From the IMG/VR virus record IMGVR_UViG_3300044646_000633, positions 1 to 59,347 of that record: a stretch of 59,347 nt of DNA. One strand, 5' to 3'. A model generated the notes under the pieces. That model was not told the DNA's origin, made no database searches, and saw nothing but the letters and a program-made list of their open reading frames with translations. Each line of letters opens with the position of its first letter. Position 1 is the first letter of the stretch. Positions 1-59,347 of this stretch are shown piece by piece. The DNA is from a virus (Duplodnaviria > Caudoviricetes). Made by a program: the position numbers and the translations under genes.

Positions 1-245
1 TCCACAAGATCGACCCGAATGGCGAACTGATGAAGCGCGCCCGTCAGGCGGGCGATGATCTAGTTCGATCCAACGTCCCAGCCGCCCCCTTCGTCACCAA
101 GACCGAAGGTTGGTTGAGCCTCGCCCTCAAGCGCATCATGGTCATGGCCGCAGAGGGCGGCTACGACAAGGTGGCGTTCGTCAACGGCGAGCAGTCTGCG
201 GATCGGTATGACCTGAGCAAGCAGGTCAGCACGCTTCTTCACAGA
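1..245. repeat. Terminal overlap, copy 1 (matches 59103-59347); indicates a circular assembly
   Basis: Identical to the window end except G118 vs A59220 (Ser/Asn codon); reading frame continues across the join. Confidence 0.95.
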
Positions 246-3200
246 AAGAACAATGACGGCACCTACTATGTAGTTGCAGAAACCGCAGGCGGCACCATCG
301 AAAAGCCATCTTTGACGCAGCAAAGCCTCGAAGACACCGTTGGCAAAGAAGTGGCCAAGAAGATCGTGGCCGGAGAGGGACCGGACAACGGAGGGGGATT
401 CCATGCGCTTCAAGGCCTCGACCTCAAGGTCGGCGGCGAAGGCATGAAAGCCTTCTACGACCAGATCGTCCCGGCCGCGCTGAAGAAGCTGCTGCCAAAG
501 GTGGGTGGCGGGCAAATGGGCGTCGTGAAGGTGGATGGCATTGTGCGCGCCAGCACCGGCAACATGGAGGCTGGAGACTTCTACGACCGCCAGGAGAACC
601 CCGATTTCAGGATGCTGGCGCAGCCCGGCTTCGACGTCACCCCCGCCATGCGCGAGAAGGCGTCCACCGGCCTGCCGATGTTCAGCCGCACGCTCCCGGC
701 CAGCGGCGCCCGCCAGACCCCCGCCCAGCGCGCCGAGGCCATCCTGGCCACGCCAGTGACCAAGGCCCGGCCACTGGATCGGGTGTTCCGGGCCGCGTCG
801 CGCGCCACCGGCCTGGAGTTCGTCGCACGCCAAGCCTATGACCGCGCCGGCCATCTGCTTGATCGGCTGACCCCCGAGACCGTCAAGGCCGGCATCGTGT
901 CCGACTACGGCGTGCCCGAGGCCGTGATCGACATGCGCGTCATGCTGCAGGGGCGCCAGCGCCAGCAGCTGCGCCGGGCCGGCGAACTGGTGGACAAGCT
1001 GTCCAACCTCACGCGCGCCGAGTCCCGCATCGCCTACGAGTGGATGAACATGGACGGCTCCGACCCCCGGGCCTACCTCTCCATGATGCAGGGCCTGCCC
1101 GAGGAGTCCGTGAAGGTGCTGCAAGAAGTGCAGCGCATGATCGACGATCTGTCCAAGGAGGCAGTGCGCCTGGGCCAGTTGGACCCGAGGTCCTATGAGC
1201 GCAACAAGTTCGCGTACCTGCGCCGGACCTATGACCGCTACCTCGAAGAGTTGACCCCGCAGCAGCAGCGCGCGCACCAGAAGGCCACCCGCATCCTGGG
1301 CGATCAGTACCGCAGGCGCGGCTTGACCGAGCCGGTGGACATGGCCAAGCTCAAGTCCGGTGATCCTGAGTGGTGGGGCCGCAAGGAGCGCGAGGGCAAA
1401 GGCGACGCCGGGCTGGTGAACCAGGAGTTCATCAAGCTGGAGCGCCTGAAGCCCACGGGCGCCGGCACGATCCCGCTGCCTGGGATGACGGGCAAGGCCG
1501 ACGGCAAGGTGCTTGAGGTCGTCTACTGGCCTGCGGAGCGCGCCGTGCCCGCGAAATACAGCGAGTGGCGGCGCAACGAGGTCTTCAAGGTAGATGATGT
1601 CAAGGGCGGCAAGGTCGTGCTGTGGCGCGACTTTACCAAGGATGAGCGCGAGGCCATGGGCGAGGTCGATGAGGCCCGCTTCGCCATCGCCCGCACCCTG
1701 CAGCGCATGGTCCACGACGTCGAGGTCGGGCGCTACCTGGAGAACCTGTCCCAGAAGTTCGCCAAGGCCGACGGCGACGAGATCGACGGCGTTCTGGTCG
1801 AGGCAAGCGAAAGCTGGCACCGGGCATTCAAGCCCAGCGAGTGGGTCAAGGTGCCGGACTCCAAGATCACGGGCACCAGCGTTCACCGCTACGGCAAGCT
1901 GGCCGGGAAGTACCTGCCGGGCCCGATCTGGAACGACGTGCGGTTCGCAGTCAACGGGCCGACCCGCCCCCTGGGCGAGGTCTACAGCAAGATTCTTGCG
2001 GCCTGGAAGGTGTCGAAGACGGCCCTGACGCCGGCCGTGCACATGAACAACGTCATGGCCAACCTCGTGATGGCCGACTGGCACGACGTCGGGGCGGCGC
2101 ATGTGGCCAAGGCCCTGCGGCTGATCCTGGCGGCGCATCAGCGCGACGGCAAGGGAGCCTTGGGCCGCGTGGGCAACGTGGCCGCGGGCGCCGGCATCGC
2201 CGACCGCGAGGCTGCCCTGGCGATCATGAACCGCTACCGCGACGCGGGCGGCGACATCGGCTCATGGGCGACCCAGGAGATCGCCCGCGAGCAGATGGCC
2301 CCGCTGCTGGACGCCGTGCTCGAAGAACTGGGCCGCGACGGCGACGCCTCGGTGCAGGGCCAGATCGGGGTGATGGCCGCCCTGCAGAACCTGCTGCACC
2401 TGAAGCTGCCCGAGGCCTGGACTGCATTCAAGGCCAGCAAGCCAGCGACCGTTGTAGGCCGCGAGGCTCAGTCCATGATCGACCTGTATCAGGCCGAGGA
2501 TGATGTCTTCCGGCTGGCGGCGTGGTTGGCTGCCAAGGAGCAGGGAATGGACGATCTGCGCGCCGGCCGGGAGGCTCGCCGCTCGTTCCTGGACTACGAC
2601 ATCAACGCGCCCTGGGTGGACGCGATGCGGCGCAGCGCGTGGCCGTTCATCGCCTTCACCTACCGCGCGGTGCCGATGCTTTTCGAGATCTCCGGCAAGC
2701 GCCCGCACAAGATTCTGAAGCTGGCGACGCTGCTGGGCGCCCTGAACATGCTGGGCGTGGCTATGTCGGGTGACGACGAGGACGACGAAGAGCGCCGTCG
2801 GCGCATGCTGCCCGAAGAGAAGGCCGGCCGGGTCTGGGGCGTGGTGCCCAAGCTCATCCGCATGCCCTGGAACGACGCCAACGGCTCCCCGGTGTACCTG
2901 GACATCCGGCGCTTCATCCCGGTGGGTGACGTGGTGGACACCGGTGCGACGCAGGCTGCGCTGCCAGTGCCCCCAGGCCTGATGCCGGGCGGGCCGCTGG
3001 TCATCCTGGGCGAGGTCCTGATGAACAAGAGCGCGTTCACGGGCAAGCCGATCACGCTGGGCACGGACACCCCGGCCGAGTCCTCGGCAAAGGTCTTCGA
3101 GCACCTTTACAAGGGGTTCGCGCCCAACCTGCCGGGCCTGCCGGGCACCTACGCGACCGACGCCCTGGTCAATGCCGGCACCGGCAAGACGGACGCCTTC

Positions 3201-3461
3201 GGCCGGCAGCAGTCGATGGCGCAGGCCATGGCGTCGTCGGTCGGCGTGAAGCTGGGCAGCTACCCAGAAGACGTGCTGCGACGCAACACGCTGGGGCGCG
3301 CAGGGTCGCAGCGCAAGGAGATCGAAACCGTCATGAACGGGCTGCAGCGGCAGCGCAACATGAACGGGATCAGCGAAGCGGAGTACGAACGGAAGATGGA
3401 AGTTCAGCGGGAGAAGCTGCGCAAGCTGAACCAGGAGACGCGCGAGAAGGTGGCGCAGTGA
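1..3461 (+). CDS. Giant polyvalent protein, C-terminal part (not an independent gene)
   Basis: In frame with the 47303 ORF via the terminal overlap; helical C-terminus with a hydrophobic stretch (ATLLGALNMLGVAM) as in polyvalent/ejection proteins. Confidence 0.85.
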   Translation, partial: HKIDPNGELMKRARQAGDDLVRSNVPAAPFVTKTEGWLSLALKRIMVMAAEGGYDKVAFVNGEQSADRYDLSKQVSTLLHRKNNDGTYYVVAETAGGTIEKPSLTQQSLEDTVGKEVAKKIVAGEGPDNGGGFHALQGLDLKVGGEGMKAFYDQIVPAALKKLLPKVGGGQMGVVKVDGIVRASTGNMEAGDFYDRQENPDFRMLAQPGFDVTPAMREKASTGLPMFSRTLPASGARQTPAQRAEAILATPVTKARPLDRVFRAASRATGLEFVARQAYDRAGHLLDRLTPETVKAGIVSDYGVPEAVIDMRVMLQGRQRQQLRRAGELVDKLSNLTRAESRIAYEWMNMDGSDPRAYLSMMQGLPEESVKVLQEVQRMIDDLSKEAVRLGQLDPRSYERNKFAYLRRTYDRYLEELTPQQQRAHQKATRILGDQYRRRGLTEPVDMAKLKSGDPEWWGRKEREGKGDAGLVNQEFIKLERLKPTGAGTIPLPGMTGKADGKVLEVVYWPAERAVPAKYSEWRRNEVFKVDDVKGGKVVLWRDFTKDEREAMGEVDEARFAIARTLQRMVHDVEVGRYLENLSQKFAKADGDEIDGVLVEASESWHRAFKPSEWVKVPDSKITGTSVHRYGKLAGKYLPGPIWNDVRFAVNGPTRPLGEVYSKILAAWKVSKTALTPAVHMNNVMANLVMADWHDVGAAHVAKALRLILAAHQRDGKGALGRVGNVAAGAGIADREAALAIMNRYRDAGGDIGSWATQEIAREQMAPLLDAVLEELGRDGDASVQGQIGVMAALQNLLHLKLPEAWTAFKASKPATVVGREAQSMIDLYQAEDDVFRLAAWLAAKEQGMDDLRAGREARRSFLDYDINAPWVDAMRRSAWPFIAFTYRAVPMLFEISGKRPHKILKLATLLGALNMLGVAMSGDDEDDEERRRRMLPEEKAGRVWGVVPKLIRMPWNDANGSPVYLDIRRFIPVGDVVDTGATQAALPVPPGLMPGGPLVILGEVLMNKSAFTGKPITLGTDTPAESSAKVFEHLYKGFAPNLPGLPGTYATDALVNAGTGKTDAFGRQQSMAQAMASSVGVKLGSYPEDVLRRNTLGRAGSQRKEIETVMNGLQRQRNMNGISEAEYERKMEVQREKLRKLNQETREKVAQ

Positions 3462-3470
3462 CAATGCGCC

Positions 3471-4046
3471 ATGCCCAAGATTGACACAACCAAGTTGCCG
3501 AAGTACGTGGTGGCGCGGCGCAAGGCGTCCGGCCGCGTCTACTACTACCTCACCATGAAGCGCGACGGGCGCCGATATGAGCACCCGCTTGGGTCTGATC
3601 TTCAGCGGGCCCTGGAAGACGCAAGCAAGATCAAAAGCCAGCTTGGGATGACAGGCTTTCGGCACAGCGAGGCTCTCAAAGACGAAGCCGCAAGCGAGCT
3701 ATACCGCAAGGTTCTGAAGGGCGCGAAGGCGCGCGGCCTCCCGGTGTCAATGACGCTTGATGACGTGCGCGGCTTGCTTCAAGAGTCTGGCGGGCGATGC
3801 TCGCTGACCGGCTTTCGGTTCAACGAGAACTGGGACACCGCTCGCAGAATCCGCCCGTGGGCACCAAGCATTGACCGCAAAGACAGCAGCCAGGGCTACA
3901 CCCGAGAGAACTGCAGGGTGGTTGCTGCATGCGTCAACATCGCCTTCAACAACTTCGGCGACGCCCTGATGATGCAGATGGCTAGGGGTCTCGTGAACCG
4001 AGGCCGGCAGGCTTTGCGGACCGGGCCGCAAAACACTGCCGTCTAG
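3471..4046 (+). CDS. Integrase arm-binding-like N-terminal domain fused to an HNH/His-Me-like nuclease domain
   Basis: N-terminus LPKYVVARRKASGRVYYYL...RRYEHPLGSD aligns with the integrase N-terminus; C-terminus CSLTG...PSIDRKDSSQGYTRENCRVV..CVN. Confidence 0.7.
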   Translation: MPKIDTTKLPKYVVARRKASGRVYYYLTMKRDGRRYEHPLGSDLQRALEDASKIKSQLGMTGFRHSEALKDEAASELYRKVLKGAKARGLPVSMTLDDVRGLLQESGGRCSLTGFRFNENWDTARRIRPWAPSIDRKDSSQGYTRENCRVVAACVNIAFNNFGDALMMQMARGLVNRGRQALRTGPQNTAV

Positions 4047-4081
4047 GTTAGCGGGCACTACCGCGCCGCGCTGCGTTTTAG

Positions 4082-4129
4082 TGGCTCCCCGACCTGGACT
4101 CGAACCAGGGACCTGCGGATTAACAGTCC
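4082..4129 (-). mobile_element. attP core: 3' half of tRNA-Asn(GTT)
   Basis: Minus strand reads GGACTGTTAATCCGCAGGTCCCTGGTTCGAGTCCAGGTCGGGGAGCCA (anticodon loop, T arm, CCA); no 5' half; lies just downstream of the integrase. Confidence 0.9.
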
Positions 4130-4147
4130 TCCGGGCACTGCCTTGCG

Positions 4148-4244
4148 AATCAGGTACTTACGCCGAATCCCGGTCCGCAACCATCCGTAGACGGATACCG
4201 CAAGCCCTTGATTCACAAGGCAGCGGGCTACGGTTGCGGACCGG
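4148..4244. promoter_or_regulatory. attP arm: IHF-like sites and inverted arm-type repeats
   Basis: 4201-4213 minus = AATCAAGGGCTTG (fits WATCAANNNNTTR); 4148-4160 AATCAGGTACTTA (1 mismatch); CCGGTCCGCAACC 4170-4182 and its perfect inverse 4232-4244. Confidence 0.6.
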
Positions 4245-5316
4245 CTTTCCGGGCGGTGGGCGTGACCCTGTCGCCCAGGCGGACGTAGTGCTCGGTCATG
4301 CGGATGTTCTTGTGCCCAAGCTGGCGCTGGGCCGCCTGCAGCCCGTCGGCGTCGGCCTTGTCGGTGCCGGCCTTCGCGCGCAGGTCGCGGAACTGAAATG
4401 CCTCGATGGCAGTGGCCATGTCTTTGTCGCCCGCCTTCCTGGCCGCCTTGGCGGCCTTCTCGCGGGCGTCATCGAAGGCGTTGTCCAGGCCGTAGGCGGT
4501 CAGCCTGGAGCCCTGCCGGTTGACCACCAGGGCCAGGTCGATCACGCGGTTCTGGCGCTTGCGCTCGGCAATCTCGGCCAGCTTCAGGCCGAGGGCGTTG
4601 GGGCCGGTGGAGCCTTCGAGCTCGATGCGCAGCTTCTTGGCCGTCTTGCCTTGGCCGACACGCAACACGCCATCCCGGACGTGGGTGGCTGACATCCTGA
4701 GCACGTCGGCCGGACGCTGGCCGGTCAGGTAGGCAAGGTCGATCGCATCCTTCAGCGGCTGGCTGGCCGCGGCATAGACCGCCTGCAGCACCTCGTCCTC
4801 GACGTAGATGTCTCGGCCGGTCTCCTTGAAGCCCTTGATGCCTGCGCAGGGGTTGGGCAGGGCGGTGATGCCCCAGTCCCGGGCCATGTTCCAGATGTGC
4901 GACAGCAGGGCCTTCTCGCGGTTGGCGCGGATCTTGGCCGACTCCCCGCGCCACGTCAGGTACTGGCGGACGTGCTGCGGCTCGATGGCCTCGAAGGTGA
5001 TGGGCGGGTCGTTGAAAAACTTCAGCAGGTTGGCCAACTCCTTGATGTTGTCGGCCTGGGTGCGCGGCGCCTTGGTGGGCACCACCCGCTGCAGGTACAG
5101 GTCGGCCACGTCCTTGAACGTGGTGACGGGCGCCACGTTCTCGGTCTTGGTCAACTCAACCCAGCGGGTGACGGCGATCACGTAGTCCGGGCCCAGCGGA
5201 ATCTCGCGCCTGGGCTTGCCGCCCGTGTCCAGGTAGTAGTACGTCCGGCCGCTGGGCTTGGTGCGGGCCCGTAGGCCGCTGGGCAGGTTCAGGTGCTTGG
5301 TCGGGCGTCGGCCCAT
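4228..5316 (-). CDS. int: Tyrosine recombinase / phage integrase
   Basis: TGQR, FRDLR, LGH and HY catalytic motifs; adjacent attP. Confidence 0.95.
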   Translation of the reverse strand: MGRRPTKHLNLPSGLRARTKPSGRTYYYLDTGGKPRREIPLGPDYVIAVTRWVELTKTENVAPVTTFKDVADLYLQRVVPTKAPRTQADNIKELANLLKFFNDPPITFEAIEPQHVRQYLTWRGESAKIRANREKALLSHIWNMARDWGITALPNPCAGIKGFKETGRDIYVEDEVLQAVYAAASQPLKDAIDLAYLTGQRPADVLRMSATHVRDGVLRVGQGKTAKKLRIELEGSTGPNALGLKLAEIAERKRQNRVIDLALVVNRQGSRLTAYGLDNAFDDAREKAAKAARKAGDKDMATAIEAFQFRDLRAKAGTDKADADGLQAAQRQLGHKNIRMTEHYVRLGDRVTPTARKAGPQP

Positions 5317-5395
5317 TGGGTTCTCCGTGGCGGCTGGTGCAGTGCGCCACAGGTTCCTCGCGCGCGCGAGGCCCGTCGATGGGACGATGATGGGA

Positions 5396-6124
5396 TCAGG
5401 CTTTGCGGATCAGGCGGATGAACACCGCGCCCATGTCCAGGTGCCACCAGCGGGTTCGGAAGTCTGCCCAGCCCGGGTGGTCGTGATGCGTCTTGTGCAG
5501 CCACTCGCCGCAGGCCGGGAAGATGCACTCAAGCCAGGGCAGGTCGCGAGGCTTGCCGCCGCGGTGGCTGGTGATCTGGTGAATCGCGCCGATCAGGTGG
5601 GTGCTGCCCAGCGGCATCAAGTAGGCGAAGAGAAAGAACGTGGGCGAGACGGCCAGCATCAAGGCGCACGCAGCAATCCAAAGCGCCAGGCCGTAGCGGT
5701 GAACGATGGCCAGGGTCGGATCGCCGGCCAGGGCGCGCAGGCGCCACCGCACCATCGGCACGTCGCGATATCGCTTGTCGTAGAGGTAGTGCCAGTCGGC
5801 AAAGTGCGGGTCGCGCCCGGTGTCCGAGTGCGCGTGATGAGTGTTGTGCGCCGCTGCCCAACCCTGCGGGCTGCCGTTGAGCAAGAGGACGCTGTAGTAC
5901 GCCATGAAGCGGTGCCAGAAGGCCGAGGTCTTGAAGGCCCCATGCGAGAAGTACCGATGCAACCCGACCGACAGCATCAGCGAGCCCAGGACGTGGAAGG
6001 CTGCCCAGGCGGCAAGCCACCATGCCGACACTGCATCCGTGGCCACAAGCCACAGACCGAGGCCGATGCCGGCCAGCCCGAGGTAGTAGCCCATTGGGAT
6101 CATCCACAGGGGTTGTCTAAGCAC
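5396..6124 (-). CDS. Membrane fatty acid desaturase (delta-9/acyl-CoA type)
   Basis: Three His boxes HRYFSH, HNTHH, HKTHH plus SDT..DPH; hydrophobic segments. Confidence 0.9.
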   Translation of the reverse strand: MLRQPLWMIPMGYYLGLAGIGLGLWLVATDAVSAWWLAAWAAFHVLGSLMLSVGLHRYFSHGAFKTSAFWHRFMAYYSVLLLNGSPQGWAAAHNTHHAHSDTGRDPHFADWHYLYDKRYRDVPMVRWRLRALAGDPTLAIVHRYGLALWIAACALMLAVSPTFFLFAYLMPLGSTHLIGAIHQITSHRGGKPRDLPWLECIFPACGEWLHKTHHDHPGWADFRTRWWHLDMGAVFIRLIRKA

Positions 6125-6644
6125 GGTCGCCTCCGATCACAAGAGCATAGGTCCCAGCCGCGGCCACGAACTCGTCGCCGCCCACGCGGAAAGTGTCGCC
6201 TGGCTCGTGCCGCCCCAAGCTGCCAGAGCACACCAGGATGCGGCTTCCTTCCCGGCCAAGGAACACCCCGCCGTTCGGGTATCGCAGCGGCGTCAGGTCG
6301 GGCAACGCGCCACGGTTGGCGTGCCAGTTGAAGCACCAGAACTCAAGCTCATCGGCAGCGGTGACTGTTGTGATGCCCCCGGGGTGGTCTGGCCTCTCGC
6401 CAGTGAACAAGCCGGGAACCCTGTCGTCGAACTGTCCGCCGAGGTTGTTGGACACCACGCCTCTACCTCGAACGTACAAGGCCCTGTTGGGCGCCGCGCT
6501 GCGCGCGACGGATCGCGCCGACACAACCACCATGGACGCGCCGGCCGGCAGGATGTGGCGGTGCACCCGCCAGCCAAAGACCTCGCGCGGCGTCACGATT
6601 GCAGCCGACTCCCGGCCGCGCCATTCTCGCCTGGGCACGCTCAT
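6117..6644 (-). CDS. Hypothetical protein, beta-rich, possibly cupin-like
   Basis: Translationally coupled to neighbours; fold is a guess. Confidence 0.6.
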   Translation of the reverse strand: MSVPRREWRGRESAAIVTPREVFGWRVHRHILPAGASMVVVSARSVARSAAPNRALYVRGRGVVSNNLGGQFDDRVPGLFTGERPDHPGGITTVTAADELEFWCFNWHANRGALPDLTPLRYPNGGVFLGREGSRILVCSGSLGRHEPGDTFRVGGDEFVAAAGTYALVIGGDRA

Positions 6645-6647
6645 GGG

Positions 6648-7037
6648 TTACCCCGCTGGGTAGATCACGACGGAGCCAGGCACGACCGAGTTGTCCTTCG
6701 GGTAGGCATCTTTGACGGCCTTGATGTGGCTGTAGAACGGCTCGACCTTTGGCAGCACCCCGTCGTCCATTGCGTGCCAAAGCATGTCGAGCTGCTCGTT
6801 CACGCCTGGGTAGGAGCGCAGCCTTGCCGTGCGGTAGTCCATGTCAACAGGTGGCGGCGGCCTGCCTCCGACCACAACCTGCTTGGTGTCCACGTTTACC
6901 GTGTCCGCATCGGGGTCCGCCTGCGCCTCGATGACGAACTCGTCGGGGCCGTGGACCTGAATCTCAAAGGTCTCGTCCTGGCAGATGCCGGCGCGCAGGA
7001 TCTCGCCTGCGGCGTTGTAGATGACAAAGTGCTTCAT
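6648..7037 (-). CDS. Tail fibre assembly/chaperone-like protein
   Basis: Real start MKHFVIYN overlaps the fibre stop (ATGA); RSYPGVNEQLDMLWH...IKAVKDAYPK motif typical of tail-associated proteins. Confidence 0.65.
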   Translation of the reverse strand: MKHFVIYNAAGEILRAGICQDETFEIQVHGPDEFVIEAQADPDADTVNVDTKQVVVGGRPPPPVDMDYRTARLRSYPGVNEQLDMLWHAMDDGVLPKVEPFYSHIKAVKDAYPKDNSVVPGSVVIYPAG

Positions 7038-9235
7038 CGCTTCAGAACCACGGCGCCGAGTCGCATGGTGCCTGTGTAGTAGCCGCGCGAGACGGTGATG
7101 GTGTGGTTCCCGGCTCCAGGTGACACGATGATTGCTCCGGTGGTTGCCCCGTTGTCGGTCAGGCCGGTGAGGATTGGACCGTAGGTGAAGGTGCCACCGC
7201 CATCCTTGCCGCTTCCTCCGGTGTAGGTGGCCGTAGGCGGGCCAAGGTAGTATTCGATCAGGATCGCGGACGCCCCAGACGGCACGTTGACCGTGACGCT
7301 TGCCGAGGCTGCAGTCGATGTCACGGACGCACCAACCGCTGCAGCGTTGCCCACAATCTGGTTCGTGTTGACTATGTTCGCCGACAGCGTGCCGCTGAAG
7401 GTCGCGGAGCCGTTGGAGATGGACAGTCCTGGCGCCGATATGTCTCCGTTGACGCTGACGTAGAAGTACTTGTTGTCGTTGGCGTTGCCGATCAGAAGTC
7501 CATTGGGCCCAAGGTGAAACCCAGTTTGGCCAGAGGCGGGCCAAGCCCATCCGGTGAACGCGCCACCGTTGATCTGGCCTCGAATCAGGAGTTGGCCAGA
7601 AGACGAGTCGAACGACAGGGAGTTGGTGCCTCCCTCGTTGACGCGGAAGAACACCACGCCGTCGCTGCGCTTGATGAAGATGTTGTTGAAGTCCGATGAC
7701 GACAGCGACAGACCGTAGTGGCCGGCCGACACAACGTCTTGGCCAAGCTGGACCCCCATGCCGGCGGTGATCTTGAGATTGGCCCCGTTGATCTGCGAAG
7801 CGGTGATCGAGTTCGCTGCGATCCGGTTGGCGTCCAGGGTGCCCGTCGTGATCTTCGAGGCGTCGAGGCTTGCAATCTTGGCGTTCGTGATCGAGGCGTC
7901 GGCGATCTTGGCGCCGTCGATGGCGGCGTTGCCGATCATCGCGTTCACAATCGCGCCGTTCTGAATGGCCCCGGTCCCGACCGCGATGGAGTTTGCGGCG
8001 AGCTTGGTTGCCGTGATCGCTCCAGCGGATATCTGGTCGGCCCCGATAGCTCCCGCGGCGATTTGTCCTGCGGTGATGGCGTTGGCGGCGATCTGCGATG
8101 ACGTGATGGTGTTGGCTGCCAGCCGGTCGCCTGTGATCGTGCCCGCTGCGATGTCGCCGGCCTGGATCGAGCCAGCAGCGATCTTCCCGGCCGTCACGGC
8201 TCCCGCAGCGAGCTCCGAGGATGTGATGGCGCTGGCCGCGATCTGGGACGCGGTGATGGTGTCCGCGGCGATGACGGCGGCCGTGACCGACCCGGCAGCG
8301 AGCTTGGCGGTGCTGATGGCGCCGTCCGTGATCTGCGTTCCGACAATCTGGCCCGTGAGCTTTGCGGCGGCGATGGCTGCCAACTGGGAGTCGCTAAGCT
8401 GCCCGGTCACCTGCGATGCCGCCACGGAGGCAATCTGGGCCGCTGTCAACGTGCCGGAAATGTCTGCAGCGGGAACCGTGGCCACGTAGGCGGATCCGTT
8501 CCAGCGGTAGAGCTTGCCGTCGGTGGTGTTGAATATCGAGTTGGTCGATTTCGTGGTCGGCACCGACGAAACCACAGACACCGGCTCGATGGTGTTCGCG
8601 AATTTCGTGCGATCGACCGCACCGTTGGCCAGGTTGGCGGCCTCGACAATGAGCGGGCCTAGATCAATGCCCCGGATCGTCGATGTCCCGGCCGCAAGTC
8701 CGTTGGTGCCGCCTGCTGGGCTGACGCTCAGGACACCGTCGTTGCTTTCCCACTTGATCCACAGCCGCCATGAGGTCGATGGGTTGCTGGGGTGCGCGTG
8801 CACGCGGCCCGTGAACTGCGTGATCTCGGTGGCGTCACCAAAGGTCGGCAGCGGGTCGCCCTGCTGGACGATCTTGCCGTAGACCCTGGTGCGCAAATGA
8901 CCGTGCCCCTGCGTGTAGGTTGGCGCGTCGTGCTCCACGAAGATGTTGCTGATGGCGGCAGAGACCGCAAAGCCCGTCGGGGTTGGGGGTGGCGTCAGGT
9001 TGGGCTCGTACTCAACCACTTGGGGCACGATGGGGAGGGAGACGCCGCTTACCGACCCAGAACTCAGTGAGCGCCCGGGCATCAGCTTTGCGATTCCGCT
9101 GTCCAGCAGATCTCGCAAGGTGACGCCGCGGTCCAGCGGGTCGCCGACGCGGCCCAGGTAGGCCATCAGCGTCTCGCGGACTCGCGCCTGGAAGTTGCTC
9201 GACGAAGGCGACGGAAGGTCTTTGCGCTCAGACAT
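7034..9235 (-). CDS. Tail fibre / host-specificity protein
   Basis: Start MSERKDLP; many ITA.QIAAG-type repeats; tail-module position. Confidence 0.8.
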   Translation of the reverse strand: MSERKDLPSPSSSNFQARVRETLMAYLGRVGDPLDRGVTLRDLLDSGIAKLMPGRSLSSGSVSGVSLPIVPQVVEYEPNLTPPPTPTGFAVSAAISNIFVEHDAPTYTQGHGHLRTRVYGKIVQQGDPLPTFGDATEITQFTGRVHAHPSNPSTSWRLWIKWESNDGVLSVSPAGGTNGLAAGTSTIRGIDLGPLIVEAANLANGAVDRTKFANTIEPVSVVSSVPTTKSTNSIFNTTDGKLYRWNGSAYVATVPAADISGTLTAAQIASVAASQVTGQLSDSQLAAIAAAKLTGQIVGTQITDGAISTAKLAAGSVTAAVIAADTITASQIAASAITSSELAAGAVTAGKIAAGSIQAGDIAAGTITGDRLAANTITSSQIAANAITAGQIAAGAIGADQISAGAITATKLAANSIAVGTGAIQNGAIVNAMIGNAAIDGAKIADASITNAKIASLDASKITTGTLDANRIAANSITASQINGANLKITAGMGVQLGQDVVSAGHYGLSLSSSDFNNIFIKRSDGVVFFRVNEGGTNSLSFDSSSGQLLIRGQINGGAFTGWAWPASGQTGFHLGPNGLLIGNANDNKYFYVSVNGDISAPGLSISNGSATFSGTLSANIVNTNQIVGNAAAVGASVTSTAASASVTVNVPSGASAILIEYYLGPPTATYTGGSGKDGGGTFTYGPILTGLTDNGATTGAIIVSPGAGNHTITVSRGYYTGTMRLGAVVLKR

Positions 9236-9246
9236 GGATGTCGCCG

Positions 9247-10941
9247 TCAGACTTGCCGAAGTTCCTCGACAGAACTGGCAATGGACACCGACTGCACGGC
9301 GCCAGAGGTCTCGACTTCGATCTGCCAGTCTGCAGCCGCGAACCCGGACGCCAGCGGCATGCTGTTGGCATCCGGCACGTTCACGGTGTAGCGGAAGGTC
9401 GTGGTGGTTGGCGCGGAGAAGACCGACGGCTTGCGCGCAACGAGCTTGGTGACGGTCGCCGCCGGCAGGTTGAGCGCGTCGATGCGCACCGTGACAGGGT
9501 AGGTGTCGGCCTGAACCTCCAGGGCCCCGAAGTTCACGGGCCTGGTGTCTCGATACTGCTTGGAGCGAAAGCGCGCGGTGAAGGCCGAAGCCCCAGCGTC
9601 CCAGCGACGCACGTTGCCGCCGTCCAGGACGTACATCTGGTCCTGCAGCTCGTCGAAGTGCATCGCGGTGTAGCCCGCGTCCAAGAAGTAGATTCCGGCC
9701 CCCCGATCCGCCGGGTTCAGCATGAAGCCCTTGCGACCGCCGCCGTCGTCGTAGCTGCCGAAGTACAGGCCTTCGTACATGCACCCGATGATCGAGGAGG
9801 GCACCAGCGCCTGCCAGTCCTCGCGCGTCATCAGGCCGGCCGTCAGGATGCGCGCGCCGCCTGCGCCGTACCAGCACAGCCCGTCATTGCTTGCCCAGGC
9901 CACGCCTGTGCCCATGCTGACGACGGATCGCGGTGCCACGCAGCCCTGCGGAATCTCCAGGGGCGCCTGGTCCATGGCCTCCGGCGTGGAGCCCTGAGCC
10001 AGCACGGGCCTGTTGGTGGTCAACACCAGCAGGCTTTGCCCGAACACACCAAGGGCAACCGGGGTGGAGTCTGGCGGGACGATGTCGTACCTGGTCGGCC
10101 AGGCGTAGGGCGTGTAGGGCTCGCAGAACTTCACCGCGCGGCCACTGATGCCGGCCAGCATCCCGTTCCACAGTGACGTCAGGTTGGTCATGCCGGCCGG
10201 TGGCATTGCCCAGGTAGCGGTTGGCAGCACTTCGCCCAGCGCCCGGTTGTCGTCGGTGGTGCTGGCGGTGCCGATTGCTATCTCGCGCAGGAAAAGGAAC
10301 TCTGTTGACCCGCTGGAGCCGGTCTCGGTGCGGTAGATGCGGATCAGGGTGACGTTGTAGTTTCCAGCTGGAACCGAGGCAAACGAGCCTATGGTCGCCT
10401 GCGCGTCGAGTTTTCGGGTGTTCTCTGCGCTGACTGGGCTCGGCGCAGACTCCCAGCCCCACGAGGTCACGTAGGTGTAGACGTAGAAAACGGTCTGGTT
10501 CTCGGTGGAAGTGCCGCCCGCAGAGGTCGTGATGGAGGGCGCTGACGTTGGCGCCGGCACGCCCAGCGGGCGCCAGTTCGCGCCCGGGTTGTCCTGGGGG
10601 TCTGTGCCGTCCAGGGCCGTGTTGTCGGTGACTTTGGGCACCCCGTCGCCCGTGAAGTAGGTGCGCTCCGTGGTGTCGGACGTGTCGTAACCACGGACCG
10701 CGTGCACCACGCCGGTCCAACTGAGCCAGTATTGGGCGTGGCTCGCCACGTCGCGCCCAAGGCGGTAGATCGTCTGTCGTCCAGATGGCACCGTGGCCAC
10801 CGTCAGCGGCTGCTTCCAGGGGCGCAAGTCGCCTCGCCCGGGCTTCTGGTTGCGGCTGATGGTGCCGACCTGCTCGGGCAGCAACGTCGGATGACTTGCC
10901 CGCGCCTCTCCGGCAAAGCCTCGAAGGCGGATCAACGACAT
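9247..10941 (-). CDS. Tail tubular / packaged-DNA stabilisation protein
   Basis: 564 aa beta-rich ORF in the tail block; function inferred from size and position. Confidence 0.6.
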   Translation of the reverse strand: MSLIRLRGFAGEARASHPTLLPEQVGTISRNQKPGRGDLRPWKQPLTVATVPSGRQTIYRLGRDVASHAQYWLSWTGVVHAVRGYDTSDTTERTYFTGDGVPKVTDNTALDGTDPQDNPGANWRPLGVPAPTSAPSITTSAGGTSTENQTVFYVYTYVTSWGWESAPSPVSAENTRKLDAQATIGSFASVPAGNYNVTLIRIYRTETGSSGSTEFLFLREIAIGTASTTDDNRALGEVLPTATWAMPPAGMTNLTSLWNGMLAGISGRAVKFCEPYTPYAWPTRYDIVPPDSTPVALGVFGQSLLVLTTNRPVLAQGSTPEAMDQAPLEIPQGCVAPRSVVSMGTGVAWASNDGLCWYGAGGARILTAGLMTREDWQALVPSSIIGCMYEGLYFGSYDDGGGRKGFMLNPADRGAGIYFLDAGYTAMHFDELQDQMYVLDGGNVRRWDAGASAFTARFRSKQYRDTRPVNFGALEVQADTYPVTVRIDALNLPAATVTKLVARKPSVFSAPTTTTFRYTVNVPDANSMPLASGFAAADWQIEVETSGAVQSVSIASSVEELRQV

Positions 10942-10942
10942 A

Positions 10943-11293
10943 TCAGCGGTCGCCCCTGAAGTGCATATAAGCCCCCGCGGTTAGGGCACCCAGGAAGGCC
11001 ATGGTCACGGCCTGCGTGATGGTCTTCCATGCCGTCCTCTTGGCGCCCCGCCAGGCGTCCAGCAGTCCGCGAAGCTCAAGCACGTCATGAATCGCATCGG
11101 CGTCGTGAAGACCGATTGACTCCAGGGCCTCTCTGGCGCCCTTCCTGGCGGCCTGCTCGACCATGTCTTGCAGATATCGCTCGTCCACCGTCAAGGTTCT
11201 GGCTGGCTGCGTAGATCCATCGGTGCGAGAAAACGCGGGCCCCTCAGATAGGCTCTGCAGTCTTGGGTAGTCCATGGGTTGCTGCTCCTTCAA
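10943..11293 (-). CDS. Small membrane protein (DUF6127-like, possible holin)
   Basis: GAREAL..IGLHD..A..DV.ELRGLLDAW motif and C-terminal TM segment. Confidence 0.6.
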   Translation of the reverse strand: MKEQQPMDYPRLQSLSEGPAFSRTDGSTQPARTLTVDERYLQDMVEQAARKGAREALESIGLHDADAIHDVLELRGLLDAWRGAKRTAWKTITQAVTMAFLGALTAGAYMHFRGDR

Positions 11294-11356
11294 TCACCAA
11301 AACTCGAAGCTACTGAGAGTGGCTCTGCAACTACGATTGGCCGATGTTATCCGCGA

Positions 11357-11902
11357 TCAAACGGCCGGCCACACAAGCGCGGGAAGTTCCGCCTCGATGT
11401 CGGCGTAGCCCGATGGCATGGGCCGCGTCTTTGCCACCACCTGGTCCATGATGTCGAACAGAACCGCCCATGTCTGAGCCCGGATGTCGCGGGCGTAGAC
11501 GCCCTCGATGCTGAACCTGGGCACCGAGCATCCAGCATAGCCGGTGGCGGACTTGATGTCGTCGTAACCCCGGGCCTGGGCAAAGGCATCCAGGCGGGCC
11601 TGCGTGGCCTGCGTGATGCTGTCCTTGATCTGCTGTGCCTTTGCCGCCTGATTCAAGGCCGCCGTCTCGGCGGGAAACGCGTACACCTGCCACTGCTGCT
11701 CCCAGTGGCCCTTGTCGGTCAGCGCGGGGGCGATCTCGCAAACTCCCTGGGTCACGGGATCGTAGGGCGGCTGCGGCGCAGGGAACACCCAGGAGTAGCC
11801 CGCGGGTGGCGTGAAGGGCACCGGGAAGCTGATGTTGGGATGGGCGGCCCTGATCTCGCTTTGGCTGACGGGGTACTGGTTGGTGGTCGTGTTGATGTAC
11901 AT
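11357..11902 (-). CDS. Tail-associated / fibre assembly protein
   Basis: GGAGG SD; follows fibre-like gene; RLDAFAQARGYD...LPALVWP motif. Confidence 0.65.
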   Translation of the reverse strand: MYINTTTNQYPVSQSEIRAAHPNISFPVPFTPPAGYSWVFPAPQPPYDPVTQGVCEIAPALTDKGHWEQQWQVYAFPAETAALNQAAKAQQIKDSITQATQARLDAFAQARGYDDIKSATGYAGCSVPRFSIEGVYARDIRAQTWAVLFDIMDQVVAKTRPMPSGYADIEAELPALVWPAV

Positions 11903-11910
11903 GGAGGTCC

Positions 11911-13887
11911 TTACGCGATGGCCAGGAAGATGTAAGTGGCGCCGCTGACGTTCACATTGGTGGCGGCCACCTGATTGACGATGAACCCTGAGTTGTCGGG
12001 GTCGATGCTGTCGTTGGAGGTGACCTCGGCGGCCGTTGTGTTCAGGCTTAGATGGGGATCATTGGCCGCCACAATGCCGCGTGCCGTGTCCCACACGTAC
12101 CAGTCGCCTGCGCTGTCCGTGCGCTTGATGAGCACGAACCGCGCCCCGCTAGTGAACCCGCAGTTGATCGTCTGGCTGCTGCCGTTGCCGGTGTAGCTTC
12201 CAACCTTGCTTACGCCGGGGCGGGAGGCGAAGAGGTAGGCGACCTGTGTCTGACCACTTGAATTGAGCGTGCCCCCCGGCTTAACAGAAAACTGAGTCGC
12301 GGTGGGAGTCGCCAACCACCTACCTGTTTCCGTGTAGAAGCCAAGATCGCCTCGGTTTAGATCGGCGGTTTTGTTGATGCCCTCAGAAGCAGCGTAAACA
12401 CCCCAAGGCGAACTAGCATTTCGCGCTTTAATAATCATCAACTCTGGCGTCACGCCTAAGTTGTGGTTGAGCGTCAGATTAGAACCTGTCCCCGTATAGC
12501 ACACCACATCAAAAAAGCCCGGGGCGCGGCGGAAGAAGTAGTTGATCCAGTTGCCGTATAAGGCGCTGTTCCAACCGCCACCGCGAGTGATGTTTTGGCT
12601 GTCGGCCTTGAGTTGAACATACGCCGATGTTCCAAATTCTGCCCCGGTTCCGGTTGACGTTAACCCCAATCCAGATGCGGTATATGTATTGCTCGGAACA
12701 CCAATGCCGCGCAACCTGTCTACAAAATTGAAAGCGGTGCTTAAAGCCACTGTATTAGTGCCGTTTCTGCTAAACGTATTCACCAAATCCGGAGGGAATG
12801 GCACACCTGTGGAGTCAATCGTATCCGCTTGCGCAATAGCTTGAGCGTAGTACACACTCGTCCCCGAGGTCGGAGTCCTCATCGGGCCGCGACGGATGGC
12901 GATGTAGATGTAGGTAGCGGAATTGCTGGCGGACATCGTAAAACCTGTCGCCGTAGGGTGGCCTCGCGCTAGACCTGTAGTTTCCGCATCTGACAGGTTT
13001 GCTAGTAGCTGAACATCGCCAGCAGCGCCTATTGACCCGCTATCAACCCAGCCACGCATCGTGTCATGCATAAACCAATTGGCGGCGGAGTCAGTTCTTT
13101 TGTACAAAATCCACTGCGGCTCATACCCCAGCGTCACCGTAGCGTTGCCGGAGCCATCAGTCGTGAACGACCCACAGCTAATCACATTGTCCGTACCAGA
13201 AGCCCCAAAGCCCCCTGCATCGTGGGCGAAGAGGTAGGCGACGTAGGTGCCGCCAGAGGCGTTGACCGTAGTGTCAGTACCGAGGCTGAATTCAGTGCTG
13301 GTGGGCGTTGTGCTGTTCCAGCGCGTGGTGCCCGTAGCCTTTGCTGCCGAGCTGTTCAGCACCATGTATTCGGTGTTGGCGTTGCTGCGGTGGTAAACCT
13401 GCCAGTCAGCACTATCGTTTGTGCGCTTGACGATGATGCACCCCGGCACTGAGCCAAGACTGTGGGCAATGGTGCGGTTGCTGCCATTCCCCGTATACGT
13501 CACCACATCAAAGAACTTGGGAGCCTTGCGGAAGGTCCAGGAGGCGTAGTCGGACGAGCCATTTAAAAAAACGCTGTCACCAATCACAAAGCCGTTAGCA
13601 TTGAACGACGTCAACGTTGTCGATTCGGTAGTTTGTCCACTAGACGACTGGCTGTCCAAACACAATGTTGCACCTCGCGCTGTGTCTATCAATTTGTGCG
13701 CGCTGGTGGAGAGGCGATTTTTGAACCAAACCAACCCGCCCTTACCCGACAGGTCAATCCCGTTGGTGATGGTCCGTGTAGCGTTGTTGCCGGTGTAGAG
13801 CCACGTCGAAAAGACGTCCTCGACGAAGACGGCCGCTGCGGCAGATGAGGCGCTGCCGGCCGCCATGATGATGTTCTTGGCGCTCAC
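11911..13887 (-). CDS. Virion receptor-binding-like protein with internal YTGNG repeats
   Basis: GTG start overlapping the upstream stop; repeated FDVV.YTG.G / IIKRT...W.V units. Confidence 0.75.
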   Translation of the reverse strand: MSAKNIIMAAGSASSAAAAVFVEDVFSTWLYTGNNATRTITNGIDLSGKGGLVWFKNRLSTSAHKLIDTARGATLCLDSQSSSGQTTESTTLTSFNANGFVIGDSVFLNGSSDYASWTFRKAPKFFDVVTYTGNGSNRTIAHSLGSVPGCIIVKRTNDSADWQVYHRSNANTEYMVLNSSAAKATGTTRWNSTTPTSTEFSLGTDTTVNASGGTYVAYLFAHDAGGFGASGTDNVISCGSFTTDGSGNATVTLGYEPQWILYKRTDSAANWFMHDTMRGWVDSGSIGAAGDVQLLANLSDAETTGLARGHPTATGFTMSASNSATYIYIAIRRGPMRTPTSGTSVYYAQAIAQADTIDSTGVPFPPDLVNTFSRNGTNTVALSTAFNFVDRLRGIGVPSNTYTASGLGLTSTGTGAEFGTSAYVQLKADSQNITRGGGWNSALYGNWINYFFRRAPGFFDVVCYTGTGSNLTLNHNLGVTPELMIIKARNASSPWGVYAASEGINKTADLNRGDLGFYTETGRWLATPTATQFSVKPGGTLNSSGQTQVAYLFASRPGVSKVGSYTGNGSSQTINCGFTSGARFVLIKRTDSAGDWYVWDTARGIVAANDPHLSLNTTAAEVTSNDSIDPDNSGFIVNQVAATNVNVSGATYIFLAIA

Positions 13888-16421
13888 TTGACGTCCCGCC
13901 CCAAGAGAAGGCCCGTCCAGTTGGTGCCGCCGTCGTGGGTGTAGAACCCCAGAACGTCGCGCCCAGCCGCCGTCAGCGTTGGCGCTGTGCCACCTGCCCA
14001 TCGCATGCCGGACCACCAAGTGATCGCCGCGCTGCCGCCGTTGGTGAGATCGAGGATGAAGCTCGCTGCCGTACCGGACGCGGGGACGTTGCTGACTGTC
14101 AGGGTCGTGGCGCCGCTGATGGTCCGCGTGAACCAGTTGCCGCTGTTGACGCCGATGTCACTGGCGGCCACGGCTACGCGAGCCTCGCGCAGGCCGCCTG
14201 TGAGCGCGCCTCCGGCCAGCGGAAGCCTGGCGTTGAGTTGCCCCTGGGCCTTGCCGAATGCCGCCAGGATCGTGTCGGCTGCGGCCAGCGCGGTGTTGGC
14301 CCCGACGGCGTACCCGGTCAGGGCCTTGCCGGTCACGGCCGTAGCGCCGACCGTGACTGTGATTGCCGTGGTTCCGGTTCCGGTCGCGTCGCCAGACAGC
14401 GTGATCGATTCGTTTCCCGTGATGTAGGTGGCGGGCTCCAGGCTCCAGGTGTCAGCCGCCGTCTTGCGCAGCAGCCCGGTCGTGCCGGTCAATGCAGCGA
14501 TGGCGGTGAGGTCGGCATCGACGGGCTGGTACGCCGTGCTTGCGGTGTATGCCGCGCTGCCCAGGCTGCCGCCTGCGCCGATGTTGAGCGTTGACCCGTC
14601 CGTGCCGGAGAACGTGATGCTGTTCTGCACGATCAGGGTCTTGGAGGACGTGCCCCCGGCCGCCTGGAACCCGGTGGCGTTCGCCGTCAACGTCAGCCCG
14701 TTGTAGGTCTTGCCGGTCAGGGCTGACGGAACGTCGGCGTTGGCGATGGCATTCCATGCGGGGGAAGCCGACACCGACCCCGTCCCCGTCTGCGTGAGGA
14801 ATCGTCTGGAGGCCAAGGTGTTGCCTGCCAGTCGATCTGCGGTGTTGGCCCCGCTGCCAAAGACGATGTCTCCCAGCGTCGTAATGGGCGTGAGGGCGTT
14901 GTAGGCAGCAGCCTTTGTGGTGTTGCCGGTCCCGCCGTTGGCTATGGCCAGGGTGCCCGCGACTGACACCACGCCGCCCGTGGCGATGTTGGGCGTCAGT
15001 CCCGTGGACCCGAAGCTGATGGAAGAGACTCCGGCCGCCGCGCTGGGCGGGGCGCTCGACCAGGTGGTGCCGTTGCTTACCAGCACGTTGCCTGACGCGC
15101 CCGGGGCGACCGTCTGCAGGGCTGCCGTGCCGTTTCCCAGCAGGACGCTGTTGGCCGCAAGCGTTGCCGACCCTGTCCCGCCGTTGGCCACGACCAGCGT
15201 GCCGCCCACTGAGACCGCGCCACTGGTGGCCGTGCTTGGGGTCAGCCCTGTTGCCCCGAAGCTGATCGTCGAGACGCCCGCCGCTCCGGGCGGAGAGCTC
15301 GACCAAGTGGTCCCGTTGCTGGTCAACACGTTGCCGCTGGCGCCGGGAGCCACAGCCTGGAAGGCCGCAGCGCCGTTGCCAAGCAGGACGGTGTTCGCCG
15401 TGAAGGTGGTAGCCCCCGTCCCGCCGTTGGCCACAGCCACGGTGCCGGTGACGTTTGCCGCGGTGCCTGTCGTGTTCTGGTTGAGCGTTGGCACGTCTGT
15501 GGCCTGAATGGCTGACATGACGACGTTCGTGCCGTTGCCCCGCAAGAACTGGCCGCTCGTTACCGCCCCGGCCAGAGCGTTGATGGCCCCCTGCTGCGTG
15601 GTCACGCCCGTCCCGCCATTGGCGACGGCCAGGGTGCCCGTGACGCCCGTGGACAGCGGGAGTCCGGTCGCGTTGGTCAGGGTGACAGAGGTCGGCGTAC
15701 CGAGTACGGGCGTCACAAGCGTCGGGCTCGTGGACAGCACGTTGTTGCCCGAGCCGGTGGACGTGGTCACGCCCGTCCCGCCATTGGCGACGGCAAGGGT
15801 GCCGCCCACGGAAACCGCACCGCTGGTGGCCGTGTTCGGAGTCAGCCCTGTCGAGCCGAAGCTGATGGTCGAGACCCTGGCCGCAGGCGCGGAGCTCGTC
15901 CAGTTGGTGCCGTTGCTGGTCAGAAGGTTGCCGGACGTCCCGGGTGGCACGGTCGTTGTCGCGCTGGCAGCCGCGGAGGCTGCGCTGGCTGCGGCCTCGG
16001 CGGCCTTGGTGACGGCGATGTCCTTGGCCGCCACGGCGGCGACCTGTGCGGCCGTTGTGGTGGACACAACGGAGTCGAGATATAGCTGCCCGTCGCTCTT
16101 GCCCTCGTATGCCGGCAGGTTGGCGATCAGGTGCAGCGACGCGCTCGCTACGTTCGGCACGGTGGCCGTGGTCTTCAGCGTCTTGCCGTTGGGCGCAACG
16201 ATGCGGATCGTGTAGACGGATGCCGTGGACCCAAGCTGGTTGGGCCACAGGTTCAGGACTGCCGTGCCGCTGGCGTTTGTGGTGACCTCGGTCAGCGTTG
16301 GAACGACGTAGCCTTCGTATATCTCGAAGCGATCGAGCCGCGCCGTGATGACGGCACCGGCAACCGGGTCTCCCGAGTCGTCACTGACGGAACACGAGAC
16401 GGCGCAAGTCGGAAGTGGCAT
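13884..16421 (-). CDS. Tail fibre protein
   Basis: 845 aa G/T/A-rich; repeated VANGGTG and TISFGSTGLTP modules. Confidence 0.85.
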   Translation of the reverse strand: MPLPTCAVSCSVSDDSGDPVAGAVITARLDRFEIYEGYVVPTLTEVTTNASGTAVLNLWPNQLGSTASVYTIRIVAPNGKTLKTTATVPNVASASLHLIANLPAYEGKSDGQLYLDSVVSTTTAAQVAAVAAKDIAVTKAAEAAASAASAAASATTTVPPGTSGNLLTSNGTNWTSSAPAARVSTISFGSTGLTPNTATSGAVSVGGTLAVANGGTGVTTSTGSGNNVLSTSPTLVTPVLGTPTSVTLTNATGLPLSTGVTGTLAVANGGTGVTTQQGAINALAGAVTSGQFLRGNGTNVVMSAIQATDVPTLNQNTTGTAANVTGTVAVANGGTGATTFTANTVLLGNGAAAFQAVAPGASGNVLTSNGTTWSSSPPGAAGVSTISFGATGLTPSTATSGAVSVGGTLVVANGGTGSATLAANSVLLGNGTAALQTVAPGASGNVLVSNGTTWSSAPPSAAAGVSSISFGSTGLTPNIATGGVVSVAGTLAIANGGTGNTTKAAAYNALTPITTLGDIVFGSGANTADRLAGNTLASRRFLTQTGTGSVSASPAWNAIANADVPSALTGKTYNGLTLTANATGFQAAGGTSSKTLIVQNSITFSGTDGSTLNIGAGGSLGSAAYTASTAYQPVDADLTAIAALTGTTGLLRKTAADTWSLEPATYITGNESITLSGDATGTGTTAITVTVGATAVTGKALTGYAVGANTALAAADTILAAFGKAQGQLNARLPLAGGALTGGLREARVAVAASDIGVNSGNWFTRTISGATTLTVSNVPASGTAASFILDLTNGGSAAITWWSGMRWAGGTAPTLTAAGRDVLGFYTHDGGTNWTGLLLGRDVK

Positions 16422-16503
16422 GTTGGGTCATCCTTGGTTGTCGGGCCATGTCATGGGCTCCGATCACTTCATAAGGCATTGAGGCTGATGTCGGGCTGCG
16501 CCG

Positions 16504-17217
16504 TCAGCCTCCAGCATTGGCCAGCGCCGCAGAAGCGCCTGCTGCGTTCGGGTTGCCCGCTGAATTGGGGGCCACGGCGATGGTGGTCTTCAGTTCAATC
16601 CCGAGCGAGTTGGCAAAGGCGCCGTAGTGGGCCTGGGCCCTGGCGGCGTTGCCGGCGAACTGACTGTCCTTCGTGTAGGCGCGGTACAAGACATAGTCCT
16701 GCAGAGCGTTGCCGTAGATATCGGGCGAACTGATGTTCCCGGTCACGGCCGTGAAGTCCGTGCCCTCTGCCGGCTCCGAGATATCGACGGGCAATGCCGA
16801 GTAGACCAGGTCAACAGATGCCCCGGACGCAGCGGCCGGTGGGTACACGTAGAAGACCCGCGGATCACGCGGATCGAACATGTAGTGCTTGATGTTCGTG
16901 GACCCGGTTATGTTGTGCCACCCGGGACTCTGAGAGTCCAAGATCTCTCTGGAAGCTAGGCGGATGGCTCCGCGAGTGCCGGCCGTGTTGCGCACGACGT
17001 CAATCAACTTGGTTCCGTTGGTCGGGATGGACTGCCGACTTCCGGCCACAAGTGCCTGCGCAGCGTTCGTCACCATCGCGTCTGGACGATGCACGATGAT
17101 CTCTCGCTGGCCATCGTTCAGGTAGCGGACCAGTTCGGCGACGGGCCAGCGAATGGACGTTGTGTCCTGCAGCGTCTCGACGCAGCGGCGGATGATGGAT
17201 TGAGCGGTGATGGGCAT
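16504..17217 (-). CDS. Head-tail adaptor-like protein (DUF6682-like)
   Basis: RWPVAELVRYLNDGQREI motif; position after capsid genes. Confidence 0.7.
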   Translation of the reverse strand: MPITAQSIIRRCVETLQDTTSIRWPVAELVRYLNDGQREIIVHRPDAMVTNAAQALVAGSRQSIPTNGTKLIDVVRNTAGTRGAIRLASREILDSQSPGWHNITGSTNIKHYMFDPRDPRVFYVYPPAAASGASVDLVYSALPVDISEPAEGTDFTAVTGNISSPDIYGNALQDYVLYRAYTKDSQFAGNAARAQAHYGAFANSLGIELKTTIAVAPNSAGNPNAAGASAALANAGG

Positions 17218-17250
17218 GGTTGCTTCGTCCTTGTTTGCTGCGCAGCGAGA

Positions 17251-17865
17251 TCAGCACCACTTTGGATTGGCGCGAGGCACGGATGGGGCGTTGCCTCGAA
17301 AAGCCCGAATGGTGGCCTTGCCAAGGTGGCCCTGGTATTCACCAAACGCCCTGGCGGCGCCCTCCGGGTTGTGCAGCGCGCCAGGCACGCGCATCAGTCG
17401 GTATCGAGCCAAGGACGAGATGGCGTCGGCGTGCTGGGCCAGGATGGCATCTGGCAGTGTCTGCGCGGCGGGGCTCGGCATCAGCGCAGCCTGGATCTCC
17501 AAGCGCGATCCGGCCGCAAGGGAGCGAGTCAGAGTGATCGTCACCTTGTCGCCGGTGACGATGCCAAGGCTGGCGTTCTCGGATGTGGCCGGGTTCTTCT
17601 CTTGCGACAGGAACGACAGGATGCCGATTGGTGAGCCGTTGCAGGTTGCGCGGTACAAATCGACTACTGCGCTTCCGGTAGGCAGGTCAAGGTCGTACTC
17701 GCGGGTCGAGCCCGAGACGGTGATGGCATCAAGCCACTCCACCCATGCTCGGCTGTCGCGGAGGAACTCAGCCGCTGCAAGGTTGATCTCCTGGTCCAGC
17801 ATTGGATCCGGGCACCCTGGCACATACGGCAGGACGCGCGGATACAAGGTCGAGAGCAGAGCCAC
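17251..17865 (-). CDS. Virion adaptor-like protein
   Basis: VLPYVPGCPD...AAAEF motif; position. Confidence 0.6.
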   Translation of the reverse strand: MALLSTLYPRVLPYVPGCPDPMLDQEINLAAAEFLRDSRAWVEWLDAITVSGSTREYDLDLPTGSAVVDLYRATCNGSPIGILSFLSQEKNPATSENASLGIVTGDKVTITLTRSLAAGSRLEIQAALMPSPAAQTLPDAILAQHADAISSLARYRLMRVPGALHNPEGAARAFGEYQGHLGKATIRAFRGNAPSVPRANPKWC

Positions 17866-17893
17866 GAAGATTCACCTTGCAGGACCGCCGGAC

Positions 17894-18253
17894 TTAGCCG
17901 GCGTCAACAGTGGAGCCTCTTTTGGCCCGCTTGCGCGCAGGCTGCGGTGGCGTGTTGAGCTCCACGGGCAGCCCTGTTCCGGCGTCGAGTTCATCGTCTT
18001 CTTCGCCGCCTTCTGATGTGCCTTCGGCCACCGGTGCATTGAAGTCGGCCAGCTTCAACGCGGCCTCGAAGTCGGCCTCATTGGCGGGGTGGAAGTTGTG
18101 CGTACTCAAGAGCGCAGCCAAGTCCTTGTCGTCGGTGACATCGCACTCCAGTTCGCCATCTGCACTGGCTTCAAAGTCGTAGTTGCGGCCACTCGCCCCG
18201 AGAGCGATGACCGTCCCGTCGGTGCGAGGCTTGATCGATGTGACGAGTTTCAT
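17894..18253 (-). CDS. Hypothetical acidic protein
   Basis: Start MKLVTSIKPR with upstream SD-like sequence. Confidence 0.65.
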   Translation of the reverse strand: MKLVTSIKPRTDGTVIALGASGRNYDFEASADGELECDVTDDKDLAALLSTHNFHPANEADFEAALKLADFNAPVAEGTSEGGEEDDELDAGTGLPVELNTPPQPARKRAKRGSTVDAG

Positions 18254-18266
18254 TTCCAGTCTCCAG

Positions 18267-18298
18267 AAAAAAGGGGCGGGAGAAGGACATCCCGCCCC
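18267..18298 (-). terminator. Rho-independent terminator after the capsid/decoration genes
   Basis: Minus strand GGGGCGGGA-loop-TCCCGCCCC followed by TTTTTT. Confidence 0.8.
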
Positions 18299-18365
18299 AC
18301 CCCCGTGGGTCAACATTGAAGGCTTGTCGTGCCCATCAGGTCGTCAATGGGGCCTCTGCGCCAGA

Positions 18366-18854
18366 TCAGGCGGGGCGATACCACAGCGTCAGGGCAAGCT
18401 GGCCAGCAACGGCTGTTGCCGCAGCGGCCGTCAGGATGATGCCGATCTGACGGTCAACCTGGGATTGCTGCACCAGCTTCAGCGGCCGAGAGGCCAAGAT
18501 GCCGGACGCGGAGCCGCCTGCGGTGCGGCCGATGGTTTGACCCGTTGCCCAGGCGGCACCTCCGTCGGCGGCGGCCGTCGAAAGCGCGGTGACGGCGGCG
18601 TTGACCACGCCCACCGAATAGGCGAGCGTAGGCGTGGCGTTGCTGTCAAGCTGCGCAGCGTCAATCTCAAACGCCACGGGAACATGGCCGGCCGGCAGGA
18701 TGCCAACGGCGCCGCAGACTCCATTGGCGAGGTCGGCGGTGGCAAGCGACACCGGGTATCGCTGGCAGACGACGGTGGCGTCCGAGCCATGGACGGCCTG
18801 CGAGCGACCAGTAAAAAAGTCGTTCGCGTTGTTGGTTGCGGCAGAAAAAGGCAT
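18366..18854 (-). CDS. Capsid decoration/cement-like protein
   Basis: Directly after the capsid gene, AAGGAG SD, Ala-rich beta protein. Confidence 0.6.
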   Translation of the reverse strand: MPFSAATNNANDFFTGRSQAVHGSDATVVCQRYPVSLATADLANGVCGAVGILPAGHVPVAFEIDAAQLDSNATPTLAYSVGVVNAAVTALSTAAADGGAAWATGQTIGRTAGGSASGILASRPLKLVQQSQVDRQIGIILTAAAATAVAGQLALTLWYRPA

Positions 18855-18892
18855 ATCAGTCTCCTTTGTTCAGGTGTGGTGACAACGAAGGC

Positions 18893-20011
18893 TCAGCGGT
18901 TCGCTGCGGCGGTATCGAGGCTGAACACCCCGAAGTCCTGCGCGCCCGTGCCGTCGTGCGTGAACGTGACCTTCTTCATGCCGAAGATCGAAGAGGTCGT
19001 GATGACCACCTTGTCGCCGTTGTCGCGAGTCTCTTCGTTCCAGTCAAAGCGCATGTTCGTGCCCGGGGAGCCGAAGGCCACAACCGCGGCCTGAGAGCCC
19101 ATGAACAACGAGCGAGCGGCCTCGATGTTGGCGCCAGCGCCTGCGTTGCCGAATCGGATCACGTTGCGGTGCGAGTGCAGGATCACGCCGCGGTACATGC
19201 CGAGGGAGCCCTTGAACAGGGGGCTGCTGCGGCCTTCGGCGGCAGCCGCAGCCTTCTGGATGTCCAGCCACTGCCCCGTGGCCGTGTTGGCGCGAAGGTC
19301 GTCCTCCTGGAACGTGTGCATGACGCAGACGAACGTCTCGTTTCCTTCGATCTTGCAGGGCTGCAGCACCGGGATGTTGGTGGCGCCACCGCCCTGTGCG
19401 TCGGCTCGTGTCTTGGCCCGATCCACGAGGCGAAGATCGAATCTGTCGCCCACGGCGATGTTGTTGAAGGCGGTCGCCGCGTTGCCAAACAGGGTGTGAT
19501 TCGCGTCCGGGGTGACCAGTGGGTTACTGGACCGGCCGGCGTATCCCAGCGGCAGCAGAAAGTTCGGGTTCACGCCACGCGCGCCGGACAGGTAGATAAA
19601 CAGCAGCTCATCCATCAGTCGGGCCCACCAGCTCGACTGCTGGCGCTTGGCGCGCTCGCGCAGGTCGTGCAGCGTGCGCTTGCGGGTCATGCGACCGCCC
19701 GTGTTCACGCCACACCGAGCCTGGTCGATGTAGATCGTGTCGGTGTAGAACTTCTGACCTTCTTCCTTGCCTTCGAGGATGTCTTCGCCCTCGACGGGGG
19801 CCATCTTCAGTTCGGCAAGCAGGTCGTAGGAGATCATTTCGCCAGCGTCGGTCTCCAGATCCGTCAAGATCTGAATTGGCACCTCGGCCTCAGAGCCGCG
19901 CGCCATGAATCGCTGGTTGAAATAGGACTTCTGGGACTGATCGAAGGCCAGCAAGCCAGCCCACTTCTTTACAGCCTTGGGATCATTGACCCCGATGATG
20001 GTACGAGCCAT
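18893..20011 (-). CDS. Major capsid protein (N4-gp56/DUF4043-like)
   Basis: LEGKEE...IYIDQARCGV...RKRTLHDLR motif; strong SD. Confidence 0.9.
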   Translation of the reverse strand: MARTIIGVNDPKAVKKWAGLLAFDQSQKSYFNQRFMARGSEAEVPIQILTDLETDAGEMISYDLLAELKMAPVEGEDILEGKEEGQKFYTDTIYIDQARCGVNTGGRMTRKRTLHDLRERAKRQQSSWWARLMDELLFIYLSGARGVNPNFLLPLGYAGRSSNPLVTPDANHTLFGNAATAFNNIAVGDRFDLRLVDRAKTRADAQGGGATNIPVLQPCKIEGNETFVCVMHTFQEDDLRANTATGQWLDIQKAAAAAEGRSSPLFKGSLGMYRGVILHSHRNVIRFGNAGAGANIEAARSLFMGSQAAVVAFGSPGTNMRFDWNEETRDNGDKVVITTSSIFGMKKVTFTHDGTGAQDFGVFSLDTAAANR

Positions 20012-20081
20012 GGAAACACTCCTTTGGGTTGAACCTCAAGGAGCACGTCCTGCGCTCGCCTGCTGCTATCAGCGTGTGGCG

Positions 20082-20300
20082 CTACATTGCCACGCTTGGT
20101 ACGGATTGGTCTTGGTCTGCGAACTCGGTGTTCGCCTTCTCGATTTGCACTGCGGGCGGCGCAGTCACGCGCAGCCGAACCAGTTGGCCGGACTTCTGCT
20201 TTTCAGCAAGCTCGACAACGGCCACGGCCTCACCGAGCCCGCCGCCGAGGGAGAGGACAACCCTCTCCCCGGGGCGAACATCCATCATCAGCGACGGCAT
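20082..20300 (-). CDS. CsrA-like small protein
   Basis: RPGERVVL...SGQLVRLRVTAPPAVQI resembles CsrA (GE.I.I...G.QVRIGI.AP..V.I). Confidence 0.6.
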   Translation of the reverse strand: MPSLMMDVRPGERVVLSLGGGLGEAVAVVELAEKQKSGQLVRLRVTAPPAVQIEKANTEFADQDQSVPSVAM

Positions 20301-20322
20301 GCGCGCTCCAGCCTTCCTTGGG

Positions 20323-21294
20323 TTAGGCCGCGCGCAAGAAACGCTCGCGCTGCGTCGGGGTCATCCGCGCTATCGCTGCCTCGTAGGCCATGCCATCGAG
20401 GGCCAGGACGTCGGCAAACTCGCCTTCCACGTCCCCCGGCCCGTCGCCGCCGGGCACATTGGCCAGCGTTACGGGCACCGCGTCAACGGGCGGAGTGCGC
20501 TTGGCCGATGGCTTGCTGTTGGTGGGCGCCGGGTTGTCTCGGGCCGGTGGCGCGGTCAGTCCGTGAAGGGCCTGCACGCGCCGATGCGCCTCCTGCAGAA
20601 ACCACTCCATCGGCTTGTCCGAATTGGTGGACTTGTTGGCCAGCGTCTTCACGAACTGGTCCAGGTCCTCCATCTTCTCGGAGTCCTTGCGGTAGTCGAG
20701 CCCGCCTTCTTTGGCCGCCTTGTCCAGGAACGAATCGACTGTGTTCTGCCATGCCTGCTGCGCACTCTGCGCAGTCATTTCCTGGCTGATCTCGGCCTTG
20801 GTGCGCGCGATGGTCAGCGTCTCGCGCTCGCTCAGAAGCTCGGCGCGCTGGGTCTCGAAGTCGTCGAACTCCATTTCGCCGGATCGGAACTTGCGCTTCA
20901 ACTCCGCTTCGCGCTCGGCAAGCTCCTGCACCTTGGTGTCGTAGTCCGCGGGAAGGGGCGCCTCGTAGCGCGAGCCCTGCTGGCGGGCCTGCGCGGGGGC
21001 GGGCGTTTCATCGGCGGCGGGATCGGTCGCGGCGGCCGGCGCATCTTCGGTCTTGTCGGCGGCGGCCTTGTCGGCGGCGCCCTTGCCTTCGACAGGGGCG
21101 GCGTCGCTCGACGCCTTATCGTCGTCGTCGTCGTCTTCGTCGTCGTCTTCGTCCCGTCCGTCGTTGTCGCTGCCTTCTTCGCCAGCAATACGCTGCATCG
21201 CGGCGAGCTCATCGGGGGTCAAGTCTGAGGACTCGACGGCCTCTCGCTCTTCCGGGGTCAGTGTGGCCAGTGCGTCGGCATCAAGCTTGCTCAT
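20323..21294 (-). CDS. Capsid scaffolding protein
   Basis: Acidic N-terminus, coiled coil, upstream of the capsid gene. Confidence 0.75.
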   Translation of the reverse strand: MSKLDADALATLTPEEREAVESSDLTPDELAAMQRIAGEEGSDNDGRDEDDDEDDDDDDKASSDAAPVEGKGAADKAAADKTEDAPAAATDPAADETPAPAQARQQGSRYEAPLPADYDTKVQELAEREAELKRKFRSGEMEFDDFETQRAELLSERETLTIARTKAEISQEMTAQSAQQAWQNTVDSFLDKAAKEGGLDYRKDSEKMEDLDQFVKTLANKSTNSDKPMEWFLQEAHRRVQALHGLTAPPARDNPAPTNSKPSAKRTPPVDAVPVTLANVPGGDGPGDVEGEFADVLALDGMAYEAAIARMTPTQRERFLRAA

Positions 21295-21350
21295 GCGCGC
21301 GTCCTTTCAGGTTGGTTGGTGGGGGGGTTGGATCCAAAGGTCTTCGCGGG

Positions 21351-21542
21351 TCAATCCGCGTCGTCGGCCGCGACCTTTGCTGCGGCCATCATCTTCTCCT
21401 TGGCCAGGGCCTGCGCTGCAGCAAGCCTCTTAGGGTCGGCCTTGATCTTCTCGGCTTCCATGAGAGTGTTCAGGTCGCCCTCGATCCGCCAGCGGTTGTC
21501 ATCGCTGATGGCGATGGCGCGAGAGGTCTTGGTCTTGGCCAT
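21351..21542 (-). CDS. Small hypothetical protein
   Basis: GGAG SD, good codon usage. Confidence 0.7.
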   Translation of the reverse strand: MAKTKTSRAIAISDDNRWRIEGDLNTLMEAEKIKADPKRLAAAQALAKEKMMAAAKVAADDAD

Positions 21543-21575
21543 GGGGTGCTCCCTGGTTCAGTTGGTGATTGGCGC

Positions 21576-23312
21576 TCAACGGGGTACTGCGCCGATGGTT
21601 GCGAACTCGTCGGCCACCGCCTGCGGGTTGCGCGGCATGGCCGGGCGCGGCGCTGAAGCGGCCGGCGCCGTTGGCCTGGGTGCGGGCGCGGGCACTGCGG
21701 ATGGCGCGGCCTGCGCCGGCAGCCACTGCACGCCCTCGACGGGTCGCCCACCCGGGCCCAGCTTGATCGTGAACTTGGCGCCGGGCGGAATCTTGCCCGC
21801 AGCGCCAGCGGCCTCTGCCTCGGCCATGGTGTTGAACACCAGCGGTGCGGCACCGGCTGCACCTGTGGGCGCGGGCGCCGGAGCGCCCGGGGCGGGGGCG
21901 CCACCAGCACGGGCTGTCGACATCGCGTCAAAGAACTCCAGCGCCTGTCTGGTGACCTTCTCGGCCTCCTTCGCGCTCCCCTGGCTGGCGGTGACTGCCT
22001 TGCCGTAGATGTCGCGGGCGAACTCTTCGCGCGACTGCGTGCGCGACTGGTTGGCCCACACGAGGGCATCGGCCATGCTGTTGACGCCAGGCACCTTGGC
22101 GTCGAGCGCCCACTTGGCAAGCTGCACGGTCGCGGGCGCATCCTTGCCTACCGTGCCGGGTGCTGCGCTGATGATGCCGACCTTCACCGCCTCAAGGTCT
22201 GCGGCCGTGGCGCTCGGATTGTTCTGCTTGTAAAGGGCGACCGCGGCGTTGGCGCGCGTCTCCGCCTCCTTTCGGGCCTGGGAGTCCGAAGCGGCCTGTC
22301 GTCTTGCGGCTGCATCGGCCCGCGCGTTGTCCGCCTTGATGTTGTCGATGCTGGCGCCAGTCTGTGCAACCTGGTTGGTGTTGCCGGCCACCTGGGATGT
22401 CGTCAGGTTCTCGTCCCTGATTGCCTGGGCAAGGTCCTTGTTGACCTCTTCCATCATCTTCAGAGCGCGCGTCGGGTTCACGTCCAGCAGGCCAACGGCG
22501 GCGTACAGCTTGGCCTGCTCGCCACGGCTCAGGGTTTCAAACCGCGCCCTGCCGTCGTTGCCAACTACGGACAGGCCCACCAGTCCGTTCTTGTCCGGCG
22601 TGGACATCGTGATCCGCCTGGATGTTTGGTTCACGAAGACCGTCGTTGCGCCGATCTGGTCCTCGGTCGCCTTGTACTCCTTGGTGCGCTGGGCGACGAA
22701 GGCATCTTCGGCCGCGGTGCGGCGCTCGGCCTCAAGCGAGCGCAGTCGCTCAATGTCGCCCGTCGCTGCAGCGATGGCCGCCATCTGGCCGCTCACGCGC
22801 TGGCGGTACTCGGGCGACAGCGGATCGACAGCGCCTCGCACCGTCAGGGCTTGCTCGTTGGCGGCGTTGGATCCACCGCGCACCGCAGGCGCTGCAGGCA
22901 TGACGCCTGCGGCCGGGCCCGTGACTGCGGGCGCGGGACCGACGGCCGCGTCCGGCGCTGCAGCAGCTGGCGCCTGGGCGGCGGCTGGCATCACCCCTTG
23001 GCGCGCTGCGTTCTCGGCCATCACGGCGTTGTCGGACGCCTGCAGTGCCGCGTTGAAGTCGGCATCGAGGGCTGCATTGGTTGCGGGCCGATCGACGCCC
23101 TGAATCGTGTCGGTCAGGCCGCGCGTCAGTTGCGCAACCTCGGATCGTCTGCGCGCTTCCTCTGTGGCAGCGTTGATCTGCAGGCGGGTTGCTTCCTTGC
23201 GAAGCTCGCGCTCTTCGTCTTCCTTCTTCTGCCGTTCGACCCGCTCCTTGCGGTCGAGGGCATCGGTTGCGATGCGGCTGCCAAGCCCAAAGCCAGCCTG
23301 AAAGGCGCCCAT
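21576..23312 (-). CDS. Putative internal virion / DNA ejection protein
   Basis: MGAFQAGFGLG start, helical and Ala-rich, follows pilot-like gene. Confidence 0.6.
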   Translation of the reverse strand: MGAFQAGFGLGSRIATDALDRKERVERQKKEDEERELRKEATRLQINAATEEARRRSEVAQLTRGLTDTIQGVDRPATNAALDADFNAALQASDNAVMAENAARQGVMPAAAQAPAAAAPDAAVGPAPAVTGPAAGVMPAAPAVRGGSNAANEQALTVRGAVDPLSPEYRQRVSGQMAAIAAATGDIERLRSLEAERRTAAEDAFVAQRTKEYKATEDQIGATTVFVNQTSRRITMSTPDKNGLVGLSVVGNDGRARFETLSRGEQAKLYAAVGLLDVNPTRALKMMEEVNKDLAQAIRDENLTTSQVAGNTNQVAQTGASIDNIKADNARADAAARRQAASDSQARKEAETRANAAVALYKQNNPSATAADLEAVKVGIISAAPGTVGKDAPATVQLAKWALDAKVPGVNSMADALVWANQSRTQSREEFARDIYGKAVTASQGSAKEAEKVTRQALEFFDAMSTARAGGAPAPGAPAPAPTGAAGAAPLVFNTMAEAEAAGAAGKIPPGAKFTIKLGPGGRPVEGVQWLPAQAAPSAVPAPAPRPTAPAASAPRPAMPRNPQAVADEFATIGAVPR

Positions 23313-23314
23313 CT

Positions 23315-24331
23315 TTAGACCTCCACCATTTCAAGACCGAGGCGCTTGTAGTCCACCGAAGCGAACCCGAGATCGTCGCGCGATACGGCATCCGGGAACT
23401 TGCTTTCCACCTCGTCGGCCATGACCCCGCGGTAACGCTTGCCATCGGTCGTCCCGATGTAGGCGAACTCGTAGAGACCCAGGCCCGTGCGCTCGTCGCG
23501 GCCCACGGGGACCACGCCCGTTTTCAGGCGCGGGTCCGAGGGAAGAAACTTGGTCGTTGCCGCGCCGGCTGCCGCACCAAGGATGGTGTTGAACGGATCG
23601 CTCGATGCGGCGATCTGGTCCTGCGCGTTCTTGAATCCGGCCTGGGCGTTGAACATGCTGCTCGCGTTGGCGCCCATCTGTCCGGCGACGGTGGCAGCGG
23701 CTCCGTATCCACTATTCATGCCGGAGACGCCAGAGTTCACCACGTTCACACCGCCAGCGGCCATGCTCGCGCCCTGGCCGGTGGCCTGCATGCTCATCGC
23801 CGGGTAGCCGGCAAGCGCGTTGTTCGCGCGGTCGGTCAGGGCGTAGCCTTCGGTGCGCGCGGCGCGGCGCGCGTTGTTGGAGGCGCCGGCCCTCACGGCC
23901 GCTTCGCCCAGGACAAGGGCTGTGTCATCAGATCGACCAGAGCCCGGCATGACGCCACGTCGCGCCAGATCCCGGGCCGAGGATGCGCGTGCGTTGGCAA
24001 TGGCGATAGAAGCATCGGCGCCGGCCTGTCGAGCCAACACGTCTGCGCGCTGGTTGGCGTCGAAGGTCGTGGCGTCGTTGGCCATGCGGTCCTGCACGCC
24101 GGACAGCATGGAGCGCCTGGTGAGCATCCATTCGCGATCAGCACGCGAGTCGGCCACGCCTTGGCGTGCGCTATCGAGCGCAAACTGCGTGACCTCGCGC
24201 TGCAGCGGCAGCATGCTTTCGCTGTTGGCAAGGATGCGATTGAGGGCCCTGTCCTGGCTGTCCATGGATCGGACTTGCGCCTCAACAAGTCGCGGGTCTG
24301 GCGCTGGCGCGCTTGAGCTTTTGCTACCCAT
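23315..24331 (-). CDS. Putative ejection/pilot protein with C-terminal peptidase S74-like domain
   Basis: MGSKSSSAPAPDP start; SDPRLK...YEFAY...GVMADEV...VDY. Confidence 0.75.
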   Translation of the reverse strand: MGSKSSSAPAPDPRLVEAQVRSMDSQDRALNRILANSESMLPLQREVTQFALDSARQGVADSRADREWMLTRRSMLSGVQDRMANDATTFDANQRADVLARQAGADASIAIANARASSARDLARRGVMPGSGRSDDTALVLGEAAVRAGASNNARRAARTEGYALTDRANNALAGYPAMSMQATGQGASMAAGGVNVVNSGVSGMNSGYGAAATVAGQMGANASSMFNAQAGFKNAQDQIAASSDPFNTILGAAAGAATTKFLPSDPRLKTGVVPVGRDERTGLGLYEFAYIGTTDGKRYRGVMADEVESKFPDAVSRDDLGFASVDYKRLGLEMVEV

Positions 24332-24752
24332 GCTTGTTCTCCAGGAATCGGCACTCATCGCGCCACATGACATAGAGGATCACGTCACCACCATCGGCAG
24401 CCGCGGCCCGAAGGCGGGCCTCTTCTCGAAAACCCAGGTGCTCGTCGAAGCGACGCGCGACCTTGTTGTTGGCGTCCACGTAGCCGCTGACGCGCTTGAG
24501 CCCGCAGACCAGGAACGGGTAGGCGAAGCACGCGCGCAGGTAGTCGCGTGTCAACCAGCGAGCGCCGGGCTCTGCGGCGACATGCATCCAGGCGTTGAAC
24601 TGGTTGATGCCCTCAAAGAGCACGCCGGCCACCAGTCGGCCGCTGCGCTGCAGGCCAATGGCCACCATGTCCTCGGACGTGCGCATGCCCGGGATCAGCG
24701 AGCGCATGAATGCCGCGACCTTGGGCACGTCGTAGACAAAAGCGTGGGACAT
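24324..24752 (-). CDS. GNAT-family N-acetyltransferase
   Basis: N..ARRFDEHLGFREEA motif; typical neighbour of podovirus ejection genes. Confidence 0.8.
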   Translation of the reverse strand: MSHAFVYDVPKVAAFMRSLIPGMRTSEDMVAIGLQRSGRLVAGVLFEGINQFNAWMHVAAEPGARWLTRDYLRACFAYPFLVCGLKRVSGYVDANNKVARRFDEHLGFREEARLRAAAADGGDVILYVMWRDECRFLENKHG

Positions 24753-24781
24753 AGACGGCAAGCCTGCCACGCTTGCCACGG

Positions 24782-25276
24782 TCAAGGCTGCCGCAGCGCG
24801 TCGTAGGCGCGCTCGCAGGCGGCTCCGGCCGCGCCTCGCGCGTCCGCTACCGCAGCAAGGTGTCTACCAGCCGCTTCCAGGCGTCCAAGCACGTCGGAGA
24901 GCACTGCTCCGGGTTCGGTGGTTGCCTGGCTTCCTGGGGCAGCGGCGGCTTCTGCGGTGGCGGCACAACGGGCGGCGACGGCGGCGGCGCGGTGGCGCAG
25001 GCCGTCACCAGCAACGCGAGCATCGACAGCAGCAGCCGCGTTGCGACGGAGTTGGTCCTGAGTGTCACGGGCGATCTCCTGGTGCTTTCGCACCCAAGCG
25101 GTTTCAACGGCGCGGTATTCGGCCTGGGCCTGGAGGGCGGCGGCAGCCGACTGCTGGCGCTCGGTCTGGATCTGGGCGCGAAGCTCGGCGACCTTGATCC
25201 GCTCAAGCTGCAGGCGCCAGGTCTGCACGCCAGTCAGGACCGCGCCGACCGCAATGGCCACGGCCAGGGCCCTCAC
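24782..25276 (-). CDS. Rz-like inner-membrane spanin
   Basis: GTG overlapping the lysin stop; N-terminal TM, coiled coil, C-terminal ACERAYDAL. Confidence 0.8.
   Translation of the reverse strand: MRALAVAIAVGAVLTGVQTWRLQLERIKVAELRAQIQTERQQSAAAALQAQAEYRAVETAWVRKHQEIARDTQDQLRRNAAAAVDARVAGDGLRHRAAAVAARCAATAEAAAAPGSQATTEPGAVLSDVLGRLEAAGRHLAAVADARGAAGAACERAYDALRQP
24847..25068 (-). CDS. Rz1-like outer-membrane lipoprotein spanin embedded in Rz
   Basis: AGGAG SD + GTG, lipobox LVTAC, Pro-rich mature part. Confidence 0.75.
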   Translation of the reverse strand: MTLRTNSVATRLLLSMLALLVTACATAPPPSPPVVPPPQKPPLPQEARQPPNPEQCSPTCLDAWKRLVDTLLR

Positions 25277-26214
25277 AGCCAGCCCTCGTACTTCGGCGAC
25301 CTCACGACGAGGACGTCGTGGACGTGGTGCCGGTTTATGTCGCACGCGCTGCGGCTTCCGTACAGCGGCGCGCGGGACTTGGTGCACGTCCCCTCAACGT
25401 GCCCAAACCATCGCTGAGCATCGCACGCGGGCGTCACTTGGCAGGCCCTGCGGTCACGCTGCACGCCACCCATGCCGCCGTTGTACGCGGCGTCGGTGAA
25501 GGCCAGCCGCTCCATGGGGTCCCCGATCATGCGCAACACGGTGTAGTCGTCCCGGGTTTTCAGGATCACGGCGCGGATCTGCAGGTCGGGCCGCTGGTAG
25601 ACGTTGGCCCACGACCACTCGCGCAGCGCCGGATGGCGGTCTCGCATTTCTTGCAGGGCGTCAAAGCGCAGCCGGCCGTCTGGACTCCATGCGCGCGTGA
25701 TCTGCCCCAAGCCAGCGCCTTCCTCGCGGGCCGACTTCAGGCGGCTCGACGGGTTCCAGCAGCGGCTGTGCCGCAGCGTGATGCAGCTTTCATGCTCGAC
25801 CAGCGCAGGCAGCAACGCGCGCCTGGGATGGTCGGGCCAGTGCCGCTCCTGCTCGACCCGAAAGCTCTCACGGTGGGCCCCGGCAGCGGCAGGAATGTAG
25901 GTGTGCACGTCCTGGGCCCTGGCCACGCCTCCAAACAAGCCCATGAGGCCGTAGGCGACGATGGCCAGCGCGACGAGCGCCAGGCCCGCCCCGATTGGGT
26001 GCTCGCCGGCCTTGCCGAACAGTTGCCTGGCGTCAGCCTCGGGATAGTCGTGCATGGCCTTGCGCGCCAGGTGGACAAAGCCCACCGCCAGCAAAGGCGT
26101 CACCAAGGACAGCAGCAGCATGCCGGTTGTTACCCCCTTGTCGGGGTCTGTGGCCAGCAGCGCGGCCAGCACAACGCCCGACCCGCCGGCCAGAAATAGG
26201 GTGCGAAAACGCAT
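25273..26214 (-). CDS. Lytic transglycosylase endolysin with an N-terminal three-TM domain
   Basis: EHES, GLGQIT and AYNGG SLT motifs; three hydrophobic segments in the first ~100 aa; GGAGG SD. Confidence 0.85.
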   Translation of the reverse strand: MRFRTLFLAGGSGVVLAALLATDPDKGVTTGMLLLSLVTPLLAVGFVHLARKAMHDYPEADARQLFGKAGEHPIGAGLALVALAIVAYGLMGLFGGVARAQDVHTYIPAAAGAHRESFRVEQERHWPDHPRRALLPALVEHESCITLRHSRCWNPSSRLKSAREEGAGLGQITRAWSPDGRLRFDALQEMRDRHPALREWSWANVYQRPDLQIRAVILKTRDDYTVLRMIGDPMERLAFTDAAYNGGMGGVQRDRRACQVTPACDAQRWFGHVEGTCTKSRAPLYGSRSACDINRHHVHDVLVVRSPKYEGWL

Positions 26215-26245
26215 CGTCAATCCTCCATTGGATATCGGGCCGACA

Positions 26246-26734
26246 TCACGGCCCGCTGTAGCCTTGGGCGTTGAAGTACACGGCGCCCGTGCCGGAGGCG
26301 CTAAGCGTGGCGACCTCAAGCAAGGTCGCGGCACTGCCGCGCAATGGCTTTATGAACTTGATGTCGGTGAGTGGCAGCCCCGCCGTTGGAATGCGCACGC
26401 GCCACAGCACGGGGCCGGCTGCGCCATTACGAATGACAAGATCAGTGGCCGTGCCCAGCGGCTCTGACTGCACCTGCACGCCGGTGATGTAGTTGCAAAT
26501 ACCCGCTGCTTGTGCAGCACGGATCGTGACGGGCGTGGTGGTGTTGAGGATGCCGCCTGATGCGGCAGGGTAAGACCAGGATAGCCCGGGGAGCGCGAAA
26601 GGCTCCGTCACAGCGCCGCCGGCCGCGGACATGGCCTGACCCGCGACAGCGATTCTCTCGGCAAAAGTGCCGTCGTTCATATCGACCAAGAGTTTGGTGT
26701 AGCCCTCTTGGTCTTTGAGTTTGATGTCTGGCAT
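26246..26734 (-). CDS. Hypothetical (possibly structural) protein
   Basis: GGAG SD; beta-rich. Confidence 0.65.
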   Translation of the reverse strand: MPDIKLKDQEGYTKLLVDMNDGTFAERIAVAGQAMSAAGGAVTEPFALPGLSWSYPAASGGILNTTTPVTIRAAQAAGICNYITGVQVQSEPLGTATDLVIRNGAAGPVLWRVRIPTAGLPLTDIKFIKPLRGSAATLLEVATLSASGTGAVYFNAQGYSGP

Positions 26735-26784
26735 GTTGGCTTCTCCGAAATGGGTTGACTGTTGGCCCTGGGTTGCTGGTGCGG

Positions 26785-29160
26785 TCAGGCGGTCTTGTCG
26801 GCCCGGCCCTCTGTTGCCGGGGCCTTGCGCAAAGTCTGCTCAATGGCCGCAAGGCGGTCGTCGAGGGCCCTGATCTGGCGATTGCTTGCGTCCTGGATGT
26901 TGGCTACTCGCTCTTTGGCGTCGGCCTCAATCCGAGCCACTTGAACCTTGGTGTCGGCTTCGCGGTTGATCTGCATCGTGCGATTCGCCAGTTCGGCCTG
27001 CGCCTTGCGCAGAGCCTCGCTCAAGCGATCAATCTCTGCGGACGTGTCTGCGCGCACCTTCATCAGCGCTTCTTGTGCATCAGACTGCGCCTGGGCGTCG
27101 CCACCGGCCCCGACGGCGCTGGCCTCGGACTCCATCTTGGCGGCCTTGGCGTTGAGCTCACGCACCTTGGCGCGCTGCTCGTTGAGCGCCTCCATGGCCA
27201 TTTCTCGCTGAACCTGCATTGCCTCGGCTTGGGCCATGGCCTGCTCTTCGGCCTGCTGCTGCTCTTCGGGGGTAAGCTCCTTGTCCGGGTCGCGCTCTCC
27301 GGTCAGCTTGCGGATCTGCTCGGCGATCTCCGACTTGTTGGGCAGGTCGGAGAACTCCATGGCAATCGTCAGCACGCGCAGGCTCACCTCGGGAGGGAGT
27401 CGGGCTGCCAGATTGTTCAGGCTCTCGAACATGACCTGGCGCAGCGTGCCGGCATAGTCTTGCTCCGCCACGACGAAGTCGGCCATTGAGGCGGTGATGT
27501 CGTTCAAGTGACGCACGGACCCGTCGGGCTGGACCTCGGGCACGTTGACCTTGACCCACTCAATCGCGCCCTTCGCGCCCGTCAAGCGGATGACCTTCTC
27601 CTCGGTGTACCACTGTTCCACGAGGGAAAGCTGCTTCTCGCCCTGCACTTGGACGCCGAAGCGCAGGTTGTCAAACGGCTCGGTGGTGACGACGCTGCCC
27701 TGCAGTTGACGGGCCTTGATCGCCTCGCCGGACACGGCGTTGGTCTGCCGACCCATGTTCTCGTCCGCGACGCCGGCCGACCGTTGGATGGTCGATTGGG
27801 CAAGCTGCATCATCGTTATCTGCCCGGTGGCCGCGTCGGTGTCGCGCTTGATCTCGACCTTGCGTCCGGGCTTGGTGACGATCAGGCCGTCCGGCCGGTC
27901 GGCCTCGTCGCGCAGCAGCTCCCAGTCTTCTGTCGCGCCCTCTTCGGCGATGACCTGATTGGTGTTGAGCATGAACAGGGCCTTTGACGCCCGCTTGTTC
28001 AAGTCTTGCTGGATGTCGCGCACGCGACGCACCGCGCCGTAGGGCAGCCGGTCCCTGGATCGGCGGTAGCACCAGATGGGTGTGAGCGTGTAGCGGTTGT
28101 GGCGGTATGGGCTGGGCCCGTAGCCCAGCATGTACTGCTCCGTGAAGACCGCGATGTGGACGCGCATCATCATGCGGTCCACCAGCATGCTTGCGGACTT
28201 GCCAACGGCTTCACGCAACACGGCGTCGCGCGCCGTCAGGATGGCGCCTTTCATCGGGCCATCGGCAACTATGGTGACGCGCGCAGGGGTGCGGTATTGG
28301 CCCTCGATGAGTTTGACGCGGCGCCGTTTGGCATCAGCCAGCGACCCGGAACCCGATGCCCGAAGGGTGCCGGTCTTGAGTTGAGTCAGGTCGTGGGCGG
28401 TGTACCACGTATCTTCTTCCCAGCCATCGGTCGAGTAGTTGGTTGCCTCTTCGGTGGCAGACCGGATCTGCACGGCCCGGTTGGGGAACATCATCACGGC
28501 GATGTCTTCGTCCACCCAGCGCCAGCGGAACATGTAGCGTGCATCGCTCAGGTCGGGCTCGTAGGCCGCGGAGTCCCAAAGCACATTGCGCCAGTCTTCG
28601 TACTTGGAGTAGAGGATGTCCTGCGTCGGGTCGTCGCGGGTGCCGTCGTCCATCCAGCCTACGCCGGCCTTCAGCGCATCCGCAAAGGCCCTGGAGCGGG
28701 TGAATGGCACACGGTTGATGTCGCTGACGTACTTCAACACCTTGGTCTTCACGTCGGCCGACTGCACGTCGTCCTCAGTGCGGGGCAGTACCTTCCAGTC
28801 CACGCGCGAGCGGCGCTCGGTGCCGATCAGCCAATCGACCATCGGCGCAACCTCGTTGTACACCAGGGGCACTTGCCCGCGATTCTTCAGGGTCGTGGCG
28901 TCCTCCGGGTCCCACTGCAAGTTGTCGTAGAAGTCGCAGTCCATCGCCATGTCCAGGCGGTTGAGTGACTGCTTCTCCTTCTCGTAGTAGTACCACTCCA
29001 GCAGCTTGCGAAGCTCGCTGCGGGCTTCTTCTCCGTCCAGCGCGCCACCTCGGACCTCGGGCACCCGCCCGGCGCTGTCCATCGTTTGCGCCTGCCTGCG
29101 AAAGTAGTCGTCTCCTGGCGCCTGTTTGCGGCTGACTCGGTAGTCGAATGGTTCAGCCAT
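26785..29160 (-). CDS. Portal protein (P22-like)
   Basis: FYDNLQW...LVYNEVAPMVDWLIGTE, SGEAIKARQLQG motifs; C-terminal coiled coil. Confidence 0.9.
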   Translation of the reverse strand: MAEPFDYRVSRKQAPGDDYFRRQAQTMDSAGRVPEVRGGALDGEEARSELRKLLEWYYYEKEKQSLNRLDMAMDCDFYDNLQWDPEDATTLKNRGQVPLVYNEVAPMVDWLIGTERRSRVDWKVLPRTEDDVQSADVKTKVLKYVSDINRVPFTRSRAFADALKAGVGWMDDGTRDDPTQDILYSKYEDWRNVLWDSAAYEPDLSDARYMFRWRWVDEDIAVMMFPNRAVQIRSATEEATNYSTDGWEEDTWYTAHDLTQLKTGTLRASGSGSLADAKRRRVKLIEGQYRTPARVTIVADGPMKGAILTARDAVLREAVGKSASMLVDRMMMRVHIAVFTEQYMLGYGPSPYRHNRYTLTPIWCYRRSRDRLPYGAVRRVRDIQQDLNKRASKALFMLNTNQVIAEEGATEDWELLRDEADRPDGLIVTKPGRKVEIKRDTDAATGQITMMQLAQSTIQRSAGVADENMGRQTNAVSGEAIKARQLQGSVVTTEPFDNLRFGVQVQGEKQLSLVEQWYTEEKVIRLTGAKGAIEWVKVNVPEVQPDGSVRHLNDITASMADFVVAEQDYAGTLRQVMFESLNNLAARLPPEVSLRVLTIAMEFSDLPNKSEIAEQIRKLTGERDPDKELTPEEQQQAEEQAMAQAEAMQVQREMAMEALNEQRAKVRELNAKAAKMESEASAVGAGGDAQAQSDAQEALMKVRADTSAEIDRLSEALRKAQAELANRTMQINREADTKVQVARIEADAKERVANIQDASNRQIRALDDRLAAIEQTLRKAPATEGRADKTA

Positions 29161-29569
29161 ACGACACCCCTTCCGTTTCCAGTCGAATGTCCTCGCCCGC
29201 GATGGGCTGGCCGTCCGCGCGTAGTTCCATGCGCCCGACCGAGGCGCGCATTAGCTCGGGCGGCGGCGCCGATGGCATGCGCACAAGGTCAGGCAGGCCC
29301 TCGTTGATGATGGTCGCCAGCCTTACCCAGTTGACTTTGCTGGGCTCCAGCCCCAGGACGTCGCAGGCCGTGGCGCACTGACGGGCCAGGTAGGCCGGGG
29401 CGTCGTATTTGAAGGCGGCAGACTCCATGACGATGTACCAGGGCGCCCCCTTGCGGAAGGTCGGGATAAGCACCAGGGCTCGCTCGTCGTTGACCCAGGT
29501 GTATACGGCTGTAATGTCGCCGTGTTGACGCGACATGAAGGATTTGCGCAGGTCAAGAGAAACGCCCAT
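29153..29569 (-). CDS. Hypothetical protein between TerL and portal
   Basis: Start MGVSLDLRK; overlaps portal start. Confidence 0.7.
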   Translation of the reverse strand: MGVSLDLRKSFMSRQHGDITAVYTWVNDERALVLIPTFRKGAPWYIVMESAAFKYDAPAYLARQCATACDVLGLEPSKVNWVRLATIINEGLPDLVRMPSAPPPELMRASVGRMELRADGQPIAGEDIRLETEGVSYG

Positions 29570-29637
29570 GGGTATGCCCAGCACCGTGAAAACGGCGCAA
29601 GGTTGCCACGCTTGCCACGGACTGACGCGCCCGCAGG

Positions 29638-32031
29638 CTAAGAGGCCATGCCGGTCCTTCTGCGGCGCACAAGAGCGCCCTGCGGTGACGTTCCTCGCAT
29701 GGTGTCCTCGGCAACGATGCAAAGCATGCCGAAGGCGTCGGCCGAGTGGCTCGACCAGTCGTGCTCCGGGCCCAGGCCCACGTCCCGAGCCTCGTCGCGC
29801 TTCTCGTGGTACATGCCCAGGGCGTCGCGGCCCGCCTCGGTGGTGTCCGCGTTGAACCACACGGAGGGGAACACGCGGCGCGCGGCCTCGATGCGGGCGA
29901 TTGCTGCCCCCGGCCCCTGGTTGGGCACCACTTCCACGGTGTAGCCGGCCCGGTTCAGGGCGGACTCGTAGCTGACGTCAAACACCTTGTCGTGCGTCAC
30001 CCCGTCGTGCGGCAGCCATATGTCCATGCGGTCGGGGCCGTATCCCTTCTTCTGGGCCCAGAGTAGGTGCGCCTCCAGCGGCTGGCCCTGTGCCTCGTAG
30101 TGGTCGAGCACGCGGACCTCGCGGCCGATGAACTGCGCCACCCACCAGACGTAGGAGTCGGCTTTCTTGCCGGTGCCGCCGATGTCGGTGAAGGCCCGCA
30201 GGCGCATCAGCGGGTCCGGGGCGACGCGGCTGATTCGTCCCGCGGCCTTGGCTGCGGTCAGGCTCTTGGCGTAGTAGGCCCCGGCGACGACGGTGGCGTA
30301 GGCGCCCTCCCATATCCAATCGTAGGTGTCCGGGCGCTTGGCAAGGTCGCGTTGGCGCTGGCGCTCCAGGACGGCGGGGAACTTGGGGTTGTCGCGCCAG
30401 TTGAGTTCCGCGACCTTGATGCGCGGGTCCTTGGTCTGGCGGAATCGCTTGTCGGTCGCGGAGCCCTTGCGCTTGGGGTTCCATGTCACCCAAAGCTCGG
30501 CGTGCCAGCCGTCGCCTTCCTCGCGCAGCGTCGGGATCAGAACCGACCAAGCGTTGTCGGACACGCCCTCGGCCTCGTCCACCCAGCACAGCAGGATGCG
30601 GCCCTTGGACTTGATCGAGTCGATGTTTCGCTCAAGGCCGGCGAAGGTGTATTCGATGCGGCCATCGCGGGATCGGACGTAGGTTTCGCCGATCTCGTAG
30701 TAGTCCATCAGCCAGGGCTCATCCTGGATGGCCCGCTTGATCTCCTCCAGGCTGGAGTCGGACAAGCTGTTTTGGAACTGTCGGCCGCACAGAATCTGCC
30801 CGCTGATGCCTGCCTTGCCGAAGATCATGCCGCGCACGGCTGTCAGCTTGGCGAACGTGCGGGTGTTGTGTGTGACGGTGCCATCAGCGAGCATGAACAG
30901 GTGATCCCCGTCAAGCTCAAAGCCGAAGTATTCGCCGTCTCCAATGGGCTTTACGTCGATGCGAGTCCGGCGCCAATCCTTGTTCTTTCTCGCGTTCTCA
31001 AGGCCCCTGCGCTTTCTCTCAATCTGCACAGGAACGCGGTCCACGTCACCGCCGATGAAAACTCGGATAGATGGGCACGCACGACCGTTGCACATGATGG
31101 TTTGGCGATTGCGCGACGCCTTGAACCCCAGCCCGTGCGCGAGGCGGGCAATGTCGTTAGCCATGCGCTCGCTGGCTTGCGTGATTTCAATGCACCCATT
31201 GGCGACATGACCGTCCGTGTCAGCCAGCCCAGCAAGCAGGGCAAGCCGTTGTTCCGTCGAGGACCCAAAGTAGACCTCTGGGATGTGCTTGTTGCGAAAC
31301 ACGCCAGCGACGCGAAGTTGCTGGACAAAGCTACCGGAGCGAGCGAAGTTGGAGCCGATGTAGTACCTGGGTGCCCTGTTCGGTGTTTCGATTTTGCTTA
31401 GCGACCATCCGTTTTCGGACGAAACTCTAGTCAGGTGCGCAACCACTTCAGGGTCTATGTTGGTGATTTCCGGGGCTTTTGAAGACCCGTCTCCCAGCCA
31501 CAGTCCAAGCAAGTAAGGGTCAACCGGAACCGTCTTGTGCGCTCCGATGACAGGCCTGCGGAAGCCGAAATGCTGCGTCTTGAAACGCTCCGGCTTCTTG
31601 GCGTACTCCTCGGCAGTTATCAGGGAGTAGCCGCGGCCCGTGTCATATCCGGCATATCGACCATTGGGACGTTGAGGGTTTCCCGCGGGGCTGATGTCCC
31701 CATAGTCTTTTCGGGAAGACTCAGATCGCTCCAAGACAAGGATGTGCGCGTCGTTGCAGACGTAAGACATTCCTGTCTTTTGCGTCACGCGATACAAGGG
31801 GCCAATCCCTTGCGTGGTGCTTAGAACCGTTCGTGATGATCCGTCGGGGCCAAGAAGTTGGTCTCCTATCAGCACGTCCTCGACCGCAACGAGAGAGGCG
31901 TCTGCGCGGAGAAGCATTGTCCCTCGACCGAGGCACTTGCCCGATCCGCGGCCCCCGAAGGCGCCACGGACGTCAGCGTCCCCCTCCCAGACGGGGATCA
32001 GTTTTGGCGGGAGAGGGACTTGGACTTCCAC
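29638..32031 (-). CDS. terL: Terminase large subunit containing an intein
   Basis: GGRGSGK[intein]T Walker A, CWVDEAE Walker B, TWNP, nuclease FTDIGG and SHSADAFG. Confidence 0.93.
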   Translation of the reverse strand: MEVQVPLPPKLIPVWEGDADVRGAFGGRGSGKCLGRGTMLLRADASLVAVEDVLIGDQLLGPDGSSRTVLSTTQGIGPLYRVTQKTGMSYVCNDAHILVLERSESSRKDYGDISPAGNPQRPNGRYAGYDTGRGYSLITAEEYAKKPERFKTQHFGFRRPVIGAHKTVPVDPYLLGLWLGDGSSKAPEITNIDPEVVAHLTRVSSENGWSLSKIETPNRAPRYYIGSNFARSGSFVQQLRVAGVFRNKHIPEVYFGSSTEQRLALLAGLADTDGHVANGCIEITQASERMANDIARLAHGLGFKASRNRQTIMCNGRACPSIRVFIGGDVDRVPVQIERKRRGLENARKNKDWRRTRIDVKPIGDGEYFGFELDGDHLFMLADGTVTHNTRTFAKLTAVRGMIFGKAGISGQILCGRQFQNSLSDSSLEEIKRAIQDEPWLMDYYEIGETYVRSRDGRIEYTFAGLERNIDSIKSKGRILLCWVDEAEGVSDNAWSVLIPTLREEGDGWHAELWVTWNPKRKGSATDKRFRQTKDPRIKVAELNWRDNPKFPAVLERQRQRDLAKRPDTYDWIWEGAYATVVAGAYYAKSLTAAKAAGRISRVAPDPLMRLRAFTDIGGTGKKADSYVWWVAQFIGREVRVLDHYEAQGQPLEAHLLWAQKKGYGPDRMDIWLPHDGVTHDKVFDVSYESALNRAGYTVEVVPNQGPGAAIARIEAARRVFPSVWFNADTTEAGRDALGMYHEKRDEARDVGLGPEHDWSSHSADAFGMLCIVAEDTMRGTSPQGALVRRRRTGMAS
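30865..31935 (-). mobile_element. Intein with LAGLIDADG homing endonuclease (357 aa)
   Basis: Starts CLGRGT, ends VTHN followed by T; PYLLGLWLGDGS and LLAGLADTDG blocks; visibly lower GC. Confidence 0.93.
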
Positions 32032-32246
32032 GGGGTCGGATTGTTAAGCACGCGGGGGCGCCACTGCGGTGCGCTGGCCTGGGCGGCTTGTGTGGCGCCG
32101 GTCAGCGCAGCCCGCACGACGACGGGCCGGCCGACGGCGCTCACGTAGAAGGGGATGCCCTGCTGGCGCAGGGCCTCGATCTGGTGGGCCTTGCGCTTGC
32201 GGCCCGTCAGGGCCACCAGTTCGTCGGCCGTCAGGAAAGTCTGCAC
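31998..32246 (-). CDS. DUF4224-like excisionase/HTH protein
   Basis: FLTADELVALTGRKRKAHQIEALRQQGIPF...GRPVV. Confidence 0.75.
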   Translation of the reverse strand: MQTFLTADELVALTGRKRKAHQIEALRQQGIPFYVSAVGRPVVVRAALTGATQAAQASAPQWRPRVLNNPTPWKSKSLSRQN

Positions 32247-32611
32247 GTCGCGTCGGCCCGTTGCGGTTGGTCTGCGGCGGTCTGCGGCGGGCCGGCGACG
32301 ATCTCGATGCGACCGACCCGGCCGGCCAGCTTGTAGCCCGCCACCCCTGCAGCAGTGAAGTACGTCTCGATGTGGACGTCCTCGATCACGGCGAACACCA
32401 TGCAGCGGTCCAGCAGCTTCGGCGCCAGCTTGGTCGCCCTGGTGCCCCACAGTCCACCCTCGACCATCTGGAAGGGCCTGCCTCCCGAGGTTGGCCGAGT
32501 GCCGTAGTGGTACGCCAGGGCCAGCGTCACGACGGGATCGCCGTTTGGCAGCGAGCGGACCTCGGCGTCTCCGTGGATGCGGAAGACGCCGGACAGGCAT
32601 GCGGCGGTCAT
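32231..32611 (-). CDS. Single-stranded DNA-binding protein (no acidic tail)
   Basis: DAEVRSLPNG.PV..LALAY...LWG.RA.KLAP.L OB-fold pattern. Confidence 0.7.
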   Translation of the reverse strand: MTAACLSGVFRIHGDAEVRSLPNGDPVVTLALAYHYGTRPTSGGRPFQMVEGGLWGTRATKLAPKLLDRCMVFAVIEDVHIETYFTAAGVAGYKLAGRVGRIEIVAGPPQTAADQPQRADATCRLS

Positions 32612-32988
32612 CCTGTTGGCCCTTCGCTCGCGCCCGGGGCCCCCTGGCCCTTGATGCTCGTCATCACTTCTTCCAGGTCGTGCCGCAGCAGCGGCATCAG
32701 CATGGTCACGTCGTTGCGGTCGATCTTCGCGGCCGACATCAAGCCGACGAAGTTCTCCTGCAGCGCCGTGAATCCGGCGCAGAGCACGCCTGCGACATCG
32801 GTGCCGATTTGCAGGCCCTGACTATGGATCAGGTTGTGCATTTCTTCGACCTGGAACAGTACCGCTGCGGCGCGGGCGGTCACGATGGCGTGATCGTCAC
32901 CGCGCCGGGCCTGTAGGCTTTCGATGGCCTCTGACGCACGGTCTGCGGCGGCGACGCCGACCATGATGATGGGCGGGCGCTCGGTCAT
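32608..32988 (-). CDS. Hypothetical protein
   Basis: ATGA-coupled in the leftward operon. Confidence 0.65.
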   Translation of the reverse strand: MTERPPIIMVGVAAADRASEAIESLQARRGDDHAIVTARAAAVLFQVEEMHNLIHSQGLQIGTDVAGVLCAGFTALQENFVGLMSAAKIDRNDVTMLMPLLRHDLEEVMTSIKGQGAPGASEGPTG

Positions 32989-33245
32989 GCAGCCTCCGCG
33001 CCCCGGAACAGGGGCGGCGCCTCGGGCTCGTCGTCGCGCTGCGAGGCGTCCTCGATGCGCGCCGGCTCGGCTGCGGTCAGCAAGGCCACCAGTTGGTCCT
33101 GGCTGGCCACGTCAACCGCGATGGTGTCGCGGGCTGCGTGGTTGCGCGCCTGGGCGGCATTCGAGGCGCGGATCAGGCGCTCGGCGCCGGTGTCGGTGTG
33201 CCGCACGAGGTAGATGCGGCGGGGGGTTTTGGGGGTGGTGGTCAT
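32985..33245 (-). CDS. Hypothetical protein
   Basis: RLIRASNAAQARNHAAR; coupled to the next gene. Confidence 0.7.
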   Translation of the reverse strand: MTTTPKTPRRIYLVRHTDTGAERLIRASNAAQARNHAARDTIAVDVASQDQLVALLTAAEPARIEDASQRDDEPEAPPLFRGAEAA

Positions 33246-33276
33246 GATGGGTTGATGCTTGTATGAGTGAATGGGT

Positions 33277-33421
33277 GGTGACGACGCTGTGCAGGGAGTG
33301 CGCCTACCGGCTCAACTCAGGCCGCACCCGTTGTGAAGGGATGCAGCGGCCTCGCCGACTTGGGGTCGTACCCGCATGGGCCCTTGTGCCTTCGATGCAC
33401 TGTGCAGGGAGCGTCGCCACC
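33277..33421 (-). ncRNA. Candidate structured RNA in an intergenic gap
   Basis: 12-bp closing stem (33277-33288 with 33410-33421), internal stems and a 12-nt direct repeat. Confidence 0.35.
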
Positions 33422-33429
33422 GAAACTGC

Positions 33430-33900
33430 TCAGAACGTGCCGGGCGCGACCTGAAAGCAGGCGACTCCCTTGGAGCGCCACATATCGACTACCTTCTGTC
33501 GGTCGTCGAAGATGGCCACAAGGCGGCGCCTGTCGAATTCGTTGAGCGATTCCAACCAGCCGGCTTTCAGTTGCTCGTCTGGAGTGAAGTCACCTTCCGG
33601 TCGCATGCAAAGCTGGATGTCTTCGGCGTCCTCGCCGAAGCCCTGGGAGACGAAACGGTGCAGCCAGGACAGCGTTTCGTTCATCACTTCGGCGCTGCGC
33701 CCCGACCAAACCCAGACATCGGCCCCCGACTTCATCAGTGCCGTGAGCGTGTAGATGACAGGCCAATTCGGCTCGTCCTGCACGCAGGCCTCGAAAAACT
33801 TGCGCCAGCGGTCCTGGTCTTCCTTGTTGTTCAGCAGGTGCTGGCGGTGCTCTGTAAGCGCCAGCGTGCCGTCCAGGTCGAAGATGTAGAGAGGAGTCAT
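33430..33900 (-). CDS. HAD-family phosphatase (PNKP phosphatase-domain-like)
   Basis: IFDLDGTLA, WSGR, IFDDR...VVDMWR. Confidence 0.88.
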   Translation of the reverse strand: MTPLYIFDLDGTLALTEHRQHLLNNKEDQDRWRKFFEACVQDEPNWPVIYTLTALMKSGADVWVWSGRSAEVMNETLSWLHRFVSQGFGEDAEDIQLCMRPEGDFTPDEQLKAGWLESLNEFDRRRLVAIFDDRQKVVDMWRSKGVACFQVAPGTF

Positions 33901-34325
33901 CAGAACGACTTTCCGCCCTCGGCCTTGCGGCTCTCCGGCTTGTGGTCTGCCCTGGATTGGTTGAACAGCAGCTTCTCGGCAATGGCCCCAGGCAGGTCCA
34001 GGCCCATGCCACCGGCCATGTCGAAGATTCGGATCACGGCGTCGGCAAGCTCGACCTCCAGCATCGGCCGGTGGGGCAGCTTGTTGTCCATCAGACCCTT
34101 GCGGGCTCCCTCCATGGCCTCCGAGACTTCGGAGTGAACGAGGCACAGAAGCTCGCCGATGTTGCGCGGTGGCGGCGTGAGCATTGGCAGGCTGTAGTTG
34201 CGAGTCAGGTCGTTGCCTGTCGCAAGGTCAGTCCACCAGCCGCTGCTTTTGGCGAGGCCGTGACACTGCTCCTGGATGATCTCCGCGGACCGCTCAATGG
34301 CGAAGGTGTCGAGGCGGAATGTCAT
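33900..34325 (-). CDS. MazG-like nucleotide pyrophosphohydrolase
   Basis: LVHSEVSEAMEG...EVELADAVIRIFD...EKLLFNQSR. Confidence 0.8.
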   Translation of the reverse strand: MTFRLDTFAIERSAEIIQEQCHGLAKSSGWWTDLATGNDLTRNYSLPMLTPPPRNIGELLCLVHSEVSEAMEGARKGLMDNKLPHRPMLEVELADAVIRIFDMAGGMGLDLPGAIAEKLLFNQSRADHKPESRKAEGGKSF

Positions 34326-34990
34326 GCGGCCTCCGACAGCTTGGAGCGCAGGGCGTAGCCCATGAGGGGCTTGCCGGAAATGGTCACGCCGGCAGCGTGA
34401 TATGCAGCATGCCGCGCTTTCAGTGCTGCTGAAATTTTGGCTCTCGCCTCAAGCGATGCTCTCTTCCCTTTGCGTGATTCGCTCATCTTCATCCTTGCCT
34501 GTTCAGAATGTTTAGACCCCTTGCGCGCGGCAGACAGCAGTTGCTTGCACTGTTCGCTGAGCTTCCGTCCGGCCAGGGACTTGTTGATCCGAGCTTGGTG
34601 TTCTGGCGATTTCTTCTTGCCTCGCCGGGTTGCGGACATCTTTGCGCGCGCTTGGTCGCTATGCTTCATGCCAAGTTGGCTTCCAGCAACGGGACAGCAG
34701 TTGAAGCCGCACCGCCTGTCGGCGGACTTCATAGACGCAATCCAGAAGTTTTCGCGCTCCAACAACTTGCAGGCGTTATCGACCGTCTCCAGCACGAAAA
34801 ACTCGAAGGCGCGCTCACCGTGCTTATTCCAAGCCGCCTGTAGATAGGTGCTGTGGTGGGTGCCTCTCTGCAGTTGGCTGCGATGCTGTCGCCAGCGCGC
34901 ATTTGTTTTCACTGCGCTGCCCACATAGACCCGCCCGCTTTCCGTATGCCGGATGCCGTAGATCGACGAATGGTCAGACGCTCTCGGCAT
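34322..34990 (-). CDS. GIY-YIG homing endonuclease with NUMOD3 repeats
   Basis: SIY...YVGS...RWRQH; KHS.QAR.KMS repeats; lower GC. Confidence 0.88.
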   Translation of the reverse strand: MPRASDHSSIYGIRHTESGRVYVGSAVKTNARWRQHRSQLQRGTHHSTYLQAAWNKHGERAFEFFVLETVDNACKLLERENFWIASMKSADRRCGFNCCPVAGSQLGMKHSDQARAKMSATRRGKKKSPEHQARINKSLAGRKLSEQCKQLLSAARKGSKHSEQARMKMSESRKGKRASLEARAKISAALKARHAAYHAAGVTISGKPLMGYALRSKLSEAA

Positions 34991-35426
34991 ATAGCTTTTC
35001 TTTCAGAGCGAAACCCAGCAGGGGCCAGACCTTGGCGACGGCGTTCTGCCGCGCGATCTTGCGGCCGACCTCGGCATCGAAGTTCTCGGGGCTGGCGCAG
35101 GCGCTCTCGCCCGTGACGGTGAAGCCGTTGCGCAGTACCAGGACGCAGAAGGTCAGCAAGCCCAGTGCAGCGGGCGTGCCGGCGTGCGCGTCGATGTTGG
35201 CGCACGTGCTGCTGTGGCTGCGCACGTTCACGTCGGAGGCAATCGAGTAGACCGCCTTACGGGTTTCCAGCCTCGCGTGGTCATCGGTCAGCCAGTGCAG
35301 GCGGAAGCCATCGGCCGCGGTGAAGTAGTGCTCCGAGGCAATGTTCGCCTCAATGTCAGCCGGCGTGATGCGCGGTGCGGTCAGGCCCTTGGCCTGGATT
35401 TCTTGCTCAATGGATTGGTCGGTCAT
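34974..35426 (-). CDS. Phage Gp49-family protein
   Basis: LTFCVLVLRNGFTVTGESACASPENFDAEVGRKIAR.NA..KVWPL. Confidence 0.85.
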   Translation of the reverse strand: MTDQSIEQEIQAKGLTAPRITPADIEANIASEHYFTAADGFRLHWLTDDHARLETRKAVYSIASDVNVRSHSSTCANIDAHAGTPAALGLLTFCVLVLRNGFTVTGESACASPENFDAEVGRKIARQNAVAKVWPLLGFALKEKLYAESV

Positions 35427-36250
35427 GACACGATCCCCCCGTTCAGGATTTCGCAGCCCAGGTCTGACTCGATGGACCTCCAGACGTGCTGCAGCGCGTC
35501 CTCCAGCACCGTGTGAGGGCGCAGCAGGTCGTACCACATAGTCATCTTCCCGCCGTCGGCAATGCGGTAGCGCAGGCGGGCCTCGACCCGGTAGCGGAAT
35601 CCGCCCTCGAACACCGCGATGCCCAGCGCGAAAGTCTCAGGCACCATCAGCCGGCCCTTGGCCGCGGTGCCCTCGACGGTTTCCTCATAGGTGATCTGGT
35701 GCTGTCCGTTGGACAGGCGCAGGCCCGACGCGAAGTTGACCTTCTTCTTGGCCTCCAGCGACCGGGAGATTTCCAGCATGTCGGCCGCGGGCGGGTCGGC
35801 CACGTCGGGGAGGTTGTCCTCCACGAAGCGGGCGAAGTCCTCCTGCGTCATCTGCTTGCCGCTGGCGGCCGTCCAGGTTTGCCACTCGGGGCTGAGGGGA
35901 CATTCGAACGTGGCGCGGTCGTCGCGCCAGCCGGGGGCGCCCAGGTCGTGGTCGTTGAACACGGCCGTGAACCCAGGTTTCGGACTCTGTACGCCATAGA
36001 TGCGCGCCGATTGAGGATCGGATCGCCTTTGGCGGACGTACGACACAAAGGACCGCTGATCGCGCAGCGCCACGGTGCCCCGAGGTCTGGATGGGCTGAC
36101 CAGCATGTGCTCCAGGCTGTGCACCTGGGCGCCTGCGGGGAGGGTCACGAACACGGCTTCGTCGAACTCACGGACTTGGCCGAGAGCCATGCCGGCGTCG
36201 ATGGCTGCCTGCACGTCGGTCTGCGCGTCGGTCTTGATGGATGCGTTCAT
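35423..36250 (-). CDS. DUF2303/YfdQ-like protein
   Basis: SPEWQTW...MTQEDFARFVEDN...LEISRSLEAKK.V.F.SG.RL.NG. Confidence 0.8.
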   Translation of the reverse strand: MNASIKTDAQTDVQAAIDAGMALGQVREFDEAVFVTLPAGAQVHSLEHMLVSPSRPRGTVALRDQRSFVSYVRQRRSDPQSARIYGVQSPKPGFTAVFNDHDLGAPGWRDDRATFECPLSPEWQTWTAASGKQMTQEDFARFVEDNLPDVADPPAADMLEISRSLEAKKKVNFASGLRLSNGQHQITYEETVEGTAAKGRLMVPETFALGIAVFEGGFRYRVEARLRYRIADGGKMTMWYDLLRPHTVLEDALQHVWRSIESDLGCEILNGGIVS

Positions 36251-36253
36251 GGC

Positions 36254-36589
36254 TTAGGCCCCTCCCGCACGCTTGAGTTCACCCGTGGGCTTGTCCACCG
36301 CGCGCAGCCCTTCCAGTTGCATCTGGCGCGGGTCTTCGCGGGTCAGGTTGCCCTCGACAGTGGCGAACATGATCGTGCTGCCGCGCTCTTCCTTGGGCAG
36401 CTTGACCTTGATGTCGTCAACGATCTCGATCTGGCCGGCTTTGCCCGGCTTGAGCACCAGCTTCAGCGTCAATTCGCCGCTGCGGCCGGTGTCTCCGCAC
36501 TTGATCGTGAGTTCGTTGAGGGCCTTTGTCAGGTCCTCAGTGAGTGTCCCGAACCGCATTTGGTCCAGGGTGCGAGTGAAAGGGTGCAT
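36254..36589 (-). CDS. Conserved phage protein usually paired with DUF2303
   Basis: GELTLKL...GNLTREDPRQ; AGGAG SD. Confidence 0.75.
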   Translation of the reverse strand: MHPFTRTLDQMRFGTLTEDLTKALNELTIKCGDTGRSGELTLKLVLKPGKAGQIEIVDDIKVKLPKEERGSTIMFATVEGNLTREDPRQMQLEGLRAVDKPTGELKRAGGA

Positions 36590-36647
36590 GGAAAACTCCT
36601 TGATGATGCTGGAGTGAATACGGGGCTACGCGCCCCGCGAGCGGGCA

Positions 36648-37538
36648 TTACTTGCCGGTGGGGAACTGAGTGTCGGACTGGGCGGGGCCGGGCGCCTGGG
36701 GCGGGCCTTCGGCGAGCACTTCGGCCTGGGGCGGCGGGTCGATCTCGCCCGTCTCCGCGTCGATGGTCAGCGGGTTGTCCTGCAGCAACCCGATGTCCAC
36801 GCGCTCATCCTGCTCGACGGCGCCTGCCAGTTCGATGCTCACAGGCAGGTACTTGAACAGGCGCCGGATGACGGTCTTCTTGGCCATTTCCTCGAAGTGC
36901 GATGTCCACGGCGACGGGCTGTTGAACCGCTGCGACATCTTGTAGCCCTGCGACTCGTCGCGGATGCGCTCGATTTCCTTGCGGCTCATGACCTCGAACT
37001 GGGTGCCGCCGTCCTTCAGCTTGGCCACGGCGTAGACGAAGCGCAGCGGGCCGCGGTCGTCCGCCTCCCAGTCGGGCTCGTGCGTGAGGTCGGGGTTCAG
37101 GCCAAGGGCGACGTGGAACCTGTCGGCCGCGTACACAGCGCGGGCCTCCAGACTCACGATCTGTCCAGAGCGCCGCGCGAGGTCGATCATGCCGCGATAG
37201 CCCACGATGAACTGGACTTCGGTGATCTGCTTCTTGCGGTTCTCGAAGGGCAGCAGGTAGGCGTGGCCCATGGCGCTCCCGGGCTCAAGTCCCAGTTGCG
37301 CGCACTGCATGATCGCGCCCAGGAAGGAGGCTTGATCCGCACCACCCAGCTTGGGGTTCTTGCGAACCTCGGTCAGGGCGATGCGGGCCAGTCGGTCGGC
37401 CGTCATGTGCTTGGGCAGGGCCAGGGCCATCTGCGCCTTGATCTTCGGGTCGGTCAGCAGGCCGGCGATGGTCATCGGCCGTTGTGCGGCCTCGGCCACC
37501 TTGCCGGTGACTGCGGCCTTGAGGGCGGTAGTGCTCAT
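36648..37538 (-). CDS. recT: RecT single-strand annealing protein
   Basis: AQLGLEP...AYLLPF...GYRGMIDLARRSG...EMAKKTVIRRL. Confidence 0.95.
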   Translation of the reverse strand: MSTTALKAAVTGKVAEAAQRPMTIAGLLTDPKIKAQMALALPKHMTADRLARIALTEVRKNPKLGGADQASFLGAIMQCAQLGLEPGSAMGHAYLLPFENRKKQITEVQFIVGYRGMIDLARRSGQIVSLEARAVYAADRFHVALGLNPDLTHEPDWEADDRGPLRFVYAVAKLKDGGTQFEVMSRKEIERIRDESQGYKMSQRFNSPSPWTSHFEEMAKKTVIRRLFKYLPVSIELAGAVEQDERVDIGLLQDNPLTIDAETGEIDPPPQAEVLAEGPPQAPGPAQSDTQFPTGK

Positions 37539-37541
37539 GGA

Positions 37542-38513
37542 TCAGAGTCCTTCTGTAGAAAACGACTTCAGGGTGAAAACCCGCTTGTCCCACTTGCGTT
37601 GGAACTCGCGGGCCAGCTTGGGGTGGCTCTCTTTGAGAGCCGCTTCGTCAAGCCACGATCCGCTGCGCTGCTTCCATGTCACCGCCTCTTTCCCGTTGGG
37701 CATGACGATGCTGGTGCAGTCGCGCATCGCGCGCTTGACGGCGAACTCCAACACCTCGGCCTCGGCCTCGCGGGCCTTGATCTCGGCGTTTATCGCTCGC
37801 ATACGCATCACTTGCTCGGCCAGCGTCTCGTCGGCCAGCAGGGGATAGGCATCGGGGTTGTCCTTGTCGAAGAGCTTGGTCAGGTCTTCGAGCGTGGTCG
37901 GATCGGGGGCGATACCGGCCAGGACGTGATCGGTCCAGAAGGCCACGGCGCGGGCGCGCAGGCCGTTGATGGTGTCGTCGTCAGCCGGCACCGGGTACAC
38001 GCGCAATTCATCGGCGCCGAAGAGGGCCGCGAGCATTCCATCGCGGCGCCGGGTCACGCCCAGGCCGTGCATGACCTGGGCCGTGTAATGGACGGGCAAG
38101 GTGTCGCTGCCGGACTCGCCCCACTCGCGCAGCCGGAAGGGGTGGACCGTCTTCAACTCGACGTTCGTGATCTCCTCGGCGCCGTCCAGGCGAATCTCGA
38201 AGTCGATCTCGGACGCCAGGAACGGATGGTCGGCGTCACGATAGCGGCGATTGCTGGCGACGATCTCGACCTTGCGGCCTTCGTGCTCCAGGCGCTCGAC
38301 CAGCATTTCGGCCACGGCGCCCTCCCAGCGGATGCCGCGGGTGAACACCTGCTTGCGCGCGCCCTCCACGCGGGGCGTGGTCTTGTCGCGCCAGAGGTCC
38401 AGCGGCGTTTTCCAGGGGGACAGGCCCAGAACGGCGGCGATGTCGCTGCCGCCCAGCAGCTTGCTGCGGTCGTGGGCCTCGGGTTCGATGACGGACAGTT
38501 CGGTGGTGGTCAT
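37542..38513 (-). CDS. YqaJ-like viral recombinase exonuclease
   Basis: LGGSDIAAVLGLSPWKTP, ELKT, YTAQV; start MTTTELS. Confidence 0.92.
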   Translation of the reverse strand: MTTTELSVIEPEAHDRSKLLGGSDIAAVLGLSPWKTPLDLWRDKTTPRVEGARKQVFTRGIRWEGAVAEMLVERLEHEGRKVEIVASNRRYRDADHPFLASEIDFEIRLDGAEEITNVELKTVHPFRLREWGESGSDTLPVHYTAQVMHGLGVTRRRDGMLAALFGADELRVYPVPADDDTINGLRARAVAFWTDHVLAGIAPDPTTLEDLTKLFDKDNPDAYPLLADETLAEQVMRMRAINAEIKAREAEAEVLEFAVKRAMRDCTSIVMPNGKEAVTWKQRSGSWLDEAALKESHPKLAREFQRKWDKRVFTLKSFSTEGL

Positions 38514-38830
38514 GCGTTGACTCCGGTGGTCTTGGTGGTGGGGAACTTGAATGGGCGGCTGTGCGACATGCCGTCGCCCGACGCGGTGTTCTCGATCAGG
38601 CCGTCTTCGCAGCAGTCGGAGACGGTCCGCACGTCGCGGTGCACCCCCCGGCAGCCCCAGTATTCGTAGGCGCCGATGCCAAAGTCGTCGGTGATGGCCT
38701 CGGCCGGCATGCGGCACTCGGCGCACAGCATTTGCGGATCGCTGGCGTTGGCGGGGCACTTGCCGCCGCTGGCCCGGTGGGGGAATGGGTAAGCGGCGCA
38801 GTAGCACTGAGCCTGCATGCGCCGGCTCAT
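38510..38830 (-). CDS. Cys-rich hypothetical protein
   Basis: CYC..YPFPHR...C, C..C, SDCC. Confidence 0.65.
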   Translation of the reverse strand: MSRRMQAQCYCAAYPFPHRASGGKCPANASDPQMLCAECRMPAEAITDDFGIGAYEYWGCRGVHRDVRTVSDCCEDGLIENTASGDGMSHSRPFKFPTTKTTGVNA

Positions 38831-39159
38831 GACTGGTGGGCCCCGCCTGCGCAGCCGCCTCTGTGCTGCCAGCGGTCAGCCTTCTCGGCAGAGCCCCAGC
38901 ACCCCGCGGGCGCCTCGTTGTAGAGCCAGCCCACGATGGCGGGCAGGGCCGCGAGCGAAGTGTCGTCGGCCCGCGCCAGCGCCTCGCGCAGGTCGTTGGT
39001 GAGGACGGCCCACAAGAAGGAGCCTGTGGCCGTGCCATGCAGGACGTGAAGGTCCAGGCCCTCGCACAGGTGGTCGGGGATGGTCACCCCGCGAAACTTG
39101 TAGCCCTTGCTTGTAAGGGTGTCGTAGGCCCCTGGGGGCGATTGCACTGCTTGCAGCAT
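38827..39159 (-). CDS. Hypothetical protein
   Basis: GSFL.AVL.NDL..A..RAD...APAGCWGS; first gene after a promoter. Confidence 0.75.
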   Translation of the reverse strand: MLQAVQSPPGAYDTLTSKGYKFRGVTIPDHLCEGLDLHVLHGTATGSFLWAVLTNDLREALARADDTSLAALPAIVGWLYNEAPAGCWGSAEKADRWQHRGGCAGGAHQS

Positions 39160-39184
39160 CGCTGACTCCGGTAGTGGAGCCTCG

Positions 39185-39225
39185 ACTATATCCGTAAACG
39201 GATGATCGTCAATCCGTGGACGGAT
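39185..39225 (-). promoter_or_regulatory. Sigma70-like leftward promoter with two operators
   Basis: Minus strand TTGACG-16-TATAGT; ATCCGTAAACGGAT 39190-39203 and ATCCGTGGACGGAT 39212-39225. Confidence 0.8.
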
Positions 39226-39730
39226 ATTTTTTGGGGCCCACGGAGCCCGGACGGCCCACGAAGATCACATTGGGGTCGCGGTTGCCGGCTGCGGCTGCAT
39301 CGATGCGCGCCCGGGCGGCGTCGTGCGCCTGGAACAGCTCGGAATGCGTGACCTGGCAAATGAGGTCGGCGTAGTCGGCCGCGAAGCTGTCCAGACGCTG
39401 CATTTCGACCGGGTACAGCGCGCGGGTGCCGCGCGTGGCCTCGCGTTCGATGATGTCGAGCACTGCGGCCTGCGTCGCGGCCAGAGCGCCGTCGGCGTCT
39501 TGCGCGACCCGGTGGCGGACCAGTTGCTCGCTCACGGCAAGAGCCACGAACAAGGCGGTCCAGTGGCCCTCTGTCGCGGTGCCCTTGCACACTGCGGCCA
39601 CAGCCTCACGCGCGGGCAGGCTGAACCGCAGGGCGTCGTCCTTGGACAGCTTCATGCAGCCCTGCAGTGCGACAAGGTGGGCCGAAGGGTTGACGCCCCG
39701 CGGCCGGTAGCGGCTGCGCTTGCGGGTCAT
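39209..39730 (-). CDS. Hypothetical protein
   Basis: Start MTRKRSRYRPR, ATGA-coupled. Confidence 0.7.
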   Translation of the reverse strand: MTRKRSRYRPRGVNPSAHLVALQGCMKLSKDDALRFSLPAREAVAAVCKGTATEGHWTALFVALAVSEQLVRHRVAQDADGALAATQAAVLDIIEREATRGTRALYPVEMQRLDSFAADYADLICQVTHSELFQAHDAARARIDAAAAGNRDPNVIFVGRPGSVGPKKYPSTD

Positions 39731-40269
39731 CGGAAGTTCGCCCACGAGAACACGCTGGCGCCCTGGACGGTGCGCGTCCAGGTCTTGCCGGTGCGCACGC
39801 GGCTGATGCAGTGCGGGCTGACATCGAGCGCGTGGGCAATGACGATGCCGGACTGGCTGCTTTCGCGCACCCAGTCGGCAAGCTCCTGAGTAATCCGAGC
39901 CGTGCCGCTGGCCAGCTTGTTGCGCTTGTTGATCGCTGACCGTGCTGGGTCGCCTCTTAGGTAGCCGGCGCTTTCGACCCAGCGGCCGTAGGCCCGCCTG
40001 GGCCCAGCCTTCAGGTGCGCAGGGTTGCCGCATTGCGGGTTGCGGCAGGCGCGCCAGACTGTCCAGTCGCGGCCCTGACCCATGGGCTTGCCGGACAGCA
40101 TCCATGCGGCGCGCTGCAGCGTCTCGGTGCGCTGCAGGCTCGGTAGCCAGATGTTGATCCCCCGGTTCTTGCCGGATTGCTGATTGGACAGGTACACCCA
40201 ACAGTCGGTGTCGCCGTCCACCACGCAGCGCAGGCGCAGGTCCTCCAGTGTGCGTATTCCGCTCGACAT
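39727..40269 (-). CDS. Degenerate HNH/zinc-loop plus C-terminal HTH protein
   Basis: DCW...CRNPQCGNPAHL; IAHALDVSPHCISRVRTGKTW. Confidence 0.6.
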   Translation of the reverse strand: MSSGIRTLEDLRLRCVVDGDTDCWVYLSNQQSGKNRGINIWLPSLQRTETLQRAAWMLSGKPMGQGRDWTVWRACRNPQCGNPAHLKAGPRRAYGRWVESAGYLRGDPARSAINKRNKLASGTARITQELADWVRESSQSGIVIAHALDVSPHCISRVRTGKTWTRTVQGASVFSWANFR

Positions 40270-40502
40270 CAGGCCCCCGTCAGTGCTCGGTAGATCGCTC
40301 GCCCGACGTGGAATATGCCCAGCACGGCAACCCACGAAGCCAGGATTGCCAGGACCAGCAGGAACAGGCCCGTGCGGTCCATGGGCTCGTCGTCGTCGTC
40401 GTGCACTGCGATCTCGCAGGCCTCGGGATGAGGGCACAGGAAGCGCCCCTGCCGGCAGGCGCCGGAGCACCCGGCGAAGGTGATGGGCTCATGCGGCGCC
40501 AC
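40269..40502 (-). CDS. Small Cys-rich membrane protein
   Basis: CSGACRQGR.LCP.PEAC and C-terminal TM. Confidence 0.6.
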   Translation of the reverse strand: MAPHEPITFAGCSGACRQGRFLCPHPEACEIAVHDDDDEPMDRTGLFLLVLAILASWVAVLGIFHVGRAIYRALTGA

Positions 40503-40504
40503 GA

Positions 40505-40714
40505 TCAGAGACCCCAGGCCGCAGCCACCAGGAAGCAGGCCCCGACCAGCAGCCAGCGGCCAACACGCCCGATGATGCTCGCCTCGGGGCTATACGCCTC
40601 GATGGCGCAGCCGTAGTCCGCGCCTTTGAATGCATCATCCGTGGTGCGCGGATAGCAGCGAGTCGTGGGCCACCCCCCAGGGGCGGATTGCGGTGTAGTG
40701 ATCTGCTGTTGCAT
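40505..40714 (-). CDS. Small membrane protein
   Basis: WPTTRCYPRT..DAF and C-terminal TM; GGAG SD. Confidence 0.65.
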   Translation of the reverse strand: MQQQITTPQSAPGGWPTTRCYPRTTDDAFKGADYGCAIEAYSPEASIIGRVGRWLLVGACFLVAAAWGL

Positions 40715-40744
40715 AGCCGGTCTCCGGTGGTTGATGGAGCGCCG

Positions 40745-40764
40745 ACTATATCCGTAAACGGATA
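40745..40764 (-). promoter_or_regulatory. Operator overlapping a leftward promoter (-10 TATAGT)
   Basis: TATCCGTAAACGGATA palindrome; same context as 39185. Confidence 0.7.
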
Positions 40765-40788
40765 CCAGAAAGCAACACAAAGGGTCGC

Positions 40789-41097
40789 TCAGGCGCGTAA
40801 ATGCAACACGCTGCACAGCGGCAGTTGCGGCGCTTGCTCTGACTCGACCCAAGCCTGCAGAGACGTGCGCAGGCTGTCCAGTTGGGCGATCACGAGGTCG
40901 GCGTGCTCAGGCTCGATGCCTCGGGCGGCGGCCTGAATCTGTCCTGACGCGCTGATGGTAAGCGCAAGGCCGGCGACCGGAGCGTCGGAGGCGGCGGCCT
41001 GGGCGAGCATCCAGCGGCGGATGTCGCCGACCCGGGAAGGGTTCGGCTTGGGGGTGTGAATGTGGGAGAGGTCAGCGAGTGGAGCGTTTTCGCGCAT
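40789..41097 (-). CDS. Hypothetical protein downstream of the repressor
   Basis: Start MRENAPL overlapping the repressor end. Confidence 0.55.
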   Translation of the reverse strand: MRENAPLADLSHIHTPKPNPSRVGDIRRWMLAQAAASDAPVAGLALTISASGQIQAAARGIEPEHADLVIAQLDSLRTSLQAWVESEQAPQLPLCSVLHLRA

Positions 41098-41539
41098 GTT
41101 GAGTTGGTCCCGCGTCTTGTTGTGGTGTGATTGGGCGCGCGACCGCTTTTGCATGGGCTGCGCGACGCGATGGTGGCACAGGTGTGGAAATGTCGAGGGT
41201 AAACCGTGCCGACCGTGCGTGTTGTTCTGACGACAAGCCAGCGGCAAAGCCCAACAGGCGCTGACGCGATTCTGGTGTGAGTCTACGCATCGAGGCCAGC
41301 AGGTCGATCTCGGCTGGGTCGTCCAGAAGCAGTGACGCGGCCGACGTGCCGAAGGCGTGGGATAGCTGGGCCAGAGAGTCGGCCGTGGCGGACGAGTCGG
41401 CGGACAGGATGCGCGCGACCGTGGACTGGGACAGGCCAGCGCGACGCGCCAGCTTGACCTGCGTGTCCAGGTCCGGCCTTTCGGCCATCAAGGCGCGCAT
41501 ACGCGCGGCGATGACCTGACGCAGATGGGTCGGGTTCAT
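41072..41539 (-). CDS. XRE-family HTH repressor (CI-like; no obvious S24 peptidase domain)
   Basis: TQVKLARRAGLSQSTVARIL; divergent from the cro-like gene. Confidence 0.85.
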   Translation of the reverse strand: MNPTHLRQVIAARMRALMAERPDLDTQVKLARRAGLSQSTVARILSADSSATADSLAQLSHAFGTSAASLLLDDPAEIDLLASMRRLTPESRQRLLGFAAGLSSEQHARSARFTLDISTPVPPSRRAAHAKAVARPITPQQDAGPTQHARKRSTR

Positions 41540-41563
41540 TTAGACATAGTGCAGCAAAGGGCC

Positions 41564-41627
41564 ATCCGTTTGCGGATTGCGGGTTCGCGGGGGATACTTT
41601 TGACGCATATCCGTTTGCGGATACACT
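41564..41627 (+). promoter_or_regulatory. Switch region: two operators and a PR-like promoter
   Basis: ATCCGTTTGCGGAT at 41564-41577 and 41609-41622; TTGACG(41600)-16-TACACT(41622); ATG 6 nt later suggests a leaderless mRNA. Confidence 0.8.
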
Positions 41628-41633
41628 CGCCAT

Positions 41634-41912
41634 ATGAAGGTCCAAGAAACGATCCACGACTACCTGCTGCGCAGGCTGGCCGAGTTGCGTGGCCAGCACG
41701 CGCGCATCGCAACCGAGACCGGCGTGCCCCAGAGCACGCTGAGCCGCATTCAAAGCGGGCAGGGCAGTCCCCGGCTGGAGTCGGTGCAACCCTTGCTCGA
41801 CTGGATTGCGGCCTACGACACCCAGCAGGCCGCGCGCAAGCGGGCCTCACGCGGCGCTCGGCGCAGCGGTGCGGGCGGCGCTCGCGTCGTCGTACCCGGC
41901 CCCTCCCATTGA
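41634..41912 (+). CDS. Cro-like HTH regulator
   Basis: IATETGVPQSTLSRIQSG. Confidence 0.8.
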   Translation: MKVQETIHDYLLRRLAELRGQHARIATETGVPQSTLSRIQSGQGSPRLESVQPLLDWIAAYDTQQAARKRASRGARRSGAGGARVVVPGPSH

Positions 41913-42077
41913 GCATCCACGCCCACCCGTAGCTAGCGCCACGATGAAGACCACGATCAAAGCAGCCTCGACAACCTCGCGCGCCGTGCGCCAGGACGCC
42001 GGCAACCCGTTGCAGGAGGCGCCGACCGTGAAGAACGCGGCTGCAGCCATGAACGTGATGACGGCCCAGGTCACAGC

Positions 42078-42326
42078 ATGAGTCCAACTGCAGGCCCAGG
42101 GGGCAAGCTGACGCACCGGCTGGACGTGCCGGTGGCCGAGGCTGACATGGAAGCACTCATCGCCCTGGCGGCGGTGGCCGGCGTCACCAAGGCGGAATAT
42201 GCGCGCTGGGTGCTCAGGCGCGCGATCTGGGGCGAAATGTCCATGTTGCGTAGCGTCGCACGCTCGGGACGCGCGACGCCATCCGACGATGATGGGACGA
42301 CCCCTTTGTCAGGGGGTGGCGCTTGA
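42078..42326 (+). CDS. Small regulator (CII position, ribbon-helix-helix-like)
   Basis: RLDVPV...LIALA...GVTKAEYARWVL. Confidence 0.6.
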   Translation: MSPTAGPGGKLTHRLDVPVAEADMEALIALAAVAGVTKAEYARWVLRRAIWGEMSMLRSVARSGRATPSDDDGTTPLSGGGA

Positions 42327-42673
42327 GCGGCAGACAGTCCTCCTGGTGGATCGCCACCGAGTTGCTGGCGATCAACCGGGCCCGTTCGGCGCTGGAGCCA
42401 ACCCGCCAGCACTACAACCCCAACCCGGCCGGCGTGATACGCGACGGTAGCGCCACGGGCGCGGTCCTGGAGTGGCTGCGAGCGCGCAAGGAGCGGGAGT
42501 GGTTTACCCGGGGTCAGATCATGGCCGGAACCGGCCGCACCGAGAAGAGCGTGAACTGGGCGCTGTTGTACCTGCGCACCCAGGGGCGCATCGAATGCGT
42601 CCCGGACGGGTCGCGCAATCCGCAGTACCGGCGTTACCGCGCGGTCCGGCAGCAGGGGGCCAGCAATGCCTAA
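42323..42673 (+). CDS. Winged-helix DNA-binding protein
   Basis: TRGQIMAGTGRTEKSVNWALLYLRTQGRIE. Confidence 0.65.
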   Translation: MSGRQSSWWIATELLAINRARSALEPTRQHYNPNPAGVIRDGSATGAVLEWLRARKEREWFTRGQIMAGTGRTEKSVNWALLYLRTQGRIECVPDGSRNPQYRRYRAVRQQGASNA

Positions 42674-43571
42674 CCGAATCCTTCGTGAGGGCATCCTCAC
42701 CAGCGAAGCTGTCTCAAGCCTGAGCTGGGCAGCCGAGGTGTACTACCGGCGCCTCATGTCCGTGGTTGACGACTACGGCCGCTTCCATGCCCTACCGAAA
42801 CTCGTCCGGGCCGCGTGCTACCCGCTGCACATCGACAAGGTGTCCGACCTGGACATCGACACCTGGACGGCTGAATGCGTGGCAGCCGGCCTCGTAAGGG
42901 TGTACCCGGCAGCGGACGGGAAGCGATATCTGGAAATCGTGAAGTTCGGGCAGCAGCTACGCGCAAAGAGCAAATTCCCGCAGCCGAATGAAGGCGAATC
43001 TACGCAATCGACACCATCTGATAGCAACTGCTATCAGCCGCGAGCAAATGAACACTTAGTCGGAGTCGGAGTCGGAGTCGGAGTCGGAGTCGAAGACGAA
43101 GGCGTAGTCGGAGACGAAGGCGAGAGAGCGCGCGGGCGCGCGAAGCCGGAGAAACGCCCGTCGAACTCGGTGGCCGCATCCGACGACTTCCCGCTGCCGG
43201 CTGGGCTGTCGCGCGAGAAGTGGCGCGAGTGGGTGCAGTTCCGATCCTCGATCCGCAAGCCGATCAACGAGACATTGGCCATGAGGCAGGCGGACTACCT
43301 GGGCGAGGCGATCAGGTCCGGGCATGACGCCGCAGCGATCATCGACGAGTCCATGCGCAACGGCTGGACCGGGTTGTTCGCCAAGGACCACCACAAGCGG
43401 GGCAGGGAAGCGCCTGCCGAAACCTTCCGCGAGCGCGACGAACGCAACGCGCGCCAGCGGTGGGAGGAAATGACCGGGCGCGTCCACCCTGAAAACCTCA
43501 AGGCCCAGAGCCGGGTGATCGACATCACGCCGGCTGCAGCGCCCCTCATCCCCATCGGAGCGGCCAGATGA
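42666..43571 (+). CDS. Phage replication initiator (O-like)
   Basis: MPNRILREGI..SE...VDDYGR N-terminus; W.EWVQFR...S..NGWTGLF C-terminal domain. Confidence 0.8.
   Translation: MPNRILREGILTSEAVSSLSWAAEVYYRRLMSVVDDYGRFHALPKLVRAACYPLHIDKVSDLDIDTWTAECVAAGLVRVYPAADGKRYLEIVKFGQQLRAKSKFPQPNEGESTQSTPSDSNCYQPRANEHLVGVGVGVGVGVEDEGVVGDEGERARGRAKPEKRPSNSVAASDDFPLPAGLSREKWREWVQFRSSIRKPINETLAMRQADYLGEAIRSGHDAAAIIDESMRNGWTGLFAKDHHKRGREAPAETFRERDERNARQRWEEMTGRVHPENLKAQSRVIDITPAAAPLIPIGAAR
43018..43094. repeat. Putative origin: palindrome plus GTCGGA hexamer array
   Basis: CTGATAGCA-AC-TGCTATCAG 43018-43037; (GTCGGA)x5 43059-43088. Confidence 0.5.
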
Positions 43572-44125
43572 CCCTGCCTGTGCGCGTAATCGACCGGCTC
43601 TTCGAGCGACTGCTGGCGACCTACGGCGCCCAGTGGCAGGCGCTTTGGGCGGGCGTGCCGATAGCCGACGTCAAGAGCCTTTGGGCCGCGGAGCTTGCGG
43701 TCTTCAGCGAGCGGCTTGAGGCCATCGGCTGGGCCCTGGAGCGGCTGCCGGAGCGCCCGCCGAATCTCGTGCAGTTCAAAGCCCTGTGCCGCGACGCACC
43801 GCGCGCCGAGGCGCCAGCCCTGCCGCTGCCAGAACGAGATCCGGCGCGCATGGCCCAGGCGCTGCAGTCGCTGCGCTTGGTGGCCGGTGGCGACGGTCAG
43901 CCGGTGCGTGTGGGCGCAATCTCGGGCGGACGCACGCCGGCCCAGGCCGTCGTAGACGGGCTGATCGCTCGGGGTGAGGAGCGGGGCCTGATCCTGTCCC
44001 AGGTGGCCGTGCTGCGCTCGGTCGTCCAGATGCTGCGCGATGACGATCCGCGGCGCCAGAACCACGTCGTCGTCCGGTATGTGCCGGCGCAATCCGAAGT
44101 CACTGCACCACAGGAGGAGGCATGA
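43568..44125 (+). CDS. Replication protein P-like / helicase loader
   Basis: LFERL.ATYG..W...W..EL...PPNL.QF..LC; follows the initiator. Confidence 0.65.
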   Translation: MTLPVRVIDRLFERLLATYGAQWQALWAGVPIADVKSLWAAELAVFSERLEAIGWALERLPERPPNLVQFKALCRDAPRAEAPALPLPERDPARMAQALQSLRLVAGGDGQPVRVGAISGGRTPAQAVVDGLIARGEERGLILSQVAVLRSVVQMLRDDDPRRQNHVVVRYVPAQSEVTAPQEEA

Positions 44126-44424
44126 GCATGGAACTCTCGACCGCAACTATGGCGCCTCGGGCGCGACGCCTGGACCCCGAAACCAGCCACGAGGCCGCAG
44201 CCAGCGCAGGCGAGCTCCAGGCTCGGCACCAGGGGATGATCGTGGACACGCTGCGGCGGTGTGGCCCGCTGGGCAAGGATCGCATCGCCGCGATACTGGG
44301 GTTGACCGGTGTGGCAGTCGCCCGGCGCATGAGCGAACTGCGCGAGGCCGGATTGGTCGCGGCCACGGGTCGGCGCGTTCCGTCGAACTCCGGCCGGTCG
44401 GAAACCGAGTGGAAGGCGATCTGA
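44122..44424 (+). CDS. Winged-helix protein
   Basis: DPETSHEAA...VARRMSELREAGLV. Confidence 0.7.
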   Translation: MSMELSTATMAPRARRLDPETSHEAAASAGELQARHQGMIVDTLRRCGPLGKDRIAAILGLTGVAVARRMSELREAGLVAATGRRVPSNSGRSETEWKAI

Positions 44425-44676
44425 CATGCCCGCATTGCACCCAGGCGACGCAGGCGGGGCGCTGCCCGCTGTACGTGCTGACATGCCTCGGATGCTGCAC
44501 GCGGCTGGTGCTGAGCACGCACCCTCACAAGCCTGCGGCTGCGGCGATGCTGGCGGCCATCGAGCGGATGCCGGGGAACCCTGGCCGGGAGCGGGTCTTG
44601 GAGTCCGTCGCCCGATGCCTGGGGAAACCGCCCTCTCCTGGGGCGAGGTCCACCACGGAGTGAAGACGGGGTTGCT

Positions 44677-44868
44677 ATGAAACTGGCCACGACGATGGAC
44701 GAAGAGTACAGCTACAGCCTGCACATGCTCGGGACTGCGACGACCCTATACCGCGATGACCCCGAGGACGCGGGCGACCGGGCCGTGCGCGATCTGCGCG
44801 CAGTCGTCGAGGAAGTCACAGGGAAGCCCGTGGACAAGCCGGCCCGGCCTCGAATGGGGTTCTTGTGA
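44677..44868 (+). CDS. Hypothetical protein
   Basis: Short ORF coupled to the next gene. Confidence 0.55.
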   Translation: MKLATTMDEEYSYSLHMLGTATTLYRDDPEDAGDRAVRDLRAVVEEVTGKPVDKPARPRMGFL

Positions 44869-45230
44869 TGCGCCTGGGCACCTTCACCCCGCGGGCCAAG
44901 TACGGCAACCGTCGCATCGTCATCGACGGCGAGAAGTTCGACTCGCTGGCCGAGGCGAGCCGGTGGCGTGATCTGCTGCTGCTGCAGCGGGCCGGGAAGA
45001 TCGGCGGTCTGCAGCGTCAGGTGCGGTACATCCTGCTGGATGCGATACCGCGCGTCGGCAACAAGCCCGGGCAGCGGGCCATCAGCTACGTCGCGGACTT
45101 CGTGTACTGGGACGAGGACGGCCGGCTGGTGGTCGAGGACGTCAAGGGCGTGCGCACGGAGGTCTACCGGCTCAAGGCGAAGCTGATGCGCGCCGTGCAT
45201 GGCATCGAGATCACGGAGGTATCAGCATGA
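44865..45230 (+). CDS. DUF1064-family PD-(D/E)XK nuclease-like protein
   Basis: KYGN...FDS..EA...YVADFVY...VEDVKG. Confidence 0.85.
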   Translation: MMRLGTFTPRAKYGNRRIVIDGEKFDSLAEASRWRDLLLLQRAGKIGGLQRQVRYILLDAIPRVGNKPGQRAISYVADFVYWDEDGRLVVEDVKGVRTEVYRLKAKLMRAVHGIEITEVSA

Positions 45231-45583
45231 ACGTCAAGGTCACGAACGACAGGGCCGCGCTGGAGCAGCCGGAGCAGGCCGAGCCGGTGGCGTGGCGCAC
45301 ATTTGACGGTGAGGGAGGATATGACTACCGCACCTACGACGACAACGAAAACTACCGTGATGAGTGGGACAGGCGAAACCCAAACCATAAAGGATGGGTC
45401 GAACCACTCTACACCCACCCACCCCGCCGCGAACCCCTCACCGTCACCGACCTCCAGCAGGCGCTGGTAGACGTGCTCCTCGTTGACCCGGACGCCATCG
45501 ACGACCCAGAAGGCTATGACGGTGGCATGACCCTGATACAGATCGACGCGCTGCACAAGCGGCTGACGGAGGGCCAAGCGTGA
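45227..45583 (+). CDS. Hypothetical protein
   Basis: EPVAW...PLYTHP motif of phage accessory proteins; GGAGG SD. Confidence 0.7.
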   Translation: MNVKVTNDRAALEQPEQAEPVAWRTFDGEGGYDYRTYDDNENYRDEWDRRNPNHKGWVEPLYTHPPRREPLTVTDLQQALVDVLLVDPDAIDDPEGYDGGMTLIQIDALHKRLTEGQA

Positions 45584-45613
45584 TTCGCGCCACCGCGATC
45601 CCACTCCAGGACT

Positions 45614-45790
45614 CTAGCCGGGCTCTGTCTCCCGGGCCTCGTCAATGACTTGATGTAGCCACGCCGTGCCGCCCAGGCGCACCAGCTTCTCCCGCTGGGC
45701 CTGGGTCAGCCTGAACTCGAAGCGTGCCGACTGGCGCTTCAGCGGTGGCAGTGGTGGCCGGCCTCCGGCCTTCTTGGTCTTTGTGGTCAT
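45614..45790 (-). CDS. Small DNA-binding protein
   Basis: GGRPPLP...RLTQAQREKLVRLGG.AWL. Confidence 0.65.
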   Translation of the reverse strand: MTTKTKKAGGRPPLPPLKRQSARFEFRLTQAQREKLVRLGGTAWLHQVIDEARETEPG

Positions 45791-45792
45791 GG

Positions 45793-45975
45793 TCAGAAGG
45801 GTGCCTCGGGCAGGTCTGCGAGTGGGGTAGTCCGTGCCGGCGCCCTGGCCGGGCGCTGCGGCCATGCCTGGGGCGCGGTAAGGGGTAGGGCAGGGGTCGG
45901 CGTGCCGAATGGCCAGGAGGCCGGCGCATGGGGCAGCTTGACCCCATCGGGCGTGGTGTAGGGCGGACCCTTCAC
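45793..45975 (-). CDS. Small Pro-rich hypothetical protein
   Basis: GTG overlapping the upstream stop; ends PEAPF. Confidence 0.45.
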   Translation of the reverse strand: MKGPPYTTPDGVKLPHAPASWPFGTPTPALPLTAPQAWPQRPARAPARTTPLADLPEAPF

Positions 45976-46193
45976 AGCCCGATCCCGATCAGCAGGCCCA
46001 GGCACAGGCCGAAGGCGACGGCGGCGCGGAGGCCTGCGTAGGTGTATCCGCGCTTTGATGCCTCGCGCAGGCACGCGGTGTAGGTCCCGAAAGACCGGAC
46101 GCGAGCGTCGAGCGGCAGGCTTCTATCGGACCTGCGCTGATCTGCCTCGGTCATGCACTGCCAGAGTTCGGCGTCGGTGAGTTGGGTCTTCAT
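45972..46193 (-). CDS. Small membrane protein
   Basis: ATGA-coupled; C-terminal TM. Confidence 0.55.
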   Translation of the reverse strand: MKTQLTDAELWQCMTEADQRRSDRSLPLDARVRSFGTYTACLREASKRGYTYAGLRAAVAFGLCLGLLIGIGL

Positions 46194-46582
46194 GCTGCCC
46201 TCGCTTGGTGAGGTCCAAAGGACCGGATGTCGTCGTCCACTTGCTCCAGCGACTCCGCGAACACCGCATTGGCCTCGATCACTGCATCCCAGCGGTCGCC
46301 CATGCTGGCATCGGCCACGCAGTCCCAGCCGCTGTTGCCCAGGACGATGACGGCGCAGTGGCCTTTCTCATCCTCGGGGTGCTTGAAGATGATCCGGGAC
46401 TCGTCCACCGCGAAGACGGCCTCCAGGGCTTCGGCCTCAGTGGTGACGCGCACGCGCTCCTCGCCGTCGTTGACGGCCACCAGGGCGTAGCCGGCCGCTT
46501 GGGCGACCTGGATCAGGTGGGCAATGACCTTGCGCTCGATGTCCTGGCGCGCGGCGATTTGGGGGTCAAGGGGTCTGGTCAT
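46190..46582 (-). CDS. Hypothetical protein
   Basis: GGAG SD before MTRPLDP. Confidence 0.7.
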   Translation of the reverse strand: MTRPLDPQIAARQDIERKVIAHLIQVAQAAGYALVAVNDGEERVRVTTEAEALEAVFAVDESRIIFKHPEDEKGHCAVIVLGNSGWDCVADASMGDRWDAVIEANAVFAESLEQVDDDIRSFGPHQARAA

Positions 46583-46714
46583 GTTGCTGACTCCGTACTG
46601 CATCGGCGACCTTGCCGACGGTAGTTATTGTACGGGCAAAAACAAGGGTGCGCTTATCCGACCGCGGCGCAGGGGCTTTCAAGGTGCGACGCAAGCGTGG
46701 CAAGGTTTCGCACC

Positions 46715-47251
46715 ATGGCATTCCCTTCCAAAATCGCACCTTCGCAGTGGGCCGAGATCGAGCGGCGCGCAGCGGCTGGCGAGATCGTGTCGGCACTTGC
46801 GAGGGAGTTCGGGGTGTCGGAGGCCGCGCTGCGCAAGCGTGGCATCAGTCAGGCCAAGGTTCGGAAGGTTCGGCAGGTCGCCCAGAAGCTCGCCGAAGCG
46901 CAGGCCGAAGTGCTCGCTTTGCCGCCCGATCAGCAACAACTGGCCGTGTCCTTGGCCGAGGAACTGCGCGCCGTGAGCGCCAATCTGGCCCGTGCTGCGC
47001 GCTTCGGGTCGGCCACGGCGCAGCGCCTGGCCCAGGCTGCGCACGATGAAATTCAGCAGGCCGATGTGCTGGACGAAGGCAAGCTGCGCGCGGTGGCGAT
47101 GCTGACGAGGACGGCCAACGAGGCTGGGCAGCTTGGGGTGCAGCTGCTGCGGGGCAACGAGGACATGATGCGCGAGGCGGCGGAGCGCGAGGCCAAGGCG
47201 GCCACGCAGATCACGCGCATCGCCCTGGTGCCCATGCGGCCGGGCGGGTAG
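46715..47251 (+). CDS. Putative terminase small subunit
   Basis: N-terminal HTH (GE.VSALAREFGVSEAALRK), helical core, C-terminal ITRIALVPM. Confidence 0.65.
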   Translation: MAFPSKIAPSQWAEIERRAAAGEIVSALAREFGVSEAALRKRGISQAKVRKVRQVAQKLAEAQAEVLALPPDQQQLAVSLAEELRAVSANLARAARFGSATAQRLAQAAHDEIQQADVLDEGKLRAVAMLTRTANEAGQLGVQLLRGNEDMMREAAEREAKAATQITRIALVPMRPGG

Positions 47252-47252
47252 G

Positions 47253-47272
47253 CGTGGCAAGCGTGGCAGGCT
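47253..47272 (+). promoter_or_regulatory. Late-module motif CGTGGCAAGCGTGGCA (copy before the giant gene)
   Basis: Also at 24761-24780(-), 29604-29619(-), and partially at 20088-20098(-) and 46692-46702(+). Confidence 0.6.
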
Positions 47273-47302
47273 CACCGGGCCTCAACGTCGAGCCCGTCGT
47301 CC

Positions 47303-50300
47303 ATGCCACTCGTCTTTCCCGATCAGCCCGCCTCGAAGGCAGCCGCGCAAACCGCCTCTGACGCTGCCCAGGTGGCGGCGCAGGGGGTGATGCCTCAGAA
47401 GACCCAGCAGCCGACAGGCCGGCTCGTGTTCCCGCAGGAGCGGGAGCGCACCTGGGGGCAGGCCGCGGCCGACACTGGCGTGCAACTGGCCGAGGGGGTC
47501 AACACCATCCTTGGCGCGATCCCTTCGCTTGTGGCCCCGGATTCGAGCGCGGCCGGGTTCTTCCGTGACAACGCGGAGTTCTGGCGCAAGAAGCAGTCCG
47601 CACCGCTGCAGGTCCGATCGGACCTCGCCAACGTCGCCATCGACAAGGCCGGCGAGGATGGCGTCATCGCCCAGGTGCTCGAAGCCGCATCGCAGTATTC
47701 GGACGACCCCGGCCTTGCGGCCCGCTTCGTGGTCACGAACCTGCCAAGCATGATCCCGAGCATCGGCGCGGCCAAGCTCGCCCAGGTGGCGACGGCTGCG
47801 CGCACGGCTGCGGCGGTGAAGGCCGGCACCATGTCCCAGGCTGCAGCGACTGCGGCCGGCGCGGCTGCGGCCACCACGGCGGGCGGCGTGACCAATGCGG
47901 CACTAAACGCGGGCGGCGCGCGGGGCGAGTCCTTCGAGGACATCAAGCGCACGCTGCTGCAGCGCGGGTACTCCGAGGAGGAGGCCACCCAGCGCGCCCT
48001 GGACGATTCGCGCCTGCCGGCTGCGGTCGGCGGCGTCACGGGCTTCATCAGTGGGCGCACGGGCCTGGAGTCTGCGCTGTTCGGCGTGGGCGGCACCGGC
48101 AACGTGGTGCGGCGCGGGGTCGGGAAGACCCTGGCGGAACTGGGCGGCGAGCAACTGGAAGAGGTGGCGCCGAAGGTGGCGACGAACCTCCAAGCCGGCC
48201 AGTACGACAACCGGCCGCTGACGCAGGATGTCGGCCGCACCATCGTCGAGACGGCCATCGGGTCGGGTCCGCAGTCGGTCGTGGCCGGTGTGTCCGAGGC
48301 CCTGCGCGGCGACCCTGCGGCGCCCACCGGCACCCCGGCGCTTGCGGGGCAGCCTCCGGCTCCGGCACCGGCACCGGTGCAGGCCCCGCCCGCACCGCCC
48401 GTAGCCCCGGCCGGCACCATCGTCCCGCCCGCCGGTGGCCCTGGCGCCCCTGGTGCTGCAGTGCCCCCGCTGGTGGACCCGGCCAACATCCCGCCCGAGC
48501 TCGACGCCCAGAACCGCGACCGCACCCGCCCGGCCAGCGTGCTGCAGATGCAGAGCATTGCGCAGAGCCCCGACTACCTGCGCCTGGGCCCGTCCAGGTC
48601 GCCCGACACCGGGGCGCCGATGGTGTTCGCCCAGGGCGACGACACCAGCGTCATCCCCGACGTGGCGCGCGGACGCCAGGACATCGCGGTCATGTCCGAC
48701 GGCCAGCGCGTTCCCTTCACCTATGCCGTGGTCGATGCGAGCCTGCTGCAGCCGTCGAACTTCGCCGACGGCACGCCCAACCCGCTGTTCGGTGACGAGA
48801 CGCCCGGTCTCATCAAGGCGCTGAACAACGGTCGCAGCGCCGGCCTGCGTGCTGCCTGGGCGCAGGGCACGGCATCGGGCTACGGCACCGACCTGGAAGC
48901 CGACGCCGACCAGCACGGCGTGTCACCCGAGGCCATCCGCTCCACGCGCAACCCGGTCTTGGTGCGCCTGTATTCGCAGGCCGACAACAAGCCCAACATG
49001 GCCGCGCGCAGCCAGGGGCAGGGCCTGGGCATGTCGCCTGGGGAACTTGCCCGCCAGGATGCACCGCTGATCGACGGTGGCCTTCTGGCCGTGTGGCAAG
49101 GCGGGGATGTGGCGGACACGCGCAACCTGGACTTCGTGCGTGGGTTCGTCGGCCGGCTGCAGGGCACCGGCCAGGACCTCGCCGGGATGATGACCCAGGC
49201 CGGCACGCTATCGCCGGACGGACGCAAGCGCATCCAGGCCGCACTCGCCCAGGCAGCCTACGGTGACGCCGACCTGATCGGCGAAATGTTCGACTCCACG
49301 GACACCGACATCAAGGCGATCGGCGAAGCGCTCAAGCTCGCGGCGCCCGAGTGGGCCGACATGCGCGACTCCGCGCGCAGCGGGGCGATTGACTCGGCTG
49401 CGGACATCACGCCAGCCCTGCTGGATGCGGTGGCCATGGTGCGCCGCGCGCGCCAGCAGCGGCAGAGCCTGTCCGATCTCGCGCGTCAGACCGACATCAC
49501 GACGGGCCAGGCGCCCGATCCGATGGTCCTGGGCGCGCTGCGCCTGCTGTACGGCGGCGAGTACCTGACTCGACCGATGGGTCGCGACCGCATGGCCGAC
49601 CTGCTGCGTGAGTACACGCGGATGGCCAAGGGCATCACGGCAGACGCGGGCCTGTTCGGGGACGCCCCGACGCCGTCGGACGTGCTTACCGCATTGACGA
49701 AGGAGGACACCGATGGACAGCAGCAACAGCCTGGCGCAGGCCAGCCAGCCCAGCAACCCAGCGCAAGCAGCCAGCAACCCACTGGCAGCGGCGATCCTCG
49801 GGGCGATGCTGGTGCGGGAGGGTCAACGGCAGTTCGACCCGGCGACAGCCAAAGCGGGGCACAACCTGCTGCGGGTGGCGCAGGACCACTGGCCAACGAC
49901 AATCCCGCAGGGCAAGCGCCTGCCCCAGGTGTAGCGCCTGCAGCGCCCGCACCGGGCACGCGCAGCAATGTGGCGGCGCCCAAACCGGCTCCGGCCCCAG
50001 CGCCCGCTCCCGCTTCTCCTCCCCCGCCCGCGCAACCGGAGGTGAATGCCGCGCCCGCTGCGCCGGCGAGGGGAGGGGACCCTGCTGTCAGCCCCAACAC
50101 CGTCTTCACCGAGGACGCTGCGGCGGCTGCCCGTGCGCGCCTGAAGGCCAAGCTGGGCCGGCTGAACGCTGGCATCGACCCCGAGACGATGCTGGACGGC
50201 ATCACGCTGGCGGGCTACCACATCGAGCGCGGCGCGCGGACCTTTGCGGCCTACGCTCGCGCGATGGTGGACGACCTGGGCGACGCGGTGAAGCCCTACC

Positions 50301-53300
50301 TCGTTTCCTGGTACTTGGCCGTGCGCAACGATCCGCGCGCTGCGGACTTCAAGGCCGACATGGACAAGGCCGGCGCGGTCGAGGATGCGGACCTGGACGC
50401 GCTGCTGGCGGACAAGGGCAAGGCCGAAGCGCCCGGCTCGCTCCCAGCAGGATGGACCGAGGCCCGCCCTGGCGGCATGGCCACCAACCCGGACCCCAAG
50501 AAGGGCGGCATCGTTGACGTGGCGCCGGCCACGGGCGGGTGGTTCGCCATCCCGAATGACAGGGCCCTGACCAAGACCAAGCTCGAAGGCTTCAAGTCTC
50601 GCGCCGATGCGTTTTCGGCCTTGGAGCGCGCGGTCGCGCAGGCGTCATCCCAGCAGGATGCGCCATCCCTCAACACCCCCTCCGGCCGCGCGGTCCTGGC
50701 CCAGACCATCGCCGACCGGTTCATCGGTGGCGACGGCTTCAAGACCATCATCGAGGCCCGAAAGTTCATCGCCGACGCCACGGGCGAGAAGATCGAGGCC
50801 GGCACCCAGGCCGCGAAGCTGGCCGACGAGGCTATCGAGATGGCCGTGGTCCTGGCCGGGCGCGAGATCGTCCAGGCTGCACGCGCGCAGGGCCGCGACG
50901 ACGGCGTGATCTACGACCGACTGGTGAACCTCTACGGCCTGCAGCCGACGCTGGGTGTGCGCACGTCCACCAGCGTGCGCGAGCAGGCCTACAGCACTCC
51001 CGTGCCCTTGGCCTTCCTGGCGTCTCGCCTGGCCCGGGTCGCGCCCGACAGCACTGTAGGCGAGCCTACGGCCGGCAACACCATGCTGTTGATCGAGGTC
51101 GATCCCGATCGGGCAACGGTCAACGAGCTCAACGCCGACCGGGCAGCCAACGCTCGCGCGCTGGGCTTCACCGTGACCACCCACGACGCGGCACGGCACC
51201 AGCTTGCGCCCGAGAAAAGCCTGGACCGGGTGATTGCCAACCCCCCATTCGGCGCCGTCAAGGACGACAACCGGGAAACGGTGGTGTTTCCGGTGGCGGC
51301 CAACTACGGCACGCGCGAGATTGACCATGCCATTGCCTTTAAGGCCCTGGACGCCATGAAGGACGACGGGTCGGCGGTTCTGATCCTGGGTGGCGTGGAC
51401 GCATCGAACGACGAGGCGATCCGCGAGGGCTACCGGGGCAAGAGCAAGCGGGAGTTCTACTTCCGCCTCTACGGCCTCTACAACGTGGTCGATCACTTCA
51501 CGGTCGATGGCGGGCTGTATTCCAAGCAGGGCGCGGGCTACCCTGTGGACGTGGTCGTCATCCGAGGCCGCGGCAAGGCGGCTCGCGCGATGCCGGCCGC
51601 TGAACTGCCCAAGAGGTACGACACCTGGGAAGCACTCAAGAAGGAGAAGCTGGATGGATCAACCGAAGCAGGCGCCGATGGCATGGTGCCCACCGGGGGT
51701 AGCACCGGAACTGGCCGGGGTGATGGTGCCCAAGGGCAGCAGCCTGGAACCGGGGGACTGGTGGATGGCCCTGGCGGACAGGGTGCAGGCGATGGTAGAC
51801 GAGGAGCCGGACCCGGACGAGGCGGCAACGTGGGCGGCGAAGGCGCTGGGCCGCCCGGGGCTGCGGGACAGTCAGGACGCCGGGGAGGTACTGGTACAGC
51901 GCAACCTGGAGCTTCGCAACGCCCTGACGCTGGACGTGACGGGGCAGCCCAAGCACCCGTTCCCGGCCAAAGTAATCGCCGAGGCGGCGGCAACGCGCAA
52001 GGCGATGGAGGAAACCGACCTGGAGACGTGGGTGGAACTGGCGGCGGCCAGGATCAACGGGTAGGGTCCGGGCTCAGCGACCGGCGCGGCCAGGAGCAAG
52101 AGACCGAGACCCAGGTGGCCTACGCGCCCCAGTCGGGCGCCGCGTCAGTCGGAACCCTGGTGCCGCGCGCCATGCGCGACTCCATCGCGGCATCGCTCAA
52201 GCGGGTGGCCGACTCGGTGGGCAACATCGACGAGTTCGTCGCGCAGAAGCTGGGGTTTGACCCCGAGACGCTGCGCGCAAACTTCTCGGCCGAGCAAGTT
52301 GACGCGCTGGCCTTGGCCATCGTGAGCGCGGAGGCCGGCAAGGGCTTCATCATCGGCGACCAGACGGGCATCGGTAAGGGCCGCGTCGTGGCGGCAATGC
52401 TTCGCTACGCGATGCGCAACGACAAGGTGCCGGTCTTCGTCACCGAGAAGCCCAACCTGTACGCGGACATGATCCGCGACCTGGACGACATCGGCATGGG
52501 CGACGAGTTGCGCCTGCAGTCGAGCAAACCGCTGATTCTCGTCACGAACAGCAGCGAGCCCATCCCCTACGTCCTTCAGCGCAAGATCGGCGAGGACGTC
52601 GTGGAGACGGAGCACTCGCTGCGCGCGCCCGGGGCTGGCGCCGACCTGGAGAAGTTCTTTGACAAGATAGCTGGCGACGGGGACATCGGGCCTTACAAGG
52701 TCGTGTTCACCACGTACAGCCAGCTTCAGACCGTCAAGGGCAAGATGACGGCGCGCATGCGCATGGTGCAGTCCCTGGCCGATGGCGGCTACATGGTCTT
52801 CGACGAGAGCCACAACGCGGGCGGGACGCAGATCACGCAGCCACGCACCAAGACGGACCGCGACGCAGCCAAGGCCGGCGAGACCACGACAGGCCGCTCC
52901 GGCTTCGTTCGACAGCTTGTGCGCGCATCGTCGGGAAGCTTCTTTTCGTCGGCCACCTATGCCAAGCGGCCGGACGTGATGGACCTGTACTCCAGCACGA
53001 ACATGATGCTGGCGGTGGACAAGCCCGCCGACCTCGCGCCCGCGATCATACTGGGCGGCGTGCCCATGCAGCAGATTGTGGCAACGATGCTGGCCGAGGA
53101 TGGACAGTACATCCGGCGCGAGCGCACCTTCGCGGGCGTGACCTACGAGACCCGTCCGATGACGGTGGACCGGCGGACGGCCGAGAACATGGCGCAGTCC
53201 ATGCGCATGATCCTGGCTTTCTCGCGGGCCAAGGATGCGGCCGTCAAGTCGATGAAAAGGGAGTTCGACCGCGAGGGCGCCGTGCTGGGTGTCATGGGCG

Positions 53301-56300
53301 GCGAGAAGACCTCTGTGCAGGGCGCCAACTTCGGCGCGATCATGCACAACCTCATCGACCAGATGCTGTTGTCGCTGAAGGCTCAGCAGTCGGTGGACTT
53401 CGCCATCGAGCGGCTGAAGGCCGGCGAAAAGGTCGTGCTGACGGTGGCCAACACGATGGGTTCCTTCCTGTCGGACTATGCCGAGGACTTCGGCATTCGC
53501 CCGGGCGAGCCGGTAACGCTCAGCTTTGCGGACCTGTACCAGCGTTACCTTGAGAAGCAGCGCATGGTGCGGATCAAGCGCCCGGGCGGACCCAAGGAGG
53601 GCACGCCATACCGCCTGACGGACAAGGACCTGGGCCCCGGCCTTGTGGCCCAGTTCAATGCGGTGGGCGAGTTCATCCGCGGCGCTGGGTTCGGTGCGGC
53701 ACCTATCTCGCCCATTGACTACATGCACCAGCGGCTGCGCGATGCCGGCTACAAGACCGACGAGATCACGGGTCGCACGATGACGGTTAGCTACGGGTCC
53801 AAGGTGCCCACGCTCGCCTCGCGCCGGGCCAACATCAAGCAGCGGCTGGCGGCGATCCGCGGGTTCAACGGCGGCACCGTTGACGCGATCATCCTCAACC
53901 AGTCGGGCGCCACGGGCTTGTCTCTGCACGCCTCGGCCAAGGTCAAAGACCAGCGCAAGCGGCGCATGATCATCGTGCAGGCCGAGAAGAACATCGACAC
54001 TCACATGCAGATGCTGGGTCGAGTGCACCGCACGGGTCAGGTGATTACGCCGGACTACACACAAGCCATGGCCGACATCCCGGCCGAGGCCCGGCCGGCG
54101 TCGGTGCTGCTGAAGAAGATGGCCAGCCTCAACGCCAACACCACGGCCAGCCGCAAGAGCGCGGTGACGGCCGAGGGCGTCGTGGACTTCATGAACGACT
54201 ACGGCGGCCAGGTGGCCGCGGAGTTCCTTCTGGAGAACCCCGAGGTTCACATGGACCTGGGCGGCAACAAGGTGATTGAAATACCGGACGATGCCACGCA
54301 GGCCGACGAAGATCTCATCCGCAAGCTGACGGGCTACATCCCAATCCTGCCCATTGACCAGCAGGAGGCCGTCTACCGCGACCTGGTGGACCGCTACAAC
54401 GAGTTGCTGGCGCGCGAAAACGCCATGGGCTCCAACAAGCTCGAAGCCGCGGCGCTCGACCTGGGAGCCAAGACCGAGAAGCGCGAGCAAGTCACCGCCA
54501 AGCGCGAGAGCCCGGTGCCGTCGCGGTTCGCCGAGCCGGCTTTCATGGAACAGGTAGACGTGGCGCGCACGGTCAAGCCGTTGACCAGGGCCGAGGTCGA
54601 TGAAGCCGTCGCCCAGGCTCTGGCCGGCAAGACGCCGGATGCGGTGGCCGAGGCGATGGTCCAGACCATCCAGCAGCAGGCCCGCGATTACGCCGACCGC
54701 GTGCAGGCCCTGCGGGTGAAGCAGGGCGCAGACACGGATGCCGACGAGCGCGATCGCATGCTGAGCGAGATTCAGACGATCCAGGCACAGAAAGACATCC
54801 TGCTGGACCACATTCGCGGCCTGCAGATTGGACAGGCCGTTACGGTGCTGGACCAGAACCAGGCCGCGACCTACGGCGTCATCACGTCCGTGGTAGGCAC
54901 TGGCAAGACCAAGAACCCGGTGGCCGGCTCAGGCTGGAGGTTCAAGATTGCCCTGGCCAACGGCGAGGCCCGCTCGATCACTCTGAGCGCGTCGCAGATC
55001 AACAAGCAGTTCACGATCCGCCCGGAGCGCGGCCAGGTGCTGACGCTGGACCCCCGGACGAACGACGTGGCGTCGATGTCGATCAGCGACCTGTTCGACG
55101 CCTACGGGACTGGCAACATCCGGCGCGAGAAGCGATGGATGGTCACGGGCAACCTGCTGGCGGGCTTTGCCTCGTTCTCCGGCCAGATCATCACCTACAC
55201 CAAGGACGACGGCTCGACGGCGCAGGGCGTGCTGATGCGTCGGGGCTTCGACTACGAAGAGCGCAAGGGTGACGCCAAGGCGACGCTCCAATCTGCGGAC
55301 ATGATTCGCAGGTTCTTCACCGAGGCCGGACGCAACGCCATGATCGGCACTCCCGATGGCGTGCTGCGCGTGAAGTGGATGGGCGGGTCATACCCCGCTG
55401 AGTTCGAGGTCTCGTCCTCCAAGCGCGCGGGCGGCACGTTCTTTCTGGATCGCGGCCTGACGGACGCTCTGGGGCGCGACTTCACGAAGTCCGGCCAGGT
55501 CATGCGCGTCGCGGTGACCGAAGACGACATGATGAGCGCCCTGGTCTACCTGATGACCGAGCGCGATGACGTCAGCCTCGAAGCGAAGACGAACAAGGAC
55601 ATCGCGCGGCGCCTGCTGGGCCTGCCCGATACGACCGATGCGCAGCAGAACCGCGTGGCCCGAGAAGAGGGCGCTGTCTATCGTGTACGCGAGCAAGGCG
55701 ACGAAGCGCGCGACATCCCGGCCGACCTGTTCCCCGACACCCTGGAGTCCCTGGAGCCCACTGCGGCAGATCCGCGCGTGCATCGCAAGCGGCGCAGCCC
55801 GGGCGGTGTGCCGGTGGCGGCTGCGGACGAGAAGCCCACCGCAGTCCTGGCCGTGCGTGAAGACCCGGCCATGCCCGGGGTCTACCACCACTCCAGCCAG
55901 CTTGTGCAGGTCGGCATCCGCGATCTGCCCGTGTCCAAGGTCACGAACTGGATGGAGGCATCCTCGGCCCTGGCGTCGCTGGGCAAGTTCGCAGTGGAGC
56001 ACTTCGATGCCTTGGTGACGGATGCGTCTGGCAGGCCGCTGGCGGTCATCGGCGCCTTCAAGGGAGCGGAGGCGCAGGCTTCGGTCTATCCCGGCGTCGT
56101 CTTGGCCGAGGCGCTTCGCATCGAGGGCGCGGCCCGCGTATGGGGTGTTCACAACCATCCCAGCGGGAATCAGGAGTTGTCGGTTGCCGACCGGCGCCTG
56201 AGTGAGTCCATGCGCATCACATTCGAGCCATCGTCCGTGCAGTGGATGGGCATTGCAGCGATTGGTGAGGGTCGCTTCCAGGCCTACGACGGCAAGGCCG

Positions 56301-59300
56301 TCACCGAGGGCGTGCTGGTGGAAGGCAAGACCGTGGCTCGCGTGCCTATCGTCGAGCGCACGATCCAGCGCATGAACGTGGGCATGCCAATCCTGTCCTC
56401 GACCGCAGAAGCCAAACGGGTCATGGGCGCGTGGTCCAACAACAAGCCCGGCCTGCTGTTCGTGTCGAACTCCAACCAAGTCACCGCCTGGGTGCCAGTC
56501 AAGCCCGACGACATGAAGGTGCTGCGCAAGGATGGGCGCTTTGAACGGCTGATGAACTCGGCAACGCAGGCTGGTGCGCGGGGCGTGTTGATCTCCAACC
56601 CGAATGGCGTGATGAACCTCGCCACACTCGACAACATCGCGTCCGCGCTACGCATGGCGGACGTTCGGGTGCTGGACGTGATTGACCCGTCGCAGCCAAG
56701 GACGCTCTCGGAGCAAGGCCTGGGAGCCAGGAACGATAGACCGGTGTTCTCCCGCACGGACATGCCCGCAAAGGGCATGACCCGGGACAACGCCCAGCGC
56801 ATCGCATCCGGCGCCGTGTCGGCCTGGAAGAACAAGCCACGGCTCGTGGTGGCGCGCAACATCCAGGACCCCGCGGTGCCGCAGGCGCTGCGCGACGAGG
56901 ACAAGCGCCAGCGCGCGGGCGGCGCGACGGGTGAGGTCAGGGGCACCTTCTACCAGGGCGCGATGTACCTTTTCAGCGACCACCTGGGCTCCGACCTGGA
57001 CGTGATCGAGACCGTCTTCCACGAGGGCCTGGGCCATTACGGTCTGCGCGGCCTGTTCGGCAACGCGCTCGATGCGGTGCTGGACATGATCAACCTTGCG
57101 CGGCCCGATCTGATGCGCCCGAAGGCAGCGGAGTACGGCGCGGATCTGCGCAACTCGGCGCACCGTCGCTACATTGCCGAGGAAGTGCTGGCCGGCATGG
57201 CGCAGAGCGAGCCCACGCTGGGCTTCGTGCGCAGGGCGATTGCCGCGGTGCGGACATGGCTGCGCACCAACGTGCCCGGCCTGGAGAAGCTGCGCCTGAC
57301 CGACGCCGAGATCATTCGCAACTTCATCTTGCCGGCCCGTCAGTTCGTGATGCGGGGCCAAGCCCAGGCGGGTGCCGGCCGCGACATGGCGGCGGCGTTC
57401 CAGCGGGCGCAGGCGACCGACTCGCAGGCTTTCAAGCGGTGGTTTGGGGCGTCGAAGGTGGTGGACGATCAGGGCCGCCCGATGGTCATGTACCACGGCA
57501 CCAGTCGGCCGGGCTTCACTGTGTTCGACAGGCTGAAAACGCTGGAGTGGCGCAGCCCCTCGATGGACACGGTGGGCTCTTGGTTCAGCAACAACCCAGC
57601 AGACGCCGATGGCGCTGGCCTGTACGCGGCCGGTGGCAATTCGGCTCTGTATCCCGTCTACCTGAGCATCCAGAACCCGAAGGTCTACCGCACCTTCAAC
57701 GACTTCTTGCGACACATGCACAAAGCGGCCGGTCGCCCCATGCCTGAAAACGCTCCAGGCCGAGGATCGACCGAGGAGCTGCGCGCGGAACTGAAAGCCG
57801 AGGGCTATGACGGCATCCAGTTCTGGCAGACCGCCAATGAATCGCTGATGGAAGACATCCGCGAAATGCAGGACGCAGTGAAGCGCGCCAAGGACGAGGA
57901 GTTTTCGGTTCCGCGAGCCCAGAGGCAGCCGTACACACAGAAGCGCGAGCGCCTGGAGCAGACTCTCAAGTCAATGCGCAAGGAGCTTGACGAGTTTGGC
58001 AGCAGCACGGAGTTCGATGGCCAGCGCGTGTTTGTCGCTTTCGAGCCCACCCAGATCAAGTCAGCCATCGGCAACAGTGGCGCCTTCGACCCGGCCAACG
58101 CGGACATCCGCTTCAGCCGCGTAAGCACGCCTGCCCGCAGTCCCCTCGGCTTCTTCAGCGCCCTGGCGCGCAGCTTGGGCGACATCAGCATGGGTGCTGC
58201 GCCGACCCAGGGCTGGAAGGAGGCTATCAAGGGCCTGGTGAACAAGGGCGCCGTCAAGGCCGATGAGGTCGAGTGGTCAGGCGTGAACGACTGGCTTGAC
58301 CTGCAGCAGGGCAAGGTAATGAAGGCCGACGTCCTGGCGTACCTGAATGCCAATGGCGTGCAGGTCGCGGAGACGGTGCTGGGCGGATCGCTGGACGACG
58401 CTCTGCGCGCGATGCGCCAAGAGCGCGACGACATCGAGGCGCGGCTGAACGCACTGGGCTTTGAAATGCGCGACGAATACGGCGAGGCTGTCCTTCACAA
58501 GCGCGTGAACGGCATGGACTTCGTGTGGGAAGACGGGCAGTTTGTGGACGAGGACGGAGAGCCGCTGGCCGACACCGACGCTGAGGCGCGCGACTTGGCC
58601 ATCCAGTACGGCATGAGGACCGACGAACTGGAGCGGGCGCGCGAAAACCCCGATGGGGAGGGCCGCACCAAGTACGGCCAATACACCCTCCCAGGCGGCA
58701 CCAACTACCGCGAGGTGCTGCTGACGTTGCCACCATCAAGCAAGCTGACGCCCATGAACCGCTGGGTGGTTGTTGATGAACGGGGCAACGTCGCTGCGTC
58801 ATTCAACAACCGTCAAAGCGCGGAGGACGCACGCGAGATTGCTGCGCCCGGTTATCGAGTAGAGGAAGTGTTCGACAAGCAGGACGTTTCCTACCGAAGC
58901 AACCACTGGGACCAACCCAACGTCATCGCCCATGTCCGCATGAACGACCGCACCGATGCCGATGGCAAGCGCGTGCTGTTCGTCGAGGAACTGCAGAGCG
59001 ACTGGGGGCAGGAGGGGAAGAAGAAGGGCGGATTCCAGCCGACTCCGGCGCGCCGCGCAGAGATCGACGCCATCATGGCGGAGGTTGACGCAGCCGGCGG
59101 CATCCACAAGATCGACCCGAATGGCGAACTGATGAAGCGCGCCCGTCAGGCGGGCGATGATCTAGTTCGATCCAACGTCCCAGCCGCCCCCTTCGTCACC
59201 AAGACCGAAGGTTGGTTGAACCTCGCCCTCAAGCGCATCATGGTCATGGCCGCAGAGGGCGGCTACGACAAGGTGGCGTTCGTCAACGGCGAGCAGTCTG

Positions 59301-59347
59301 CGGATCGGTATGACCTGAGCAAGCAGGTCAGCACGCTTCTTCACAGA
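47303..59347 (+). CDS. Giant DarB-like polyvalent protein, 5' part (continues through the circular junction to 3461; about 5,086 aa total)
   Basis: ATG 47303 (MPLVFPDQ...). The track lists no closed ORF in this frame and the frame matches ORF 30..3461. Motifs read manually: QNRDR (~48509, ddrB-ParB-like), EPTAG and VIANPPF (51062-51250, N6-MTase), GDQTGIGKGR (52355), DESHN (52802), QMLGRVHRTGQ (~54008, SF2), HNHPSG (56150, JAB), HEGLGH (57020, zincin), YHGT...GYDG...QIKSAIGN (57490-58080, ART), EELQSDW (~58985). Confidence 0.88.
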   Translation, partial: MPLVFPDQPASKAAAQTASDAAQVAAQGVMPQKTQQPTGRLVFPQERERTWGQAAADTGVQLAEGVNTILGAIPSLVAPDSSAAGFFRDNAEFWRKKQSAPLQVRSDLANVAIDKAGEDGVIAQVLEAASQYSDDPGLAARFVVTNLPSMIPSIGAAKLAQVATAARTAAAVKAGTMSQAAATAAGAAAATTAGGVTNAALNAGGARGESFEDIKRTLLQRGYSEEEATQRALDDSRLPAAVGGVTGFISGRTGLESALFGVGGTGNVVRRGVGKTLAELGGEQLEEVAPKVATNLQAGQYDNRPLTQDVGRTIVETAIGSGPQSVVAGVSEALRGDPAAPTGTPALAGQPPAPAPAPVQAPPAPPVAPAGTIVPPAGGPGAPGAAVPPLVDPANIPPELDAQNRDRTRPASVLQMQSIAQSPDYLRLGPSRSPDTGAPMVFAQGDDTSVIPDVARGRQDIAVMSDGQRVPFTYAVVDASLLQPSNFADGTPNPLFGDETPGLIKALNNGRSAGLRAAWAQGTASGYGTDLEADADQHGVSPEAIRSTRNPVLVRLYSQADNKPNMAARSQGQGLGMSPGELARQDAPLIDGGLLAVWQGGDVADTRNLDFVRGFVGRLQGTGQDLAGMMTQAGTLSPDGRKRIQAALAQAAYGDADLIGEMFDSTDTDIKAIGEALKLAAPEWADMRDSARSGAIDSAADITPALLDAVAMVRRARQQRQSLSDLARQTDITTGQAPDPMVLGALRLLYGGEYLTRPMGRDRMADLLREYTRMAKGITADAGLFGDAPTPSDVLTALTKEDTDGQQQQPGAGQPAQQPSASSQQPTGSGDPRGDAGAGGSTAVRPGDSQSGAQPAAGGAGPLANDNPAGQAPAPGVAPAAPAPGTRSNVAAPKPAPAPAPAPASPPPPAQPEVNAAPAAPARGGDPAVSPNTVFTEDAAAAARARLKAKLGRLNAGIDPETMLDGITLAGYHIERGARTFAAYARAMVDDLGDAVKPYLVSWYLAVRNDPRAADFKADMDKAGAVEDADLDALLADKGKAEAPGSLPAGWTEARPGGMATNPDPKKGGIVDVAPATGGWFAIPNDRALTKTKLEGFKSRADAFSALERAVAQASSQQDAPSLNTPSGRAVLAQTIADRFIGGDGFKTIIEARKFIADATGEKIEAGTQAAKLADEAIEMAVVLAGREIVQAARAQGRDDGVIYDRLVNLYGLQPTLGVRTSTSVREQAYSTPVPLAFLASRLARVAPDSTVGEPTAGNTMLLIEVDPDRATVNELNADRAANARALGFTVTTHDAARHQLAPEKSLDRVIANPPFGAVKDDNRETVVFPVAANYGTREIDHAIAFKALDAMKDDGSAVLILGGVDASNDEAIREGYRGKSKREFYFRLYGLYNVVDHFTVDGGLYSKQGAGYPVDVVVIRGRGKAARAMPAAELPKRYDTWEALKKEKLDGSTEAGADGMVPTGGSTGTGRGDGAQGQQPGTGGLVDGPGGQGAGDGRRGAGPGRGGNVGGEGAGPPGAAGQSGRRGGTGTAQPGASQRPDAGRDGAAQAPVPGQSNRRGGGNAQGDGGNRPGDVGGTGGGQDQRVGSGLSDRRGQEQETETQVAYAPQSGAASVGTLVPRAMRDSIAASLKRVADSVGNIDEFVAQKLGFDPETLRANFSAEQVDALALAIVSAEAGKGFIIGDQTGIGKGRVVAAMLRYAMRNDKVPVFVTEKPNLYADMIRDLDDIGMGDELRLQSSKPLILVTNSSEPIPYVLQRKIGEDVVETEHSLRAPGAGADLEKFFDKIAGDGDIGPYKVVFTTYSQLQTVKGKMTARMRMVQSLADGGYMVFDESHNAGGTQITQPRTKTDRDAAKAGETTTGRSGFVRQLVRASSGSFFSSATYAKRPDVMDLYSSTNMMLAVDKPADLAPAIILGGVPMQQIVATMLAEDGQYIRRERTFAGVTYETRPMTVDRRTAENMAQSMRMILAFSRAKDAAVKSMKREFDREGAVLGVMGGEKTSVQGANFGAIMHNLIDQMLLSLKAQQSVDFAIERLKAGEKVVLTVANTMGSFLSDYAEDFGIRPGEPVTLSFADLYQRYLEKQRMVRIKRPGGPKEGTPYRLTDKDLGPGLVAQFNAVGEFIRGAGFGAAPISPIDYMHQRLRDAGYKTDEITGRTMTVSYGSKVPTLASRRANIKQRLAAIRGFNGGTVDAIILNQSGATGLSLHASAKVKDQRKRRMIIVQAEKNIDTHMQMLGRVHRTGQVITPDYTQAMADIPAEARPASVLLKKMASLNANTTASRKSAVTAEGVVDFMNDYGGQVAAEFLLENPEVHMDLGGNKVIEIPDDATQADEDLIRKLTGYIPILPIDQQEAVYRDLVDRYNELLARENAMGSNKLEAAALDLGAKTEKREQVTAKRESPVPSRFAEPAFMEQVDVARTVKPLTRAEVDEAVAQALAGKTPDAVAEAMVQTIQQQARDYADRVQALRVKQGADTDADERDRMLSEIQTIQAQKDILLDHIRGLQIGQAVTVLDQNQAATYGVITSVVGTGKTKNPVAGSGWRFKIALANGEARSITLSASQINKQFTIRPERGQVLTLDPRTNDVASMSISDLFDAYGTGNIRREKRWMVTGNLLAGFASFSGQIITYTKDDGSTAQGVLMRRGFDYEERKGDAKATLQSADMIRRFFTEAGRNAMIGTPDGVLRVKWMGGSYPAEFEVSSSKRAGGTFFLDRGLTDALGRDFTKSGQVMRVAVTEDDMMSALVYLMTERDDVSLEAKTNKDIARRLLGLPDTTDAQQNRVAREEGAVYRVREQGDEARDIPADLFPDTLESLEPTAADPRVHRKRRSPGGVPVAAADEKPTAVLAVREDPAMPGVYHHSSQLVQVGIRDLPVSKVTNWMEASSALASLGKFAVEHFDALVTDASGRPLAVIGAFKGAEAQASVYPGVVLAEALRIEGAARVWGVHNHPSGNQELSVADRRLSESMRITFEPSSVQWMGIAAIGEGRFQAYDGKAVTEGVLVEGKTVARVPIVERTIQRMNVGMPILSSTAEAKRVMGAWSNNKPGLLFVSNSNQVTAWVPVKPDDMKVLRKDGRFERLMNSATQAGARGVLISNPNGVMNLATLDNIASALRMADVRVLDVIDPSQPRTLSEQGLGARNDRPVFSRTDMPAKGMTRDNAQRIASGAVSAWKNKPRLVVARNIQDPAVPQALRDEDKRQRAGGATGEVRGTFYQGAMYLFSDHLGSDLDVIETVFHEGLGHYGLRGLFGNALDAVLDMINLARPDLMRPKAAEYGADLRNSAHRRYIAEEVLAGMAQSEPTLGFVRRAIAAVRTWLRTNVPGLEKLRLTDAEIIRNFILPARQFVMRGQAQAGAGRDMAAAFQRAQATDSQAFKRWFGASKVVDDQGRPMVMYHGTSRPGFTVFDRLKTLEWRSPSMDTVGSWFSNNPADADGAGLYAAGGNSALYPVYLSIQNPKVYRTFNDFLRHMHKAAGRPMPENAPGRGSTEELRAELKAEGYDGIQFWQTANESLMEDIREMQDAVKRAKDEEFSVPRAQRQPYTQKRERLEQTLKSMRKELDEFGSSTEFDGQRVFVAFEPTQIKSAIGNSGAFDPANADIRFSRVSTPARSPLGFFSALARSLGDISMGAAPTQGWKEAIKGLVNKGAVKADEVEWSGVNDWLDLQQGKVMKADVLAYLNANGVQVAETVLGGSLDDALRAMRQERDDIEARLNALGFEMRDEYGEAVLHKRVNGMDFVWEDGQFVDEDGEPLADTDAEARDLAIQYGMRTDELERARENPDGEGRTKYGQYTLPGGTNYREVLLTLPPSSKLTPMNRWVVVDERGNVAASFNNRQSAEDAREIAAPGYRVEEVFDKQDVSYRSNHWDQPNVIAHVRMNDRTDADGKRVLFVEELQSDWGQEGKKKGGFQPTPARRAEIDAIMAEVDAAGGIHKIDPNGELMKRARQAGDDLVRSNVPAAPFVTKTEGWLNLALKRIMVMAAEGGYDKVAFVNGEQSADRYDLSKQVSTLLHR
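49713..49934 (+). CDS. Putative overprinted small gene (73 aa) in the +1 frame of the giant gene
   Basis: AAGGAGG at 49700-49706, 6 nt before ATG; G/C-ending codons in this frame; main frame here is a low-complexity G/Q/P/A linker. Confidence 0.55.
   Translation: MDSSNSLAQASQPSNPAQAASNPLAAAILGAMLVREGQRQFDPATAKAGHNLLRVAQDHWPTTIPQGKRLPQV
51654..52064 (+). CDS. Putative overprinted gene (136 aa, acidic, helical) in the +1 frame of the giant gene
   Basis: AAGGAG at 51641-51646 upstream of ATG 51654; strongly G/C-ending codons; globular-looking sequence (WWMALADRVQAMVDEE...DLETWVELAAARING); main frame is a Gly/Arg linker between MTase and helicase. Confidence 0.7.
   Translation: MDQPKQAPMAWCPPGVAPELAGVMVPKGSSLEPGDWWMALADRVQAMVDEEPDPDEAATWAAKALGRPGLRDSQDAGEVLVQRNLELRNALTLDVTGQPKHPFPAKVIAEAAATRKAMEETDLETWVELAAARING
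59103..59347. repeat. Terminal overlap, copy 2
   Basis: Matches 1-245 with one mismatch. Confidence 0.95.

Follow-up and report, generated by a model that had tools for sequence, protein, structure and literature searches.

A family of phage proteins joining an integrase-type arm-binding domain to a PacI-type nuclease at the edges of attachment sites

We have analysed a gene located next to the probable attachment site (attP) in a stretch of 59,347 nucleotides of phage DNA, which we refer to as the window, and have found that its product, FAM, is a fusion of an N-terminal arm-binding domain of the lambda Int type and a C-terminal His-Me nuclease domain of the PacI type. The family of FAM is widespread, unstudied and optional, and is located at the edges of attachment sites; in more than half of the loci compared, its N-terminal domain (N-domain) finds its best match in the integrase that is encoded next to it. 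The reading that we put forward, and to which we give about an even chance, is that FAM acts as a selfish endonuclease, in homing or in exclusion, and is directed to attachment-site arms by a domain copied from an integrase. A preliminary description of the DNA had already divided FAM into an integrase-like and an HNH-like part, and both of these domain calls agree with the sequence comparisons, the structural model and the structure searches that are presented below.

Architecture of FAM

The FAM gene, its upstream neighbour and the two domains of the product are located at the following positions:

3..3461, + strand: 3' end of a gene for a giant polyvalent protein (open reading frame list; Pfam domains in the upstream part)
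3471..4046, + strand: gene for the two-domain protein FAM (open reading frame list; ATG start, 191 amino acids)
3483..3644, + strand: predicted arm-type DNA-binding domain, residues ~5-58 (similarity to integrase, model, structure matches)
3678..4010, + strand: PacI-type His-Me (HNH-like) nuclease domain, residues ~70-180 (PHROG matches, structure searches, invariant columns)

The giant gene stops 10 nt ahead of the FAM gene, and the two are probably co-transcribed; a scan of positions 3200-5500 has returned no promoter-like site, and two weak terminator-like sites that do not rise above those of shuffled sequences. The FAM gene of the window comes after an operon of the late/virion type and not after a lysogeny gene. 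A terminase-associated HNH role was considered and dropped, the neighbours of the gene being int and att rather than packaging genes.

FAM has no match in Pfam (at E<=1) or in NCBIfam, and its look-alike clusters in the ESM Atlas, viral for the most part, are all annotated as 'hypothetical protein'. The AlphaFold2 model (mean pLDDT 90.3) has an arm-domain fold followed by a PacI-like nuclease fold. In the N-domain, strands 13-17, 23-31 and 34-41 form a three-stranded sheet that is packed on helix 44-57, an arrangement also recovered by the structure searches: VIA-align matches the N-domain to the arm domain of the HPI integrase (3jtz; Z 6.5, rmsd 2.6, 59 aligned) and to lambda Int (2wcc, Z 5.7; 1z1b, Z 5.6, rmsd 2.1, 49 aligned), and Foldseek matches it to 3rmp, 3jtz, 3ju0, 2wcc and 1kjk, every one at E>0.001. 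The same sheet and helix are shared with the integrase arm domains (lambda Int 1-64, PF09003; HPI/P4-like 3jtz and 3rmp; Z 5.6-6.5), whereas the copy in FAM is separated from the recombinase and joined to a nuclease. At the sequence level, residues 9-43 of FAM match residues 11-44 of the phage's own integrase with 19/35 identities (54%; BLASTP, E 5e-6 for this single comparison), in agreement with the resemblance that had been noticed earlier, and the same stretch is recovered when the whole record is searched in six frames (E 5.5e-4). The Pfam arm-domain threshold is reached neither by FAM nor by the N-terminus of the phage's own integrase; the N-domain of the homologue L074 passes Arm-DNA-bind_1 (PF09003), with 22.2 bits against a cut-off of 22.

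The C-terminal part of FAM matches the PHROG families 3322 ('endonuclease', 1.4e-20), 3118 ('HNH endonuclease', 1.7e-13) and also 1035, with one PHROG match being annotated as 'decoy of host sigma70' (3.6e-7). It contains the motif C..TG...SIDR.D...GY...N...N, on which the earlier call of a His-Me-type domain was based, and an alignment of 48 full-length homologues has C110, S133, D135, R136, Y143, N147 and N156 as invariant columns; we refine the call to the PacI type, with a Tyr replacing the catalytic His. PacI is the top match of the nuclease domain in Foldseek (3ldy, E 0.012, prob 1.00; no Foldseek match of FAM lies at or below E 0.001) and in VIA-align (3m7k, residues 66-174, rmsd 3.5, 107 aligned), where the Z of 8.6 barely exceeds the usual best Z of unmatched models; a sequence search of the PDB returns PacI residues 92-113 as the sole match of FAM, which at E 1.2 is not significant alone. 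In that alignment, each of D135, R136, Y143, N147 and N156 is paired with the corresponding PacI residue. In the model, strands 132-136 and 148-152 and the subsequent helix 153-184 form a beta-beta-alpha-metal fold, where SIDR stands in place of the His-bearing strand and Y143 aligns with the Tyr of the PacI GY. PacI has no catalytic His and uses a Tyr of its omega loop instead (PMC5714182); given this alignment, Y143 is probably the counterpart of the catalytic Tyr of PacI. FAM and PacI (3ldy/3m7k), which belongs to His-Me finger group 20 (PMC5714182), share the pattern D-R-x-D-x(3)-G-Y-x(3)-N...N, with Tyr for the HNH His.

A symmetric homodimer that pairs through residues 112-177 is predicted for FAM, with an ipSAE of 0.69 against 0.00 for the best of three controls, a prediction in which the solved dimer of PacI may be remembered. 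Among proteins solved as pairs, 20 of 30 reach the ipSAE mark, compared with 1 of 23 among those solved as single chains. The dimer runs of FAM have a contact agreement of at least 68% and a partner pLDDT of at least 74. PacI carries two zinc-bound cysteine motifs around its active site. FAM differs from it in having no paired zinc-binding cysteines (among the 48 homologues there is no CxxC pair, and C110 is the sole invariant Cys), in a sequence identity of just 16-18%, in starting with an arm-type N-domain, the N-terminal part of PacI being HTH-like, and in being encoded in an integration module, whereas PacI is a stand-alone restriction enzyme.

The attachment region

The area between the FAM gene and the integrase gene contains the following elements:

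4014-4024, + strand: arm-type repeat on the FAM side, an exact 11-mer inside the last codons of the FAM gene
4021-4031, - strand: inverted copy of the arm-type repeat with one mismatch, overlapping the 4014-4024 repeat
4082..4156, - strand: tRNA-Asn-like element (ARAGORN), the 3' part of which (4082-~4130) is the probable attP core
4170..4180, - strand: arm-type repeat on the integrase side, an exact 11-mer
4228..5316, - strand: tyrosine integrase, 362 amino acids (PF00589, 1.2e-15; PHROG 1 integrase, 3.7e-40)
4234..4244, + strand: arm-type repeat on the integrase side, an exact 11-mer in the last codons of int

The stop of the FAM gene (4046) is located 36 bp from the 3' end of the tRNA-Asn-like element, towards which the integrase reads from the other side, so that the gene does converge on attP opposite int, as the preliminary description had stated. 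Its tRNA-Asn stands in part: the 3' ~50 nt match true tRNA-Asn, but the whole element is a poor tRNA (Rfam tRNA, 20.3 bits where the gathering score is 29, with no other credible Rfam match). Only 4082-4135 are kept in L144, a close relative that has no FAM-family gene, and only 4082-4129 are common to many high-depth metagenome contigs with bona fide tRNA-Asn genes; a search for near-identical DNA in deposited phages has matched the tRNA part and nothing else.

The attP is probably made up of this tRNA-Asn 3' part, flanked by three exact TTGCGGACCGG repeats. In the 59 kb, TTGCGGACCGG occurs exactly three times, at 4014 (+), 4170 (-) and 4234 (+), against an expected count of 0.08, and three copies are reached by 0/100 shuffles; these statistics are post hoc, because the motif was chosen from the sequence itself. 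The arm-like repeat that had been reported in the 3' end of the FAM gene is real, as it is one of the three copies. The region 4014-4031 is homologous to intergenic arm repeats of L144, where both integrase-side repeats are also kept, the one at 4170..4180 amid diverged flanking bases; the outer arm repeat is degenerate in the window relative to L144. Arm-type repeats adjoin the family gene also in L006, L065 and L042/L009, while in L011 the sequence TTCTACAAAA occurs seven times around the family gene (expected 0.42); the core TTGCGGA is common to the repeats of the loci that have a window-type N-domain.

The family and its genomic context

Homologues of FAM comprise 6155 representatives at E<=1e-3. 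Among 50,697 records of deposited phages, 36 match FAM, all in the nuclease part only (earliest query residue 33), and none contains the fused form; the nuclease-only relatives in lytic phages are free-standing genes that are annotated as HNH or endonuclease.

A tyrosine integrase is located within 1 kb of the family gene in 21 of the 47 well-flanked, non-redundant clusters: in 15 of them int is followed immediately by the family gene, read from the same strand, in 4 the two genes converge as in the window, and in 2 the family gene precedes int. In the other 26 clusters, among them L045, which is miscounted, and L040, the criterion of the script finds no integrase within 1 kb. An integrase adjoins the gene in 11 of the 13 clusters with a window-type N-domain, the two exceptions being L040, where int is located at the other prophage end, and L101, where an int fragment and a tRNA-Arg are found. 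All of the neighbour proteins examined (29/29) match PF00589. In eight non-redundant loci, the stop of the family gene is located 27-51 bp from a tRNA 3' end (Asn, Leu in three loci, Pro in two, Phe and Gln), and the conserved position spans loci from Alpha-, Beta- and Gammaproteobacteria and Terriglobia. The survey of homologues beside integrases and att sites that had been proposed earlier is thus positive for the members that have an Int-like N-domain.

The integrated form of the window's layout is seen in a Rhodanobacter genome, where the 3' part of a tRNA-Leu is repeated perfectly over 59 bp at the two borders of a 40.2-kb prophage; the family gene lies at one of its ends and int at the opposite end. 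No further family member is found in 400 sampled genomes of the class of this host; two matches to the N-domain only in the same sample (G146, G313) are located in frames of integrase size or smaller.

Correspondence between the N-domain and the partner integrase

The N-domain of each family protein was compared with the N-termini of 29 integrases, and the neighbouring integrase scores highest in 16 of the 29 non-redundant loci, where about 1 is expected by chance; the summed cognate score of the 29 loci is reached in 0/10000 permutations. The cognate integrase outscores the N-domain of every other family member in 9/29 loci, and the matching extends over several unrelated N-domain types. The co-variation with the cognate integrase that the preliminary description had in mind is seen in these 16 loci and not in the other 13, where the cognate integrase does not rank first, with its similarity being at background level in seven (L009, L012, L014, L042, L044, L046 and L117).

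Between loci, the nuclease domains have remained alike (mean normalised score 0.35), whereas the integrase catalytic domains are very diverged (0.08). The similarities of the two proteins are correlated (Mantel r 0.39, 0/5000 permutations), which is also compatible with a long and stable partnership. Other modules occur in some variants: L114 has a Xis-type module (HTH_17 at 2.7e-5), the N-terminus of L044 matches small open reading frames that precede int, among them a PF07825 Exc (1.4e-12), and in L015 the nuclease is followed by an AP2-like domain. Separate Xis-type genes are located upstream of int in L074, L042 and L009/L010.

Presence and absence among close relatives

Close relatives that have no family gene have been found in three lineages, two of which present clean indels. 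In the lineage of the window and L003, the integrase of L144 is 92% identical and the nucleotide flanks are 85-86% identical, with the gene body missing between the stop of the giant gene and the arm repeats. L153/L154, which have the gene, differ by a clean indel from L155/L156, which do not, with integrases that are 78-81% identical; in the third lineage (L149 with the gene, L150/L152 without it), homology ends with int. These indels would read alike as insertions or as deletions. The five gene-less records, four of which are 95-100% complete, have no nuclease-domain match anywhere, and the dyad spacer of L011 differs from that of the gene-less L155 and L156. In four DNA sequencing runs, there are no contigs joining across the FAM gene.

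The optional occurrence of the gene among close relatives suggests that it is selfish and serves homing or exclusion. A nuclease domain combined with a separable DNA-binding module, and sporadic presence with clean indels, are features of free-standing homing endonucleases that are both found in the FAM family.

Proposed function and alternative explanations

Starting from the folds, the invariant catalytic motif, the gene position, the agreement of N-domains with partner integrases and the variable presence of the gene, we infer that FAM may bind DNA at arm sites, cleave it, act as a dimer, promote homing and leave its own genome intact. The N-domain would have been copied from the lineage of the partner integrase and would recognise the integrase's own arm-type repeats (here TTGCGGACCGG), while the nuclease, probably dimeric, would use Tyr143 in place of the usual His and would cut beside the arm repeats of related phages or prophages that do not have the gene; repair from the gene-carrying copy would then propagate the gene at the expense of the rival allele, which would be lost. 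The exact arm-type sites are retained in the gene-carrying genome, and the only account that we offer for self-immunity is an altered flank, i.e. the genome may be spared because the insertion alters the sequence beside the arm site. The att-targeted nuclease of the preliminary description thus receives strong comparative support from the context, the partner matching and the arm repeats, but its likely target has to be refined: the nuclease would be directed at the arm sites of the element family and not at the tRNA-Asn attB, so that unrelated elements that use tRNA-Asn would escape recognition, contrary to the suggestion that such competitors are cut.

The same targeting evidence would fit a domesticated exclusion nuclease, which would cut the att arms of related elements with the same arm code but would not copy itself, giving rise to superinfection exclusion or attachment-site competition. 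The position conserved across the three proteobacterial classes and Terriglobia, together with the partial correlation of nuclease and integrase similarities, speaks for such a role, but FAM matches no PADLOC defence family, the clean presence/absence in close relatives is the pattern of a mobile selfish gene, the resident element has the same arm sites, and the window gene follows a late/virion-type operon; we regard this explanation as unlikely, though it deserves consideration. Somewhat less probable still is a recombination accessory factor that would occupy the arm sites with Int or instead of it, nick or bend the arm, and steer or regulate Int. This would suit the 15/47 clusters with the gene directly downstream of int, the Int-like or Xis-like N-domains and the arm repeat that is overlapped by the 3' end of the gene, yet integrases that are 70-92% identical occur in phage genomes that do not have the gene, an architectural role needs no invariant nuclease motif, and the window-type layout puts the gene and int at opposite prophage ends. 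The directionality factor that had been suggested earlier likewise finds no support, given these related integrases and the Xis-type genes that are already located upstream of int in several loci.

It is improbable that the nuclease fold of FAM is dead or has taken on another function, FAM then being a DNA-binding protein such as a repressor or a decoy at the arm sites: the replaced catalytic His (SIDR), the single PHROG match to a sigma70 decoy and the reduction of the zinc-binding cysteine pairs could be read in this way, but the five residues that align with PacI 92-113 are invariant, and PacI, with its Tyr, is enzymatically active (PMC5714182). We give hardly any credence to a chance resemblance, i.e. 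an ordinary phage HNH gene with a merely integrase-like N-terminus; such a reading could draw on a shared stretch of just 35 residues and on the absence of Pfam and NCBIfam matches for FAM, but the high-confidence model has the arm-domain fold, a homologue matches Arm-DNA-bind_1, and the cognate matching in 16/29 loci, over several unrelated N-domain types, contradicts it.

Relation to known systems and significance

A homing or exclusion endonuclease such as we propose would resemble the HNH homing endonucleases that carry AP2 and other modules (I-HmuI group; group 2 of PMC5714182), which likewise combine a nuclease with an exchangeable DNA-binding module and are likewise free-standing and variably present; AP2 chains match the FAM model at Z 3.6-4.4 (VIA-align), within the AP2/integrase fold class. 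In contrast to that group, the FAM nuclease is of the PacI type with no His, its DNA-binding module is copied from a neighbouring integrase or Xis, and its niche is the att-arm edge in temperate elements rather than the conserved genes of lytic phages. PacI-like HNH genes of variable presence in lactococcal Skunavirus have been read as homing endonucleases; they are located in the morphogenesis module of lytic phages, and the portion of that paper cited reports no integrase-type domain for them (PMC12724721).

The comparison also extends to the proteins that control excision. Excisionases, or RDFs (lambda Xis, PF07825; HTH_17), act on att arms. They are small DNA-bending proteins with no catalytic domain, are required for excision and are usually encoded upstream of int. 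Their likeness to the FAM family lies in the Xis-type modules of two variants, whereas FAM has 191 amino acids, a nuclease domain and an Int-type module, its gene is located downstream of int or opposite to it, and it is dispensable for related integrases.

More tentatively, and as a possibility that we do not favour outright, the family may constitute an undescribed class of att-arm-directed nucleases, where a PacI-type module repeatedly takes the DNA-reading domain of a neighbouring integrase or Xis, therefore reads the private arm-site code of the element, and uses it to invade the attachment regions of competing temperate phages and islands or to destroy them. Our literature search has returned no description of a nuclease that borrows the arm-binding domain of an integrase, and FAM, if the proposal is true, would be the first known example. 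Thousands of 'hypothetical proteins' beside integrases would then gain a name and a testable function, and the extra gene that is located between int and att in some integration modules would be accounted for. The many natural pairs of arm domain and arm repeat would allow a recognition code to be read from them, which would be useful for the prediction of att sites and for integrase engineering. The arms of attachment sites would become possible targets of selfish or competitive cutting and, if the undescribed class is real, a battleground between mobile elements, beyond their role as a scaffold for recombination.

Domain organization of the family protein

The similarity between the N-terminus of the family protein and that of the phage's own integrase, proposed in the preliminary description, is borne out by direct comparison: residues 9-43 align with integrase residues 11-44, with 19 identities over 35 positions (E 5e-6). 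A search of the whole record recovers it as well. The AlphaFold2 model of the protein, built from an alignment of 48 homologues (mean pLDDT 90.3), bears out the proposed arm-type domain, with strands at residues 13-17, 23-31 and 34-41 being followed by a helix at residues 44-57. The N-domain matches in the VIA-align search against 48,161 chains include the arm-type binding domain of the HPI integrase (3jtz, Z 6.5, rmsd 2.6, 59 aligned), lambda Int 1-64 on P'2 DNA (2wcc, Z 5.7) and lambda Int (1z1b, Z 5.6, rmsd 2.1, 49 aligned); the Foldseek matches of this domain (3rmp, 3jtz, 3ju0, 2wcc and 1kjk) all have E values above 0.001. Pfam has no match for the protein.

The C-terminal part, around residues 70-180, matches PHROG families 3322 ("endonuclease", 1.4e-20), 3118 ("HNH endonuclease", 1.7e-13) and 1035 ("endonuclease VII", 6.3e-10). 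The His-Me-type motif that had been read from the sequence is conserved throughout the alignment: D135, R136, Y143, N147 and N156, as well as C110, S133 and G41, are invariant across the 48 homologues, and the first five of these residues align with identical residues in PacI 92-113, in a non-significant phmmer match (E 1.2). PacI is also the best structural match, both in Foldseek (3ldy, E 0.012, prob 1.00) and in VIA-align (3m7k, Z 8.6, rmsd 3.5, 107 aligned), where best Z values of 7-8 are common even for unmatched models. According to PMC5714182, PacI is devoid of a catalytic histidine, its role being taken by an omega-loop tyrosine. The family does not have paired zinc cysteines. A symmetric homodimer is predicted through residues 112-177 (ipSAE 0.69 vs 0.00 for the best of three controls, with contact agreement between runs of at least 68% and partner pLDDT of at least 74). 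Of 30 proteins solved as pairs, 20 attain the ipSAE mark, compared with 1 of 23 solved as single chains; since PacI itself is a solved dimer, the prediction may reflect the model's memory of that structure.

The nuclease domain (residues 69-157) also matches PHROG 4592, "decoy of host sigma70" (3.6e-7), and such genes are labelled Srd or anti-sigma in several deposited phages; these labels may have been carried over from a nuclease fold.

The gene at the attachment site

The window is an entire IMG/VR virus record (59,347 bases). The record has an estimated completeness of 98%, and both of its ends fall inside one giant gene that exits at the right end and re-enters at the left, so that the attachment region is in its uninterrupted phage form. 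The features around this region are the following.

Features of the attachment region (window coordinates, strand, description)
47303..59347 and 3..3461, +, giant gene, split by the record ends
3471..4046, +, family gene, ORF of 191 residues, starting 10 nt past the giant-gene stop
4014, +, arm repeat, exact TTGCGGACCGG, within the last codons of the family gene
4082-4156, -, tRNA-Asn-like element
4170, -, arm repeat, exact TTGCGGACCGG
4228..5316, -, tyrosine integrase (PF00589 at 1.2e-15), reading toward the tRNA-Asn-like element from the side opposite the family gene
4234, +, arm repeat, exact TTGCGGACCGG

The arm-like repeat noticed earlier in the 3' end of the gene is thus one of three exact copies in the record (expected 0.08; three copies in none of 100 shuffles, the motif having been picked post hoc), and an inverted one-mismatch copy overlaps this first site, forming a dyad at 4013-4032. 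The stop codon and the 3' end of the tRNA-Asn-like element are 36 bp apart. ARAGORN reports this element as a full tRNA-Asn, but its Rfam score, 20.3 bits, falls short of the gathering score (29); its 5' half is unlike real metagenome tRNA-Asn genes. In the gene-less relative L144, only 4082-4135 and the repeats are conserved, the intervening bases having diverged, while many high-depth contigs from four freshwater/aquatic metagenome runs share only 4082-4129, followed by ordinary tRNA sequence. Judged from these limits of conservation, the attP core would correspond to the ~50 nt at the 3' end of tRNA-Asn, flanked on either side by candidate arm-type repeats, of which one falls inside the last codons of the family gene; the tRNA-Asn-like element is probably an att core extended by tRNA-like sequence, and probably does not function as a tRNA.

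No promoter-like sites were found in window 3200-5500. Relatives that carry the gene (window 2600-5400, ~90-100% identical per piece) are present in metagenomes of lake, aquatic, plankton and freshwater origin from four studies (runs X2, X3, X4 and X6), with assemblies that break at the tRNA-like core. The giant gene, which exceeds 5,100 codons, contains ddrB-ParB, AAA_34/ResIII helicase, Helicase_C_4, RadC-like JAB and ART-PolyVal domains, i.e. it is a "polyvalent protein", a type linked to phage-host conflict. Beside the integrase, the ORF at 5396-6124 (-) has a weak fatty-acid-desaturase match (PF00487, 1.9e-5, 25 bits, cut-off 29.7) and may be a moron gene; the ORF at 7034-9877 (-, 947 aa), in which short Ala/Gly/Ile-rich repeats (e.g. 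ITA.QIAAGA) form long runs, looks like a tail fibre.

Other loci also have repeats beside the gene. In locus L011, TTCTACAAAA occurs seven times, with at most one mismatch, in the stretch 5951-6782, which encloses the gene (5974-6477; expected count of the repeat 0.42), and the locus total of eight copies was reached in none of 200 shuffles. When the commonest 10-mer was sought blindly, copies turned up no farther than about 45 bp from the stop in L003, L006, L065 and L042/L009; the remaining loci have two-copy motifs only, whose meaning is doubtful. The core TTGCGGA is common to the three loci with an N-terminal domain of the window type.

Genomic context and optional presence of the gene

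Among 1.84 billion representatives HMMER found 6155 homologues with E<=1e-3, of which 1203 have E<=1e-10; many of the homologues are 175-200 residues long and aligned from their first residues. Among 36 matching deposited phages, none has the N-domain covered. In all, 37 loci from viruses, 14 from genomes and 80 from metagenomes were analysed with one common pipeline, the 132 loci with a family ORF forming 97 clusters at 85% identity, 47 of which have at least 1.5 kb on either side.

A tyrosine integrase lies within 1 kb in 21 of the 47 well-flanked clusters: in 15 the integrase precedes the gene on one strand, in four the genes converge, as in the window, and in two the gene precedes the integrase. 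The distance rule missed L045, due to overlapping ORF calls, where the actual order is int, gene, tRNA-Phe. The 26 clusters without a nearby integrase by the script's criterion mostly have other N-termini; among well-flanked clusters with the window-type N-domain, an integrase adjoins in 11 of 13, the exceptions being L040 and L101 (a 111-aa integrase fragment and tRNA-Arg). In eight non-redundant loci a tRNA is located 27-51 bp past the stop, on the opposite strand (the script counted seven over all 83 clusters whose downstream flank is 200 bp or longer).

Locus L040 belongs to a Rhodanobacter genome, in which the same 59 bp from the 3' part of tRNA-Leu(CAA) occur without mismatch at C25:43199-43257 and C25:83402-83460, enclosing two features:

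C25 43308-43841, -, family gene, just inside one end of the repeat-bounded segment
C25 from 82255, +, integrase-sized frame with matching N-domain, just inside the other end

This is exactly the layout expected after integration of a window-type attP, and the locus represents the window's arrangement in integrated form.

The gene is optional among related phages. In L144 (60 kb, 100% complete), whose integrase is 92% identical to that of the window and whose flanks both have 85-86% nucleotide identity, ~73 bp with two tandem arm-repeat copies take the place of the gene body; the final ~60 nt of the window gene are homologous to the intergenic arm of L144, the outer repeat being degenerate in the window. 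In a second lineage the gene is present in L153 and L154 and absent from L155 and L156 (integrases 80% and 78% identical), as a clean indel straight after int, and in a third it is present in L149 and absent from L150 and L152 (integrases 70-71% identical). The five gene-less records (four 95-100% complete, one 59%) have no nuclease-domain match over their whole length.

Correspondence between the N-domain and the partner integrase

Co-variation with the cognate integrase was compared in 29 non-redundant loci (51 before de-replication) in which an integrase of 250 aa or more lies within 1 kb and the N-region is 35 aa or longer, each family N-region being scored against the first 150 residues of each integrase; all 29 neighbour proteins match PF00589. 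The N-domain tracks its partner: the cognate integrase ranks first in 16 loci, second in three and third in one, with seven loci at background, and its summed score was reached in none of 10,000 permutations. In nine of the 29 loci the cognate integrase N-terminus outscores all other family N-regions, so the N-domain has repeatedly been exchanged or re-copied. The nuclease domains are similar (mean normalised score 0.35) and the integrase catalytic domains far apart (0.08); Mantel tests give r = 0.39 for the comparison of nuclease with integrase and r = 0.55 for that of the two N-domains, neither value being reached in any of 5000 permutations.

The module varies further. Pfam names Arm-DNA-bind_1 in L074 (22.2 bits, cut-off 22), a weak Arm-DNA-bind_4 in L013, and DUF6538 in L023 (9.3e-5); the C-terminus of L114 matches HTH_17 (2.7e-5). 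Nucleases joined to Xis-type helix-turn-helix domains are encoded in L114 (4902-5558, C-terminal, HTH_17) and L044 (4488-5000, N-terminal, Exc-family-like). A 269-aa variant with reversed order, the nuclease preceding an Int-N/AP2-like domain, is the same protein in six loci (L014/L015/L016 and L102-L104). Longer relatives of 240-370 aa (P0020, P0025, P0052, P0077 and others) have two matched stretches each and may carry tandem nuclease domains or be fusions of another kind.

Functional interpretation

The N-terminus of L044 resembles small ORFs that directly precede int in L042, L009/L010 and L074 (phmmer 4.7e-8 to 1.9e-4), that of L074 being PF07825 Exc (1.4e-12); the gene order in these loci is xis, int, gene, att. 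The presence of such separate Xis-type genes, together with the gene-less relatives, weakens the earlier idea of a directionality factor. A role in steering recombination is possible, as is exclusion without homing: the nuclease correlates in part with the integrase tree, and the gene often follows int in the same orientation, observations that also fit these two readings.

In lytic phages, relatives consisting of the nuclease alone are encoded by free-standing HNH genes, and in PMC12724721 the PacI-like genes of Skunavirus, which vary in presence, are interpreted as homing enzymes. No description of an architecture combining an integrase arm-domain with a PacI-type nuclease was found in the literature searched. 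The analysis shows the parts of the protein and their folds, where its gene lies, that its N-domain matches the partner integrase and that it is optional; its activity is inferred. Read most economically, the protein would be a free-standing endonuclease of the homing or marker-exclusion kind, guided to att arms by a domain that was copied from the integrase.
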